Source: an uncultured archaeon (lineage in GTDB: Archaea; Asgardarchaeota; Lokiarchaeia; Sigyniarchaeales; SOKP01). Taken from it: 30,964 nt of DNA. This document shows, piece after piece, positions 1 through 30,964 of this stretch. The translations under genes and the position numbers were made by a program. Positions within the stretch are counted from its first letter, which is position 1; the number at the start of each line of letters is the position of its first letter. The stretch spans positions 3,726-34,689 of the forward strand of contig CAZBPC010000028.1 in NCBI GenBank assembly GCA_964493715.1, written 5' to 3'. The notes under the pieces were generated by a model. It searched no databases. It saw nothing but the letters and a program-made list of their open reading frames with translations, and had not been told where the DNA came from.

Positions 1-316
1 TGCCTCTGGCCAAATTATAAATATCCGAAGGGGTCACATCTGGAAGCATTCGAATTCCTCCCATTGAAGGAAGACCCATTGATAAATTATCCACTACTAA
101 ATATCCTCCAATTTCTTCTGGAGAATCTTCATCCCACATGCATATGACAAGATTGGGACCTACTTTATCACTTACAATTCCTAAACTTGATAAAAGCAGT
201 TCATCAATATTACGAAATTCTAAATATCTTCTTCCTTCTTCTTTGATTAGTCGATTTTCTAAGGTTCCTACTGGTAAATATTCTTTCAAGTAAACATCCA
301 TTTGTTTTGGAATCAT
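1..316 (-). CDS. Glu/Leu/Phe/Val dehydrogenase family protein, N-terminal part (runs off the window start)
   Basis: Manual translation from ATG at 316: MIPKQMDVYLKEYLPVGTLENR...IGGYLVVDNLSMGLPSMGGIRMLPDVTPSDIYNLARG. The GyLVVDn...GGIRM...LARGM pattern matches the ELFV dehydrogenase dimerisation domain. Not in the ORF track. Confidence 0.8.
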   Translation of the reverse strand, partial: MIPKQMDVYLKEYLPVGTLENRLIKEEGRRYLEFRNIDELLLSSLGIVSDKVGPNLVICMWDEDSPEEIGGYLVVDNLSMGLPSMGGIRMLPDVTPSDIYNLARG

Positions 317-489
317 ATTTAAAACCTTATTTAATAAAATTGTAAATTAACAACAAGATTAAATTCTATTAGATTATATGAGTTTTTTCAATAAAAATTG
401 TTTGGTCAAATTAAAAATTTCCTAATGCTTTTTCTCTTAAAAACCTTAAATTTCTTGGTCAGATGTGAGCTCATAAGTCACGATTTTCA

Positions 490-1401
490 TTAGAACATAT
501 TTAAATTAGAGATGATTAATAAAGCATCGCTTAATGTCCATATTAATCCCTCCATCAATCTCACGTATCTTTCATTAAGAAATACTTTACCTTCATAATC
601 CTTGGTTTTCAATATCCCCTCAATTTCACTTATGTTAGTAACAACGGATTTTTGAATTTTGATTCCTAATGAATCGAGTAGCAATTCATCAGAATCTAAA
701 TCAATTGATTGAGAAATTATCGAATATAACCAATAAATGGTCTGAGAGGAATCTATTTTACTTGATAGCAATACATTTTTCTTTAATTCTAACATGTAAT
801 AATTTGCAGTGTTATAGTCCATTTCTATTGAAAAACATAGCGTGATAATTAATTTTATATTTTCAATTGTTATGGTTGAAGATATAATCTTTTGGTTATT
901 AGTTAAAGTTAGAAATATTTGGCTTATTGTTGTAGGAAAGGATTTCTGAAGTTCTATTTTTCTGATCATGTTAAGTGAAATTTCACTAGGAAGGGAAGAA
1001 AAAATAAGGTTTCCCGATTCTGTTAATACTAAACCCCCAAATATTCCTTTAATATTGATGTTTTCCCTGATTAATTGGACGATTTTTTTAATAATGACAG
1101 AAAAATGATAGGTAATCAATAGATCTTCTCCTTTTGAATCTGCTCGATCAGAATATATCTCAAAGTTAGAAATGTCAAAATCTACTCGTTGATACCCACG
1201 AATTACAAAATGTTTATCAACAAAAATTTGGAAACTGTGTTCACATACATGATTCAAAGGAATTGATATTGTCGTTACATTTTTACTCTCATGAATGATG
1301 TTAGCTGGGATTTTAATGATTTTAGTTTTATTACAATGAGGACAAGTAACTTTAATTTTTACTAAATTATCATAATCTACTCCGTTATCGCTAATAGTCA
1401 T
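490..1401 (-). CDS. Hypothetical protein: N-terminal Zn-ribbon-like domain (CPHC...CEH.FQ.FVDK.F.IRGYQRVDF) plus a roadblock/longin-like central region
   Basis: 303-aa ORF with CxxC...CxH motif. The segment GIFGGLVLTESGNLIFSSL resembles a roadblock/LAMTOR beta-hairpin. The N-terminal domain recurs at 20249-20485. Confidence 0.6.
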   Translation of the reverse strand: MTISDNGVDYDNLVKIKVTCPHCNKTKIIKIPANIIHESKNVTTISIPLNHVCEHSFQIFVDKHFVIRGYQRVDFDISNFEIYSDRADSKGEDLLITYHFSVIIKKIVQLIRENINIKGIFGGLVLTESGNLIFSSLPSEISLNMIRKIELQKSFPTTISQIFLTLTNNQKIISSTITIENIKLIITLCFSIEMDYNTANYYMLELKKNVLLSSKIDSSQTIYWLYSIISQSIDLDSDELLLDSLGIKIQKSVVTNISEIEGILKTKDYEGKVFLNERYVRLMEGLIWTLSDALLIISNLNMF

Positions 1402-1555
1402 TTCTGATTGCCGTAAAATAAAAAAAATTATTAATCAATTTATAATAATTAGATTTTTTATATATTTTCTTTTATGGAATGGAAAAAAAAGAATAATCCC
1501 ATTGTTTAAGAACGTGTTATTTTTAATTTTAAATGCATAATAATGAGATTTTAAC

Positions 1556-2440
1556 ATGTATATTAATGATAAATTAAATCAAAGAATAAAGTTAAAAGAT
1601 GGGAGATTTCTGGGTTTTGCCGAGATAGGTGATTCAGATGGTATTCCTCTCTTCCATTTTCATGGATTTCCCGCTTCTCGACTAGAAGTTGTAATGTTAA
1701 CTGAAATGGTGGCTAAGAAAAAAGTCAGAATTATAAGTGTTGATAGACCTGGTATGGGGCTTTCTGATTTTAAGAAAGGAAGACTCCTTTTAGATTGGCC
1801 ATCAGATATCATTGAATTAGCAGATGAATTATCGATTAGTAAGTTTGCTGTAGAGGGGATATCAGGTGGTGCTCCTTATTCCATTGCTTGTGCATATAAA
1901 ATTCCTGATAGGTTAACAGCTTGTGGAATAATTTGTGGCATTGGACCTTTAACTACTCAAATTAAAAAACTAATTAACATAAATCCAATAATAATTTTTA
2001 TTGCTCGAAGAATGAATTGGATATTTAGACTTATTATGAATAGACAAGGAAAAATTGCTCGGAATTTAGAAAAAATGGAAGTTCAACTGCAGAAAGGTTT
2101 TAACCAATTACCAGAACCAGATAGAGCTATTCTAAATGACCCAAAATTATTACCTCTGTTTTTACAAGAAGGCGGTGAAGCATTTAGGCAAGGAGGAAGG
2201 GGCGTGTCTCTTGATGCAAAGATATATGCTCAACCTTGGGGATTTAATCTTGAAGACATAACCCGAAACCTTAAGGTCTATCTATTTCATGGTGAATTAG
2301 ATTCCACTATACCAGTTTCAGTAGGTCGAGTTGTTAGTAAAATGATACCTAACTGTAAAAGTACATTTTATCCTAATGATGGGCACTATTCTGTTGTTTT
2401 TAATCATTTGGACGATATTTTAAAAAAGTTAATCTCCTAA
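1556..2440 (+). CDS. Alpha/beta fold hydrolase
   Basis: HGFPASR oxyanion region, DRPGMG, nucleophile elbow GISGG, HGELD and GH catalytic motifs. Confidence 0.92.
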   Translation: MYINDKLNQRIKLKDGRFLGFAEIGDSDGIPLFHFHGFPASRLEVVMLTEMVAKKKVRIISVDRPGMGLSDFKKGRLLLDWPSDIIELADELSISKFAVEGISGGAPYSIACAYKIPDRLTACGIICGIGPLTTQIKKLININPIIIFIARRMNWIFRLIMNRQGKIARNLEKMEVQLQKGFNQLPEPDRAILNDPKLLPLFLQEGGEAFRQGGRGVSLDAKIYAQPWGFNLEDITRNLKVYLFHGELDSTIPVSVGRVVSKMIPNCKSTFYPNDGHYSVVFNHLDDILKKLIS

Positions 2441-2547
2441 TCATGCATATTCAAATAATAAAACACTTTTTAGTATTCAACACTTTGAGCACTTGTTTTC
2501 GTAAAATTTTTTGAATTTGCACCATTTTCTTTTTTTAATGGTATAAA

Positions 2548-3684
2548 ATGTCTGAAAAAGTCGAAGAACGAATAGCAGAATTAGAAGAACGATTAGCTTC
2601 CACCAAGGTAAATAAGGCTACGCAAAAAAGTATAAATTTTATTAAAGCACAACTTGCCAAACTCCGCGAAGATTTGATTCGCATCGCCAGTTCTAAAAAG
2701 GGCGGTGGTGGTGGCTTTCATATTAAAAGAACAGGAGACGCTCAGGTAGCATTCATTGGATTTCCTTCAGTTGGGAAATCTTCTCTATTAAATTTGCTGA
2801 CTGAAGGTGACACTCATTCTAAGGTTGCAGCATATGATTTTACTACCGTTACAGCCATACCTGGTATGATGGATATCGAAGATGCGAAAATTCAGCTGAT
2901 AGATTTACCTGGAATAATTTTGGGTGCTGCTGCTGGTAAAGGACGAGGAAAGGAAGTATTAGCAGCAGTACGCTCAGCAGAATTAGTGTTAATTATAATT
3001 TGTTTTCGTTCTGATGGAACGATTAATCTTTCTGATCTGGAAACTATTAGAATTGAATTGAATAATGCAGGAATTCGTTTAAATACAAAACCACCTAATA
3101 TTGTTATTAAAGAGCGAACACGTGGTGGAATTCATTTTACTTATAAGGGTCACCAACTTATGGATGCAGATGAAGTTAAATCACTAATGAATGAATTAAA
3201 AGTCCGAAACGCAGGTGTTTATTTCTCTGAACCAGATATTACTCCAGATGAATTAATAGATTTCATATTTGGAAATCGTATATATACAAGAGAATTTGTA
3301 GTAATTAATAAATCAGATTTAATGAAAGAAAAAATTCCGGATGAAGTTATCACAGAGGCAATTGGTCATGATCACTGGGTCATGATCTCAGCTAAAAATA
3401 AGAAAAATATTGATATTCTTAAGCATGAAATCTTTAAAGAGTTGAATTTAATACGAGTTTTTTTGAAGCCGCCAAGAGAAGACGCTGATATGACTGAACC
3501 AATTATTCTCCATCAAGGTGATACACTTGAAAAACTCTGTCGTAAAATTCACAAGCGATTCATTACCGATTATCGTTATGCACTGGTTTGGGGCAGTTCA
3601 GCGAAGCACCCTGGTCAAAAATTTGAAAATTTAAATCATGTAGTTGAGGATGGGGACATAATCTCAATCTATCTGAAGCGATAA
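2548..3684 (+). CDS. drg: DRG-family (OBG/HflX superfamily) GTP-binding protein with TGS domain
   Basis: N-terminal NKATQ..KAQLAKLR, GFPSVGKSS, YDFTT, DLPG, NKSD and C-terminal TGS (YALVWGSSAKHPGQ...HVVEDGDII). Confidence 0.95.
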   Translation: MSEKVEERIAELEERLASTKVNKATQKSINFIKAQLAKLREDLIRIASSKKGGGGGFHIKRTGDAQVAFIGFPSVGKSSLLNLLTEGDTHSKVAAYDFTTVTAIPGMMDIEDAKIQLIDLPGIILGAAAGKGRGKEVLAAVRSAELVLIIICFRSDGTINLSDLETIRIELNNAGIRLNTKPPNIVIKERTRGGIHFTYKGHQLMDADEVKSLMNELKVRNAGVYFSEPDITPDELIDFIFGNRIYTREFVVINKSDLMKEKIPDEVITEAIGHDHWVMISAKNKKNIDILKHEIFKELNLIRVFLKPPREDADMTEPIILHQGDTLEKLCRKIHKRFITDYRYALVWGSSAKHPGQKFENLNHVVEDGDIISIYLKR

Positions 3685-3699
3685 ATTAGAATAACAACT

Positions 3700-4332
3700 T
3701 TAACCATAAAAAACTTTATAGAATTCATTATAAATTTCTGCAAGTTTGGAGATTCTGTATGGATCATTTTCTTGTAATGAATGAGATAGATAAGAGGGTA
3801 ATCCTTGAGGATTTTTTATCCATTCTAAAAATCCTTCAACTTCTGTTTTAAGATAGGGATCAATCGAAGGAGGCACCATTCCATGGCTTTTTTCAGCCAA
3901 TTCGTTATCATTAGTCATATCTATTTCAGTCTCAATAAAATGTGATTGGGAACCTTTCGTCATCATTGCTGCTGCTCTTGCTATAGCTGGATATGCCATG
4001 TGCATCCAACCCTTTGCTTTTTGTCTGATATGAGCTATTAGGAACATGTCAGTGTTAGGTATCGATGATCCTACTAAGTGTCCCTTTTTCTGCATGTTCG
4101 TAGCTATAAATCTTTCTGGTTCCATTTGAAGAACTGAATATCTAATACCATCCATATTTACAAACTGATCCTTGCCACTACCCCAGCTAGCTAATAAACC
4201 CTTGATATCTTTCGATACATTCCAGTTGGAAGTTGAGTGAAGAATTTTTGCTTTATTATTAACCACTACTACTTCTGTCGCGTCAGAATAATGTTTTTGT
4301 AAGTTTTTTATAACTGATTTATAATTTACCAT
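3700..4332 (-). CDS. Asgard profilin-like protein with ~85-aa C-terminal extension
   Basis: Residues ~1-125 (TSNWNVSKDI; MDGIRYSVLQMEPERFIATNMQKKGHLV) resemble, from memory, Lokiarchaeal profilins (T.NWNIS.D; I.GIKY.I....EER.IGTN..GKGH). Confidence 0.72.
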   Translation of the reverse strand: MVNYKSVIKNLQKHYSDATEVVVVNNKAKILHSTSNWNVSKDIKGLLASWGSGKDQFVNMDGIRYSVLQMEPERFIATNMQKKGHLVGSSIPNTDMFLIAHIRQKAKGWMHMAYPAIARAAAMMTKGSQSHFIETEIDMTNDNELAEKSHGMVPPSIDPYLKTEVEGFLEWIKNPQGLPSYLSHSLQENDPYRISKLAEIYNEFYKVFYG

Positions 4333-4346
4333 GGTTAAGCACCAAT

Positions 4347-5714
4347 TTAAGAGGTTTGAATATTGCTTATTAAATCAATCCATTTATCGATTTGTTCCAA
4401 TAAATCTATCTTCTCTTTAGAGCTTAATCCCACATTCAGTTCCGCTCGTTGATATAGATTGGCAAATTTACTCATTTCCCATAAAATATTTGAATGTAAG
4501 ATCATGCTTTTAATATAATCTCGAGCAATCTCAAGTACCTTTCCTATTGTTCTGATATCATGATCAAGGACTATTACATCTTTAATAACAAGAAGAATAT
4601 CTAGAGAACTACTTGTTGGAATGATTGGAAATGGTTTTACATCTACTGAAGGACGTTTCATGGTTCGAATCTTGAATTGCTCTTGTTTTTCCCTAAATCT
4701 TTCAACTTCAATCGTCTCTTTTTCAGTTTCTTCAGGTTGGTATAGCTTACTTGTTTCTTGAACAATCGATCCCTCCATCTCATCCTTTGTTCTTCTCCTA
4801 AATTTCTCAGGCCAGTGAACAAAAGAATTCATTCTTGGTTCAGCAGAGAGAAATATTGATTCCTTTGGCATTTTTTCATTTTTTCTTTTAGTTACTTGGA
4901 TATTAGATGCATTTATTTCTGATCTCAACTTTAATGCAGCATTAATTAATATCGAGAACAGATACATTGGATCAAAATCTACCGTAGAATAAACCCTTTT
5001 AAGCTTTAATAATATTTCTTCAATATAATGTAAATTCTGGTGTGAAAAATATTTCTCCAAGTGTGTTTTAGAATCAAAAGTGATACCGTTCAATCCTGCA
5101 GTTAAGTTTTTCATTTCATTATCCACTCCAGAAGAAATCAAGATTTGATTATAAGAATCGCAATGCGTGCTCAAGAGGATTGGTCCCGTTTTGTCAATTT
5201 GAAAGGATAGCGGATTTTTCAACGTTTCCATAAATTCCAAAATAATATCCTTGTATGGAATGAATAAATTTCTCATGAGAGTTCCCTGAATAAACGTCCG
5301 TTTATTTTCAGATTTAAAGGATAAATCTATAGGCACCTTAAAAAGATTCTCACTCACGATCACGTCACGATCTGTTTCTAAAGTTATATTTTTAGAAGTT
5401 GATAGATAATCGTAAACAAAATCTGAAAGTACTAAACCGGTCAATTGTCGATTATCAGTGATATATCTTCCACTCTGAAGTTCAAATTTAGTGTAATAAT
5501 ATCCGAGTCCAAACAAATAATAAAGAGTTCCCTTTTCTGTCTGAACTGAACATTCTACACCACCAAAAAAAATAACTAAGTCTTGGGATATTTTCGATAC
5601 ATTGTGGTTAGAATACTTACCTAGAGTCGGATATCCGAGCAAATTTCCCCAACTTGGGATGACAAAAAGATCAAGGCTCTCAATTATATTGGGTTCTGCT
5701 TTAAAGGTGGTCAT
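4347..5714 (-). CDS. Hypothetical protein, probably co-transcribed with the profilin-like gene
   Basis: 455-aa ORF ending 14 nt before the profilin-like start on the same strand; no recognised motif. Confidence 0.75.
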   Translation of the reverse strand: MTTFKAEPNIIESLDLFVIPSWGNLLGYPTLGKYSNHNVSKISQDLVIFFGGVECSVQTEKGTLYYLFGLGYYYTKFELQSGRYITDNRQLTGLVLSDFVYDYLSTSKNITLETDRDVIVSENLFKVPIDLSFKSENKRTFIQGTLMRNLFIPYKDIILEFMETLKNPLSFQIDKTGPILLSTHCDSYNQILISSGVDNEMKNLTAGLNGITFDSKTHLEKYFSHQNLHYIEEILLKLKRVYSTVDFDPMYLFSILINAALKLRSEINASNIQVTKRKNEKMPKESIFLSAEPRMNSFVHWPEKFRRRTKDEMEGSIVQETSKLYQPEETEKETIEVERFREKQEQFKIRTMKRPSVDVKPFPIIPTSSSLDILLVIKDVIVLDHDIRTIGKVLEIARDYIKSMILHSNILWEMSKFANLYQRAELNVGLSSKEKIDLLEQIDKWIDLISNIQTS

Positions 5715-5879
5715 TTTGATTAGGGATTCTTGGATTTTTTGAGCTTCTATTTTATTAATATAATTATATTGAGAATTTGTTTTTTATACTATATGGATCT
5801 ACTCAATATATGATCTCAATCCATATATTTAAGTTTCTATCGAGAATTTATCAGAAAAAGTAATAAAAAAAGTATAGGA

Positions 5880-7184
5880 TTATTCAAGAAAAATATGTCC
5901 ATTGTTTATCTCTAACATCTCTTCAAATATTTTTTCTGCGTTAGAAGCATTATCTATTGTGGGGTCTAATAAGAGGGCTTGAAATGCCAGTTCTTTTGAT
6001 TTTTTTAGAATGGCTTCCACAACTAAATCTTGTACTGAGGCTTGATTGCGTAAAAGAGCAGCCAATCCTTTTGGATATTCTCCAAGTTTAACAGCTTCTA
6101 GTCCATACTTGCTTACGATTGCTGGACACTCTACTACTAAATCCTGGGGTAAGTTTGTAATTACGTCATCATTAGGTAGATTTACTGATAATTCTTGATG
6201 ACCTGAATTAGTGATAATTCCTTCAATTATCGGAATTGCTCTTTCTTGGTCTGGTTTTACTAAACTTGCTCCACTTCCTCTTTTTATTCGCTTAATCAAT
6301 CTATCTCCCGTTTTTATTGTCATTGCTTTATATCCATTATAAAACTCTCTGATACCTTCTAGATTTGCTTTCTCCCATGCCCAGGATATATATTCTCCAT
6401 AATGAGAATCTGGAGTGTAGGCAAGATATCCAAACTTCTCAAGAATATATCTTACTAAATCGACGTCATTTCCAAATCCTTTAATCTCACTGAGGTATTT
6501 TGGCGCTTTTTTTCTGAGGTCTGGATAAGCATCCTTATCAGTATCAGCATATTTTATTGATAGTGCAACTCCAAAATGGTTGAGTCCCCCCGCGATTATC
6601 TTAAGATTTTTAAGAGGTGTTTCAAGAATTCTGCTGTAGTGAAATTGAAACCCGAATAATTCATGGCAGAGTCCAACAAATCTTATGTTTGGAAACTTGC
6701 GTTTTATTGCCAAGCAAATCCTACTCATTGGGTTTGAAAAATTAATGAGAAATGCGTTTGGACAGATTTTCTGAATATCATCACATACTTCAAGAATGGG
6801 AGGTATCACTCTCAATGAATGAAATAATCCTCCAGGACCACCATTCTCTCCCATAACCTGCTTATTTCCATATTTTCGTGGAATAGTATAATCTAAATCA
6901 AACCATTCAAATCTGGGACCGACTTCAATGGAGTTTATTATGAAAGTAGCATTTTTTAAAGCCTTTTTCCTGTCTGTAGTTGATTCTAATTCAATATCAA
7001 AATTTTTCTTCTCAATCGCTTCGCTACACGCTTGGGTCACTAATTGTAAGTTAGTAGGATTAATGTCATGCAGACTAACTGTTGAGTTTTTTAAAATATC
7101 ACTATTCATAATACTACCTACTGAACCCATTCCGAATTGTAATGAACCCGCGCCTATTAGCACAATTTTTTCCTTTTTTGTCAA
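5880..7184 (-). CDS. Glycoside hydrolase family 4 (NAD+/Mn2+-dependent alpha-glucosidase/alpha-galactosidase)
   Basis: KIVLIGAGS, GENGGPGG, INFSNPM, GLCH, GLNHF and VVECP motifs; TTG start with upstream GGAGC. Confidence 0.93.
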   Translation of the reverse strand: MTKKEKIVLIGAGSLQFGMGSVGSIMNSDILKNSTVSLHDINPTNLQLVTQACSEAIEKKNFDIELESTTDRKKALKNATFIINSIEVGPRFEWFDLDYTIPRKYGNKQVMGENGGPGGLFHSLRVIPPILEVCDDIQKICPNAFLINFSNPMSRICLAIKRKFPNIRFVGLCHELFGFQFHYSRILETPLKNLKIIAGGLNHFGVALSIKYADTDKDAYPDLRKKAPKYLSEIKGFGNDVDLVRYILEKFGYLAYTPDSHYGEYISWAWEKANLEGIREFYNGYKAMTIKTGDRLIKRIKRGSGASLVKPDQERAIPIIEGIITNSGHQELSVNLPNDDVITNLPQDLVVECPAIVSKYGLEAVKLGEYPKGLAALLRNQASVQDLVVEAILKKSKELAFQALLLDPTIDNASNAEKIFEEMLEINNGHIFLE

Positions 7185-7309
7185 ATTCTTGCTCCCTAAT
7201 TATATATTTAAATTAAGTAGTATATTCAATTGAAAAGTAAAAAGCTTGTGATACTGGATCGTAATGGTTGACTCTTGGTGTAATAAAATTGATTAAAAAT
7301 TTATGAATT

Positions 7310-8110
7310 TCAAATAATATATGTAAAATTATTATCTTTTAATATCCACGCATTAAGGTATTTATCTTTAACTTTTGAATCCCAAATTGTCTCAATATCA
7401 TTTATACCAGTTATTAATGCCTCTAATAACACTTTTGTTATTTGAAAATCTTCATGTGAAGGATAAATCTCAATCTCATCACTTTCATGGAATAAATCAA
7501 GTAATTTTGATAAACTTGAAAGCAATATTGGAAAATTCCTTTTTTTTGGTAAGTACATCGCCCCAAAATGTGCCGAATCTCCAGTAAAGAGCTCTTTTTG
7601 ATTTGTTAATAAAGATATGGATCCAACAGAGTGACCTGGTGTGTGAATTACCTTTACAATGAGTTCTCCCAGATCAAATTCCTGCCCCTCTTTTAAAGGA
7701 TGTAGTGTGTGAGGGGGTTGAAACTTGAAATTTTTTCGTTCAAATAATTGAACTTTCTTTTTTGGAGAGTCTTTTAGAAATGAAATATCAAACACCATAG
7801 ACGCATTCCCTAATTCACTCTCATGTATGTAGATTTCATCAAATTCTTCATTTCCTCCTCGATGATCAAAATGAGAATGAGTATTGATTACGATCAATTC
7901 TTTTGATTTAATTAAATCTTTTATAATTGGTTTCAAAGGATATAATCCGGTTCCAGTATCTATAAGCAATGCTTTTTTGGAACCTATCAGTAGATAAATA
8001 TTAATAAATTTTGTGAGAAATCGAGGTTCAATCTCATCAAGTCTTTCTCGAATAATATACAGATAATCCTTTAACTTTTTTACATCATACCACTCTTCGG
8101 TTTCATTCAT
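7310..8110 (-). CDS. MBL-fold metallo-hydrolase
   Basis: LIDTG, THSHFDHRGG, HTPGHS, FTGD, PSH. Confidence 0.92.
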   Translation of the reverse strand: MNETEEWYDVKKLKDYLYIIRERLDEIEPRFLTKFINIYLLIGSKKALLIDTGTGLYPLKPIIKDLIKSKELIVINTHSHFDHRGGNEEFDEIYIHESELGNASMVFDISFLKDSPKKKVQLFERKNFKFQPPHTLHPLKEGQEFDLGELIVKVIHTPGHSVGSISLLTNQKELFTGDSAHFGAMYLPKKRNFPILLSSLSKLLDLFHESDEIEIYPSHEDFQITKVLLEALITGINDIETIWDSKVKDKYLNAWILKDNNFTYII

Positions 8111-8305
8111 AAAAGCAATAATTAGAATACCAATTTAAAATTTATTGTCTATTCTCATAAAAACTTAAAATGCGAAATAATTAAAAAAAACGTTCTGAGA
8201 TTTTTGTCGTATCAATATTACATCTTTAGTTTTTTTTGCAAGTATATATATAGGAAGACTTATAGTCGATTGTTGTAGGGTTTGGAAAATAATTCATTTG
8301 CGATT

Positions 8306-8746
8306 ATGATAATCAGAGAAGTAGGAATCATTTCTTGCGGAATACCCATCATTTTTGAGTCTCACAAACAGACTAGGAAAGAGAACGTAAATTTAATATT
8401 GAACTCTGGACTATTATCTAGCATACTGAGCTTTGCCGAAATCACTATCTCCCCAATCGAGTATTTCCAAAGCAACAGATTCACTGTTGTTTTTAGGAAA
8501 GATTGGATCCCTGATCATAAAACATTAAAACCCTATATTGTATATGTAGTAATAGATAACGCGAAAAATGTGGATAAATATATCAAAAAACGAGTATTAC
8601 CTTTATTAAAAAAAATAATGAAAAAATTTAAAGCAAAATATGATGGAAAGGATTTTTACCAAATTGAAGATTTTCGCAAATCCCTAAGTAAAATATTAAA
8701 CATTAATATTAAAACGTTGGATGAAAACTTTGTTTCTTTAATCTAA
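8306..8746 (+). CDS. Small hypothetical protein, possibly longin-like fold
   Basis: ORF 8282-8746, likely start ATG 8306 (MIIREVGIISCGIPIIF). Pattern of beta-G.P..., LxSGLLSSI.SFA helix and a C-terminal F..KY helix resembles Asgard longin-like proteins. Confidence 0.55.
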   Translation: MIIREVGIISCGIPIIFESHKQTRKENVNLILNSGLLSSILSFAEITISPIEYFQSNRFTVVFRKDWIPDHKTLKPYIVYVVIDNAKNVDKYIKKRVLPLLKKIMKKFKAKYDGKDFYQIEDFRKSLSKILNINIKTLDENFVSLI

Positions 8747-8759
8747 TGCTGCAATCTAA

Positions 8760-9683
8760 TTATTTTTTAAATTCCAACGACATTTCATGACTTATAGTTG
8801 TAATTTTTTGATAGATGTCCCTCAAAACAATCATAAACGCTTTATTTTCAATAGTTTGAGGAACTCCCAAATTCTCTATAGTTTCTATCATTTTTCCGGG
8901 CTTTTTGATGCTAAATCCAATATCTTGATCATTATCAGAATGTTGTTTAGATAATTCTTGGATAGAAATTTTAGGGACATTAAATTTAAACTCAATATTT
9001 TTTACATTAGAAGCGTTTTCGAACTCACTTTTGCCTTCTAGTGAATGTGATAAACTAAGATCATCAAGAATATTTTCTTTAGACTTCCCTCGAAGTTCTA
9101 ATAATAAAAAAGGATTATAATCGATAACACGAGTAAGATATAAAATTACCGCAGCAATGTGTTTACATGGAACTGCTTTATCAGGACAAGAACAAGTTGA
9201 ATCCAATCCATTAGATGCATCTGGGTATAGGGAATATCCATTTTTTTCGAAAATAGCAATGATATTTTGAGGTAGGGAACCCTCTAATAATTCAATTAGG
9301 TAAGACAATTTCGTAGAAAGCTCTTTAACTATGATATTCCATCCTTCATCGGGGATAATTTTAAAATTTATTTTCACTCGATAAGGTGTAGGTGCAGTAC
9401 CTTGTACAGTGGCAAATATCTGACCCGCACTAATTGAGAGATTATCAATGCGTTCTTCATCTTTAGCATATTCAATTCCTCTTTGCATTCTAAATGGACG
9501 CCCAATATTTAAGTTTGAGATTATCCATTCTCTTCCCCAAGGCGTTTTTGCATAATTGATTAGGTTTTTTTTAATTTCCTCAACTTCTTCTCGAGTTTTT
9601 TGTTTTTCGTAATTTGTTTTTCTTTGAGGTGGATCTTTTTTCTTGAGTCTTCTATTATCCATGAAATATTTTTTTCTATCCAT
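8760..9683 (-). CDS. SWIM zinc-finger protein (SNF2-associated)
   Basis: CSCPD..VPCKHIAAV, RGIEYA, ATVQGT..PYRV and PFLLLELRG; lies immediately downstream of the SNF2 gene. Confidence 0.92.
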   Translation of the reverse strand: MDRKKYFMDNRRLKKKDPPQRKTNYEKQKTREEVEEIKKNLINYAKTPWGREWIISNLNIGRPFRMQRGIEYAKDEERIDNLSISAGQIFATVQGTAPTPYRVKINFKIIPDEGWNIIVKELSTKLSYLIELLEGSLPQNIIAIFEKNGYSLYPDASNGLDSTCSCPDKAVPCKHIAAVILYLTRVIDYNPFLLLELRGKSKENILDDLSLSHSLEGKSEFENASNVKNIEFKFNVPKISIQELSKQHSDNDQDIGFSIKKPGKMIETIENLGVPQTIENKAFMIVLRDIYQKITTISHEMSLEFKK

Positions 9684-9701
9684 TTTTTTCTATCCCCATT
9701 T

Positions 9702-12700
9702 TCAATCACTTAAATTTAACAGGTTTCTTAATTTATTATCATCTAAATCTGAAATCCAGGATTCTCCTGTAGATGCAACTATCTTTTCAGCTAACTCACG
9801 TTTTTCCTCCAAAAGATCGTTAATCTTTTCTTCGATTGTTCCCTTTGTGATAAATTTATAGACATTTACAACTGATGTTTGACCAATTCGATAAGCTCTG
9901 TCTGTTGCTTGGTCTTCTACAGCTGGATTCCACCACCTGTCTACATGTATAACAGTTGTTCCTTGAGTGAGGTTGAGACCTGTTCCTCCGGCTTTTAGTG
10001 ATAATATTAAAATCGGAGGGCTTTCTAATTCGACTGATTGGAATTGATCAACAATTTCCCTTCTCTTGCTTTCTCGTACTCCTCCGTGAAAATAAAGTAT
10101 TTCAAATTTGTAATATTTTTCAAACACTTTTTGTAAAATGTCTCCCATTTGGGTGAATTGAGTAAAAACCAAGATCTTTTCTCCATTTGAAAGGACCTCA
10201 TCAGTCATTTCGATCAATCTTTCTAACTTTTGTGATTGAGATATGAATTCTTGTAAATTTTTGTCTAATTCTAATGATCCGATATTTTCTTTAAGATATT
10301 GAGAAGGATGATTACAAATTTGCTTTAGTTTTACTAATAAACTTAAAATTAATCCCCTTTTCTTCCTTTTATCTGAAGATATATCATCAATTTCCTTCAA
10401 TGTATTTTCTACAAGTTCTTTATACAATTTAACTTGGGTTTCGGTTAAATCGATGATAACTTTCATTTCATTTTTATCCGGCAAATCTTTGATAACGTTT
10501 TTATCAGATTTTACCCGACGTAAGATGAAAGGAGCAATGATTGATTTCAATTTCTCAATATTATCTTGATTTTGAAATCGTTCAATTGGGATGACGTAAT
10601 TATTTTGAAATTCTCTTCTCTTACCTAAAAGACCAGGATTTAAAAAATTAAAAAGAGACCATAATTCTAGCAATCGATTCTCAATTGGAGTACCACTCAG
10701 GCAAATTCTAAATTGTCCTTTGAGTTTATTTATGGCTTTTGTTTGTTGTGAAGTATAATTTTTTATATTTTGACTTTCATCAACGATGATCCCACTAAAA
10801 TCAATAGATTCCAATAAATTAATATCGTTTCTCAGCGTTCCATAGGAAGTAAGGATTAATTTGTGTGGTTTAAGAAACTCATGAATTCTACTTGCATCAT
10901 TAATCCGAGATGGTCCATAATGGAGCATTATTTTCAAGTTGGGAGCAAATTTCCGTAATTCACGATGCCAATTGAATAAAATTGAGGTAGGACAAATAAT
11001 AATTACATTTCCTGGCTTATTTGGATAATTTTTTTCTAGATAACATAGAAATGCAATCACTTGAATTGTTTTTCCAAGACCCATATCATCGGCGAGACAT
11101 AATCCAAAATTAAATTTTGTCATGTTGCCCATCCAATTTAGACCTTCTTGTTGATAATTTCTTAAATTGCCATTGAATGATGAGGGACACGGAATGTCTT
11201 CAAAAGAATCGACTGAACGCAATTTATTAATAATCTCGTTGAAATCACCTTCAATTATTACATCGTATTCAGTACCATTTTCTTGTAATTGAACCTTCCC
11301 AAGTAAACCTACTTTAAGAACGTCCATATAATTTTCGAGATTAAAGTTATTAACCTGCTTAAAATCATCTATAGACTCTTGATCTACTAAAATCCATTTA
11401 CCTTTCAAATTTATTAAAGATTCTTCTGAATTAATTAAGTTAATGAATTCTTCCTCAGAAATTTGTTTTCCTTCGATGCTCGCTTCCCATTTGAAATCAA
11501 GCATTGAATGAACATCGAAAATTGAAGGCAAATTTTGAAAATTTCCTTCTTTTGTCTTTAAATCGCTCTTTGAACGAATGATTAGTTTAGCAGATAACCT
11601 TTGTTTTCCATCTCTTCTGAAAACCTCTGGGAGAATGACGTTAAATCCACTTTGAATTAATAAATCTTTTGGGTATTTTAGAAAATCAATTACTTCAGAT
11701 GAACTTAGCAAAACTTCGTCTTGAATGTTTTCTAGTAAAGCCCTCTTTATAGGGGGAAATATCTTTGAAGCTGCACCTAATGCCCTTAAAATTATCTCTA
11801 AAAATTCTCCTTTATTATCAATGATTTTTAGATATTCAAGTTTCTTTTGATCAATTTTTTCCCATAGAAATTTTAAGGGAACATTTTGTGTTCCATCTTG
11901 AAAAGACAGATAAAATGATAACGACCAATCATTTTTTGGAGTTTTTGGATATTTTAATTCTAAATTGAATATATAACCATGTTTTAATGTAAATCCTCTA
12001 GCAGAATGAGTCCAATTTTTAATTAAAATGGGTAGAACAGTTTCATGAAAGGATTGTATTTTAAAATTCGAATCTTTCATGATAAGAGATTTAAGAAATT
12101 TATAATCCCAAGATGCTCTATAACCGGGACTTTTTTCTTTTTTAAGTTCCTTACTGTAAAATTCGATAAAAGTAGGGAATTTTATATTATTTAAGGTTGA
12201 TCTTATCAGATAGTCCCCAATTATATTTATAAAGAATGAAAATAGATAAGATGGATGCCATAAACCACTAGTTTTATAATATCCATCTTTTTGAATGAAA
12301 TCGATAGGAAGGCAGAAAGCAGACCAAGAAGCTCTCCTTAATATTGTTTGAAATCGATCTCTATCATTTTGAGACTTTAATATTAGATTCCACTTCCCGC
12401 AATACCCTTTATTTTCGCAAGTTTCTAAAATGGGTATAAATTGTCCTTTATTTAACAATTCAAATATTAATTTTGATAAAAAAGACCAAGTCTTAATTGA
12501 ATTGCTATAATGCCTTATACCTCGATTTAAATCATCTATAAATTCCATTTGAAAAAGTAACTTTACAGCAGGTCCTATGGGCATGACTTTTCCAATGCAA
12601 GATGATATTTCAAGATATTCTGGTGATTTTTTTTGGCTAAACTCATATTCATTTATTAAGGAAGGAATTGCTAAGTTTATATTACAACTAAGAAGTTTTT

Positions 12701-12899
12701 CAACAGGTATGCTTGGAAAGATTTTTAATATTTGCTCTGAAAGAATCTCCTCTGAAAGATTTGAAGGAATCCATAAAATAAAGAAGTTAGAATCTATAGG
12801 TAAATCTGGTCCTTTAGAAATCAATTGAAATCCACTTAGAGGCTCATTCCAATAAGATGAGGGAATAAATATTAATTCTAGATTATTAGAAAATTTCAC
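9702..12899 (-). CDS. SNF2-family helicase/ATPase with DUF3670-like region
   Basis: LRNYQQEG, LADDMGLGKT, DESQNIKN, LSGTPIENRL, LRRVK, LKQICNHP, SLKAGGTGLNL, WWNPAVEDQATDRAYRIGQ. Confidence 0.96.
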   Translation of the reverse strand: MKFSNNLELIFIPSSYWNEPLSGFQLISKGPDLPIDSNFFILWIPSNLSEEILSEQILKIFPSIPVEKLLSCNINLAIPSLINEYEFSQKKSPEYLEISSCIGKVMPIGPAVKLLFQMEFIDDLNRGIRHYSNSIKTWSFLSKLIFELLNKGQFIPILETCENKGYCGKWNLILKSQNDRDRFQTILRRASWSAFCLPIDFIQKDGYYKTSGLWHPSYLFSFFINIIGDYLIRSTLNNIKFPTFIEFYSKELKKEKSPGYRASWDYKFLKSLIMKDSNFKIQSFHETVLPILIKNWTHSARGFTLKHGYIFNLELKYPKTPKNDWSLSFYLSFQDGTQNVPLKFLWEKIDQKKLEYLKIIDNKGEFLEIILRALGAASKIFPPIKRALLENIQDEVLLSSSEVIDFLKYPKDLLIQSGFNVILPEVFRRDGKQRLSAKLIIRSKSDLKTKEGNFQNLPSIFDVHSMLDFKWEASIEGKQISEEEFINLINSEESLINLKGKWILVDQESIDDFKQVNNFNLENYMDVLKVGLLGKVQLQENGTEYDVIIEGDFNEIINKLRSVDSFEDIPCPSSFNGNLRNYQQEGLNWMGNMTKFNFGLCLADDMGLGKTIQVIAFLCYLEKNYPNKPGNVIIICPTSILFNWHRELRKFAPNLKIMLHYGPSRINDASRIHEFLKPHKLILTSYGTLRNDINLLESIDFSGIIVDESQNIKNYTSQQTKAINKLKGQFRICLSGTPIENRLLELWSLFNFLNPGLLGKRREFQNNYVIPIERFQNQDNIEKLKSIIAPFILRRVKSDKNVIKDLPDKNEMKVIIDLTETQVKLYKELVENTLKEIDDISSDKRKKRGLILSLLVKLKQICNHPSQYLKENIGSLELDKNLQEFISQSQKLERLIEMTDEVLSNGEKILVFTQFTQMGDILQKVFEKYYKFEILYFHGGVRESKRREIVDQFQSVELESPPILILSLKAGGTGLNLTQGTTVIHVDRWWNPAVEDQATDRAYRIGQTSVVNVYKFITKGTIEEKINDLLEEKRELAEKIVASTGESWISDLDDNKLRNLLNLSD

Positions 12900-13071
12900 G
12901 GTTTAGTAGGGCTCCATATCTTAATAATTACCTTTTTTTAAATACTCTATAATAGTAAAGAATAGAATTAATCATTAATTTAAAATCAAATTAAAACACT
13001 TGATTTTGAGTTTAATAAGTAAGAGAATAGTATTATAGATAAATACGACCTAATTAAAAAAACCTTTAAAG

Positions 13072-13295
13072 CGGAACTTACATTCATATGCCTTTAGTAC
13101 ACAAAATGCATCTGTAATAGAAAATCCGAGCGTATTGAGAATTCCCGTGATGATCGTGTTTTGATAAGGAATTCTTTTTAATTTTATAGGATTTGTTCAA
13201 TAAAATTGGATTATCCAAGAGAATTTCATTTCTTTAGCATATTTAAAACCCCTTATAAGTGTATAACCATAACCCTTATTTTCTCTAAAATTAGC
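13072..13295 (-). pseudogene. Glycosyltransferase family 2 (DPM-synthase-like) remnant
   Basis: Minus-strand fragments translate to RENKGYGYTLIRGFKYAKEMKFSWIIQFY* and ITGILNTLGFSITDAFCVLKAY, matching GT2 motifs NxGYG...GF.YA and TD..CGFKAY. The DxD region is missing and a stop intervenes. Bounds are approximate. Confidence 0.65.
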
Positions 13296-13359
13296 TTGGT
13301 TCTATCAAGAAAAAAAAACTAATAAAGAGAGATGAAAATTTCCTTTCTTAATTGGATCT

Positions 13360-14448
13360 TTAGTATATAACATTTTCTTCAAACATTTTTCTATTGATTT
13401 CAACCCCTAATCCTGGATTATCTAAGGTTTTTAAGAACCCTTTTTCACATTTAATTGGCTCTTCAAGGAGTTGATACTCATCTGGAATGAAAGGGAATTC
13501 ACACCATTCACAGCGAGACGACATTATGAAATGTAGATTAGCTGCTAGGATATGTCCAAATCCAAAAATGTGTGGGATGCAGCGAACTCCTTTCACTTCT
13601 GCCATTGCATCAATTTTTTTTAATTGTTGAAAACCCCCGCTACGAGTTACATCGGGTTGAATGATATCAAAGCAATCTTTCGAAAGAATGTCCTCAAAAC
13701 GAAAAATACCCATGTCATTTTCTCCACCTGCTATCTGTGTAGGTGAATTTTCTCGTATTTTAGCTAATCCTACGAGATTATCCGTAGGAATAGGTTCTTC
13801 TAACCATTCGATATCATATTTGTCACAAATTTTTGCAATTTTTAAAGCATCATTGATGGATTGGTAAGCAGAATTTGCATCAACCATAATATTTATATCA
13901 GAATATGCATTTCGAACTTCTTTGATGAGTTGTTCATCTTCTTTAATCCCATTACCAATTCGGAGTTTAACAGCCGAAAATCCACCAAGTTCAGGTTTTA
14001 AAGCCGATTCAACTGCTCCCACTGCTGCTTTTGCTTTGTAACCTCGAGGCATGGACGCGTAACATTTCACCTTTTTCTTTCGACCTCCAAGTAATTTATA
14101 TATCGGTTGTTTGGTCGCTTTTCCTATTATATCCCAGCATGCTACTTGGATTGCAGAAGTAGCTTGTGGAATTCCAAACATAATTCGATTACTATTTTGG
14201 TAAACTTCATGATAAATTTCTTCGACCATAAAAGGATCTTTCCCTTTAACCAACTTTTTTAGAGCTTCTTCAATAAATTGTTGTTGAGCTCGGTTGGATA
14301 GATTCCAATGCGACAAGGCCCAACCATCAATACCTTCGTCAGTTATTAGATTTGTATAGAGTCCACTTGCTTGAAACCTTGGCATGCTTCCAATCTTAAT
14401 TTTAAAATCAAGTTGGAGTAAATAAGTTTTTACATCAGTAATAATCAT
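13360..14448 (-). CDS. Mandelate racemase/muconate lactonizing enzyme (enolase superfamily)
   Basis: WDIIGKA..QPIYKLLGG, KLRIG, MVDAN, WLEEP, GGEN, QPDVTRSGG, PH, PGLGVE. Confidence 0.94.
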   Translation of the reverse strand: MIITDVKTYLLQLDFKIKIGSMPRFQASGLYTNLITDEGIDGWALSHWNLSNRAQQQFIEEALKKLVKGKDPFMVEEIYHEVYQNSNRIMFGIPQATSAIQVACWDIIGKATKQPIYKLLGGRKKKVKCYASMPRGYKAKAAVGAVESALKPELGGFSAVKLRIGNGIKEDEQLIKEVRNAYSDINIMVDANSAYQSINDALKIAKICDKYDIEWLEEPIPTDNLVGLAKIRENSPTQIAGGENDMGIFRFEDILSKDCFDIIQPDVTRSGGFQQLKKIDAMAEVKGVRCIPHIFGFGHILAANLHFIMSSRCEWCEFPFIPDEYQLLEEPIKCEKGFLKTLDNPGLGVEINRKMFEENVIY

Positions 14449-14564
14449 ATAATTTCATCATTTTCCTTAATTTACTAAATTAATTAGTATGATCAAACTT
14501 TTAGATTATTGAATATTTAATTCTTTAGATATATTAAATCATTTATAGAAACTAATATACCAGC

Positions 14565-15599
14565 ATGGGAGATCCAAAAAAAACACAGGAATATCCTTGT
14601 GAAGGACTTTCGGATATCTATATAATGTACTTTGATGAATCACGTGGTCATATTCCACTTTTCATTTATCCTGAAGAAAAATTCATTAAATTGCGGGACA
14701 ATAGAACTTTTATGCGTCCTATAAAATATCATCCAATCTGGTTCTTAACTGTTGACGAACAAGAAGCCTTGGATCATGTAGATTTAGAATTTAAGGGATA
14801 CATATTTTTTGGCAAGAAATTCTTTACTAAATCAAAGAGGATAAAAAGTAGGGCAGGAATGGAAGACGACACCCCTGAAACTATAATCATAATCGTTTCC
14901 TTACCTAATGATATTGAAATTTTTGGAGATGATTTTATTCGATTACTTGTTAAAAGAATAAAAGAACAATTCAGCGATAAATTATATGAATTGATAGAAT
15001 ATGAAATTTCTAAAAATGAGATTATTAAAACTCCAAAAATCAAACAGATAATAAAAGTAGGAGAAAAAATTAAGCAGGAACTAAATGATTTAATTATAAT
15101 AACATGTCGTGAGTATTTTAGCTCAGCAATACAACAAACGGACATATCTTCAATTAAACAACAAAAAGCTCTATCTTATTTAGCCTTAAAAGGAATTGAT
15201 GTATCCCACCTCAGATCTGAGGAAGGAAATAGTACATTTTCAAATGTACAACTATTTGATCCATCACAAAGTAGCAGTGAATCCTTTAAATTAAATCTTC
15301 CTTTTGCGATCTCTAATATTGAGATCACTCCAGACAGTCACGAATTAGAAATAATCGTGCTAAACAATACTGATGATGAGAAACAAGATCTTAAAGTAAA
15401 GATCACTCATGTAAAAGAATTTTTTGAAAAAGAAGTAATGAATCAACACGTTGATTCATGGTTTCCAAAAGAGGAATTGGTATTTATTTCTCCACTTACT
15501 CCTCAAGTTAATGAATATCTCTTCTTCATTATAGAACAAAAAACCAACAGAAGAGTATTATCCCAGAAAATAGATATATCAACTTTAGATAAAAAGTAA
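14565..15599 (+). CDS. Hypothetical protein, N-terminus possibly uDENN/longin-like, C-terminus beta-rich
   Basis: 344-aa ORF. IYIMYFDESRGHIPLFIYP resembles the FD...G......YP start of uDENN/longin domains. Fold call is tentative. Confidence 0.55.
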   Translation: MGDPKKTQEYPCEGLSDIYIMYFDESRGHIPLFIYPEEKFIKLRDNRTFMRPIKYHPIWFLTVDEQEALDHVDLEFKGYIFFGKKFFTKSKRIKSRAGMEDDTPETIIIIVSLPNDIEIFGDDFIRLLVKRIKEQFSDKLYELIEYEISKNEIIKTPKIKQIIKVGEKIKQELNDLIIITCREYFSSAIQQTDISSIKQQKALSYLALKGIDVSHLRSEEGNSTFSNVQLFDPSQSSSESFKLNLPFAISNIEITPDSHELEIIVLNNTDDEKQDLKVKITHVKEFFEKEVMNQHVDSWFPKEELVFISPLTPQVNEYLFFIIEQKTNRRVLSQKIDISTLDKK

Positions 15600-15623
15600 G
15601 ATTATATAGGAGGATAAAAAAAT

Positions 15624-16109
15624 TTGTCAGATAAGTATATGGATAAGAATGAAATTATTATCAGGAATTATCGAACTTCCGATTATGAAGCTACATTAGA
15701 TATTTTACGTGAACTAGATAAGAATTTTCATATTGGCTTAAAAGAAGATCAATGGAAACAATCTTCTGGTTTACGGCAATTTAAACCGAATTTAAAGCGC
15801 ATCACATTAATCGCTGAGCTAAAAGCAAAAGATGAAGTTGTGGGGATGGGCATGATTGAAGCCGTAAAAAACCCATTAGGACAATATATTGGATATCTTA
15901 ATAATTGGGCAACGAAACAAGAATATATAGGACTTCAGGTCGGAAAAATTCTCGCCAAGCGAGCAATAAAAATTTTAAGGTCTTGGGGTTGCGAAGCCGT
16001 TCGAATAATAGTCGCATGGGGGTTCCCAGAAAAAATTCTAAAAGTATTTGAGGAAACTGGATTTAAACCCATTCAAATCGTGCTTGAAAATAAGTTTGAA
16101 AGTGAATGA
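15624..16109 (+). CDS. GNAT-family N-acetyltransferase
   Basis: IIIRNY..SD, EYIGLQVGKIL (acetyl-CoA motif A variant) and FEETGFK; upstream GGAGG. Confidence 0.8.
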   Translation: MSDKYMDKNEIIIRNYRTSDYEATLDILRELDKNFHIGLKEDQWKQSSGLRQFKPNLKRITLIAELKAKDEVVGMGMIEAVKNPLGQYIGYLNNWATKQEYIGLQVGKILAKRAIKILRSWGCEAVRIIVAWGFPEKILKVFEETGFKPIQIVLENKFESE

Positions 16110-16170
16110 AATTTGGCTATATACCCCTTTTTTTAAATAAAATATCAAAAAAAGAAAAAAAAATTATAAA

Positions 16171-16560
16171 TTAATCAATACCTAACCTTTTTGTCAATTT
16201 TACTAAAAGAAAGATTACCAACGCTATTATTATAAAAGTAATTAAATCTCCAATAAAAGCACCAACTCTGAAAGGTCCTAAGGTAAATGCTTCCCATACA
16301 AAACCTGCTGGGGTAAACAACTCAACAATGGGCATGATCAAATTATCAACAAGAGATTTTACTAAAGCTCCTAGATATAATCCCATAATAAAAGCAACTG
16401 CTAATCCCATTACTTTGTATGTTTTTATAAATTCTTTAAATTCATCTAAAAAAGCGATCTTTTTTTTTCCTGGTTTTGTGGGTGGAGGAGTGGGAGGCGG
16501 AGGTACTAATGCTGCTCTAATTTGCCTTAATTCTGCTAACATTTCATCTTCTTTTGACAT
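16171..16560 (-). CDS. mscL: Large-conductance mechanosensitive channel
   Basis: FLDEFKEFI, VMGLAVAFIMG, LVKSLVDNLIMP, GAFIGDLITFIIIALVIFLLVK. Confidence 0.9.
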   Translation of the reverse strand: MSKEDEMLAELRQIRAALVPPPPTPPPTKPGKKKIAFLDEFKEFIKTYKVMGLAVAFIMGLYLGALVKSLVDNLIMPIVELFTPAGFVWEAFTLGPFRVGAFIGDLITFIIIALVIFLLVKLTKRLGID

Positions 16561-16867
16561 GTAAGTTCACAACTTAATCTTTTTATATATATTCAATTAA
16601 ATTTCAAAAGCAATTAATTGGCGCTTATATTTAAGGGTTATTTTAATGGATCATTTATAACAAAAAGAAAATTGTTAGCGATGAAAAGTTAAGGATTTTC
16701 ACTCACTTGCTTGTCAATCAAATATTTTAGCATCCAATTAGGCGTTATTTTTTAATATTAAATTTGATTTGGAAAATAAAGTATTTTTATGGTAAAAAAT
16801 TGAACAACATAATACATTTTTAATAAGAATAAATAATTAAAATAAAAATTAGAGGTAGAAATTATAA

Positions 16868-18313
16868 TTGCCAATTGGTATTAAAAGCTATGGTGCTTAT
16901 TTACCTAAATACATGCTACCCAGGGAACTCATAGCGAAAGCATGGGACTTTCCGATAGTTCCGGGGACTAAAGCAGTAGCTATGGAGGATGAGGACAGCT
17001 TGACAATGTCAGTAGAAGCAGGACTCGATTGCTTAGAGGGAATTGACCCAAAGACAGTTGATGGAATATTTTTTGCTTCAACAACTCAAGTCTATACTGA
17101 GAAAGATTCAGCCTCTTTAATCGCTACTATTCTCGATATGAGAGGAGATATCATTACCGCAGATTTTACGGACTCAACTAAAGCTGGAACAACAGCTTTA
17201 ACTAGAGCTGTAGATGCGATTAAAGCCAATAAGGATATCAAGAGTATTTTGGTAGTTGCAGCTGATACGAGAAAACCCGAACCCTCAACAATGTGGGAGT
17301 TTGGATTTGCAGATGGTGCTGCCGCTTTACTCATAGCGGATGAAGAAAATATCCCGATCTCGATCGATGATTACTATTCAGTTTCAGCGAACGTGACTGG
17401 ACCATGGAAAAGAGCAGACAAGGATGAGTTTATCAGAACTTTTGAAGTAAAGATGGATGCAAAATTTTACGTGGAAAGCATCACCAAAGTTATGTCTGAA
17501 GTCTTGAAACGTAATAATTTAAACCCTTCCACAGACATCCAAATTGCTGCATATTATTATAATAACCCCAGAATGCATAGCACGATATCCAAGATGATGA
17601 AATTTGGCCAAGGAGTAGCTCAGAACAGCTTGTTCTTTCAAGTAGGTGATATGGGAACGCCAATGCCTTTCATGCTTCTCATTGCTAGCTTGCGAAGACC
17701 TAAACAAGATGACAAGATCATAATGGCCGGTTTTGGAGATGGTGCTGATGCTATTCTCATGCAGGTTCGAGATAAAGATGGTGTCAGGGATATCGGTAAA
17801 GGAAGAATGGGTTTTGTCGGTCACCAAAAATCGATGACCCTTCTAAATAATTACAACAAGTTCATCGAGTTTAAGGAATTGCTTGAGAAGGACAGATATA
17901 CGCGAAAAAGTTCAGCTGTCATTATCTGGCGTGATACTCCTTCAGTTTACAAGTGGTATGGTGTAAAATGCAAAAGTTGTGGAACCGTGCAATATCCTAA
18001 CCTTTCACGAGCTTGTTCCGTATGTAGAGCTGATGATCAATTAGAACCCATTAAACTTGCAAAGAAAGGAGAACTCTTTACATTTACCCTTGATCACTTG
18101 GTTGGTGGAGCTTATCTTAATACGCCCGTCCCACGATGCGTTATAGACCTTGAAGGCGGTGGAAGAGTGTTAGTTAACATGACTGAAATCGAGAACCCTG
18201 AGGAAAATGTCAAGATTGGAATGAAACTCGAGATGACCTTCAGAAAGGAACACGAAGGTGCTGAATTTAAAAATTATTATTGGAAATGTCGACCCGTGAG
18301 GGGGAGACCTTAA
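16868..18313 (+). CDS. HMG-CoA synthase/KASIII-like protein fused to a DUF35 (Zn-ribbon + OB-fold) domain
   Basis: GIKSYGAYLP, DEDSLTM, DGAAALLI, VGDMG, GFGDGADA; C-terminal CKSCG..YP...CSVC and OB fold (FTFT, DLEGGGR, IGMKLEMTFR, YYWK). TTG start after GAGGT. Confidence 0.9.
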   Translation: MPIGIKSYGAYLPKYMLPRELIAKAWDFPIVPGTKAVAMEDEDSLTMSVEAGLDCLEGIDPKTVDGIFFASTTQVYTEKDSASLIATILDMRGDIITADFTDSTKAGTTALTRAVDAIKANKDIKSILVVAADTRKPEPSTMWEFGFADGAAALLIADEENIPISIDDYYSVSANVTGPWKRADKDEFIRTFEVKMDAKFYVESITKVMSEVLKRNNLNPSTDIQIAAYYYNNPRMHSTISKMMKFGQGVAQNSLFFQVGDMGTPMPFMLLIASLRRPKQDDKIIMAGFGDGADAILMQVRDKDGVRDIGKGRMGFVGHQKSMTLLNNYNKFIEFKELLEKDRYTRKSSAVIIWRDTPSVYKWYGVKCKSCGTVQYPNLSRACSVCRADDQLEPIKLAKKGELFTFTLDHLVGGAYLNTPVPRCVIDLEGGGRVLVNMTEIENPEENVKIGMKLEMTFRKEHEGAEFKNYYWKCRPVRGRP

Positions 18314-18314
18314 A

Positions 18315-18320
18315 GGAGGT
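18315..18320 (+). promoter_or_regulatory. Shine-Dalgarno GGAGGT of the thiolase gene
   Basis: GGAGGT 7 nt upstream of ATG 18328 and just after the upstream stop codon, consistent with an operon. Confidence 0.8.
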
Positions 18321-18327
18321 AAAAAAA

Positions 18328-19606
18328 ATGGTTAGACATGGAATTAAAGATAAAGTCGCAATTATCGGTTGCGACATGACAAAATATGGAGAACGATGGG
18401 ATAAGTCACAATACGACCTGCTCTTCGAAGCATTTCAAAGCGCGACGAAGGATGCTGGAATTAAGAAGGATGAGGTGGATGCGAGCTGGGTTGGGATATT
18501 TTACTACTTTACTGGACTATCAGGTGCGATGGTAGAAGATATCCTAAAGTTGGATGGTAAACCCGCTACTCGCGTGGAAAATTACTGCGCTTCGGGCATG
18601 GATGCGTTCCGTAATGCATGCTTTGCCGTTGCTTCTGGTGCATATGACGTTGTCCTCGCCTGTGGAGTGGAGAAACAATATTAACATTTTGTTAATATGC
18701 TCTAGACTCATGGACGAGGGCGGTAGTGGTTTACCCGGATTTACCCAATTCGGACATCCGCTATATCCGACGCCTTCCGCGCCAGCAATGTTTTCGATGG
18801 CGGCCACAAGATGCTTTCACGAGTTCGGATGGACGAAGGAAGATCTTGCCCGAGTCGCGGTAAAAAACCATGATAATGGGTCTCATCATCCAAAAGCACA
18901 TTTTCGAAGCCCAATTTCTTTAGAAGCTGCGATGAAAGCCCCCATGATTGCGGACCCTCTCGGTAGATTCGACTGCTGCGCAAAAATTTAATCACTTAGA
19001 TAAAATTACGCAATGTCAGACGGAGCTGCCGCGTTGATCCTCACCAGACCAGACCTCGCCGAAAGTTATGCCCATGCGGATGACTACGTGCTGGTAAAAG
19101 CCAATGCAATTTCGGCTCACACCAATTTTCCGTGGTACGTGCCACCTGGAGGGCCTGGAGCGGATTTCACTGCATTTCCATCAACGGTAAAAGCGGCGAA
19201 ATACGCCTATCAAGAAGCAGGAATTACCAATCCGCGGAAAGAAATCGATGCTGCAGAAGTCCATGACTGTTTTACGATCACAGTTGATTACATTGCGTAA
19301 TTAACGGTTAATGAACTTATAAACTGTCAGGACCTGCAATTCTGCGACCGAGGGAAAGCAGCTGAAGAACTTAAGAACGGAACGTTCAACTGGGATGGCG
19401 AAACCGCCGTGAATCCATCGGGAGGACTAAAAAGTTTTGGTCATCCTATTGGAAGTACTGGCTGTCGGATGCTCACGGAAATCACCAAGCAAATCCAAGG
19501 ACGTGCTGAGGGAAGGCAAGTGCCCGATGCTAAGATCGGCTTATGCCATAACCTTGGCGGTGCGTTTAGCGTCTGTGCCACGACAATATTAGGTCAACGA
19601 GATTAA
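18328..19606 (+). CDS. SCP2-type thiolase (acetyl-CoA acyltransferase) split by three BHB introns; exons 18328-18674, 18706-18983, 19014-19281, 19312-19606; 395 aa spliced
   Basis: Exons sum to 1188 nt (395 aa + stop). Motifs ENYCASG, GVEK/LMD, KNH.NG..HPKAHF, FDCCA/MSDGAAA, EVHDCFTIT/ELI, NPSGGL..FGHPIG.TG and HNLGG are all intact after splicing. Confidence 0.9.
18675..18705 (+). other. Putative BHB intron 1 (31 nt) in thiolase mRNA
   Basis: ACAATATTAACATTTTGTTAATATGCTCTAG. Central helix GGAG(18669-72)/CTCT(18700-03), bulges AAA and AGA, stem ATATTAAC/GTTAATAT, loop ATTTT. Removal gives GAG AAA CTC ATG (EKLM) and repairs a frameshift. Confidence 0.85.
18984..19013 (+). other. Putative BHB intron 2 (30 nt) in thiolase mRNA
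   Basis: AAATTTAATCACTTAGATAAAATTACGCAA. Central helix GCGC(18978-81)/ACGC(19008-11) with one C-A mismatch, bulges AAA and AAT, stem AATTTaATC/GATaAAATT, loop ACTTA. Removal gives TGC GCA ATG TCA GAC (CAMSD). Confidence 0.78.
19282..19311 (+). other. Putative BHB intron 3 (30 nt) in thiolase mRNA
   Basis: AGTTGATTACATTGCGTAATTAACGGTTAA. Central helix GATC(19276-79)/GGTT(19306-09), bulges ACA and AAT, stem GTTGATTAC/GTAATTAAC, loop ATTGC. Removal gives ATC ACT GAA CTT (HDCFTITEL). Confidence 0.87.
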
Positions 19607-19630
19607 ATTTCTTTTTTTCTATTTTTTTTA
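19607..19630 (+). terminator. Oligo-T archaeal terminator candidate after thiolase
   Basis: ATTTCTTTTTTTCTATTTTTTTTA immediately after the stop codon. Confidence 0.5.
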
Positions 19631-19823
19631 ATGGAATCTACCGGTAAAAATAAGAATTTACGGGCTAAATTCATTGTAAGCTTTATATTCTATACAGAGG
19701 ATAAATATTTATATTTGTTTATATAAGATAAAGTTAAGAAATTCAACTTCAGAGGTAAAAATTATTATTGAACACGAGAAGGAAAACATTGGAAAGCCAA
19801 AAAAAGCGGGTTTAGTTTTAACC

Positions 19824-20174
19824 GTGATTGGGGCGATTTGGATGTTCAGATCATTGGTGTTTATGGTCCCTGACATTTACAAAATTGCTTTAATGGTAGG
19901 GATTATAATTTCAATAATTGGGGGGATCATGGTGATAAAAGGTAAAAAACCTGGAAGGTTAATTTCTTTAATAGGTGGAATTGTAAATCCCATTCTCATT
20001 ATAATGGTTGTATACAACCCTGCTCTTTGGTTCTATGACTTTTGGTACGGTTTACTGAATCACTTCATATTTATGTTTTTGACAATTTATGGATTCGCTA
20101 TTTTTGGGATTTCTTTTTTGTTGTTATTGATCGGTGGGATTCTTAGCTTTAAGATAGAAGAATTACAGATATGA
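19824..20174 (+). CDS. Small multi-pass membrane protein; true start may be TTG 19768 with a frameshift in the A7 run at 19799-19805
   Basis: Hydrophobic 116-aa ORF with repeated I.GGI motifs; SD-like AGAGGT at 19751 precedes an out-of-frame TTG at 19768. Confidence 0.65.
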   Translation: MIGAIWMFRSLVFMVPDIYKIALMVGIIISIIGGIMVIKGKKPGRLISLIGGIVNPILIIMVVYNPALWFYDFWYGLLNHFIFMFLTIYGFAIFGISFLLLLIGGILSFKIEELQI

Positions 20175-20248
20175 TAGATTTAATTTCTAGAGGGACTAAG
20201 ATTTATCCACAAGATTTGGTAAATAAGATTAATTAAATTAATAAAACG

Positions 20249-20485
20249 ATGACCGAAAAGAAAGGTTATGAATTTAAATTATTAAGATTTATTAGTCCAA
20301 TTTGTAAATCAAAAAAAGATCTAAAAATTCCATTTTCTATTATTATTAAGATTCATGAATTAACAACCATTTACATTCCAAAAGGTCTCATATGTGAACA
20401 TCACTTTCAAGCTTTTCTTGATAAAAATTTTGTAATTAGAGGTTACCAGCGAGTTGATTTCACTAATCCTAAGAGTTTAAATTAG
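20249..20485 (+). CDS. Stand-alone, possibly degenerate copy of the Zn-ribbon-like domain found in 490-1401
   Basis: SPICK...ICEHHFQAFLDKNFVIRGYQRVDF versus CPHCN...VCEHSFQIFVDKHFVIRGYQRVDF; the first Cys is replaced by Ser. Confidence 0.6.
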   Translation: MTEKKGYEFKLLRFISPICKSKKDLKIPFSIIIKIHELTTIYIPKGLICEHHFQAFLDKNFVIRGYQRVDFTNPKSLN

Positions 20486-20521
20486 TAGGGGGAGTAGGGG
20501 GGCACTTGCGGAACTACTATT

Positions 20522-21011
20522 ATTATAGTTTTAACTATAGTTAAATTAGATGATGCTTATGGATAGTCTTGGGAAATGTTTTTAAGGAAATTTTAATAGG
20601 TTTTTTTTTATGGGCTGTGAGATGTGTGAATCTGTTTGTTCCTAAATTTTGCATCCAAAAAAGTGTTAACCTCAAAATCAACAAACTATATTAGAAACTA
20701 TAGTATTCATTCATATTTTTATTATTTTGACTTTTTCAAGCAAATCCCTCTGGAAGTGGTGTTAAATTCCAAGAAGCGAGCTTAAAATAGTTTTGTTTTA
20801 ATGAGTATATGAAAGCAATCCAAAAATGAGCGCAATATCCTAGGTTTCCACCAACACGGCACAGGAATATTCTTGTTTAAAGAAGAAATATAGTAATTTC
20901 AGATAATCCAATCTTATATATTTCCTATTAAAATCCAATGGATTCTTAAATAAAGCTCCCCCCACATTTAACATAACCAGCTTTATGTTTAACTATAATT
21001 TAGACTATAGT
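20522..21011. repeat. Three copies of a spaced dyad A(C/T)TATA-N6-ACTATAGT (20522, 20685, 20992); the first includes the 16-bp palindrome TTTAACTATAGTTAAA (20530-20545)
   Basis: ATTATAgttttaACTATAGT, ACTATAttagaaACTATAGT and ACTATAatttagACTATAGT read directly; identical 12-bp period in all three. Confidence 0.7.
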
Positions 21012-21012
21012 T

Positions 21013-21089
21013 TGCCCGATTGGTTTGTGTCATAACCTTGGGGTGCATTCAGCGTGTGCGCCACGACCATATTAGGGCAACGAGATTAA
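21013..21089 (+). pseudogene. Diverged duplicate of the thiolase 3' end (copy of 19521-19606)
   Basis: TGCCCGAT..TGGTTTGTGTCATAACCTTGGGGTGCATTCAGCGTGTGCGCCACGACCATATTAGGGCAACGAGATTAA encodes IGLCHNLG/AFSVCATTILGQRD*. It has an 8-nt and a 1-nt deletion plus mainly third-position changes, and is followed by a similar T-tract. Confidence 0.88.
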
Positions 21090-21143
21090 AAATATTACTT
21101 TTTTTTTATATTTTTTGGGTCTAATTTTATTTTAAGTTCTAAT

Positions 21144-21665
21144 TTATTTTTCTCGCATGTGAGAGATTATCATTCTCGTTAATTCTTCAAAGGATTTTTC
21201 CACATTTTCGCCAGTTTTGCTGGAACATTCAATATAGTTATTCAGACCCAATGAATCTGCAAGCCGTTTTGCTTCGTTGATAGAAACTTCTCTAAATTGT
21301 TCTAAATCTAATTTACCTCCTAGTAATAAGATCGGGAAATTTACGTTAGTTTCATTTATAATTGATAACCAGTCATGAACATGGGAAAAGGAGGAATAAT
21401 CAGTAATATCATACATTAAAATTCCCCCCATTGCTCCTTGGATATATTGGGGAAATAAAGTTCGAAATCGTTCTTCACCACCAAAATCCCAGATCATGAG
21501 ATTAACACGCTTTTCATCGACTTCGATGATTTTAGTTTCAAATTCCACTCCTATAGTCATTTGAGAATCAGGGAGGAATATATCTTTAACAAATCGTTTA
21601 TTTAAAGTTGTCTTACCACAACCTGCGTCACCGAAAATAACGATTTTAAAAATCAAGTCATACAT
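21144..21665 (-). CDS. Rab-like small GTPase (173 aa), paralogue A
   Basis: FKIVIFGDAGCGKTT, TIGVEF, WDFGGEERFR, GGKLD, ECSSKTGENV; start moved to ATG 21665 to match the paralogue. Confidence 0.93.
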   Translation of the reverse strand: MYDLIFKIVIFGDAGCGKTTLNKRFVKDIFLPDSQMTIGVEFETKIIEVDEKRVNLMIWDFGGEERFRTLFPQYIQGAMGGILMYDITDYSSFSHVHDWLSIINETNVNFPILLLGGKLDLEQFREVSINEAKRLADSLGLNNYIECSSKTGENVEKSFEELTRMIISHMREK

Positions 21666-22177
21666 TTTAATCAAATTTAATAATTTTTTCTGGTTATTAA
21701 TCTGAATTACTTGGTAATATATCGCTTCATCAAGAAATCAACGACTAAGTAAAAATTTAATTCTTGATCTCGTGTTTAAATTTTTAAGTGTTCGATCTTG
21801 ATGGGATATAGTAAAAATGGAAAATATCTACAAATATTTAAACTTTCTCCAAATAATTTATCAATATCTAATTTGTATGAGCTAAATTGATGAAAAGTAA
21901 TATTCAAATCAATCTATTTAGAGCAATTTTTCCCTTTAAAGCTAAATTTTAAGAAAAAAAAGGCATGAAATTTTTATTTAGTATAAACAATGATTCCAAC
22001 CACAAAGACAGCTATATTATTAAGAAAAAATTTCCAAACGGAATTATGTCTTTTGGATATGCTGCTCATATTGATATAGCAATATCAGTTATTTTACCAA
22101 GATTGAGAACAACCAATCAGATTTCATAATTCAATTATTAAAAGCAAAAAAAAAGAATTTAACAAATAGCCATTTGA

Positions 22178-23059
22178 TCACTCGATTGGCCATTCAAGTA
22201 GTGATAGAATCAAATTTTTGTGAGATAATCCTCCCCTAGTAAGTGTGCCAACAAAATTTTCTCGTGTAAACATCTTTTTTAAGACATAACTTAAAACTTG
22301 CTTATCACGTAGTCCTTTTTCATTAGCTTCCTTTTGAAATCGATGAGCTTTCAGATGTAGTGAATCAATCTCATCCATTCTATCTTTTAAAAACGATCTG
22401 TCTTTAAATACTCCTTTCCCAGAAGTAAAAAGAAGTAAATTTTCCATTCCTTTGGTAAGATCATGTAATTTTTTAATTGATTGAAATATAAGGAATATAT
22501 CTTCGGGGATGTCCGTATCCTTACCAAATATCATTTGATATTTTGGCATGACTGCATCGGTGATGAATGCCCACTGTTGTTTTCGTTCAATTAAACTAAC
22601 AATTTCAGGTGCATGTCCGGGAGTATCTACTATCTCAAAAATGTATTTACCTGACTTGGAACAAATCAGATCTTGTAACAATTCAGCTTGAAAGGGTTGA
22701 AAATCTAACCCCCAAGTCATTTGACGATAATCGGGATAATTCTTTTTTTTTTTCAACAATGGAATAGCCAATTTACTAGCATATACGGGAATTTTAAATT
22801 CCTCTTGGAGCATGCGACCTCCCCCGCAATGATCTTCATGGTTATGAGTAATTACACATTTTGCAACCATGTTTTCGGAATCAAGAGATTTGATGAATTC
22901 ACGCAAATCATCTACTCCTCCGGGAGCTCCTGCGTCAATTAATAACCCATCAATTAAAAATACGGAAGTCCAAAAGGGTTGTGGCATCAATTTATTATCT
23001 GAAGACCATTTCCACTCTAATATCTCGTTATTACAATGATAAACTTTTTGAATAACCAT
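22178..23059 (-). CDS. MBL-fold metallo-hydrolase
   Basis: LIDAG, THNHEDHCGG, TPGHA, FITD. Confidence 0.88.
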   Translation of the reverse strand: MVIQKVYHCNNEILEWKWSSDNKLMPQPFWTSVFLIDGLLIDAGAPGGVDDLREFIKSLDSENMVAKCVITHNHEDHCGGGRMLQEEFKIPVYASKLAIPLLKKKKNYPDYRQMTWGLDFQPFQAELLQDLICSKSGKYIFEIVDTPGHAPEIVSLIERKQQWAFITDAVMPKYQMIFGKDTDIPEDIFLIFQSIKKLHDLTKGMENLLLFTSGKGVFKDRSFLKDRMDEIDSLHLKAHRFQKEANEKGLRDKQVLSYVLKKMFTRENFVGTLTRGGLSHKNLILSLLEWPIE

Positions 23060-23204
23060 AATAGTTTCATTTGCGATAAAAATAAAAAGTGTAGATTTAA
23101 CGTTGCCTAGTTATTATGAACTTCAATAATTCAAACTTTAAATTTTTTGGCTCTTAATTTTATCATAAAAATCCATCAATTGGAGAATAGAAGGAGAAAG
23201 AAAA

Positions 23205-23306
23205 TTGAGTAAAACTGAATTTAAAGGCAATTTATTGAGTCCTTTACCCGTTATACTGGTAGGAGCAAATGTGAAAAATTAACCAAATTATTTACTTATC
23301 GGATAA
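23205..23306 (+). pseudogene. Flavin reductase/flavoredoxin N-terminal remnant
   Basis: After AAGGAG (23191), TTG start gives MSKTEFKGNLLSPLPVILVGANVKN*PNYLLIG*, matching the P.PV.LVGA.V.GKPN motif, with a premature TAA at 23280 and truncation. Confidence 0.65.
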
Positions 23307-23414
23307 CTATAACACTCGGAGACAGCATGGACCATTTATTCTTATATATTAAAAGATTTTCAGCAAAATACTATTATAGGATTCTTACTTCTGTAGATTT
23401 ATCTCTACAATTTT

Positions 23415-23936
23415 TCAGGACTCTCTCATTTTATTAACCATAATTCTCGTTAAATCTTCAAACGATTTTTCCACATTTTCACCCGTTTTGCTGGAACATT
23501 CAACATATTTATTTAAACCCATAGAGTTTGCAAGTTGCTTTCCCTCGTTAAAAGAAATTTCTCTCTTTTCATTTAAATCTATTTTACCTCCTAGTAATAA
23601 GATGGGAAAGCGCTCTCTTTCGCCATTTATAACTGATAACCAATCAATGGTATGAGAAAAAGAAGAGTAATCCGTGATATCACACATTAAAATTCCCCCC
23701 ATGGCTCCATGAATATATTGGGGAAAGATAAATCGAAATCGTTCTTCACCTCCAAAGTCCCAAATCATTAACTTAACTCGCATATCATCGATCTTGATGA
23801 TTTTAGTTTCAAATTCCACTCCTATAGTCATTTGAGAATCCGGTATAAATAAGTCGGTCACAAAACGTTTAGTTAAAGTAGTCTTACCTGAACCTGCGTC
23901 GCCAAAAATGACGGTTTTGAAAATTGCGTCATACAT
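23415..23936 (-). CDS. Rab-like small GTPase (173 aa), paralogue B
   Basis: FKTVIFGDAGSGKTT, TIGVEF, WDFGGEERFR, GGKID, ECSSKTGENV. Confidence 0.93.
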   Translation of the reverse strand: MYDAIFKTVIFGDAGSGKTTLTKRFVTDLFIPDSQMTIGVEFETKIIKIDDMRVKLMIWDFGGEERFRFIFPQYIHGAMGGILMCDITDYSSFSHTIDWLSVINGERERFPILLLGGKIDLNEKREISFNEGKQLANSMGLNKYVECSSKTGENVEKSFEDLTRIMVNKMRES

Positions 23937-24249
23937 TTTAATCTAATTTAATTTTTTTTCTGGTTATTAATCTGATATATGTGAAAATATAACTTTTTAG
24001 CCACTCAACTAATACTCAAGTAAGAATTTCTTTCTATATCTTTCTTTCTGAATAGCCCATCGAGCAAAGATAATATGAAACTTGTGATATTTAAATTTTT
24101 CCATAATAATTTACCAATATCAAAATTGTATGAAGTAAATGGATAGAAAATGAGAGATCAATCAGTACTTTTAGTTAATTTCATTTTTATCCTATGAATT
24201 ATAGGAAAATAATATTATTACTGAATATTAGATAAAATTTTTTTTATTT

Positions 24250-24768
24250 TTATCTTCTTAAATCAATAATTCTACGAGTTAACATGCTAATCGCATCATC
24301 AACTATAACAATATCAGTTGGAGACGCTTCAATATAGATTCCTCCCTCATTTTCTGCAAATCCACGAGCCTTTTCTCTAAGATGTGTTTTGTCGACTTCT
24401 TTAAGCTTATCAATATTATTTCCAATCAATAAAAAAGGTCTAAAACCATTAACCTGTATTATTTCTGTAAAAAAATTTCTAACTTCAGCAAATGTTTCCT
24501 CCTTGGTCAAATCGAAAATTAAAATTATTCCTGCAGCTCCTTTGTAAAACGTGCTACGAATGAGCTCAAATCGTTTTTGACTTCCAATGTCCCATAGCGA
24601 AAGATTAGCAATTTCACTGAGTTGGAACTCAACATCTTTAGTTAAAATGTCGACTCCAACTGTCAACTTGTAGTTTGCAGCAAACCGATTTTTAACGATT
24701 TGTTGGACCAACCGATTTTTAACTAAATCTCTTCCAATTAGTATTATTTTAAGTTTAAAATGAGACAT
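24250..24768 (-). CDS. Rab-like protein with degenerate nucleotide-binding motifs (pseudo-GTPase candidate)
   Basis: Likely start MSHFKLKIILIG at 24768. Retains YKLTVGVDILTK, WDIGSQKRF, FYKGAAG and FDLT, but G1 is GRDLVKNR, G4 is NNID and G5 is EASP. Confidence 0.85.
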   Translation of the reverse strand: MSHFKLKIILIGRDLVKNRLVQQIVKNRFAANYKLTVGVDILTKDVEFQLSEIANLSLWDIGSQKRFELIRSTFYKGAAGIILIFDLTKEETFAEVRNFFTEIIQVNGFRPFLLIGNNIDKLKEVDKTHLREKARGFAENEGGIYIEASPTDIVIVDDAISMLTRRIIDLRR

Positions 24769-24980
24769 GATTACAGATTGAATAACCCAAGTAATGATAA
24801 GAAAATCTAATCTTATAAATAATTTCATTAAATTAATAGCATTAATATCTTAGCATCAACTTCAACTAATTCAAATGAGGTTTGATACTTCGAACATTAA
24901 GACTATAAATATGCTTAGCCCTATTTATGCATAAATTAATTTGTAACAATGCCAATCATAAAAATTATTGTGGTTAAAAA

Positions 24981-25820
24981 ATGGATGCTAAAAAATTAGA
25001 TTTTGAATCAATATATTTTGATCTCTATGAATTAAGTCCAGGGATATTCGCAGCAATTTCAGCAGAAAAAATATTCACTTCAAATGCGGGATTTTTTGAT
25101 CTTGGTAATTATCTAATTATCTTTGATACACTCATGGACCCATATTCCACTATTGATCTCATTAAAGCGTCAAAACAATTTACAAATAAGGATCCTTCTT
25201 TTCTAATAAACAGTCATCATCACATAGATCATTTATTTGGGAATAGAAAGTTTCCCATGAATATTCCTATTATTTGCAGCAGTGAAGCATTGAAAGAATC
25301 ACAAAATTACCTAAATACGCGGTTTAGAGATTTTCAGAATAGAGCTCCTGAAGAACTTAAAAAAACAGAAGAGGTCTTATTGAATGAAAAGAATCCCGAT
25401 AAAATTTTAGAGTTGAAAAATGATATAAATACATGGAATGAAATTAGGGACCCCGATTTTGAATTAAGACAACCAGATTTTATAATTGATGATTCTATTA
25501 CTATAATTGGTACCAAAAACCAAGTTCAAGTAATACATATAGGAGCCGCTCACACTAAAGGGGATATAATCGCTCTTTTCGAAAAAGAAAAAATTTGTTT
25601 TATGGGAGACTTATTATTCGAGCAAACTGATCCTAATTGGGCTAGTGGTGCACCTGGATCACCAGTTCCAGCGAACCCTGAACGGCTTCGCGATACTTTA
25701 AACGATTACGCTGAGAAGGATATTGACATTTATATCCCGGGGCATGGTAAAATATGCACTAAAAAAATTCTTCGGGATAATGCAATATTTTACAATGAGT
25801 ATTTTATAAAAAAAAAATAA
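24981..25820 (+). CDS. MBL-fold metallo-hydrolase (cyclase-like subgroup)
   Basis: SNAG, FDT, NSHHHIDHLFGN, AHTKGD, GDLLF, PGHG. Confidence 0.9.
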   Translation: MDAKKLDFESIYFDLYELSPGIFAAISAEKIFTSNAGFFDLGNYLIIFDTLMDPYSTIDLIKASKQFTNKDPSFLINSHHHIDHLFGNRKFPMNIPIICSSEALKESQNYLNTRFRDFQNRAPEELKKTEEVLLNEKNPDKILELKNDINTWNEIRDPDFELRQPDFIIDDSITIIGTKNQVQVIHIGAAHTKGDIIALFEKEKICFMGDLLFEQTDPNWASGAPGSPVPANPERLRDTLNDYAEKDIDIYIPGHGKICTKKILRDNAIFYNEYFIKKK

Positions 25821-25975
25821 GCCTTCGAAATTATTAATATCTCTTTTTTCTTATATGGTAATATTTGTACGAAAACGGAACTTTTAGAAAATGCTGATGA
25901 TAATATCAAAAGCTATAAATATTAAATTGATTCTATTTAGACTATTAGATTTTTTTCCCAAAAAGGTGAATTAAT

Positions 25976-26521
25976 TTGAATAAAGGAAGAAATATGTTAG
26001 GGGTTATATCCCTCATCATTGCATTATCAGGGGTCGCGGTGGGGGCTTTTTCATTCATTTCCATGAATAATTATATCAACGAAACGAATGCATATGTTCA
26101 GCCAATGGCAAGTGTGTATTATGATGATGTGTCTATATATTCAATACCTGATCAATCATCCCAAATATTCAACTATAATCAAATAAGTTATGATAATCGT
26201 GATGCATTTAATCTCACATCTGATTCCTATACTATTCATGAACCGGGAATTTATCAAGTAACAGCGCAATATAGTATAGAAGCATATGATGGGGATTTTT
26301 TTATGATCCAACTTCTTAGTAATAGTACTATAGCTTGCTCCAGATCATTTACAGCAAGCACATATACTAATACATTTGGGGTTGGTCTAACGAATAATTT
26401 TAAATTTGTAGAAGGTGAATCTCTTAGTATACAAATATACCAATATAATGGTGCACACACAACAAGAAATATATTCCCTGGAGGGGCACACAACTTTTTT
26501 ACGATTGCTAAACTAGCCTAA
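25976..26521 (+). CDS. Membrane-anchored C1q/TNF-like beta-sandwich domain protein
   Basis: N-terminal TM helix, then FNYNQISYDNRDAFNLTSDSYTIHEPGIYQVTAQ, FVEGESLSIQIY and NFFTIAKL, matching the C1q-like pattern. Confidence 0.65.
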   Translation: MNKGRNMLGVISLIIALSGVAVGAFSFISMNNYINETNAYVQPMASVYYDDVSIYSIPDQSSQIFNYNQISYDNRDAFNLTSDSYTIHEPGIYQVTAQYSIEAYDGDFFMIQLLSNSTIACSRSFTASTYTNTFGVGLTNNFKFVEGESLSIQIYQYNGAHTTRNIFPGGAHNFFTIAKLA

Positions 26522-26736
26522 GATTACTGAAGAATACTTAAGAATAAATCCATTTTCTTTTCTTTTCATTTTCTTTTTTAAAATAGCTCTAATAAATGAG
26601 GTAAGGTAAATAAAAATAAATATTAAAAATTATTTGAGTATATTCACTATTATAAAAAATTTTCATTCTTAAACTTAATCCTTGATAAAGTAAAATATAT
26701 CAAATCCTTACAGCAATAGAGATAATTAATAATTTA

Positions 26737-28140
26737 TTACTTCTTATTATATTTCATCCCACATTGTGGACAAAAGGTGGCTTCTTCATTGATTTCTAAT
26801 CCACAAAAAGAACATTTAATTATTTGAGGTTCAAGTGGTATTAATTCTTCTAGTTGTTCTTCTGGTATATTCTCTCTCACTTCCTTTTCTGGTATGACTT
26901 CCAGCTTCCTCTCCCCGTAATCAAATTCTCTTTTTGAAATTTCTGTTAATTGAAAAGCTGTTCTTGATTTTCTTGGATATTTTATCTCGGTTCTATTAAT
27001 AGATTTCCTTCTTCTTGTAATAAGCATCCCAGCTATGGACATTGTAATGGCAATGAGAATCACTATTATTATTATTATTATTATAATTTCAATAGGAAAT
27101 TGGTTTCCATTAATGGGAAGAACTTCTTGAATATCCTCTCCATTACCGTTAAAAAAGTTGTTTAAAACGTTATTGTATCGAGAATAATAGAGATAAATAC
27201 CAACATGATTAGTTGTAATTGTGTTCATTACGATTATATTATTATTACTTCTCCATAAATATAATCCCGCAAAACTGTTATAACTTGCGTTATTTCCCGA
27301 AACGGTATTAACATTGCTATTCCATAAAAATATTCCATTCCAACCGTTATGATTTGCGATATTTCCTACAACTTTAATATCTTGACTATCGGATATGTCT
27401 ATTCCATTGTCACGATTATAGGTAACATTGTTGTTCATTATAGTATTGTTATTACTTGAAGAGGATAAATAAATCCCTCTCCAATCATTATTAAAAGCAG
27501 AGTTATTCAAAATTTTGTTATTGTTGCTTAAACCTAAATATATCCCATCCGAATTCTCTTTTAATGTGTTTTCCGAAAGAATATTATCATGACTCCCTAC
27601 TAAAAACAAACCAAACTCAACATTATTGTTTACTATGTTTCCAACAATGGTAATGTTTTGACTTTGGTATAAACCGATTCCAACCCCATAATTAGTTGAA
27701 CAGTCGTTATTTATTAAATGACCATTTAGAACATTATTTAATTTGATTCCTGCATTATATAGTCCTGGACCGGAATTATAAAGCGTACAGTTTTCAATCT
27801 TAAAGTACACGTCGGAATTTTCAATCACGATGCAACTTCCTGAGTCTCCAGCATCTATGACCAAATCCACTATGACGTAAGGTTCAATATAGGTGCCATT
27901 CCCCGTACAAATTCCCAGAGCTTTGGCAGCAGTCCAATTGTTATCAATATGAATTTTTCCTGATGTTGCTGAGATTTGTAGATTTTTATTATCTAACTGA
28001 ATTTCATCGTTATATTCTGAACTTTTATCGCTGTTTCTCGTATTAAAATTGAGATTATTATTAATAATTATTGGTGATAAAGCGAAAAGAATTCCTAATG
28101 CCATCAAAAAAATAATTCTTGTTTTAGTTTTTAATTTCAT
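26737..28140 (-). CDS. Surface protein with parallel beta-helix (NosD/pectin-lyase-like) repeats, C-terminal TM helix and cytoplasmic zinc ribbon
   Basis: Signal/TM at MKLKTK (28140), GNGTYIEPYVI, repeated GIYL..SNNN.I..N, a poly-Ile TM, and CSFCG...FCPQCG. Confidence 0.88.
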   Translation of the reverse strand: MKLKTKTRIIFLMALGILFALSPIIINNNLNFNTRNSDKSSEYNDEIQLDNKNLQISATSGKIHIDNNWTAAKALGICTGNGTYIEPYVIVDLVIDAGDSGSCIVIENSDVYFKIENCTLYNSGPGLYNAGIKLNNVLNGHLINNDCSTNYGVGIGLYQSQNITIVGNIVNNNVEFGLFLVGSHDNILSENTLKENSDGIYLGLSNNNKILNNSAFNNDWRGIYLSSSSNNNTIMNNNVTYNRDNGIDISDSQDIKVVGNIANHNGWNGIFLWNSNVNTVSGNNASYNSFAGLYLWRSNNNIIVMNTITTNHVGIYLYYSRYNNVLNNFFNGNGEDIQEVLPINGNQFPIEIIIIIIIIVILIAITMSIAGMLITRRRKSINRTEIKYPRKSRTAFQLTEISKREFDYGERKLEVIPEKEVRENIPEEQLEELIPLEPQIIKCSFCGLEINEEATFCPQCGMKYNKK

Positions 28141-28572
28141 GCTGTTTTCTCCCATAATTGATAAGTCGTTAATAATTAGGTTACTTTCCTTCATGTACAT
28201 TTCTGTCAATTAGGTTTAGCGGGAAATAACAAATATTAATTTTATTTTCTCATTTCATCAATGCTCTCAAATATTATGATTTGTCCTCTAAACCAGTCTA
28301 ATGTATAATTATCTTTATTTCTGTTGATGAATGCAATAAACCATTCAATCATTTAATCTTTGTTCATACTTTTATCTTGAGATTTTTTTTAATTCTTTTA
28401 TTACACTTAGGACATACATTAATAATCTTAGGATTAATTGGATTTGTTATTTTTGACGTTACGAATATAATCTGACAATTATAGAAAAAAAAACCATGAG
28501 TCTTCATTATTAATAACAATTCTTTTTATTACAGTCATAAATTATTTAATTCCTAATTAATTTCAATTACTT

Positions 28573-29427
28573 ATGAGTAGTGATGGATTTAATCGGTTTA
28601 AAGGCAATGTAAATACTGATAGAATCAAATATATTGCCGATCCTCAGCTGAGAAACATTGTGAACGTTTCTATTGCCTTAGCACGACCTTTATTGGTAAA
28701 GGGAGAGCCTGGTACTGGAAAAACGCTGTTATCTCATGCAATAGCAGAATCATTGGGAAAAAGACTCATTATATGGAATGTAAAGAGCACTACAGAAGCA
28801 ATAGATGGGTGTTACATGTATGATACTGTCCAAAGACTAAACGATAGCCGATTTGGGTGTGAGGATCGAAATGTCGATAATATTAAAGATTATATAACTC
28901 TTGGGCCTTTAGGTGAAGCTTTTGATTCTGATGAGCAAGTCGTTCTTCTTATTGATGAAATAGATAAAGCGGATATCGAGTTTCCAAATGATCTTCTGCA
29001 AGAGTTAGACGTTATGGAATTTTATGTTAAAGAGACAAAAGAATTTGTAAAAGCTAAAACGCGACCAATCGTTATAATCACATCAAACAACGAAAAAGAG
29101 CTTCCTGATGCATTCTTGCGTAGATGCGTGTTCCATTGGATTGAATTTCCCATGAAAGAATTCATGACAGAAATTTGTAATCTCCATTATCCAAATTTAA
29201 AGCAAAATTTATTGGATCAATGTTTAAAACACTTCTATGCCCTTAGAGCTATAACTAAATTAAGAAAAATGCCTTCGACTTCAGAACTACTCGATTGGAT
29301 TGGGGTATTGCTTAAAAGTGGAATTTCAATCGAAGAATTTAGAAAAGAAATACCCTTTTTAGGCGTGTTATTAAAAAAAGAGAAAGATATAGAAATCGCT
29401 CTCGAGAAAATCAAATTTCCGACATGA
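28573..29427 (+). CDS. MoxR-family AAA+ ATPase (CoxD-like)
   Basis: PLLVKGEPGTGKT, LLIDEIDKADIEFPNDLL, ITSNNEKELPDAFLRRC, PSTSELLDW. Confidence 0.95.
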   Translation: MSSDGFNRFKGNVNTDRIKYIADPQLRNIVNVSIALARPLLVKGEPGTGKTLLSHAIAESLGKRLIIWNVKSTTEAIDGCYMYDTVQRLNDSRFGCEDRNVDNIKDYITLGPLGEAFDSDEQVVLLIDEIDKADIEFPNDLLQELDVMEFYVKETKEFVKAKTRPIVIITSNNEKELPDAFLRRCVFHWIEFPMKEFMTEICNLHYPNLKQNLLDQCLKHFYALRAITKLRKMPSTSELLDWIGVLLKSGISIEEFRKEIPFLGVLLKKEKDIEIALEKIKFPT

Positions 29428-29748
29428 TATATTCCTCTCTTGCTCATTTCAATACTTCCTTTATACTAGATTCTCTTTTGTATTTTCAAGAAGGGGTTAA
29501 TTTATAAGCAATTAATTTCATATCATTCAGAAATCAGTTCTCTCATATTTGGATCTTTTAATTCAGGGATTTTGTAGAATAGAAAAAAATATCAAAAAAA
29601 ATTAAAAATGAACCCCCAACTCTAAAAAAACCATTAACGTAGAGAATGAATTTGTATATTTCATCTACTCTTATTTTGCGTGAATCGACAGAATGATATA
29701 AAATAAAATCATAATTAATTAATTTAGGCGTTCACTCTAATATCATGG

Positions 29749-30964
29749 ATGTTTGTCGAATACTTTTACTATCTCAAAGATAGATTGCCCGTATCCCTAA
29801 CGGAATACATGACCCTAATCGAAGCATTAGACAAGGGACTCATCCATAACATGGTAGAATTCTATTACATCTCTCGCTCACTCCTCTGCAAGAATGAACA
29901 CCATTTTGACATCTATGACATCGCTTTTGCGAACTTTTTTAAAGACGCATCGCTCAAATTTCCCGATGAGATTAAACAACAAATCTGGGATTGGCTAGAT
30001 AAAAAACTCGACCCACAAGAATTACCCGATAATTTCCAGCAATTCATGAGTGAAATCTTCGACCTTGAAGAACTCCAAAAACAACTCGATGAATTGCTCA
30101 AAAGACAAGACGAAGACCATGATGGCGGCGATCACTGGATCGGAACTCAAGGCGAATCGCGGTTTGGCCATTCTGGACAAAATCCAATGGGCATGAAAAT
30201 CGGTGGGTCGGCTGGGATGCGAATGGCTATCCAAATCGCCCAAAAAAGAATCTTTGCCGATTACAGAAAAGATGTCGTCTTAGATACCCGCCAAATCAAG
30301 GTCGCACTCAAGCGCCTCAAAAAACTTGAAGAAATCGGCAAGCAAGATGAATTAAACATCGATAAAACCATCGATCAAACGGCTAAGAATGGCGGAGATA
30401 TTGATCTAATTTTCGAAAAAAAGAGAAAGAATAACGTGAAGCTGATATTGCTAATGGATGTCGGTGGCTCCATGACTCCTTATGCTCACCTCGTAAACCT
30501 CCTATTTTCTGCCGCAAACAACATGTCGCACTGGAAAAAGTTTGAGCACTTTTATTTTCACAACTGCCTTTATGAGACTCTCTATTTCAACGCACAGAGA
30601 AATCCGGAAGAATCCATTCCATTTGAAGAATTTTTGAAAAAATATAACAGTAAATATAAAGTAGTCGTGGTGGGCGACGCCGCAATAATTTAATCGAATT
30701 CCGATTAAGTTGTGAGGGCAAGTTGGGAGCTCACCGAAAGATATGGGAGTATCTACTATTATCATCGGAACGAATTGCCCGGTGCGTATTATATACGCGA
30801 ACTTGCGAACCATTTCAAGAATAATGTCGTATGGCTTAACCCAGAAATCATACGGTTGGAGTGGGTGCCGTGGACGCGGAAGATAATTTCAAGCATCATC
30901 CCGATGTTCCACCTTACAGTGGAAGGGATTGAAGAAGCCATGGATTTTCTACGGAAGGGCGGTA
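29749..30964 (+). CDS. VWA-domain (CoxE-like) partner of MoxR, split by one BHB intron; exons 29749-30686 and 30717->30964 (runs off the window end)
   Basis: HDGGDHWIGT.G.S.FGH.G, LLMDVGGSM and YFHNCLY. After intron removal the frame reads VGDAAMASWELTERYGSIYY...VWLNPE...MFHLTVEGIEEAMDFLRKGG, open to the window end. Confidence 0.9.
30687..30716 (+). other. Putative BHB intron 4 (30 nt) in VWA mRNA
   Basis: AATTTAATCGAATTCCGATTAAGTTGTGAG. Central helix CGCA(30681-84)/TGTG(30711-14), bulges ATA and AGG, 9-bp stem ATTTAATCG/CGATTAAGT, loop AATTC, outer GC/GC pairs. Removal gives GCA ATG GCA (GDAAMA). Confidence 0.88.

Follow-up and report, generated by a model that had tools for sequence, protein, structure and literature searches.

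Probable bulge–helix–bulge mini-introns of about 30 nucleotides in protein-coding genes of an Asgard archaeon

Four short inserts in two reading frames

The window (the whole 30,964-nt stretch of DNA that was analyzed, from an uncultured archaeon) contains a thiolase-like gene with three short inserts and a VWA/CoxE-like gene with one. The features are as follows, where H denotes the helix between exon and intron nucleotides and vertical bars mark predicted cuts.

16868–18313, + strand: upstream gene, a ketoacyl-synthase-III-like, ChsH2 zinc-ribbon, and OB-fold fusion (Pfam ACP_syn_III, zf-ChsH2, OB_ChsH2_C)
18328–18674, + strand: thiolase-like gene, exon 1 (Thiolase_N model positions 1–113); the frame runs into exon 2 after excision
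18675–18705, + strand: intron 1, 31 nt; H GGAG/CUCU, bulges AA|A and AG|A, 9-bp stem
18706–18983, + strand: thiolase exon 2 (Thiolase_N positions 155–197)
18984–19013, + strand: intron 2, 30 nt; H GCGC/ACGC with one C-A mismatch, bulges AA|A and AA|U
19014–19281, + strand: thiolase exon 3, 268 nt (Thiolase_C_1 positions 14–49)
19282–19311, + strand: intron 3, 30 nt; H GAUC/GGUU, bulges AC|A and AA|U, perfect 9-bp stem, 5-nt loop
19312–19606, + strand: thiolase exon 4, including the stop codon (Thiolase_C_1 positions 52–143)
29749–30686, + strand: VWA/CoxE-like gene, exon 1 (Pfam VWA_CoxE match)
30687–30716, + strand: intron 4, 30 nt; H CGCA/UGUG, bulges AU|A and AG|G, 9-bp stem, 5-nt loop
30717–30964, + strand: VWA/CoxE-like exon 2, extending past the window end

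The upstream fusion gene and the thiolase gene lie within a stretch of higher GC content (0.40–0.45).

The coordinates and lengths of the four inserts (31, 30, 30, and 30 nt) that a sequence-only reading of this DNA had given were confirmed, and each insert contains a TAA in frame with the preceding coding sequence. In standard ORF calling, the interrupted genes appear as fragments. As that reading had also claimed, excision restored the frame and a family motif at all four sites, giving one thiolase and one VWA/CoxE-like frame. Removal of introns 1–3 produced an uninterrupted thiolase-like protein of 395 aa, with the peptides ACGVEKLMDEGG, CCAMSDGAAA, and HDCFTITELI across joints 1, 2, and 3, respectively. 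Removal of intron 4 produced a continuous VWA_CoxE protein with VGDAAMASWEL across the joint; this product reads ...VGDAAMASWELTERYGSIYYYHRNE, the same as the intron-less orthologues, and its conserved Met codon ATG is formed only by the AT|G joint. Pfam model coordinates were consecutive across the joints, as in thiolase exons 3 and 4 (Thiolase_C_1 14–49 followed by 52–143). The proposed junctions GGAGAA|ACTCATG, TGCGCAA|TGTCAG, GATCAC|TGAACT, and CGCAAT|GGCAAG were found as described and match intron-less orthologues.

In an alignment of 24 thiolase orthologue rows, introns 1, 2, and 3 were present in 2, 3, and 2 rows, respectively, and the gaps fell exactly at the predicted cuts, so the objection that they might be incompatible with bulge–helix–bulge (BHB) cleavage fails. 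Intron 1 was absent from 22 of the 24 rows, and exon 2 orthologues showed identities of 74–98%. The alignment of the VWA/CoxE-like gene spans the joint in 71 related loci, 69 of which read straight through as VGDAAMASWEL, while two (L044 and L045) carry a 30-nt insert at the intron 4 site. The suggested Asgard origin was borne out, since nearly all of 75 related loci are titled Promethearchaeota or Promethearchaeia MAGs.

Small palindromic DNA insertions might simply have broken these genes, leaving pseudogenes from which the inserts are never removed. The in-frame stop in every insert, the fragments obtained by standard ORF calling, and the AT-rich and in each case unique insert sequences would fit such an explanation. 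However, the thiolase exons have dN/dS values of 0.018–0.043, indicating strong purifying selection rather than the value near 1 of a dead gene. Moreover, comparable introns interrupt rtcB and the ribosomal protein S8 gene, each of which occurs only once in this genome (rated 100% complete), as well as the EF-2, leuS, nadE, and proteasome alpha genes. The introns also persist between species with compensatory changes, and cleavage and ligation at predicted sites were seen in RNA (both described below). Pseudogene formation is thus strongly disfavored, and we regard it as extremely improbable.

An assembly or sequencing artefact has to be weighed because the genome that contains the window was assembled from a metagenome, in 160 contigs; against it, the same inserts, slightly different, occur in the independently assembled G001, G003, G004, G007, G016, G022, G023, G024, G194, L044, and L045. 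In addition, DNA runs X4 and X5 covered all 30 bins of the examined stretch, and the only joint at an insert, among the joints listed for these runs, was an intron-1-less allele in X4, whose contig lacks positions 18676–18709 and reads EKLM. An X5 contig at 19302–20396 fits the window without other letters or gaps. The chance that the inserts are artefactual is close to negligible.

Fold, predicted cuts, and covariation

The four window introns share a common fold, in which a 4-bp exon–intron helix H, bounded by two 3-nt bulges, encloses a 9-bp stem. H pairs at 4, 3, 4, and 4 of its four positions in introns 1–4, G-U pairs included, and the single C-A mismatch expected in intron 2 is indeed located in H. 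The inner stem h′ is strong, with 9 bp closing a 5-nt loop; intron 1 is longer by one nucleotide, and its fold of minimum free energy contains 9 bp and a 3-nt loop. The outer exon–exon helix h comprises only 0–2 bp in the window introns and 0–4 bp in those found elsewhere in the genome; L044 and L045 have 6 bp. Since this outer helix is weak, the motif corresponds to the relaxed HBh′ form rather than the full hBHBh′ form.

In each bulge, the splicing endonuclease EndA cleaves 3′ of the second nucleotide. Applied to the four window sites, this rule reproduced the sequence of the intron-less orthologues in every case; the passages of the literature at hand place EndA cuts within each bulge and leave the exact nucleotide unnamed. 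Nine more introns of the genome, and seven orthologous ones of relatives, also have an H of 3–4 pairs with 3-nt bulges. Among them, the introns of rtcB, the contig C120 thiolase, and the proteasome alpha gene, which were detected by homology alone with no structural filter, have H, the 3-nt bulges, a 9-bp stem, and frame-correct cuts. The BHB geometry and cut rule put forward in the sequence-only reading therefore fit all four window inserts and three introns found independently of structure.

Thermodynamic folding gave a less uniform picture: for introns 1 and 4, RNAfold favored alternative local pairings, and for the region of intron 2 it gave a fold no better than those of shuffled sequences (z = 0.18). 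A 29-nt insert in G016 (pos0) did not follow the BHB rule in any of the three registers tried. A self-splicing group I or II intron, or another known RNA family, was considered and rejected, as the inserts are only 29–31 nt long and Rfam gave no matches across the whole window at the gathering score and none at E values up to 1 in 18300–19650.

Both helices are kept by compensatory changes in orthologous introns of other species. Intron 1 recurs in G016 with differences in two loop nucleotides, and intron 3 recurs in G022 with differences confined to the loop. Intron 2 is present in this genome, G007, and G024 (3 of the 24 rows), and between the first two, four stem pairs are altered on both sides and one mismatch is repaired. 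In L044 and L045, an H pair of intron 4 is changed from C-G to A-U and a stem pair from C-G to G-C. The S8 intron differs from its G023 counterpart by two pairs swapped on both sides. The rtcB intron differs from that of G194 by three changes, each pair-preserving or in a bulge, and a comparison of rtcB between G000 and G001 revealed many synonymous differences in the exon flanks and one nucleotide difference in the intron.

Across nine diverse introns, 98.2% of 114 cells pair versus 58.4% in shuffles, none of 500 of which reached this value, although the figure leans towards structure because some introns were found by a pairing descriptor and the alignment (A6) was model-fitted. When the partners were slid, pairing dropped to 36–43%, and 13 of 13 pairs in this set change on both sides.

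Distribution in the genome and among relatives

Nine further introns of the same design were found in the genes for rtcB, ribosomal protein S8, EF-2, leuS, nadE, proteasome alpha, an acs-like protein, and two thiolase paralogues, and a tenth probably resides in a korB-like gene. The genome thus contains at least 13 such introns of 29–31 nt in at least 11 genes, with up to three per gene, and several of them interrupt essential genes. The expectation of many more introns genome-wide held only to a modest extent: nine confirmed and one probable further intron were recovered in 3.68 Mb, but the window density is unrepresentative. The four introns in 31 kb form a local cluster, and the density in the genome as a whole is far lower; we estimate a total of a few tens at most.

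At 31% GC, this genome commonly matches loose hairpin descriptors, and genome-wide, only those BHB-like hairpins at ORF junctions that have a perfect stem showed any preference for frame. When a perfect 9-bp stem was required together with flanks of 60 or more codons, seven matches restored the frame, compared with 0, 1, 1, and 1 in four shifted controls. A blastn-short search of 14 introns against the genome returned, beyond the introns themselves, only matches of 13–22 nt with E values of 0.18 or above; the exception was a match of the palindromic S8 intron to itself over 22 nt. A MITE-like repeated element was rejected, as near-identical copies were absent from the genome and no transposon features were found.

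In most of 39 genomes the rtcB gene is intact; in G000 and G001, and also in G194, the break lies between model positions 47 and 48. Within the genus, the presence of the introns varies from one species to the next.

RNA joints, candidate enzymes, and comparable systems

In metatranscriptome run X23, one contig (231 nt, depth 9.5) joins position 19281 to position 19014 without ambiguity and represents a circle of thiolase exon 3. This joint places the 3′ cut of intron 2 at 19013|19014 and the 5′ cut of intron 3 at 19281|19282, as predicted, and because its ends are joined, it demonstrates ligation besides cleavage at two predicted sites in RNA. The RNA evidence consists of this one assembled contig from one run, and contigs cannot show abundance or absence; no exon–exon joint was seen among the metatranscriptome contigs, which likewise cannot prove its absence. 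The 19281–19014 back-joint was not found in DNA runs X4 and X5. Given the purifying selection and the cut-site support from orthologues, DNA, and RNA, the objections that the genes are dead, the gaps misplaced, or the inserts unsupported all fail.

Ribosomes could in principle hop over the 30-nt hairpins with no RNA cutting, as in phage T4 gene 60, where a coding gap is skipped by programmed translational bypass between matched take-off and landing codons. The combination of a hairpin with an in-frame stop shortly after it is reminiscent of a bypass signal, and CGCAA occurs both before intron 2 and at its end. On the other hand, introns 1, 3, and 4 lack matched take-off and landing codons, and three joints lie inside codons (AT|G in the VWA/CoxE-like gene, AC|T and AA|A in the thiolase gene) and need RNA joining. 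The exon 3 circle, moreover, reflects real cleavage at the boundaries. Bypassing is therefore very unlikely.

With respect to enzymes, the genome has two matches to PF01974 (EndA) and one gene matching PF01139 (RtcB). The EndA on contig C5, whose nearest chains are 3p1z_B, 3ajv_B, 2cv8, and 2zyz_B, retains the Tyr, His, and Lys residues, and in the second, on contig C58, Ser replaces the catalytic His. Circle formation is a product expected of EndA and RtcB. EndA and RtcB are the presumed acting enzymes, and mature mRNA would be produced by exon–exon ligation. Relaxed HBh′ motifs require an endonuclease of broad specificity, according to passages of two articles (PMC5829648, PMC6379350), the latter a review that names relaxed BHB motifs as substrates of (alpha-beta)2 enzymes.

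The inserts are thus very probably BHB mini-introns of the relaxed HBh′ type, which would be removed from pre-mRNA by EndA, with RtcB joining the exons. In the proposed mechanism, four nucleotides of the 5′ exon would pair in the transcript with four nucleotides near the intron 3′ end, and this 4-bp helix, together with the 9-bp intron hairpin, would display two 3-nt bulges on opposite strands. The archaeal splicing endonuclease, which is probably an (alpha-beta)2 heterotetramer formed by the catalytic EndA and its histidine-less paralogue, would cut each bulge after the second nucleotide. RtcB would then ligate the exons, restoring the reading frame, and may also circularize fragments freed between two cuts, such as exon 3.

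It is conceivable, if improbable, that another nuclease and ligase excise the inserts, for example a different structure-specific endonuclease acting with or without RtcB. The outer helix is weak, H is imperfect, the uniform 29–31-nt hairpins could be recognized by some other factor, and the G016 pos0 insert fits no BHB. Against this stand the introns found independently of structure, whose predicted cuts lie 3′ of nucleotide 2 in the 3-nt bulges on either side of a 4-bp helix, the exon–intron covariation in H, and the presence in the genome of an EndA alpha subunit, a beta-like paralogue, and RtcB. The exon 3 circle also agrees with the products to be expected of EndA plus RtcB.

In eukaryotes, HAC1/XBP1 offers a parallel to the proposed EndA/RtcB splicing of mRNA, being a short mRNA intron that is removed without the spliceosome through cuts in hairpin loops or bulges and joining by an RtcB-type ligase. 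There, however, the nuclease is IRE1 and the substrate is a single, regulated, frame-switching one, whereas the Asgard substrates are many and look constitutive. The occurrence of hairpin introns of about 30 nt in ordinary and essential Asgard protein genes bears on intron origins in relatives of eukaryotes. Watanabe 2002 and Yoshinari 2006 reportedly described the BHB intron of crenarchaeal cbf5 pre-mRNA, and in the literature consulted, crenarchaeal cbf5 alone has confirmed mRNA introns of the BHB type. In passages of Yokobori 2009 (PMC2738675), cbf5 is given as the only gene with confirmed splicing of its pre-mRNA. As described there, the cbf5 case is similar in that a short BHB-type intron interrupts a protein-coding gene, the hosts have a hetero-oligomeric splicing endonuclease, and the intron was gained and lost among related species. 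It differs in involving one gene and one intron, in Desulfurococcales and Sulfolobales, versus at least 13 introns in at least 11 genes, up to three per gene, with a uniform 29–31-nt design in the Asgard genome. In SOS splicing, as far as the cited passages describe it, pairing of inverted sequences triggers spliceosome-independent removal of inserts from animal mRNA (PMC12779559). Base-pairing inside the insert would drive removal in the Asgard case as well, but SOS splicing acts in animals on full transposons with terminal inverted repeats, whereas the Asgard inserts are unique sequences of 30 nt.

BHB introns of archaeal tRNA and rRNA, including those of the intron-rich tRNA genes of Asgard archaea, share the motif and the presumed enzymes, and they too show repeated gains and non-canonical or relaxed motifs, according to the parts of two reports at hand (10.64898/2026.10.13.758758, PMC11291895); these passages concern tRNA introns only, and the preprint text seen does not use the term mRNA. 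In the window introns, by contrast, the host RNA is mRNA, which means that one half of the motif, the exon side, is coding sequence and that the cut must preserve the reading frame. The tRNA genes of the same genome also contain introns, four of which are 29–30 nt long.

Four mini-introns in two genes of the window

Four short inserts, each with an in-frame TAA, interrupt two genes of the window, a thiolase-like gene (exons 1 to 4) and a VWA/CoxE-like gene. They lie at the coordinates and have the lengths that the sequence-only reading had reported, and their excision restores both reading frames as that reading had claimed, giving a thiolase-like protein of 395 aa and an unbroken VWA/CoxE-like one (predicted junction-spanning peptides: ACGVEKLMDEGG, FDCCAMSDGAAA, HDCFTITELI, and VGDAAMASWEL).

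Mini-introns of the window (H/H′, 4-bp exon–intron helix; arrows, predicted cuts in the bulges)
18675-18705, plus strand: intron 1, thiolase-like gene, 31 nt; H GGAG, bulge 1 AA↓A, 9-bp stem plus one extra nucleotide, H′ CUCU, bulge 2 AG↓A
18984-19013, plus strand: intron 2, thiolase-like gene, 30 nt; H GCGC, bulge 1 AA↓A, 9-bp stem with one A-A mismatch, 5-nt loop, H′ ACGC, bulge 2 AA↓U
19282-19311, plus strand: intron 3, thiolase-like gene, 30 nt; H GAUC, bulge 1 AC↓A, perfect 9-bp stem, 5-nt loop, H′ GGUU, bulge 2 AA↓U
30687-30716, plus strand: intron 4, VWA/CoxE-like gene, 30 nt; H CGCA, bulge 1 AU↓A, 9-bp stem, 5-nt loop, H′ UGUG, bulge 2 AG↓G

The outer exon–exon helix of these introns comprised only 0–2 bp, introns 1 and 4 preferred somewhat different local pairings when folded freely, and the intron 2 region was no more stable than shuffled sequence, suggesting that the motif, a bulge-helix-bulge (BHB), is of the relaxed HBh′ form. 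Rfam had no match anywhere in the window. Pfam assigned thiolase exons 1 and 2 to Thiolase_N, exon 3 to positions 14–49 of Thiolase_C_1, and exon 4 to positions 52–143, so that exons 3 and 4 are consecutive pieces of one domain. Pfam also identified the gene upstream of the thiolase as a fusion of a ketoacyl-synthase-III-like domain with ChsH2 zinc-ribbon and OB-fold domains, an arrangement that we take to suggest the archaeal acetoacetyl-CoA thiolase/HMG-CoA synthase/DUF35 complex, and found an AAA ATPase gene ahead of the VWA gene. The GC content of the synthase-fusion and thiolase pair (window 17001–20000) is 0.40–0.45 versus about 0.30 elsewhere in the window; this GC-richer stretch holds three of the four window introns, which are themselves AT-rich.

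At the RNA level, a contig from metatranscriptome run X23 (231 nt, depth 9.5, one mismatch) ran from 19082 to 19281 and then continued with 19014–19044. The 19281-to-19014 joint was unambiguous ("both" = 0) and was not found in the DNA runs X4 and X5. The bulge rule makes exon 3 begin at 19014 and end at 19281, so this RNA had undergone cleavage at intron 2's 3′ site and intron 3's 5′ site, and the exon's own ends had been ligated. RtcB is known to circularise fragments freed by EndA, as for tRNA introns and rRNA precursors. The back-joined exon 3, seen in one contig of one run and distinct from an exon–exon joint, is indirect evidence for mRNA maturation, and genes with several introns may shed circular exons. 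RNA coverage consisted of thiolase exon 3 alone in X23 and nothing on either gene in a second run, X24, leaving the VWA gene uncovered. No exon–exon joint turned up in either run, a result that carries no information on absence.

Occupancy of the intron sites in orthologues

In intron-less orthologues, the alignment gaps fall at the predicted BHB cuts, in line with the sequence-only reading. A thiolase alignment of 24 orthologue rows from 23 genomes (excluding L041, a 44%-identical paralogue) showed the intron 1 site to be occupied in 2 of 24 rows (the source genome and G016), the intron 2 site in 3 of 24 (the source genome, G007, and one contig of G024), and the intron 3 site in 2 of 23 (the source genome and G022), the remaining rows being continuous without an insert. 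For the VWA gene, 71 of 75 loci were alignable over the joint; 69 of the 71 were gap-free, with close intron-less orthologues reading VGDAAMASWEL across it, and a 30-nt insert at the intron 4 position was also present in loci L044 and L045 (2/71). A contig from X4 DNA lacked positions 18676–18709, had TTG in their place, and encoded EKLM, which is the predicted splice product. The dN/dS of the thiolase exons was 0.018–0.043 against five orthologues with estimable dS, far from the value near 1 by which the earlier reading had said dead genes would be recognised.

Around intron 1 (alignment columns 330–450), the source genome is 97–100% identical to G016, which has the intron (up to 100%), and to G009, which lacks it (up to 97%), versus about 70% outside these columns; inside them, this identity exceeds that to closer relatives. 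The rise is at most a hint of a recombination tract and may merely mark a conserved segment. G016 (L026, G016:C45) alone among the aligned rows has an extra 29-nt thiolase insert, some 94 nt upstream of intron 1. It lies between DAF and RNA codons and has a 7-bp hairpin and a possible exon–exon pairing; three equivalent registers were tried, and the BHB rule fitted none of them.

Further introns in the source genome

The source genome (G000) comprises 3.68 Mb in 160 contigs with 31% GC. Its Asgard origin, proposed from the sequence alone, agrees with the labels of the VWA-related loci, which almost all belong to Promethearchaeota or Promethearchaeia MAGs. Including the window's four, this genome has 13 confirmed introns and one probable one, all 29–31 nt long and nearly all with a 9-bp stem and a 4–5-nt loop, in genes of translation, RNA repair, the proteasome, and a lipid pathway.

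Confirmed introns outside the window (numbers after model names are model positions in the upstream and downstream parts; the paralogue screen, as for rtcB, used homology alone)
Contig C2, about 12136-12164 (L003 2670-2698), minus strand: rtcB, 29 nt between GGVGY and DINCG; H UUGG/CCAA, bulges AU↓A and AG↓A; found by homology alone
Contig C120: thiolase, 31 nt; H UUAC/GUAA; paralogue screen; Thiolase_C_1 1-48 upstream, 52-143 downstream
Contig C145: thiolase-like gene, 30 nt; paralogue screen
Contig C4: proteasome alpha, 31 nt; paralogue screen; Pfam proteasome model 1-98 upstream, 101-188 downstream
nadE: model 3-143 upstream, 144-242 downstream; descriptor, then Pfam
leuS: tRNA-synt_1g 4-46 upstream, 48-135 downstream; descriptor, then Pfam
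EF-2: upstream 42-aa part too short for a Pfam match; GTP_EFTU from position 48 downstream; descriptor, then Pfam
acs-like AMP-binding gene: model 9-208 upstream, 223-312 downstream; descriptor, then Pfam
Ribosomal protein S8: model 2-43 upstream, 93-126 downstream after a 46-residue head; descriptor, then Pfam

The probable intron is in a korB-like gene on C53, where the motif is perfect and the upstream part is too short for confirmation by Pfam. The C120 thiolase intron lies 4 nt from the position of window intron 3. S8 and rtcB are single-copy genes in the source genome, EF-2, leuS, psmA, and nadE have distant paralogues only (29–50% identity), and no second copy of any of the 14 intron sequences was found there.

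The sequence-only reading had also expected many more such introns genome-wide. This held in part, as nine confirmed introns and one probable one lie beyond the window, but the window's four proved to be a local cluster, with three in one gene. When loose BHB descriptors were applied to 3979 same-strand ORF junctions, 2063 frame-restoring cuts were obtained versus 2095 and 2110 wrong-frame ones; a further descriptor test gave 152 versus 156–173, and at no threshold tried was there an excess of frame-restoring cuts. The perfect-stem class, conversely, was enriched (7 versus 0–1), and 11 of 15 perfect-stem candidates with at least 41 codons on both flanks are the introns described here. Because the frame excess is confined to this class, we rejected a total in the hundreds and estimate a few tens at most.

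Several candidates were discarded after Pfam analysis: C68 holds carA then carB, C7 a pair of sulfotransferase genes, C47 a hydrolase that is complete with nothing after it, and C83 the end of an AFOR gene followed by a ThiS-like gene. Inspection removed C81, whose supposed intron encodes a CxxCxxC motif, and C41 and C32, which are operon junctions or fusions. In the C21 candidate (AcnX), the downstream half matched model positions 297–400 and the upstream half had no Pfam match; candidates on C51, C6, C9, C88, and C70 and at C53:9883 stand outside the 13 confirmed introns. Two MAFFT alignments (A1 and A2) placed the introns wrongly. Covariance model R1, built from four sequences, was too sequence-specific, and R2 gave held-out true introns only 10–33 bits and missed the C120 intron. 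A genome search with R2 (150 of 4098 candidates scored) returned seven of its own seeds and one other match, C73:622-664, a non-intron located within an open frame.

Comparisons between species indicate that the intron structure is under selection. Between G000 and G001, rtcB has many synonymous differences in the exon flanks and, within its 29-nt intron, a single one, at a bulge position. Between intron 2 and its G007 counterpart, both partners are exchanged in four stem pairs and one mismatch is repaired; the S8 introns of the source genome and G023 differ in both partners of two pairs. Relative to L044, intron 4 shows a C-G to A-U change in H that touches the third position of an exon Ala codon, one C-G to G-C change in the stem, and three G-U/A-U switches; relative to G194, the rtcB intron shows G-U to A-U and C-G to U-G changes together with a single substitution in a bulge. 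A single disrupting change, in L045, was seen among the helices compared. In an alignment of nine diverse introns (nadE, C145 thiolase, EF-2, korB-like, S8, the rtcB introns from G000 and G001, and window introns 4 and 1), 98.2% of 114 cells were paired, versus 58.4% in shuffles (0 of 500 reached the observed value) and 36–43% with slid partners, and 13 of 13 pairs changed on both sides, a count biased towards structure because the alignment was fitted to the model and several members had been found by a pairing descriptor.

Probable splicing enzymes, relatives, and wider reading

The source genome encodes a single RtcB and two PF01974 (EndA) proteins. The 207-aa EndA on C5, whose nearest chains are 3p1z_B, 3ajv_B, 2cv8, and 2zyz_B, retains Tyr, His, and Lys, and its 205-aa paralogue on C58, which aligns best with 1a79, has Ser at the catalytic His position. 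An (αβ)2 endonuclease consists of one catalytic and one structural subunit, and such enzymes carry the following specificity: according to a passage of PMC6379350, they cleave relaxed BHB motifs. This genome is rated 100% complete, and ARAGORN's tRNA gene count for it was only 27; 12 of the 27 have an intron (up to 39 nt, four of 29–30 nt), and many tRNA genes were probably missed owing to several or non-canonical introns. EndA cleavage and RtcB ligation of BHB mRNA introns, the mechanism put forward in the sequence-only reading, is the best explanation of these data, from which we infer exon joining and the enzymes involved. Mini-introns may be tolerated because a broad-specificity EndA and RtcB would remove them; with rtcB itself interrupted, RtcB synthesis would depend on RtcB.

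The S8 gene was present in 41 of 41 genomes, with short open frames and inserts at one site in G000, G023, and G004. In G003 (L172, G003:C147), a 29-nt S8 intron (H GCCU/GGGU, 9-bp stem, 4-nt loop) lies 9 nt upstream of that site, having either been gained independently or slid. Twelve of 30 S8 loci were inspected by eye; the others have open frames of 127–161 aa. For rtcB, counts come from 150 of 413 matches (377 genomes), and split-gene numbers are lower bounds: among the matches listed, the gene is interrupted between model positions 47 and 48 in G000, in G001 of the same genus, and in G194 of a different genus, and at least four genomes of another family (G154–G157) carry an in-frame, stop-containing insert near model position 20 (for G154, H CCCG/CGGG, bulges AC↓A and AA↓G). 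The phenomenon therefore extends past the source genus. The rtcB splits in G055 (C1:1558351-1561179) and G082 (C130:813-3653) were rejected as mini-introns, being about 1.4–1.5 kb within an open frame of about 995 aa, and look like inteins.

We tentatively suggest, at a little under an even chance, that uniform 29–31-nt protein-spliced mini-introns form a turning-over population in Asgard core protein genes, gained repeatedly and perhaps exchanged. Repeated gain at new or neighbouring sites is suggested by the 9-nt offset in G003 S8, the thiolase paralogues 4 nt apart, and the different rtcB site in another family, and mini-introns may be exchanged between species by recombination. A passage of PMC2738675 names cbf5 as the sole gene with confirmed pre-mRNA splicing, others being predicted, and for pre-mRNA the relevant passages of PMC12397907 (2025) and PMC5829648 cite cbf5 papers only. 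The intron passages of Asgard papers (2026 preprint, PMC11291895) concern tRNA introns only, and BHB introns of Asgard protein genes were reported nowhere in the full-text literature searched, subscription journals and supplements aside. In contrast to crenarchaea, where cbf5 is the one confirmed gene with a BHB mRNA intron, the source genome has at least 13 such introns; new here are their number in one genome of the lineage nearest eukaryotes, their polymorphism between species, and the selection on their structure. If the tentative reading is true, protein genes in the closest relatives of eukaryotes have a second way of becoming split, one that does not involve the spliceosome. The introns open to test intron gain and loss in protein genes without a spliceosome, exon sequence as a limit on settlement sites, and a possible feedback loop from rtcB's own intron. 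Gene callers will return the interrupted genes as fragments or pseudogenes, which would bias metabolic reconstructions of Asgard genomes as well as their apparent gene content and completeness.

Other broken frames were noted in the source genome. Compared with paralogues, genes on C87 (minus strand, about 3364–3378) and C89 (1593–1640) continue in an overlapping second frame; these changes are frameshift-like, with no hairpin insert seen. Single in-frame TAA or TAG codons, gap-free relative to paralogues, on C12 (11493), C17 (6295), C4 (79627), C80 (10012), C6 (80473), and C42 (10516) may reflect pseudogenes, strain errors, or recoding. Four HdrA-like paralogues, on C39 (minus-strand 10974), C59 (16046), C7 (60404, plus), and C74 (2658), each contain a single in-frame TGA in a shared conserved place (DDC[SG]I followed by the stop) and no added residues relative to an uninterrupted paralogue, which looks like selenocysteine rather than an intron.

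Follow-up and report, generated by a model that had tools for sequence, protein, structure and literature searches.

The thiolase gene described here carries three inserts, of 31, 30 and 30 nt, which are very probably functional archaeal bulge-helix-bulge (BHB) introns that divide one gene into four exons. The gene lies in a window (the whole stretch of DNA analysed, 30,964 nucleotides) from an uncultured Asgard archaeon of the Lokiarchaeia. A preliminary description, made from the letters alone, had proposed one gene with three introns. This proposal remains the best reading, in view of a dN/dS ratio of 0.018, the BHB register of all inserts and two cuts seen in an RNA contig. The coordinates of the features are collected in Table 1.

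Table 1. Features of the thiolase locus and the fourth intron of the window (positions are those of the window).
Feature	Position	Strand	Description
Upstream operon gene	16868..18313	+	481 aa; uninterrupted; Pfam ACP_syn_III, zf-ChsH2, OB_ChsH2_C
Thiolase ORF fragment (stop to stop)	18271-18684	+	
Thiolase ORF fragment (stop to stop)	18548-18991	+	
Thiolase ORF fragment (stop to stop)	19004-19300	+	
Thiolase ORF fragment (stop to stop)	19301-19606	+	
Exon 1	18328..18674	+	347 nt; ATG start; carries the NYCASG cysteine motif
Intron 1	18675..18705	+	31 nt; central helix 4/4, inner helix 10 pairs; fold z -2.74
Intron 1, central helix	18669-18672 with 18700-18703	+	
Intron 1, bulges	18673-18675, 18704-18706	+	
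Intron 1, inner hairpin	18676-18699	+	
Exon 2	18706..18983	+	278 nt
Intron 2	18984..19013	+	30 nt; relaxed BHB: central helix 3/4, inner helix 8 pairs, outer helix 3/4; fold z -0.94
Intron 2, central helix	18978-18981 with 19008-19011	+	
Intron 2, bulges	18982-18984, 19012-19014	+	
Intron 2, inner hairpin	18985-19007	+	
Exon 3	19014..19281	+	268 nt
Intron 3	19282..19311	+	30 nt; central helix 4/4, inner helix 9 pairs; fold z -2.0
Intron 3, central helix	19276-19279 with 19306-19309	+	
Intron 3, bulges	19280-19282, 19310-19312	+	
Intron 3, inner part	19283-19305	+	9-bp stem and 5-nt loop
Exon 4	19312..19606	+	295 nt including the stop codon; carries GHPIG; Thiolase_C_1 E 7e-25
Fourth intron of the window	30687..30716	+	in a VWA/CoxE-like gene (29749 to window end); central helix 4/4, inner helix 9 pairs; fold z -3.42

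The four open reading frame fragments match Pfam profiles in profile order (Thiolase_N 1-114, Thiolase_N 155-197, Thiolase_C_1 14-51 and Thiolase_C_1 51-143). The joined exons comprise 1188 nt, a frame of 395 codons free of internal stops and closed by a stop codon, in which the NYCASG, HDCF and GHPIG motifs start at residues 84, 291 and 340 (counted from zero); the intact 395-aa thiolase that had been read from the fragments was thus recovered. Intron 1 shifts the frame, while introns 2 and 3 are in frame and carry stop codons (one in the case of intron 3). The G+C content is 20-30% in the inserts and 49% in the exons, compared with 32% in the window and 31% in the genome. The evenness of the exon lengths that had been pointed out before is real: if three cuts were placed uniformly at random, the probability that all pieces reach at least 268 nt equals (1 - 4*268/1188)^3, a post hoc value of about 0.001. 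The ATG of exon 1 is preceded by a purine-rich ribosome-binding stretch. Rfam and ARAGORN gave no match in the window.

All three inserts are kept in a DNA run from another sample (X3), which covers positions 18655-19495 collinearly, with zero differences and no joint, and therefore they are not an assembly artefact. This DNA occurs in metagenomes of salt-marsh and marine sediments.

In the BHB geometry used for scoring, the four bases of the central helix end two positions ahead of each cut; every cut lies in a bulge of 3 nt, after its second base, and the inner helix begins at the second intron base. When 17 shifts were compared for each of eight scored thiolase introns from five genomes, the best shift was in every case the register that restores the frame. 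The central helix is complete (4/4) in five of these introns and has three of four pairs in the other three, and the inner helices count 8-10 pairs. The three introns of the studied gene have the structure of BHB introns with the predicted cut at its canonical place, intron 2 in a relaxed form, and the boundaries proposed from the letters alone coincide exactly with the BHB cut sites. The BHB is directly visible in the minimum-energy fold of intron 3, where a 4-bp helix lies between a 3-nt bulge and an unpaired triplet; the folds of introns 1 and 2 adopt a slightly different register, close in intron 1 and weak in intron 2. The outer helices are weak, with only 1-2 of four pairs in introns 1 and 3.

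The same register was applied to the tRNA genes of this genome, of which ARAGORN found 27, including 12 with an intron. In tRNA-Gly(GCC) it places the cut after base 37, the canonical 37/38 site, with a central helix of 4/4 and an outer helix of 5/5 pairs, and the intron of this tRNA, 30 nt long with a 9-bp stem, has the build of introns 2 and 3. A loose BHB criterion accepts 26 of the 34,320 combinations of position and length in the gene region, and these 26 include the three true boundaries. The BHB motif alone is common in A+T-rich DNA; the improbable part is the presence of three such motifs exactly at the frame-restoring positions.

The start of the gene lies 15 nt behind the stop codon of its upstream neighbour, which encodes an HMG-CoA synthase-like domain fused to a DUF35-type (DUF35/ChsH2) Zn-ribbon and OB fold. 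This gene pair is present in 47 of 50 related loci. The closest named records of the upstream gene belong to MAGs labelled Promethearchaeota, Promethearchaeia, Hermod-, Hod- or Thorarchaeota; one further match lies on a contig labelled Deferrimicrobium, which is probably mis-binned. These records place the host in the Loki/Promethearchaeia group of the Asgard archaea, in agreement with the Lokiarchaeia suggested in the preliminary description. The preliminary description had assigned the protein to the SCP2-type thiolases. This assignment holds for the thiolase family and needs a qualification for the SCP2 type: among solved structures, the archaeal acetoacetyl-CoA thiolase 6esq/6et9 is the closest relative (E 1e-61, obtained with the intact orthologue L036:4461-5645 as the query), ahead of the SCP2 thiolases. 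We take 6esq to be a three-protein complex of thiolase, HMG-CoA synthase and DUF35 protein. Both the catalytic Cys/His motifs and the HMG-CoA synthase/DUF35 neighbour were found, as expected for a putative archaeal acetoacetyl-CoA thiolase. From knowledge of the family and from the neighbouring gene, the enzyme is predicted to be the acetoacetyl-CoA thiolase that opens the mevalonate pathway. The genome encodes three further thiolase paralogues, at most 48% identical to exon 4, and in this genome, scored as 100% complete, no intact second copy of the orthologue was found.

The spliced protein served as a tblastn query against the 50 related loci, 47 of which contain the thiolase. In 38 of the 47 it aligns as a single HSP with zero extra nucleotides, and hence the spliced gene needs no further indels; the proposed absence of other lesions has in this way been tested against related thiolases. 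The remaining nine loci comprise three with a 12-nt deletion, one distant locus with 18 additional nucleotides and five with their own inserts of 29-31 nt; the locus L073 was misaligned and was disregarded. Another set, made up of 23 orthologous loci out of 41 related genomes, has three inserts in the studied genome (G000), two in G016, one in G007 and one in G022, and none in the remaining 19 loci, some of which are partial.

The thiolase gene is under strong purifying selection. Its dN/dS ratio relative to G022 is 0.018 (dN 0.013, dS 0.71; 89% nucleotide identity), with intron 3 common to both genomes, and the ratios relative to four other relatives range from 0.024 to 0.044, compared with 0.036 between two intact genes. 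The comparison with G016 had saturated dS and gave no ratio. These values bear on the possibility that small hairpin-forming insertions have accumulated in a decaying gene. Such a pseudogene would explain why the frame is broken three times and why most relatives have uninterrupted genes; however, there are no other stops or indels, and the ratios of 0.018-0.044 against five relatives give no sign of relaxed constraint. Furthermore, no change has occurred in the stems of introns 1 and 3 despite far diverged or saturated synonymous sites, every insert sits exactly in the BHB register with no repeated insert copies in the genome, and essential single-copy genes of a genome scored 100% complete carry the same inserts (see below). 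We consider decay very improbable.

A gene with functional introns is also indicated by the way in which individual introns vary between relatives. Intron 3 of the studied genome differs from that of G022 only in the loop. Intron 1 is shared at the same site with G016 as a nearly identical intron, again with differences confined to the loop, while the exons are 76% identical. At the second site, three genomes or loci (G000, G007 and L037) have three different intron sequences, each of which keeps the hairpin, the stems being different and nevertheless paired. A fourth site that was encountered in relatives alone (G016, L060 and L035) is likewise occupied by three different intron sequences that each keep the hairpin, with two stem irregularities in the introns of L060 and L035; at this site L060 scored low (inner 5), and L035 was misplaced by the script, its register being set by hand. 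These statements on compensatory change rest on the comparison of individual introns and reading by eye, the MAFFT alignment of 16 introns being out of structural register.

The exon sequences around intron 1 are unusual in their conservation. The alleles of G000 and G016 share 23 and 18 identical exon bases on the two sides of the intron and elsewhere differ at about every third base. G022, the closest relative, lacks intron 1 and differs at the bases of the outer helix there. The identical exon flanks of intron-bearing alleles in distant species hint at lateral spread of the intron or at selection for the ability to be spliced.

The same type of insert was found in other genes of the genome. 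The VWA/CoxE-like gene in the window has uninterrupted orthologues of 474 aa in G002, G008 and G011, and when the G002 protein is aligned with the window, 324 of its residues correspond to 334 codons, a surplus of 30 nt. In the RtcB gene, a 29-nt insert in the BHB register separates profile positions 47 and 48, and its removal restores a well-conserved block at the junction; the split is also present in G001, and none was seen at this site among the matches in other genomes, a few of which are truncated. Pfam matches continue across an insert of 29-30 nt in NAD synthase (3-143 and 144-242), a class I aminoacyl-tRNA synthetase, an AMP-binding acyl-CoA ligase and the ribosomal protein uS8, the split locus of the latter being the only uS8 in the genome. 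A paralogous thiolase on contig C120 carries a 31-nt insert with central and outer helices of 4/4, about four bases away from the position of intron 3. Altogether, homology confirmed 10 introns in eight genes, and this number is a lower bound. An alpha/beta hydrolase (C2:119236-119265), which has no Pfam match upstream, a thiolase-like gene on C145 and scan matches on C117, C41, C53 and C124, judged by eye only, were not counted. Two candidates, C18:36517-36551 (Hydantoinase_A followed by AA_kinase) and one on C13, were dropped as ordinary gene junctions.

Each of the four window introns matches only itself in the genome below an E-value of 0.2, and therefore the introns are not copies of one another. 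A MITE-like repeated mobile element was considered and rejected, no further copies of the window introns being present in the genome. When the whole genome was scanned for BHB geometry combined with ORF fusion, matches were about as numerous as in a mirror-image control (2675 vs. 2767 and 910 vs. 880), and bulge-base filters did not change this (63 vs. 65). Since the mirror-image control yields equal counts, the motif alone is not diagnostic in a genome of such a G+C content. It thus offers no estimate of the number of mRNA introns, and true cases were confirmed by homology.

The RNA data consist of contigs from three RNA runs (X22, X23 and X24), which were compared with the DNA run X3. In X22, a 231-nt contig with a depth of 9.5 runs through positions 19082-19281 and then continues with 19014-19044. 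The joint from 19281 to 19014 contains zero ambiguous letters and one mismatch, and it corresponds to the base to the two predicted cuts, 19013|19014 at the 3' end of intron 2 and 19281|19282 at the 5' end of intron 3. This means that exon 3 was released and its ends were ligated into a circle, as seen in one contig of one run, of a library type that can hold DNA. Cutting and ligation are thereby shown at two of the six sites, which confirms two of the proposed insert boundaries to the base. The cover of the thiolase gene in X22 is confined to exon 3. No contig of X23 falls on the gene, and the only one of X24, over 18263-18518, is 94% alike and comes from a relative. The contigs of the three RNA runs, which apart from that of the relative cover exon 3 alone, show neither an exon-exon junction nor an intron circle. 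The exon circle is a side product that lies off the pathway to the mRNA, and productive splicing into an ordered four-exon mRNA is what we infer from the remaining evidence.

The circle could also be taken as a sign that EndA cuts the inserts with a mostly destructive or regulatory outcome, so that they would act as endonuclease-dependent off-switches and little or no thiolase would be made. The only RNA product seen, a circular exon 3, cannot belong to a complete mRNA, exon-exon junctions are missing among the RNA contigs, and the genome has three paralogous thiolase genes. Against this, a dN/dS of 0.018 at a dS of 0.71, with intron 3 in both genomes, demands that the protein is made, and the paralogues, at most 48% identical over exon 4, include one that is itself split. 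Moreover, the same inserts interrupt the single uS8 and RtcB genes, where loss of expression should be lethal, and a circle is more stable than an mRNA and is expected to dominate the contigs. We therefore regard mainly destructive cutting as improbable.

Programmed translational bypassing, in which the ribosome would hop over the 30-nt hairpins, is an explanation that leaves the RNA uncut. Known cases of bypassing are phage T4 gene 60 and the mitochondrial 'byp' elements. The length of about 30 nt and the hairpin are similar, and at intron 2 a copy of the last exon codon immediately precedes the landing site; however, the take-off and landing codons of introns 1 and 3, read by eye, do not match. 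The RNA joint means that RNA is cut and ligated at the boundaries, and the structure is the motif of tRNA introns in the register of tRNA introns. Bypassing is accordingly given hardly any probability.

The genome encodes both enzymes that the removal of BHB introns calls for, a splicing endonuclease and the RtcB ligase. Two genes, the paralogues at C5:38084 and C58:18731, match the EndA profile PF01974 (scores of 102 and 68 bits) and one locus, the split gene described above, matches the RtcB profile PF01139 (484 bits). Asgard archaea have an (alpha-beta)2 EndA with a loop that gives broad specificity, according to the available part of the source (PMC5829648), and by analogy the two EndA paralogues presumably form an enzyme of this type.

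With functional introns as the preferred reading, the following course of events is proposed. The thiolase would be transcribed together with the upstream HMG-CoA synthase/DUF35 gene into a pre-mRNA that carries three BHB introns of 30-31 nt. In each of them, the last bases of the upstream exon would pair with the last bases of the intron into a 4-bp helix, next to which each strand would have a 3-nt bulge, and the remainder of the intron would form a hairpin. On both sides, EndA would then cut behind the second base of the bulge, and RtcB would join the resulting ends (2',3'-cyclic phosphate and 5'-OH). Productive splicing would yield a four-exon mRNA translated into the 395-aa enzyme, and the by-product would be exon 3, self-ligated as a stable circle. 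That EndA and RtcB are the acting enzymes is suggested by the motif and the gene content, and the other four sites would be cut in the same way. The exons would probably be joined in order often enough to make the protein.

BHB introns in archaeal mRNAs have one established precedent within a coding region. The cbf5 pre-mRNA of Crenarchaeota contains one BHB intron, as far as the accessible parts of the reports show (Watanabe 2002, Yoshinari 2006, Yokobori 2009; PMC2738675, PMC7714728, PMC5829648). As described in these parts, it resembles the present case in being a short intron within the frame of a gene, with the BHB at its borders, a two-subunit EndA and a patchy presence across related species. 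In contrast, cbf5 represents one intron in one gene, whereas here there are three in one gene, at least 10 in at least eight genes of one genome, an Asgard host and an exon circle. A 2020 paper, in its available portion, lists the cbf5 intron and one 5'-UTR case as the only archaeal mRNA BHB introns known (PMC7714728). The second case, the mRNA of Haloferax volcanii HVO_1309, has its BHB intron in the 5' UTR (PMC7714728, in the same portion) and is likewise an mRNA substrate of the archaeal splicing endonuclease, but this intron is single and lies in an untranslated leader, so that the reading frame is uninterrupted.

In tRNA genes of Asgard archaea, BHB introns are abundant: the accessible sections of a recent study describe heavily interrupted tRNA genes and repeated lineage-specific gains (bioRxiv 10.64898/2026.10.13.758758). 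The motif and the presumed enzyme are the same as here, judging from these sections, and the tRNA-Gly intron of the studied genome has the same 30-nt build. That study differs in that it deals, in the sections available, with tRNA genes only, the word 'mRNA' being absent from its main text (bioRxiv 10.64898/2026.10.13.758758), and the intron-rich families it names there (Freyr-, Jordi- and Atabeyarchaeaceae) are other lineages than the present one.

Two further systems share parts of the proposed chemistry. The HAC1/XBP1 mRNA undergoes unconventional splicing, with the cut made by Ire1 and ligation by RtcB or Trl1. The link of RtcB with XBP1 is stated in the available part of a published account (PMC8718801). 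Common to both is a spliceosome-free, protein-only mechanism that takes a short intron out of a coding frame, RtcB joining the cyclic-phosphate and 5'-OH ends; the endonuclease and the stem-loop signal are different, however, and HAC1/XBP1 has one regulated intron and is eukaryotic. Archaeal circular RNAs and metazoan tricRNAs arise, according to the parts of the reports at hand, by an EndA cut and the joining of the ends of the released piece by a ligase (PMC3326292, PMC6614914). The circles treated in those parts are introns, rRNA intermediates or sRNAs, whereas here a coding exon between two introns is involved. The exon-3 circle resembles the products of eukaryotic back-splicing but arises by other chemistry.

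In the literature searched, which excluded subscription journals and supplements, no multi-intron archaeal protein gene and no BHB introns in Asgard mRNAs were reported. The initial remark that multi-intron mRNAs are not known in archaea applies to the number per gene, which is new; the kind of intron is known from cbf5. The mechanism is the same as that of known BHB introns, and the novelty lies in three introns within one gene, the occurrence of such introns across housekeeping genes (the ligase among them), the exon circle and the Asgard host.

Beyond the thiolase gene itself, we lean towards the view that this lineage is in the midst of a spread of BHB introns into protein genes. There are at least 10 introns in at least eight genes, with up to three per gene, including uS8, an aminoacyl-tRNA synthetase and an RtcB that would depend on its own splicing, together with exon circles; this would be a spliceosome-free, protein-only system in the closest prokaryotic relatives of eukaryotes. 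On the reading of functional introns, protein genes with several introns can occur in close prokaryotic relatives of eukaryotes. If this is true, gene callers would systematically fragment or overlook such genes in Asgard MAGs, and inferences on pathways and phylogenomics would be affected. The splicing endonuclease and RtcB would be essential for housekeeping proteins including RtcB itself, a bootstrapping dependency, and exons would be circularised without a spliceosome. The lineage closest to eukaryotes would then offer a living system for the invasion of coding genes by introns and for the requirements that splicing imposes on exons.

Beyond the four-exon acetoacetyl-CoA thiolase, inserts of 29 to 31 nt were annotated in further protein-coding genes of the same genome, G000. 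In the window itself, a bulge-helix-bulge (BHB) insert lies in a VWA/CoxE-like gene, the orthologues of which in three related genomes (G002, G008 and G011) are 474-aa frames without interruption. A paralogue of this gene at G000:C118:2689-2901 (-) has two stops within its match. Elsewhere in G000, the genes for uS8, NAD synthase, an AMP-binding acyl-CoA ligase and a class I aminoacyl-tRNA synthetase judged to be LeuRS-like carry inserts of the same build as that in the gene for the RNA ligase RtcB.

Inserts in protein-coding genes of G000, the genome holding the window (C, contig; L092, extracted RtcB locus)
Gene	Insert	Strand	Length (nt)	Remarks
VWA/CoxE-like	window 30687-30716		30	BHB; gene from 29749 to window end
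Paralogous thiolase	C120:4198-4228		31	Full outer helix
RtcB	C2:12136-12164 (L092:1170-1198)	-	29	Frame-shifting; BHB register; Pfam break 47/48
uS8	C26:4049-4077		29-30	Sole copy of gene; one insert; Pfam profile runs on across it
NAD synthase	C39:8748-8777		29-30	One insert; Pfam profile runs on across it
Class I aminoacyl-tRNA synthetase	C44:26027-26056		29-30	One insert; Pfam profile runs on across it
AMP-binding acyl-CoA ligase	C19:23103-23132		29-30	One insert; Pfam profile runs on across it

The paralogous thiolase, which is 422 aa long in relatives, is interrupted about four bases away from the position of intron 3 in the window thiolase. This proximity is either a coincidence or the outcome of parallel gain at a site with exon sequence capable of forming the motif. 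At intron 1, the alleles of G000 and the related genome G016 (locus L011) share 41 identical flanking exon bases (window 18652-18674 and 18706-18723), despite only 76% identity between the two thiolase genes overall; the closest relative, G022, is devoid of this intron and differs in exon sequence at its flanks. The identical flanks could be due to structural constraint on the exons or to lateral transfer with co-conversion. The HMG-CoA synthase/thiolase operon (window 17000-20000) has 40-49% G+C as compared to 31% in the genome and is the sole G+C island of that kind in the window, which could result from strong codon constraint or foreign origin. The evenness of the thiolase exons (347, 278, 268 and 295 nt) has a probability of about 1 in 1000 under three random cuts, as calculated post hoc by the broken-stick formula. 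Locus L035 (contig DATKTP010000068.1), labelled as the bacterium Candidatus Deferrimicrobium, contains a 92% identical HMG-CoA synthase gene and a thiolase intron; the public record has probably binned this contig wrongly.

Only 27 tRNA genes, twelve of them intron-bearing, were found by ARAGORN in the whole G000 genome. Since this genome is scored 100% complete, the low count suggests that many of its tRNA genes are interrupted at positions unreadable to this program.

In the RtcB ligase gene, Pfam profile positions 47 and 48 fall on either side of the insert, and the same split is present in the related genome G001. No split at this site was seen in the remaining genomes with a match, a few of these matches being truncated. 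Splicing of the RtcB mRNA would require the RtcB enzyme itself.

Follow-up and report, generated by a model that had tools for sequence, protein, structure and literature searches.

The stretch of DNA analysed here (30,964 nt, hereafter the window) raises the question of how two protein genes, one for a thiolase and one for a VWA/CoxE-like protein, can be expressed when four short inserts interrupt their reading frames, three in the thiolase gene (31, 30 and 30 nt) and one in the VWA/CoxE-like gene (30 nt). The source genome is of the Promethearchaeota (Asgard) and has 31% GC; Rfam and ARAGORN searches of the window gave no matches. Our results indicate that the four inserts are very probably tRNA-type introns that need to be excised from the mRNA. 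The full reading, in which they are bulge-helix-bulge mini-introns of pre-mRNAs, cut by EndA, ligated by RtcB and belonging to a genome-wide class, is in our view highly likely.

Re-reading of the sequence placed all four inserts where the initial annotation had put them (Table 1), and the insertion points that it had named in the encoded proteins were correct: after GVEK, within DCC..SDG, after the two residues that follow HDCFT, and within GDA.M. The thiolase exons match Pfam coordinates in sequential order, first in Thiolase_N and then in Thiolase_C_1, and removal of the three inserts leaves a protein of 395 aa that aligns collinearly with equally long, uninterrupted orthologues. The spliced VWA/CoxE-like product is likewise 395 aa, the length of its uninterrupted orthologues; orthologues of this protein occur in 62 of the 79 genomes of the order.

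Table 1. Exons, introns and the upstream operon gene in the window.
Feature	Position	Strand	Evidence and remarks
Upstream operon gene, HMG-CoA-synthase-like protein fused to DUF35-type zinc-ribbon and OB domains	16868..18313	+	ORF; Pfam ACP_syn_III, zf-ChsH2, OB_ChsH2_C
Thiolase exon 1	18328..18674	+	Pfam Thiolase_N 1-113; collinear with orthologues
Intron I1, 31 nt, frame-shifting	18675..18705	+	Exon tetramer 18669-18672 pairs with 3' arm 18700-18703; bulges 18673-18675 and 18704-18706
Thiolase exon 2	18706..18983	+	Pfam Thiolase_N 155-197
Intron I2, 30 nt, in-frame TAA	18984..19013	+	Exon tetramer 18978-18981 pairs at 3 of 4 positions with 19008-19011
Thiolase exon 3, 268 nt	19014..19281	+	Pfam Thiolase_C_1 14-49; ends joined to each other in RNA
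Intron I3, 30 nt, in-frame TAA	19282..19311	+	Exon tetramer 19276-19279 pairs with 19306-19309
Thiolase exon 4, stop codon included	19312..19606	+	Pfam Thiolase_C_1 52-143
VWA/CoxE-like gene, exon 1	29749..30686	+	Pfam VWA_CoxE
Intron I4, 30 nt, in-frame TAA	30687..30716	+	Exon tetramer 30681-30684 pairs with 30711-30714
VWA/CoxE-like gene, exon 2	30717..30964	+	Reaches the window end; last base is the first base of the stop codon

The inserts are sporadic among relatives. With the upstream HMG-CoA-synthase-like protein as the query, we retrieved 50 related loci. A full-length alignment showed no insert in 36 of 39 related thiolases, and I1 was missing from every relative, both in that alignment (39/39) and in another (17/17). 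Five of 47 related thiolase loci carried a single similar insert, at a site used in the window or at another one: site A (L001 and L010), site C (L003 and L022) or site D (L014). The I2 site is also occupied in L003 (31 nt, in a register parsed by eye from the alignment) and in L022 (30 nt), with hairpins that differ from that of I2. I3 is common to the sister locus L014, from which it differs only in the loop; within the population it varies at two positions, again in the loop (19292 A>T and 19294 T>G). I4 occurs at the identical site in 2 of 29 related loci (L110 and L111), and 11 of 13 aligned VWA relatives lack it exactly to the base, the alignment gap coinciding with the predicted cut bonds.

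All four window introns can be parsed in one way, as an exon tetramer, a 3-nt bulge, a hairpin of 8–10 bp, a 4-nt arm and a second 3-nt bulge, and if each bulge is cut between its second and third base, collinear frames are restored in both genes. The 3' arm had been said to complement the local exon, and it does so with 4, 3, 4 and 4 of 4 pairs (15 of 16 overall), compared with a mean of 1.54 of 4 in a cross-site control (P ~1e-5 for the four jointly). Between the window copy of I4 and those in L110 and L111, an exon C->A change is matched by an intron G->U change, a compensatory substitution that keeps the exon-intron helix, and the changes seen in related copies of the rtcB and nadE intron hairpins, described below, are pair-preserving. 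The finer description of the four introns was also borne out: given the bulge-helix-bulge register, which is matched by the RNA junction reported below (19013|19014 and 19281|19282), the first base is A in all four and the last two are AG or AA, each loop (ATTTT, ACTTA, ATTGC and AATTC) has C-G or G-C as its closing pair, with RNAfold favouring a 3-nt loop for I1, and I2 and I4 have a common 9-mer at their 5' ends. The bulge-helix-bulge form is relaxed, with G-U pairs and an outer exon-exon helix of only 1–3 bp in the four window introns. Fold z-scores were -2.68 for I1 and -4.34 for I4. Besides this relaxed form, two fold results count against the bulge-helix-bulge reading: the I3 region folds no better than its shuffles (z = -0.41), and at minimum energy I4 adopts a 12-bp hairpin that has a 3x3 internal loop in place of offset bulges.

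On the transcript, the upstream exon tetramer would pair with the 4-nt 3' arm of the intron and the inner helix would form as an AT-rich hairpin of 8–10 bp, together exposing two 3-nt bulges; EndA would cleave between bases 2 and 3 of each bulge and RtcB would ligate the exons, and a transcript left unspliced would yield a truncated protein from each gene. The genome encodes two EndA paralogues (PF01974, 102 and 68 bits) and a single-copy RtcB (484 bits), whose own gene is split by an intron. The available part of one study describes Asgard EndA as an (alpha-beta)2 form with an L1 loop, and reports that two-subunit EndA accepts relaxed motifs (PMC5829648); the presence of two paralogues fits this broad-specificity form. 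We infer that EndA and RtcB are the acting enzymes, with linear spliced mRNA as the probable main product.

Metatranscriptome data provide a joint at the predicted positions. One 231-nt contig, from run X23 (depth 9.5, with one mismatch to the window), joins 19082-19281 directly to 19014-19044, and no base at the joint could belong to either side. Position 19281 is thereby linked to 19014, that is, the predicted 5' site of I3 to the predicted 3' site of I2, two of the eight cut sites in the window. The joint is missing from DNA runs X3 and X4, which come from samples other than the RNA; these two independent runs span the whole stretch, inserts included, without joints at the inserts. The contig fits a product of EndA-type cutting and RtcB-type ligation, and the accessible text of PMC3326292 offers a precedent in the exon-end circles published for the cbf5 intron. 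A circular exon of this kind would also mean that ends are sometimes mis-joined. RNA runs X23 and X24 gave two contigs each on the 14-kb stretch, and none of these contained an exon-exon junction or an intron circle or covered I1 or I4.

The window introns are not isolated cases. A partial census yielded six further Pfam-validated mRNA introns of 29–32 nt, in rtcB, cdhD, nadE and the genes for ribosomal protein uS8, proteasome alpha and an AMP-binding enzyme, each with Pfam coordinates contiguous across the insert and a layout as in the window, so that the genome holds at least 10 mRNA introns. Scans that relied solely on structure and open frames produced too much noise (3784 hits, then 852 loci, and no peak in length) and became useful only once sequence or GC-pair filters and Pfam checks had been introduced. 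One set of 54 checked loci comprised 5 validated introns, 23 cases of two genes or otherwise non-intron and 26 uninformative loci; a second set of 40 comprised 1 validated and 1 probable intron, 8 cases of two genes and 30 uninformative loci. An HdrA-like candidate (G000 C7:60391-60417) was rejected, its in-frame TGA lying inside a Cys motif and probably encoding selenocysteine, with no intron.

Several features proposed as common to the four window introns extend to this larger set, namely size, the first A, the ending and the G/C loop-closing pair; the A-N-T-N-N loop does not, fitting one of seven further introns. The stop found in every intron is uninformative, because the census required a stop in the candidate insert, and by our estimate an in-frame stop arises by chance in about two thirds of AT-rich 30-mers. 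MAFFT gave no in-register alignment of 11 intron hairpins. In the same genome, several tRNA genes with interruptions can be parsed, if roughly, as carrying inserts of 29–30 nt and a like layout. We propose that the window introns belong to a genome-wide class of 29–32 nt introns that tRNA genes also contain, that is quickly gained and lost in the lineage and that prefers GC-rich exon tetramers.

It had also been conjectured that EndA/RtcB activity could serve as a global switch, a reading in which splicing would be the rate-limiting step for the intron-bearing genes. Every validated intron would block translation if retained, but the census had required this, and the dependence of rtcB on splicing in this genome would give a feedback loop. 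Each intron, however, occurs in only 1 to 3 of roughly 30–60 relatives examined, so that any regulation would be strain-specific and recent, and this distribution resembles tolerated selfish or neutral insertions more closely; we regard such a switch as unlikely. We consider it very improbable that a nuclease and a ligase other than EndA and RtcB remove the inserts from RNA, or that decay ends were joined by chance. The motifs do depart from the canonical form, and the role of the two enzymes here is a presumed one, but the observed cut positions are those expected of EndA, between the second and third bases of a 3-nt bulge, both enzyme genes are present in the genome, and relaxed motifs lie within the range that the available text of PMC5829648 gives for two-subunit EndA.

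The possibility that the genes are simply broken, through pseudogene formation, assembly errors or strain mixture, and that the inserts are unprocessed junk, is close to refuted. It would be in keeping with the source, a metagenome-assembled genome in 160 contigs with a contamination of 3.85%, and with the fact that the few RNA contigs include no linear spliced RNA. Against it stand the two DNA runs that cover the inserts without joints, exons that are otherwise intact (protein identity to orthologues up to 94%), inserts at the same sites in other assemblies with pairing-preserving changes, the interruption of the single-copy rtcB as well, and an RNA joint exactly at two predicted cut sites. 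Just as improbable is retention of the inserts in mRNA with the ribosome bypassing hairpin and stop, as in phage T4 gene 60, which would suit inserts that are all hairpins carrying or causing a stop and would tolerate lengths of 29–32 nt, including frame-shifting ones, but which predicts neither the pairing of 3' arm and exon tetramer nor compensatory change, leaves the RNA cut-and-join at predicted sites unexplained, and is at odds with the roughly parsed inserts of equal size and layout in tRNA genes of the same genome.

The suggestion that the introns sit in the most conserved motifs stands in part: the eight sites examined lean toward conserved positions (local percentiles 0.29–0.95, mean 0.76, P = 0.004), but as seen through a discovery route that itself favours conserved domains. 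Exon tetramers paired with validated introns average 3.0 G or C of 4, compared with 1.03 for non-validated candidates. In a genome of 31% GC such GC-rich tetramers point to Gly and Ala codons, and they may be an alternative cause of the placement at conserved sites. The idea of a common progenitor found no sequence signal, the mean identity over the first 10 nt being 3.89 among 9 sites and 3.93 in 91 control hairpins (P = 0.55), and blastn-short searches with 9 introns found no second copy of any in the genome. The nadE and rtcB introns are 90–93% identical between genera, and most relatives lack them. We found no co-conversion tracts around these two shared introns, near-minus-far synonymous identity ranking 9 of 29 and 4 of 28, respectively, a pattern that fits intron-only transfer or strong constraint. 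We tentatively suggest, with rather more doubt than confidence, that a process in this lineage places hairpin introns of about 30 nt into GC-rich tetramers of protein and tRNA genes; that some of them move alone between genomes into the same conserved site, without flanking DNA, for which a reverse-splicing-like route fits; that expression of the ligase gene requires the ligase itself; and that multi-intron transcripts shed circular exons. If true, split protein genes, intron homing and exon circles would together form a prokaryotic system in the archaea most closely related to eukaryotes.

According to the available text of PMC7714728, which states it explicitly, the endonuclease-spliced introns in archaeal protein genes are that of cbf5 and one in a 5' leader. 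Our search of the openly accessible literature, bioRxiv supplements excluded, turned up no publication that describes introns of this kind in protein genes of Asgard archaea. Here a single Asgard genome contains at least 10 mRNA introns, three of them in one gene and others in core genes (RNA ligase, proteasome alpha, ribosomal protein uS8 and NAD synthetase), and close relatives vary in their intron complement. Gene callers will show intron-bearing genes as truncated or split, and Asgard pathway and marker-gene inferences can therefore be wrong. The archaeal group nearest to eukaryotes now offers direct tests of how introns are gained and lost and how their sites are chosen. In the three-intron thiolase there is no tRNA body to hold the exons and the outer helix is 1–3 bp, which poses the question of how the correct ends are joined; the exon circle gives an early indication that wrong ends are sometimes ligated.

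A model splicing switch is known from eukaryotic XBP1/HAC1 mRNA, in which a very short intron (26 nt in XBP1) is excised by an endonuclease, RtcB-type ligation follows and the reading frame is changed. There, however, the nuclease is IRE1 and not the tRNA endonuclease, the substrate has twin stem-loops and not a bulge-helix-bulge, and there is one dedicated regulatory target. Splicing of this type is touched on in the available parts of PMC8718801 and bioRxiv 10.1101/2025.06.17.660180. From the same lineage as our genome, non-canonical introns have been described in the tRNA genes of Asgard archaea (bioRxiv 10.64898/2026.10.13.758758), which share the presumed enzymes and repeated gains at splice-competent sites, again with no arrival route found. 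In its available text that study deals with tRNA genes only, the word 'mRNA' being absent and 'protein-coding' being used only for synteny, and its median tRNA insert is 22–23 nt, compared with 29–32 nt for the mRNA introns here. The 5' UTR intron of HVO_1309 in Haloferax volcanii is, by the accessible account in PMC7714728, a bulge-helix-bulge intron in an mRNA that the archaeal splicing endonuclease cuts, as that work confirmed both in vivo and in vitro, but it is a single case in that species and lies in an untranslated leader, outside the reading frame.

The cbf5 pre-mRNA intron of Crenarchaeota (Watanabe 2002; Yoshinari 2006; Yokobori 2009; as presented in the available parts of PMC5829648, PMC7714728 and PMC12397907) also resembles our introns, being a short intron in coding sequence with a BHB-type motif, in hosts with two-subunit EndA and with gain and loss among relatives; its exon-end circles (PMC3326292, available text) also resemble the joined exon of X23. 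In our genome cbf5 itself is uninterrupted, with the TruB_N matches in one 343-aa open frame. The introns described here differ from the cbf5 system in occurring in a different phylum and in different genes, with up to three per gene and at least 10 per genome, in forming a uniform hairpin class of 29–32 nt, and in having an internal exon joined end to end.

Removal of four short inserts (I1 to I3 in the thiolase gene, I4 in the VWA/CoxE-like gene) yields proteins of 395 aa each, and the thiolase pieces match, in order, Thiolase_N 1-113 and 155-197 and Thiolase_C_1 14-49 and 52-143 (Pfam). Two DNA runs, which are not likely to be the source runs, covered the inserts and the whole stretch with no joints at the inserts; I1 to I4 are real and not assembly faults. 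Rfam and ARAGORN gave no matches within the window. The source, G000, is a metagenome-assembled genome of 3.68 Mb and 31% GC in which the window occupies C28:3726-34689, and a query with the gene that precedes the thiolase gene returned 50 related loci, nearly all titled as Promethearchaeota or other Asgard MAGs. Within 16868-20000, zinc-ribbon (DUF35) and OB domains are fused to an HMG-CoA-synthase-like gene, and the fusion and thiolase genes form an island of 40-45% GC in a window of roughly 30% GC. Elsewhere, each DNA run (X3 and X4) has contigs that connect 21322 straight to 23742, so that the 2.4-kb stretch 21323-23741 is absent from part of the population.

Host genes and proposed introns, with window positions unless another contig or locus is named
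Feature	Location	Strand	Length	Remarks
Thiolase gene	18328-19606	+		in four pieces; downstream of HMG-CoA-synthase/DUF35 fusion
VWA/CoxE-like gene	start 29749	+		split once
I1	18675-18705	+	31 nt	thiolase
I2	18984-19013	+	30 nt	thiolase
I3	19282-19311	+	30 nt	thiolase
I4	30687-30716	+	30 nt	VWA/CoxE-like gene
rtcB intron	G000 C2:12136-12164	minus	29 nt	validated, set 1; same plan, between GVGY and DINCG motifs; single rtcB gene, outside window
cdhD intron			32 nt	validated, set 1
nadE intron			30 nt	validated, set 1
uS8 intron			29 nt	validated, set 1
Proteasome alpha intron			31 nt	validated, set 1
AMP-binding enzyme intron			30 nt	validated, set 2
Alpha/beta hydrolase intron			30 nt	probable, set 2
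nadE stretch of another genus, with intron	L171 1441-1530 (genome G046)	minus	30 nt	length is that of the intron; same YGD|GG site as in G000

The four inserts share a plan in which an exon tetramer (the four exon bases just upstream) is followed by a 3-nt bulge, an AT-rich hairpin of 8-10 bp whose loop has 3-5 nt, a 4-nt arm that pairs with the tetramer, and a 3-nt bulge beginning with A. The last base of the 5' bulge is the first base of the intron, A in every one, and the third base of the 3' bulge is the first base of the next exon. This layout is a relaxed version of the bulge-helix-bulge found in archaeal tRNA introns, with G-U pairs and an outer helix of just 1-3 bp; at its free-energy minimum, I4 folds into a longer hairpin whose internal loop is symmetric. 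The initial annotation had proposed that each arm is tailored to its local exon, and this was confirmed: arm and tetramer form 4, 3, 4 and 4 of 4 pairs in I1 to I4, compared to a mean of 1.54 of 4 when arms were set against the tetramers of other sites (P ~1e-5 for the four introns jointly). The pairing is kept in related copies. Between the window and the related loci L110/L111, the first pair of the I4 exon-arm helix is altered on both sides and one G-U becomes G-C, and population variants of I3 and its allele in locus L014 differ in the loop alone. The observation of four hairpin inserts was sound and its tRNA-type reading is well supported; we consider it very probable that I1 to I4 are tRNA-type introns tailored to their sites.

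The thiolase gene is held by 47 of the 50 related loci, mostly as a single uninterrupted frame of 395 aa (up to 94% identical), and 36 of the 39 full-length relatives in the alignment are insert-free. Five relatives carry one insert apiece: L001 and L010 have 29 nt following DAFRN, a fourth site; L003 (31 nt) and L022 (30 nt) are occupied at the I2 site; and L014 has 30 nt at the I3 site. I4 is also found in 2 of 29 related loci, and 11 of 13 aligned VWA/CoxE-like relatives are without it, their alignment gap coinciding exactly with the predicted bonds. In a tree of 40 thiolase genes, every insert carrier included fell within one subclade, with I3 common to the window and its sister L014, and I1 found in the window alone. 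The window and L022 are separated on this tree by non-carriers (the third I2-site carrier, L003, is a partial contig and was left off), and their hairpins are unlike, with 20 of 30 aligned bases identical; on these grounds the I2 site looks like a case of repeated gain at one position. L001 (5259 bases), filed as a bacterial MAG (Candidatus Deferrimicrobium), carries the same Asgard operon at 92-95% protein identity, thiolase intron included, and is probably a mis-binned contig.

Small parts of the thiolase gene were present in two salt-marsh metatranscriptome runs. A contig of 231 nt from run X23 (depth 9.5, one mismatch to the window) runs from 19082-19281 directly into 19014-19044, with zero shared letters at the junction. 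The ends of this joint are the last (19281) and first (19014) bases of exon 3, both obey a cut after the second bulge base, and both positions were implied by the intron boundaries of the initial annotation, set before any RNA evidence. The joint was absent from the two DNA runs, X3 and X4, controls that are unmatched to the RNA sample. On the simplest interpretation, cuts in introns 2 and 3 released exon 3, whose two ends were then ligated to each other to give a circle of 268 nt. As one contig in one run, the joint is evidence of cleavage with ligation at two of the eight sites and does not extend to the linear spliced mRNA. Exon-end circles beside the cbf5 intron have been reported in Sulfolobus, where they were interpreted as ligase slips (PMC3326292).

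To extend the comparison to the genome, G000 was scanned for sites with this layout at which excision would merge two open frames of >=150 nt kept apart by a stop (stop required, hairpin >=7 bp, lengths 22-45 nt), and the flanking frames were checked against Pfam. With A demanded at three bulge positions (set 1), 54 loci were recovered, of which 5 were validated by contiguous Pfam model coordinates, 23 were pairs of different genes or otherwise not introns, and 26 were uninformative. With >=2 G-C pairs demanded in the central helix and the bulge bases left free (set 2), 40 loci comprised 1 validated, 1 probable, 8 two-gene and 30 uninformative cases. Including the four in the window, G000 has ten validated introns and one probable, a lower bound, as the scan is blind to introns that contain no stop, are flanked by short exons or take another shape. 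An HdrA-like gene (C7:60391-60417) was rejected as a false candidate; it has an in-frame TGA within a Cys motif (DDCSI-stop-IC) and ARAGORN found a tRNA-Sec in G000, and it is therefore probably a selenoprotein.

The shared size claimed for the original four extends to the larger set: all 11 introns are 29-32 nt long (29-31 nt for homology-only inserts in relatives). The first base is A in 11 of 11 and the 3' bulge opens with A in 11 of 11, 7 of these sites having been found without any base filter. Endings in AG (4) or AA (6) account for all introns except one, which ends in AU. The loop is closed by a G/C pair in 9 of 11 minimum-energy folds, while G/C pairs make up just 25 of the 95 pairs in the stems. 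The proposed A-N-T-N-N loop, in contrast, occurs in the original four and in only 1 of 7 new introns, and a loop consensus is absent. The in-frame stop in each intron is uninformative, being required by the scan and present by chance, we estimate, in about two thirds of AT-rich 30-mers.

Placement in the most conserved motifs had also been suggested. Conservation was scored as column entropy among 23-40 orthologues per protein, and the six residues around the junction ranked at percentiles of 0.95, 0.89, 0.70, 0.73, 0.29, 0.95, 0.94 and 0.64 at eight sites (mean 0.76; P = 0.004 versus uniform placement), although ascertainment by the reader's eye and by Pfam validation both lean to conserved domains. 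The introns thus lean to conserved stretches, but this is not a rule. Alternatively, a preference for GC-rich tetramers, and not conservation, may drive placement. Exon tetramers average 3.0 of 4 GC at validated sites versus 1.03 of 4 in 91 non-validated candidates (0 of 20,000 resamples as high), with a mean of 2.2 versus 0.3 tetramer-arm G-C pairs, and in a genome of 31% GC such tetramers are found chiefly in codons for Gly, Ala, Arg and Pro, residues typical of conserved loops.

The idea of a common progenitor fared less well. The first 10 nt of introns at different sites share 3.89 identities, compared to 3.93 for control hairpins (P = 0.55), and none of the nine introns validated by then had a second copy in G000; for these reasons we see no sequence sign of a self-copying ancestor. 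In contrast to the hairpins at the I2 site, two other introns are alike between genera. The nadE intron is also present in another genus (locus L171, genome G046) and matches at 28 of 30 aligned bases, where the coding sequences are 0.71 identical (0.55 at third positions), and the rtcB intron in one genome of a third genus, with 26 of 29 bases identical (coding identity 0.75). The rtcB insert is missing from 27 of 28 loci covering the site, and the best nadE matches are full-length open frames in nearly all cases. Close to the junction (within 20 codons), synonymous identity was not raised in the nadE and rtcB intron carriers, giving no sign of co-conversion. Two readings are available: the whole hairpin may be strongly constrained and have been precisely lost many times, or the intron alone may have been transferred into a conserved site. 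The proteasome intron was found in G000 only, among 57 genomes with a match. On the L171 contig, a second, shorter nadE-like frame lies beside the intron-bearing nadE.

G000 encodes two EndA paralogues (C5:38084 and C58:18731) and one RtcB, the gene for the latter being itself split, with Pfam coordinates 1-46 and 48-245 flanking the insert. A global regulatory switch through EndA/RtcB activity, also proposed in the initial annotation, is considered unlikely. Asgard EndA is described as a two-subunit form with a loop linked to broad specificity (PMC5829648). Although the genome is rated 100% complete, ARAGORN found just 27 tRNA genes, of which 12 are interrupted. A rough parse accommodated an insert of 29-30 nt with this layout in about 5 of the 12, and non-canonical introns probably conceal many further tRNA genes, as a recent preprint describes for Asgard archaea. 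That study reports heavy and repeated gain of Asgard tRNA introns, by no identified route, and does not mention mRNAs (bioRxiv 10.64898/2026.10.13.758758). In the searchable literature, mRNA substrates are limited to crenarchaeal cbf5 and a single 5' leader of Haloferax (PMC7714728). Unlike the crenarchaeal gene, cbf5 is uninterrupted in G000 (C34:27218-27559). What is new compared to these cases is that one gene holds three introns and one Asgard genome at least ten, that they form a uniform 30-nt class in which both bulges have an invariant A, that GC-rich tetramers are preferred, that introns turn over among close relatives, and that an RNA joint lies at the predicted bonds, in which an internal exon appears to have been circularised.

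Follow-up and report, generated by a model that had tools for sequence, protein, structure and literature searches.

BHB Introns in Messenger RNAs and Related Systems

Work on the intron of the cbf5 gene reportedly includes that of Watanabe in 2002 and of Yoshinari in 2006. In the later study of Yokobori 2009, the BHB intron of crenarchaeal cbf5 pre-mRNA measures 16-44 bp, according to the available part of that article (PMC2738675). The inserts described below resemble it as it appears in that part: they are short, lie in coding sequence, adopt a relaxed BHB and are too short to encode anything. They also share its tie to a hetero-oligomeric EndA, its occurrence in frame-shifting or frame-preserving form and its gain or loss among related species (PMC2738675). 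Unlike the cbf5 intron, they are found in an Asgard archaeon, thus in another phylum, in at least eight genes per genome and with up to three introns per gene (four sites across the genus). Further differences from cbf5 are the near-identical introns found in diverged genes and, in one RNA contig, what reads most simply as an exon circle.

As late as 2020, cbf5 was described as the sole coding example, according to the accessible portion of PMC7714728. The same portion reports that the HVO_1309 mRNA of Haloferax volcanii carries a BHB intron in its 5' UTR, which was confirmed as an EndA substrate both in vivo and in vitro (PMC7714728). The present case is comparable in that an mRNA would be the substrate of EndA, a role predicted here from the sequence and from one RNA contig. 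However, the HVO_1309 intron lies in an untranslated leader and is the single case in its genome, whereas the thiolase introns lie in the reading frame.

A preprint of 2026 deals, in the part of it that is available, with Asgard tRNA introns only, with Jordiarchaeia and Atabeyarchaeia as focal classes, and leaves protein genes untreated. The thiolase introns recall the tRNA introns described in that part by their motif, their enzymes, their circular products and their repeated gains without a known route. Their host is an mRNA instead, in which exon-exon pairing must replace the body of the tRNA.

In eukaryotes, IRE1/RtcB splicing of the XBP1/HAC1 mRNA likewise removes a short frame-shifting intron enzymatically, with an RtcB-type ligation in animals. 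Both systems rely on non-spliceosomal enzymatic removal of a short frame-shifting mRNA intron, but the IRE1 system uses another endonuclease and a twin stem-loop motif, is regulated by stress and acts on non-homologous introns.

No BHB intron in an Asgard protein gene was found in the literature searched, most subscription journals being outside the scope of this search. The mechanism is already known from cbf5; nothing in the same literature matched its scale, its lineage or the exon circle. The thiolase insert very probably belongs to the archaeal BHB introns.

The Thiolase Gene and Its Setting

The window, i.e., the whole stretch of 30,964 nucleotides that was analysed, comes from an Asgard assembly of 3.68 Mb with 31% G+C, hereafter G000. 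The thiolase gene occupies positions 18328-19606 of the plus strand and begins with an ATG at 18328, ahead of which lies a GGAGG ribosome-binding site. The frame of exon 1 (18328+3n) terminates at TAA 18682-18684, after ...ACGVEKQY, and the continuation LMDEGGSG... is read in frame 18554+3n, i.e., +1 relative to exon 1.

Four open pieces, all on the plus strand, can be recognized: exon 1 (18328..18674; Thiolase_N 1-114; 78-97% identical to its orthologs), exon 2 (18706..18983; Thiolase_N 155-197, also delimited by the ortholog alignment), exon 3 (19014..19281, 268 nt; Thiolase_C_1 14-50) and exon 4, which carries the stop codon (19312..19606; Thiolase_C_1 52-143). Since these pieces follow each other in the order of the Pfam profiles, the locus reads as one thiolase gene cut three times, by intron 1 (18675..18705, 31 nt), intron 2 (18984..19013, 30 nt, with two in-frame stops) and intron 3 (19282..19311, 30 nt). 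The CDS of G000 spliced at the predicted joints measures 1188 nt and has no internal stop.

Three stop-bearing inserts in a single gene could mean that this thiolase is dead or dying, the inserts being disruptive and no full-length thiolase being made, and G000 does hold 5 further matches to exon 1 (6 in total). However, the gene has no other lesions, and comparison with G022 and G008 gives dN/dS values of 0.018 and 0.024, respectively; because of these values, it is considered as maintained under purifying selection, not decaying. Loss of function is also opposed by compensatory changes that preserve the stems, by the presence of similar inserts in the genes of RtcB, proteasome alpha, an aminoacyl-tRNA synthetase and NadE, and by the fact that the inserts are single-copy and do not form a repeat family (see below). 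A dead or dying gene is thus an unlikely explanation.

The upstream neighbour of the thiolase gene (16868-18313, plus strand) encodes a protein of 481 aa, in which a condensing-enzyme-like fold is fused to a zinc-ribbon/OB tail of the DUF35 type. Three genes of Ras-family small GTPases (Pfam Ras, E 1e-28 to 1e-48) are located on the minus strand at 21144-21674, 23415-23936 and 24250-24828, all inside 4 kb, and two of them adjoin genes with a metallo-beta-lactamase fold. ARAGORN found zero tRNA in the window, and no Rfam model matched the region 18200-19700 with an E of 1 or below.

Insert Boundaries Deduced from Relatives

The genus comprises 41 genomes and a thiolase ortholog was found in 26 of them; the resulting alignment has 27 rows, 26 with data at intron 1. 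The insert there is exactly 31 nt long, follows ...GAGAA and is present in two rows (G000 and G016), the other 24 being uninterrupted. Rows without inserts correspond to open frames of roughly 390-430 aa. Inserts occupy four sites across the genus. Site A, near 18614, holds 29 nt in G016 and G046 (2 of 26 rows). Site B is that of intron 1. Site C, that of intron 2, holds 30, 31 and 30 nt in G000, G024a and G007, respectively (3 of 26 rows). Site D, that of intron 3, holds 30 nt in G000 and G022 (2 of 25 rows). At site C, two species thus have 30 nt and another one has 31 nt, a one-base variation that is tolerable if the insert is removed, not if it is translated through.

Some of this variation is found within single assemblies or samples. 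For example, G024 carries two near-identical thiolase alleles (contigs C283 and C416; loci L071 and L046), with and without the site-C insert, which is a presence/absence polymorphism inside the population or the bin. In the same way, a contig in the DNA runs X4 and X5 departs from the window after 18614 into 30+ different nt; it represents a strain variant whose insert occupies the position of the site-A intron of G016 and G046.

Metagenome contigs L120-L122 also contain the 31-nt insert of intron 1, and L119 contains its beginning; five independent assemblies show it at the same length. An artefact of assembly or sequencing, e.g., a miscounted 31st base, might be suspected because the source is a metagenome-assembled genome and because X4 and X5 each have one listed piece ending inside the hairpin, at 18684. 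Nevertheless, the same 31 nt were recovered from G016 and from L120-L122, which come from other assemblies, and X4 and X5 show DNA depth across intron 1 with no indel. The probability of an artefact is therefore negligible.

These comparisons bear on several claims of the first-pass annotation. It had described a 31-nt frame-shifting insert with exon 2 in another frame, as is now borne out by the sequence and by the 24 insert-free ortholog rows out of 26. The cuts that it placed after 18674 and 18705, restoring GVEK-LMD, match both the BHB rule and the sequence of the intron-less orthologs; removal of 18676-18706 would yield an identical product. The assembly error at the 31st base, which it had named as the finding that would speak against its reading, is contradicted by the identical length in G016 and L120-L122. 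Its argument from the frame is only partly valid: the shift does exclude read-through of the stop codon, but it does not exclude a +1 frameshift, as no stop interrupts that frame within the insert.

A programmed +1 frameshift before TAA 18682 would add ~10 extra residues between GVEK and LMD. The +1 frame is indeed open through the whole of intron 1 (ORF 18554-18991), and introns of cbf5 were formerly mistaken for frameshifts, as the available part of PMC2738675 indicates. On the other hand, a 10-codon open stretch would arise by chance in roughly 4 cases out of 10 (an estimate from base composition), no shifty site was seen at intron 1 and the insert is missing in 24 of the 26 ortholog rows. 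It should be emphasized that the frameshift is disfavoured not by the frame argument but because of introns 2 and 3, which are in frame and contain stops that a frameshift cannot pass, and because the RNA appears to be cut at BHB sites of the same transcript (the joint seen in X23, see below). Frameshifting is accordingly a very unlikely explanation, and the removal of an intron from the mRNA is the reading retained in what follows.

The BHB Motif and the Exon-Exon Clamp

At intron 1 (plus strand), the 5' strand of helix H, GGAG (18669..18672), pairs with CTCT (18700-18703), all four pairs being formed (G.U, G-C, A-U and G-C). The 5' bulge AAA (18673..18675) and the 3' bulge AGA (18704..18706) have their predicted cuts after 18674 and 18705, respectively. 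Between them, the intron hairpin h' (18676..18699) has 10 bp, a bulged A18677 and a loop at 18687-18689. A full H of 4 pairs with a stem of at least 7 bp occurs by chance genome-wide at 0.00033 per register, 17 registers having been tested, and H of at least 3 pairs with a stem of at least 8 bp at 0.00115 per register. Intron 2 has a BHB with 3 of the 4 H pairs and an 8-bp stem, and the canonical BHB of intron 3 is its minimum-energy fold.

All nine insert copies at the four thiolase sites possess a BHB at the register that restores the conserved protein, with 3 or 4 pairs formed in the 4-bp helix and an intron hairpin of 5-10 bp. Their bulges count 3 nt each, the usual sequences being AAA or ACA for the 5' bulge and AAT or AGA for the 3' bulge. 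Cuts after the second bulge nucleotide restore AFR|NAC, GVEK|LMD, DCCA|MSDG and FTIT|ELI, and the predicted spliced product equals that of the intron-less orthologs at 9 of 9 copies. Compensatory changes in H and in the stem were found at sites A and C, as well as in the intron of the VWA gene described below.

The motif of intron 1 competes with other folds. Its BHB form has an energy of -9.6 to -11.0 kcal/mol versus -12.4 kcal/mol for the minimum-energy fold (a gap of 1.4-2.8); the pairs of H have a probability of ~0.33 in the ensemble, in which the BHB form represents about one third. In the strict form with 3-nt bulges, U18668 is unpaired. Taken with its exon flanks, the 66-nt region 18655-18720 has a z of -3.63, and none of 200 shuffles was equally stable.

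The first-pass annotation had considered the outer helix as weak, consisting of GAG/CTC after an unpaired T. What is found instead, in the minimum-energy fold of the 66-nt region, is a discontinuous exon-exon clamp (helix h) of 4+2+4 pairs, in which 18655-60 and 18665-68 of exon 1 (plus strand) pair with 18706-09 and 18712-18 of exon 2. This clamp has 10 of 10 pairs in the five intron-bearing alleles (G000, G016, L120, L121 and L122) and 7-9 of 10 in the 24 intron-less rows; since the 23-mer used to retrieve L120-L122 predetermines the 5' strand of the clamp, only their 3' strand counts as free evidence. The clamp may play the part of the tRNA body, holding the two halves of the mRNA together for ligation. 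The annotation had also assigned the extra nucleotide of the insert to one bulged A in the intron stem: A18677 is bulged in the stem, but it has no special meaning, inserts of this kind being 29, 30, 31 or 33 nt long.

A short stop-containing hairpin inserted in a coding sequence also recalls translational bypassing, i.e., ribosome hopping of the kind known from phage T4 gene 60 and the byps elements of yeast mitochondria. In such systems, matching take-off and landing codons flank the gap and a stop directly follows the take-off codon. Around intron 1 (18670-75 versus 18701-06), no matching codons exist, the insert being preceded by AAA or GAG and followed by AGA ahead of CTC, and the stop comes three codons past the junction. 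As the RNA cut sites favour splicing too, bypassing is extremely unlikely, and splicing of a BHB intron remains the preferred explanation.

RNA Evidence

Parts of the thiolase gene occur in 24 runs, including two metatranscriptomes (X23 and X24); the DNA runs X4 and X5, neither of them marked as the source, were examined as well. X23 provides one contig of 231 nt with a depth of 9.5, whose first 200 letters are 19082-19281 and whose last 31 are 19014-19044. The back-joint from 19281 to 19014 is unambiguous, and its two ends fall exactly where a 5' cut of intron 3 and a 3' cut of intron 2 are predicted. The rule of a cut after the second bulge nucleotide is thus matched by this joint at the sites of introns 2 and 3.

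In its simplest reading, the joint results from exon 3 (268 nt) being closed into a circle. Such a circle is expected if both ends of an internal exon are left ligatable by the endonuclease. DNA is uninterrupted through introns 2 and 3 in X4 and X5 (19004-19270, 19262-19495 and 19004-19282), and no 19281-19014 joint is listed for these two runs. The RNA record consists of one assembled contig of one run, which lies over the sites of introns 2 and 3 and not over intron 1, and Logan contigs can misjoin. No contig of the thiolase gene was found in X24, and the coverage in X23 is confined to exon 3; across these two runs, none of the introns yielded an exon-exon junction.

Splicing Enzymes and Proposed Pathway

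Two genes of the EndA family (PF01974) exceed the Pfam cut-off in G000. The ORF of 207 aa on contig C5 has the triad of Tyr, His and Lys at the expected motif places, and the ORF of 205 aa on contig C58 lacks the His. Asgard EndA is an (alpha-beta)2-type enzyme and has a broad specificity, according to the available part of PMC5829648. Judged on its sequence, the gene pair of G000 fits this alpha/beta enzyme as presented there (PMC5829648).

RtcB is also present (484 bits), and its own gene is split: profile positions 1-47 and 48-426 are parted by a 29-nt insert (contig C2, 12136-12164, minus strand; locus L023). This insert has a perfect BHB, with TTGG/CCAA as H, bulges ATA and AGA and a stem of 8-9 bp, and its removal gives ...GGVGY|DINCGVR. 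As the gene is itself interrupted, the supply of the ligase would depend on the splicing of its own mRNA. Among the 41 relatives, an uninterrupted RtcB match was found in 33, and this split only in G000 and G001. The two introns differ at 1 of 29 positions and the flanking third codon positions differ often. In G026, a single 459-aa open frame (contig C209, 4484-5596) matches RtcB at profile positions 1-303 and 373-426, ~70 positions being replaced or missing.

Taken together, the 31 nt at 18675-18705 are, with high probability, an archaeal intron of the BHB type located in the mRNA of a protein gene. The 4-bp helix H would arise by pairing between the 3' end of exon 1 and that of the intron, the latter folding as a hairpin and the exons being joined by the 10-pair clamp. 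The heteromeric EndA would then cut both 3-nt bulges, after 18674 and after 18705, and RtcB would ligate the exon ends into the single frame ...GVEK|LMD.... Introns 2 and 3 would follow the same pathway, and internal exons, which would have ligatable ends on both sides, could also circularise. For intron 1, we infer its cleavage, the enzymes acting on it and the formation of the mature mRNA.

Other Introns in the Genome

Besides the thiolase gene, like inserts affect genes with diverse functions. At least ten introns in at least eight genes of G000, all of 29-31 nt, are confirmed by homology, i.e., by the continuity of a Pfam profile or of orthologs across a BHB insert of 29-31 nt. In addition to the three thiolase introns, confirmed by the ortholog alignment, and to that of RtcB, they interrupt the genes of proteasome alpha (C4, about 20107-20139; profile 1-98 / 101-188; found by blastn against G008), a class-I aminoacyl-tRNA synthetase (C44, 26027-26056; 4-46 / 48-135), the NAD synthase NadE (C39, 8748-8777; 6-143 / 144-242), an AMP-binding enzyme (C19, 23103-23132; 91-208 / 222-312) and a thiolase paralog (C120, 4198-4228; 1-48 / 51-143). 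On the protein, the intron of this paralog falls at the position of intron 3 (site D). The last one is located in the window, in a VWA_CoxE-like gene that extends on the plus strand from 29749 to the window end: it spans 30 nt (30687-30716), with 4 of 4 pairs in H and a 9-bp stem, and the product across it reads ...GDAA[M]ASWEL. Among the 14 aligned orthologs of this gene, five carry an insert of 30 or 33 nt with compensatory changes and nine carry none. Two further introns, in a hydrolase gene (C2:119236) and a thiolase-like gene (C145:299), are probable.

Searched against the genome by blastn-short, 12 inserts gave the self match and 11 short chance matches (18-22 nt, E at least 0.33). A repeated mobile insertion of the MITE or IS type was rejected, the inserts being single-copy in G000.

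A scan of the whole genome for BHB geometry combined with ORF fusion did not exceed a control with mirror-repeat fake pairing at any threshold. For this reason, the motif alone is weakly predictive in a genome with 31% G+C. Because of the noise from adjacent same-strand genes and from alternative frames, the scan gives no intron count. When 21 of its loci were compared with Pfam, five showed a split domain, three were inconclusive, four were false and nine were neighbouring genes or uninformative. The three undecided loci are that of the VWA gene, confirmed afterwards by its orthologs, the hydrolase at C2:119236 and the thiolase-like gene at C145:299. The UPPS, ABC, URO-D and FeoB loci were rejected, an uninterrupted ORF being present in another frame. 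A blastn comparison of 400 kb of G008 with G000 (~224 kb aligned) revealed 20 gaps of at least 15 nt, among which there was one clean coding insert, that of proteasome alpha, which is too little for a rate.

In G000, which is rated 100% complete, ARAGORN found only 27 tRNAs, 12 of them with an intron of 11-39 nt, and none for Met, Asp, Glu, Phe, Tyr, Trp, His, Cys, Asn or Gln. Many tRNA genes of this genome probably have several interruptions each, too many for recognition.

Distribution and Spread of the Introns

The introns are patchy among species, and near-identical copies are found in diverged genes. For example, G000 and G016 belong to different major clades of the exon tree; their thiolase exons are 75% identical (892/1185), with saturated synonymous sites, and their site-B introns are identical at 29 of 31 positions. 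Furthermore, the four metagenome contigs found with the upstream 23-mer all carry the same intron 1, in at least 2 further exon backgrounds. Variation of this intron among the five alleles is confined to 18686-18688, in the loop.

Whether intron 1 has recently spread between lineages, perhaps via short-patch gene conversion, is about an even question. The alternative to spread is a very strong constraint on the whole intron, against which site C argues. Co-conversion of the flanks was also looked for: there are two flank sites at which G016 departs from G009, its nearest relative, and agrees with G000, but one of them is within H and they are too few to decide.

More generally, the genus may be the seat of a live spread of enzymatically spliced mini-introns. 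They would travel from species to species with a few flanking bases, settle at clamp-ready coding sites, enter core genes, including that of the ligase, and release exon circles. We put forward this picture tentatively, as it falls slightly short of being probable.

Implications

Gene callers will report RtcB, proteasome alpha, the aminoacyl-tRNA synthetase, NadE and the thiolase as fragments or pseudogenes. Such miscalls distort both the metabolic and the completeness estimates made for Asgard genomes.

These introns also raise the question of how the unspliced mRNA is kept away from ribosomes. For genes that carry several BHB introns, the splicing process offers two features that can be tested, namely the exon-exon clamp and the exon circle. 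Furthermore, thanks to the presence/absence polymorphism among 41 congeneric genomes and to the two alleles of a single assembly, the gain, loss and spread of introns can be observed in the archaea nearest to eukaryotes. If the live spread proposed here is true, the genus would offer, in the closest relatives of eukaryotes, a prokaryotic model of how split genes originate and are tolerated without a nucleus.

Follow-up and report, generated by a model that had tools for sequence, protein, structure and literature searches.

A putative 30-nt BHB intron in a CoxE-like VWA gene of a Loki-type Asgard archaeon

How can a conserved archaeal protein be made from a gene whose reading frame is closed by two stop codons? 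The question arises at the end of the 30,964-nt stretch of DNA analyzed here (the window), which derives from a Loki-type Asgard archaeon. An ORF on the forward strand (29749–30693) runs into a TAA stop at 30691–30693, and the sequence and the ORF list bear out the C terminus (...GDAAII) that the initial annotation had given for it. Downstream, a second ORF (30712–30963) lies in the same frame as the first and is still open where the window stops at the end of its contig. A further TAA is found in frame at 30706–30708, so that two stop codons fall inside the interruption, which the initial annotation had read as an intron bounded by a BHB motif.

Homologs Define an Insert of Exactly 30 Bases

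The upstream part of the gene, referred to as exon 1 (29749–30686, forward strand), comprises 313 codons plus the AT of a Met codon. Its product is a CoxE-like VWA protein by its match to Pfam VWA_CoxE (34.5 bits, cut-off 26.4, E = 1.8e-8), its homologs carry PF05762, and it is colinear with homologs of 410 aa. The neighboring gene upstream (28573–29427, forward strand) encodes an AAA+ ATPase that Pfam assigns to AAA and AAA_5 only. The MoxR label that had been attached to it was not confirmed because the best NCBIfam row (MadB-family ATPase, 108 bits) lies far below its cut-off of 475.

For the homolog search, the VWA frame was read through with each TAA translated as X. The search returned 5,562 proteins with E ≤ 0.001 among 8,000 scored candidates, and the best 120 of these were examined. 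They are Asgard VWA proteins of 409–475 aa, named by their sources as "Promethearchaeota", Loki-, Thor-, Heimdall-, or Odinarchaeota. In the alignment, all 120 show a 10-residue gap opposite II-X-SNSD-X-VVR. All 120 also have a Met at the insert site, which stands within GDAAM in 114 of them and is followed by AS[WYF]E. Since the 10 codons are missing from 120 of 120 homologs, the gene contains exactly 30 extra bases, which split the Met codon as AT|...|G.

The insert, a putative BHB mini-intron of 30 nt, thus occupies positions 30687–30716 (forward strand); it is absent from the best 120 homologs, and its excision restores ATG. Shifting the 30-nt deletion by one base in either direction gives ATA or AGG, which leaves 30687–30716 as the sole excision that restores the ATG. 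Exon 2 (30717–30964, forward strand) supplies the G of the Met codon and 82 codons within the window. Another contig (C118) overlaps the end of the window's contig by 55 nt and adds 15 codons and a stop, bringing exon 2 to 97 codons, the same number as in the orthologs.

These results bear on several statements of the initial annotation. The conserved Met, which it had expected for this family and proposed to check by alignment with homologs, is real and invariant in the best 120. Its expectation of more than 80 further in-frame codons is borne out by the 82 codons in the window and the 97 obtained with contig C118. It had also named what would count against an intron, namely homologs that lack the Met or carry a natural 10-aa insertion at this site; neither was found among the best 120.

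The Insert Carries a BHB Motif Whose Predicted Cuts Match These Boundaries

The RNA around the insert can be arranged as a BHB motif in the order h-H-bulge-h'...h'-H'-bulge-h, in which the cut rule places cleavage after the second base of each bulge. In the central helix H, the exon 1 bases CGCA (30681–30684) pair with the intron bases UGUG of strand H' (30711–30714) at four of four positions, one of them a G-U pair. The 5' bulge AU|A (30685–30687) would be cut after 30686, and the 3' bulge AG|G (30715–30717) after 30716. Within the intron, the inner hairpin h' (30688–30710) consists of 9 bp (30688–30696 with 30702–30710) and a 5-nt loop, AAUUC. The outer helix h joins the two exons by 2 bp, GC at 30679–30680 with GC at 30718–30719, a length that Marck and Grosjean are said to have found sufficient in 2003. 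All of these elements lie on the forward strand. The cuts set by the BHB rule coincide exactly with the excision defined by homology, and the earlier claim that the ATG is made from AT|G only at BHB-predicted cuts holds, as cuts after 30686 and 30716 alone rebuild it.

Among 7.33 million genome positions, this precise build (H 4/4, h' 9/9, loop of 5) was counted 59 times, or 17 times if h has at least 2 bp, and the chance of finding it at a prespecified site is about 8e-6, roughly 1 in 100,000. A looser BHB motif gave 1,084 hits in the window. Loose BHB motifs are frequent in a genome of 31% G+C, and therefore the motif by itself proves little. The case for a putative VWA intron rests on the coincidence of the motif with the boundaries defined by homology, together with the covariation described below.

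Predicted folding energies do not favor the motif in this genome. The minimum free energy (MFE) fold of positions 30660–30745 (86 nt) has −30.7 kcal/mol (z = −4.3) and forms a 12-bp helix with a 3 × 3 internal loop; it is not the BHB fold. When the same 86 nt were constrained to the BHB, the energy was −23.4 kcal/mol, 7.3 kcal/mol worse than the MFE. In terms of the folding model, this preference is a weakness of the proposed motif, though the BHB family is not defined by thermodynamic preference.

When up to three mismatches were allowed, the 30-mer matched only itself within the whole window. The initial annotation had stated that the same 30-nt BHB element occurs in a thiolase gene; this stands for the architecture, which is alike, and fails for the sequence. 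Rfam gave no match in the window at gathering thresholds, and ARAGORN found no tRNA there.

Relatives Share the Insert and Conserve the Sequence Behind It

An insert at the same site was found in two of 15 orthologous loci from 40 relatives, the other 13 being without it. A search across the family, in which 95 of 133 genomes gave a match, raised the count to seven of 30 loci, leaving 23 without the insert. The seven carriers belong to two genera. The insert measures 30 nt in the genome of the window (G000) and in the relatives G004, G018, and G139, 33 nt in G136 and G141, and 29 nt in G079, which belongs to the other genus. When proteins were searched across the phylum, 134 of 398 genomes gave a match, and internal stops were found only in these seven carriers among the matches listed. 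A stop that had seemed to lie inside the gene of one further genome, G266, was rejected as an intron; it is the natural stop of that gene.

The split of the Met codon as AT|...|G is kept in all seven carriers. Exon 1 is open over 319–385 codons in the carriers, except in G004, where the contig breaks it off at 115; exon 2 is open over 97. The 29-nt insert of G079 does not allow in-frame read-through, and the frame shifts unless the insert is removed. Among the seven carriers, exon 2 shows 81–97% protein identity at 70–84% DNA identity, with dN of 0.03–0.15; of the 21 pairs, 18 have a saturated dS and the other three a dN/dS of 0.02–0.04. Exon 2 is under strong purifying selection, and therefore the region behind the stops is translated and selected. 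It also contains the only copy of the conserved SWELTERYG-type motif in six-frame translations of G000.

Bases of the Exon and the Insert Covary

The central helix H pairs at four of four positions in six of the seven carriers; in G079 it pairs at three of four, with an H mismatch plus a bulged base in h'. G000 and G004 have a weak outer helix h of only 2 bp. In G136 and G141 this helix has 3 bp, and it reaches 5 bp in G018, G139, and G079.

Covariation was assessed in a MAFFT alignment of seven rows and 17 pairs, from which the fourth H pair was excluded as misaligned in the 33- and 29-nt forms. In this alignment, 86.6% of the cells are paired, as opposed to 31–42% with partners slid by one to three columns. 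Both sides change in seven of the 17 pairs (shuffled mean 3.5; three of 500 shuffles reach seven). The covariation score of 0.423 compares with 0.207 in shuffled alignments, and none of 500 shuffles reached 0.423; these figures are to be read as support and not as a probability, because the seven rows are related and represent about four intron types. In h', five of nine pairs change on both sides among the seven genomes. The first H pair is C-G in two genomes, U-A in three, and A-U in two. On the 5' side, this pair uses the third position of an Ala codon, and therefore a silent site of the exon is matched by the intron. The fourth H pair, read by hand from the sequences, is A-U, U-G, or G-C.

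Further Protein Genes of the Genome Are Interrupted by Similar Elements

In counting the VWA insert as an independent fourth intron, the initial annotation had assumed three in a thiolase gene of the window. All three interruptions turn out to fit BHB introns as well, with cuts that agree with intronless orthologs. Thiolase intron 1 (18675–18705, forward strand) has 31 nt, pairs in H as GGAG:CUCU (4/4), and has one bulged A in h'. Orthologs without it read E-K-L-M-D, and it is common to G016. Intron 2 (18984–19013, forward strand; 30 nt) pairs in H at three of four positions and is absent from orthologs that read C-C-A-M-S-D; it is common to G007, where the hairpin differs in sequence yet is paired. 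Intron 3 (19282–19311, forward strand; 30 nt) has H 4/4 and an h' of 9 bp, is common to G022, and is missing from orthologs that read T-I-T-E-L-I. A fourth thiolase site carries an insert in G131 and G016 alone. Of the 24 sequencing runs listed for this DNA, none is recorded as RNA. Positions 18000–30964 were compared with the DNA contigs of four runs (X2–X5), with matching pieces listed up to 30563; an intronless allele of thiolase site 1 was present in contigs of runs X2 and X4, which come from two other samples. No contig joining 30686 to 30717 was listed; contigs drop rare variants, and this comparison weighs neither for nor against the VWA intron.

Similar interruptions were found elsewhere in the genome. 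The rtcB gene is split into Pfam positions 1–47 and 48–426 by a gap of 29 nt with H 4/4 and an h' of 9 bp. An insert of the same build splits NAD synthase (Pfam 3–143 and 144–242). Further inserts of this build split a second thiolase (Thiolase_C_1, 1–48 and 51–143), a class-I aminoacyl-tRNA synthetase (tRNA-synt_1g, 4–46 and 48–135), an AMP-binding enzyme (Pfam 9–208 and 223–312), and ribosomal protein S8 (Pfam 2–43 and 93–126). No other S8 locus was found in G000, a genome rated 100% complete. Altogether, at least 10 interruptions in seven protein-coding genes have support beyond the motif, namely the one in the VWA gene and at least nine more. The eleven elements tabulated measure 29–31 nt, and their bulges are mostly A[U/A/C]|A on the 5' side and mostly A[A/G]|N on the 3' side.

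Eighteen candidates were picked by hand and 10 of them tested with Pfam, which placed both halves in one family for five. Candidate C145 received weak Pfam support (Thiolase_N, 19.7 bits in one half only). Candidate C83 was rejected as an intron, being the junction of two different genes, while C70, C3, and C18 stay candidates. On inspection by eye, C68 resembles a carA/carB junction. Genome-wide, a simple BHB rule combined with ORF joining gave 230 and 363 candidates, and 179 in a reversed-sequence control. The census by motif plus ORF joining showed no enrichment (126 found vs. 116 expected by chance). The only enriched class was the perfect 30-nt build, of which four of 59 occurrences join ORFs where about 0.6 would be expected. 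The genome census is not exhaustive because candidates from the simple rule are mostly noise.

The Genome Encodes a Splicing Machinery and tRNA Introns of the Same Build

Two genes of the genome match Pfam tRNA_int_endo (EndA) with scores of 102 and 68 bits; their open frames span 208 and 206 aa, and they lie around 38084–38308 of contig C5 and around 18731–18976 of contig C58. The single RtcB scores 484 bits, its gene being split as described. The two EndA genes encode paralogous subunits, and therefore the enzyme probably has the (alpha-beta)2 form, an assembly that is predicted here. For Asgard archaea, the accessible text of PMC5829648 describes an (alpha-beta)2 EndA with an L1 loop insert that is linked to broad specificity.

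ARAGORN identified 27 tRNA genes in the genome, 12 of them with introns, several of which measure 29–30 nt. Among tRNA introns with a normally positioned anticodon, the cut rule placed the cut at 37/38 in five of six, with H of at least 3/4. This agrees with the location of the first two anticodon bases in the BHB central helix, as given in the consulted part of PMC4090602. On contig C24, the intron of the tRNA-Gly(GCC) gene measures 30 nt and has H 4/4, an h of 7 bp, and an h' of 9 bp, and a 29-nt tRNA-Thr intron has the loop ACUUA, identical to that of thiolase intron 2. The tRNA intron load of the genome fits the published picture of Asgard tRNA genes, which are heavily interrupted and intron-rich according to the accessible portions of PMC11291895 and of the preprint 10.64898/2026.10.13.758758.

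We propose, with a probability that we put at about 85%, that positions 30687–30716 are a BHB intron in a protein-coding pre-mRNA that is cut by EndA and whose exons are joined by RtcB. In the folded pre-mRNA, the end of exon 1 and the intron's 3' end would together form the 4 bp of H, two 3-nt bulges would lie beside this helix, and h' within the intron and the short exon-exon helix h would close the motif. EndA would then cut each bulge behind its second base. Ligation by RtcB would produce the AUG of the invariant Met and remove both in-frame stops, and the excised 30-mer would probably be circularized. An mRNA left unspliced would yield a protein of 314 aa without the conserved C terminus of 96 residues. 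On the sequence evidence, the VWA element appears to be one of a family of 29–33-nt introns that, in this genome, are located in tRNA genes and in at least 10 places in protein genes.

Alternative Explanations

The insert might instead mark a dead gene, in which a hairpin-forming DNA element was inserted and is never removed, so that the 314-aa product or none is made. Two in-frame stops inside the insert and orthologs that mostly lack it (13 of 15; 23 of 30) would be expected in this case. We regard it as very unlikely, since exon 2 stays open over 97 codons in seven of seven carriers with dN/dS of 0.02–0.04 where computable, the AT|...|G split is kept in all of them, exon and intron bases covary, and inserts of the same kind split the only S8 locus, RtcB, and NadE. 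Alternatively, the stops could be passed by programmed translational bypassing, with the ribosome hopping from the Ala codon before the insert to the Ala codon after it. The two GCA codons of G000 (30682–30684 before the gap, 30718–30720 after it) are identical, and a stable hairpin and a stop codon follow shortly downstream of the take-off site. The VWA gene would resemble T4 gene 60 in that its coding sequence is interrupted by a short gap that is not translated and that contains both a hairpin and a stop. Bypassing in T4 gene 60 uses matched take-off and landing codons, has a stop right after take-off, and leaves no trace in the RNA. In the VWA gene, by contrast, only two of seven carriers (G000 and G079) have the same codon for take-off and landing, the stop lies two codons past the take-off codon and is not adjacent to it, and the codon of the invariant residue exists only after excision. 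The Met present in every one of the best 120 homologs would be missing from the product of hopping, and hopping leaves unexplained both the conservation of AT before and G after the gap and the covariation of the intron 3' end with exon 1. The missing Met and the rarity of matched Ala codons speak for the disfavoring of ribosomal hopping in the initial annotation, and we too consider such a mechanism highly improbable.

Removal of the insert by a route other than EndA and RtcB, either another form of RNA processing or programmed DNA excision, is possible and unnecessary, and we give it a small chance. It would be compatible with the MFE fold of G000, which is not a BHB. Against it, the cuts fall at BHB-rule positions here and at the three thiolase sites, and tRNA introns of equal size and build are present in the same genome; moreover, self-splicing introns are far longer than 30 nt. 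That the insert is an artefact of assembly or sequencing in this metagenome-assembled genome might be suspected from the contig end 248 nt downstream of it, inside the gene. Inserts at the identical site in six other genomes have diverged in sequence and length, and we treat an artefact as excluded for practical purposes, because six independent genomes carry the insert. The BHB intron in the pre-mRNA is the reading that we retain.

Comparison with Known Systems

An intron of this kind is already known from cbf5, and the VWA intron would be a further case, in a genome with numerous putative introns of this type. The cbf5 pre-mRNA of Crenarchaeota (Desulfurococcales and Sulfolobales) contains a BHB intron (Watanabe 2002; Yoshinari 2006; Yokobori 2009, PMC2738675), and the accessible part of PMC2738675 states that, as of 2009, no gene besides cbf5 had been confirmed to have a BHB pre-mRNA intron. 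For pre-mRNA substrates, the available text of a 2018 paper (PMC5829648) and the reference list of a 2025 endonuclease paper cite only cbf5 work. In the portions consulted, PMC11291895 and the preprint 10.64898/2026.10.13.758758 report Asgard introns in tRNA only. No description of BHB introns in Asgard protein-coding genes was found in the full texts searched, which include neither most subscription journals nor supplements.

The VWA insert shares with the cbf5 intron its short length, its BHB boundaries within an archaeal coding sequence, and a lineage-specific presence among close relatives. Removal of the cbf5 intron is attributed, in the text available to us, to a hetero-oligomeric tRNA-splicing endonuclease and a ligase, and we make the same attribution for the VWA intron; whereas splicing of cbf5 has been confirmed experimentally, we infer that of the VWA gene. 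Other differences are the Asgard (Loki-type) phylum, the CoxE-like VWA gene as host, the presence of at least 10 putative introns in this one genome instead of a single case, and the very patchy distribution.

Compared with archaeal tRNA introns of the hBHBh' type, the VWA insert has the same motif, cut rule, and size class. It differs in that its host RNA is an mRNA, of which an unspliced copy would yield a truncated protein. The exon half of the VWA motif consists of codons, and therefore synonymous sites carry structure.

The eukaryotic HAC1/XBP1 system, as covered in PMC4090602, likewise relies on proteins alone for tRNA-type splicing of an mRNA, whose frame or C terminus is altered, with joining by tRNA ligase or RtcB, and by RtcB-family ligation in animals. 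It differs in using Ire1 and not EndA, in having paired stem-loops and not a BHB, and in belonging to a regulated response to stress. This likeness does not imply that the introns are homologous.

Removal of archaeal protein-gene introns by the tRNA-splicing machinery has so far been confirmed for cbf5 only; the same mechanism would be needed for a conserved VWA gene and for at least nine further protein-gene interruptions in this genome. Eukaryotes are thought to have arisen from within the Asgard phylum. Gene callers split or truncate such genes, the VWA gene appearing as a 314-aa protein and an orphan ORF, and therefore Asgard proteomes and supposedly "missing" markers are misannotated. Expression of the interrupted genes would depend on EndA and RtcB, in the case of rtcB as a self-referential loop. 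The locus also offers a testable case of mRNA splicing alongside coupled transcription and translation.

Patchy Distribution of the Insert

A maximum-likelihood tree was computed from 40 VWA orthologs, G004 being excluded as too short. The six remaining carriers do not cluster on this tree. Six changes are needed to explain them, at least five of which are forced by starred branches, and none of 500 label shuffles requires more than the six observed. Taken at the sequence level, the patchy distribution at the VWA site suggests that the insert was frequently lost with precision and/or gained anew at one site, and recombination between copies could also blur the VWA tree. For the 29–33-nt intron family as a whole, the patchy distribution suggests repeated loss and/or gain. 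We think it likely that Loki-type Asgards harbor a mobile family of 29–33-nt BHB introns that has colonized tRNA genes and many protein genes, including essential ones (S8, the class-I aminoacyl-tRNA synthetase, and NAD synthase) and rtcB, with at least five gains or losses at the VWA site for six carriers. Carriers of the VWA insert occur among both the 410-aa and the 474-aa forms of the protein.

Predicted introns in protein and tRNA genes of the source genome

The three putative introns of the thiolase gene (window positions 18675-18705, 18984-19013 and 19282-19311) fit both the bulge-helix-bulge (BHB) cut rule, with cuts after the second base of each bulge, and an alignment to intronless orthologues. 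Inserts of the same build, 29-31 nt in length, were found elsewhere in the source genome at C26:4048-4077, C39:8747-8777, C44:26026-26056, C19:23102-23132 and C120:4197-4228 (contig:positions). They interrupt the genes for ribosomal protein S8, an NAD synthase, a class-I aminoacyl-tRNA synthetase, an AMP-binding enzyme and a second thiolase. For all five inserts, the two halves match one Pfam family across the break. The matches abut at the break in the NAD synthase and the class-I aminoacyl-tRNA synthetase and are separated by a gap there in ribosomal protein S8, for which the interrupted locus is the only one in the genome.

A 29-nt element built like the other BHB inserts of this genome (central helix H 4/4, inner intron hairpin h' 9 bp) also interrupts the gene for the RNA ligase RtcB (locus L095; contig C2, 12134-12162, + strand). 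It divides the match to the Pfam RtcB family into positions 1-47 and positions 48-426. Exons cut at a BHB are expected to be joined by RtcB, and since rtcB is interrupted by an element of this type, the ligase would be needed for producing its own mRNA.

ARAGORN identified only 27 tRNA genes in the whole genome, which is rated 100% complete, and 12 of them carry introns. The 30-nt intron of tRNA-Gly(GCC) matches the mRNA introns in its build, and an ACUUA loop is common to a 29-nt tRNA-Thr intron and the second thiolase intron. The loci concerned are C24 22458-22559, which holds tRNA-Gly(GCC), and C4 59401-59501. Judged by these similarities, the tRNA and mRNA introns of this genome look like a single family.

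Predicted intron content among relatives

Each thiolase intron is shared with one relative, a different one in every case (genomes G016, G007 and G022), and an additional 29-nt insert near window position 18609 is present in G131 and G016 and absent from the source genome. The intron content of one gene therefore depends on the species.

The six intron-bearing orthologues of the CoxE-like VWA gene (window 29749 to past the end, putative intron 30687-30716) are dispersed over the gene tree and include both the 410-aa and the 474-aa form. For each carrier the nearest neighbor is intronless, and the tree requires at least five gains or losses of the intron. The protein encoded 3' of the intron (exon 2) in G004 is 97% identical to those of G136 and G141, while its intron is similar to that of the source genome, which hints at recombination among VWA gene copies.

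Contig end and strain-level variation

Contig C28, from which the window is taken, terminates within the VWA gene, with a 55-nt overlap to contig C118 (window 30910-30964). About 4.7 kb further on, C118 contains a stretch 82% identical to the last 176 nt of the VWA gene, from which the conserved motif of the start of exon 2 is absent. This stretch could have arisen by partial duplication and have caused the break in the assembly.

In DNA contigs of other samples, the region separating the thiolase gene from the small GTPase gene shows two strain-level indels relative to the window: 1514 nt are skipped at window 19607-21122 (one run), and 230 nt at 21954-22185 are exchanged for 28 other letters (three runs). 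Directly upstream of the thiolase, overlapping its start, lies a 481-aa ORF (16868-18313), which by eye resembles an HMG-CoA-synthase-like protein fused with a zinc-ribbon/OB (DUF35-like) tail.
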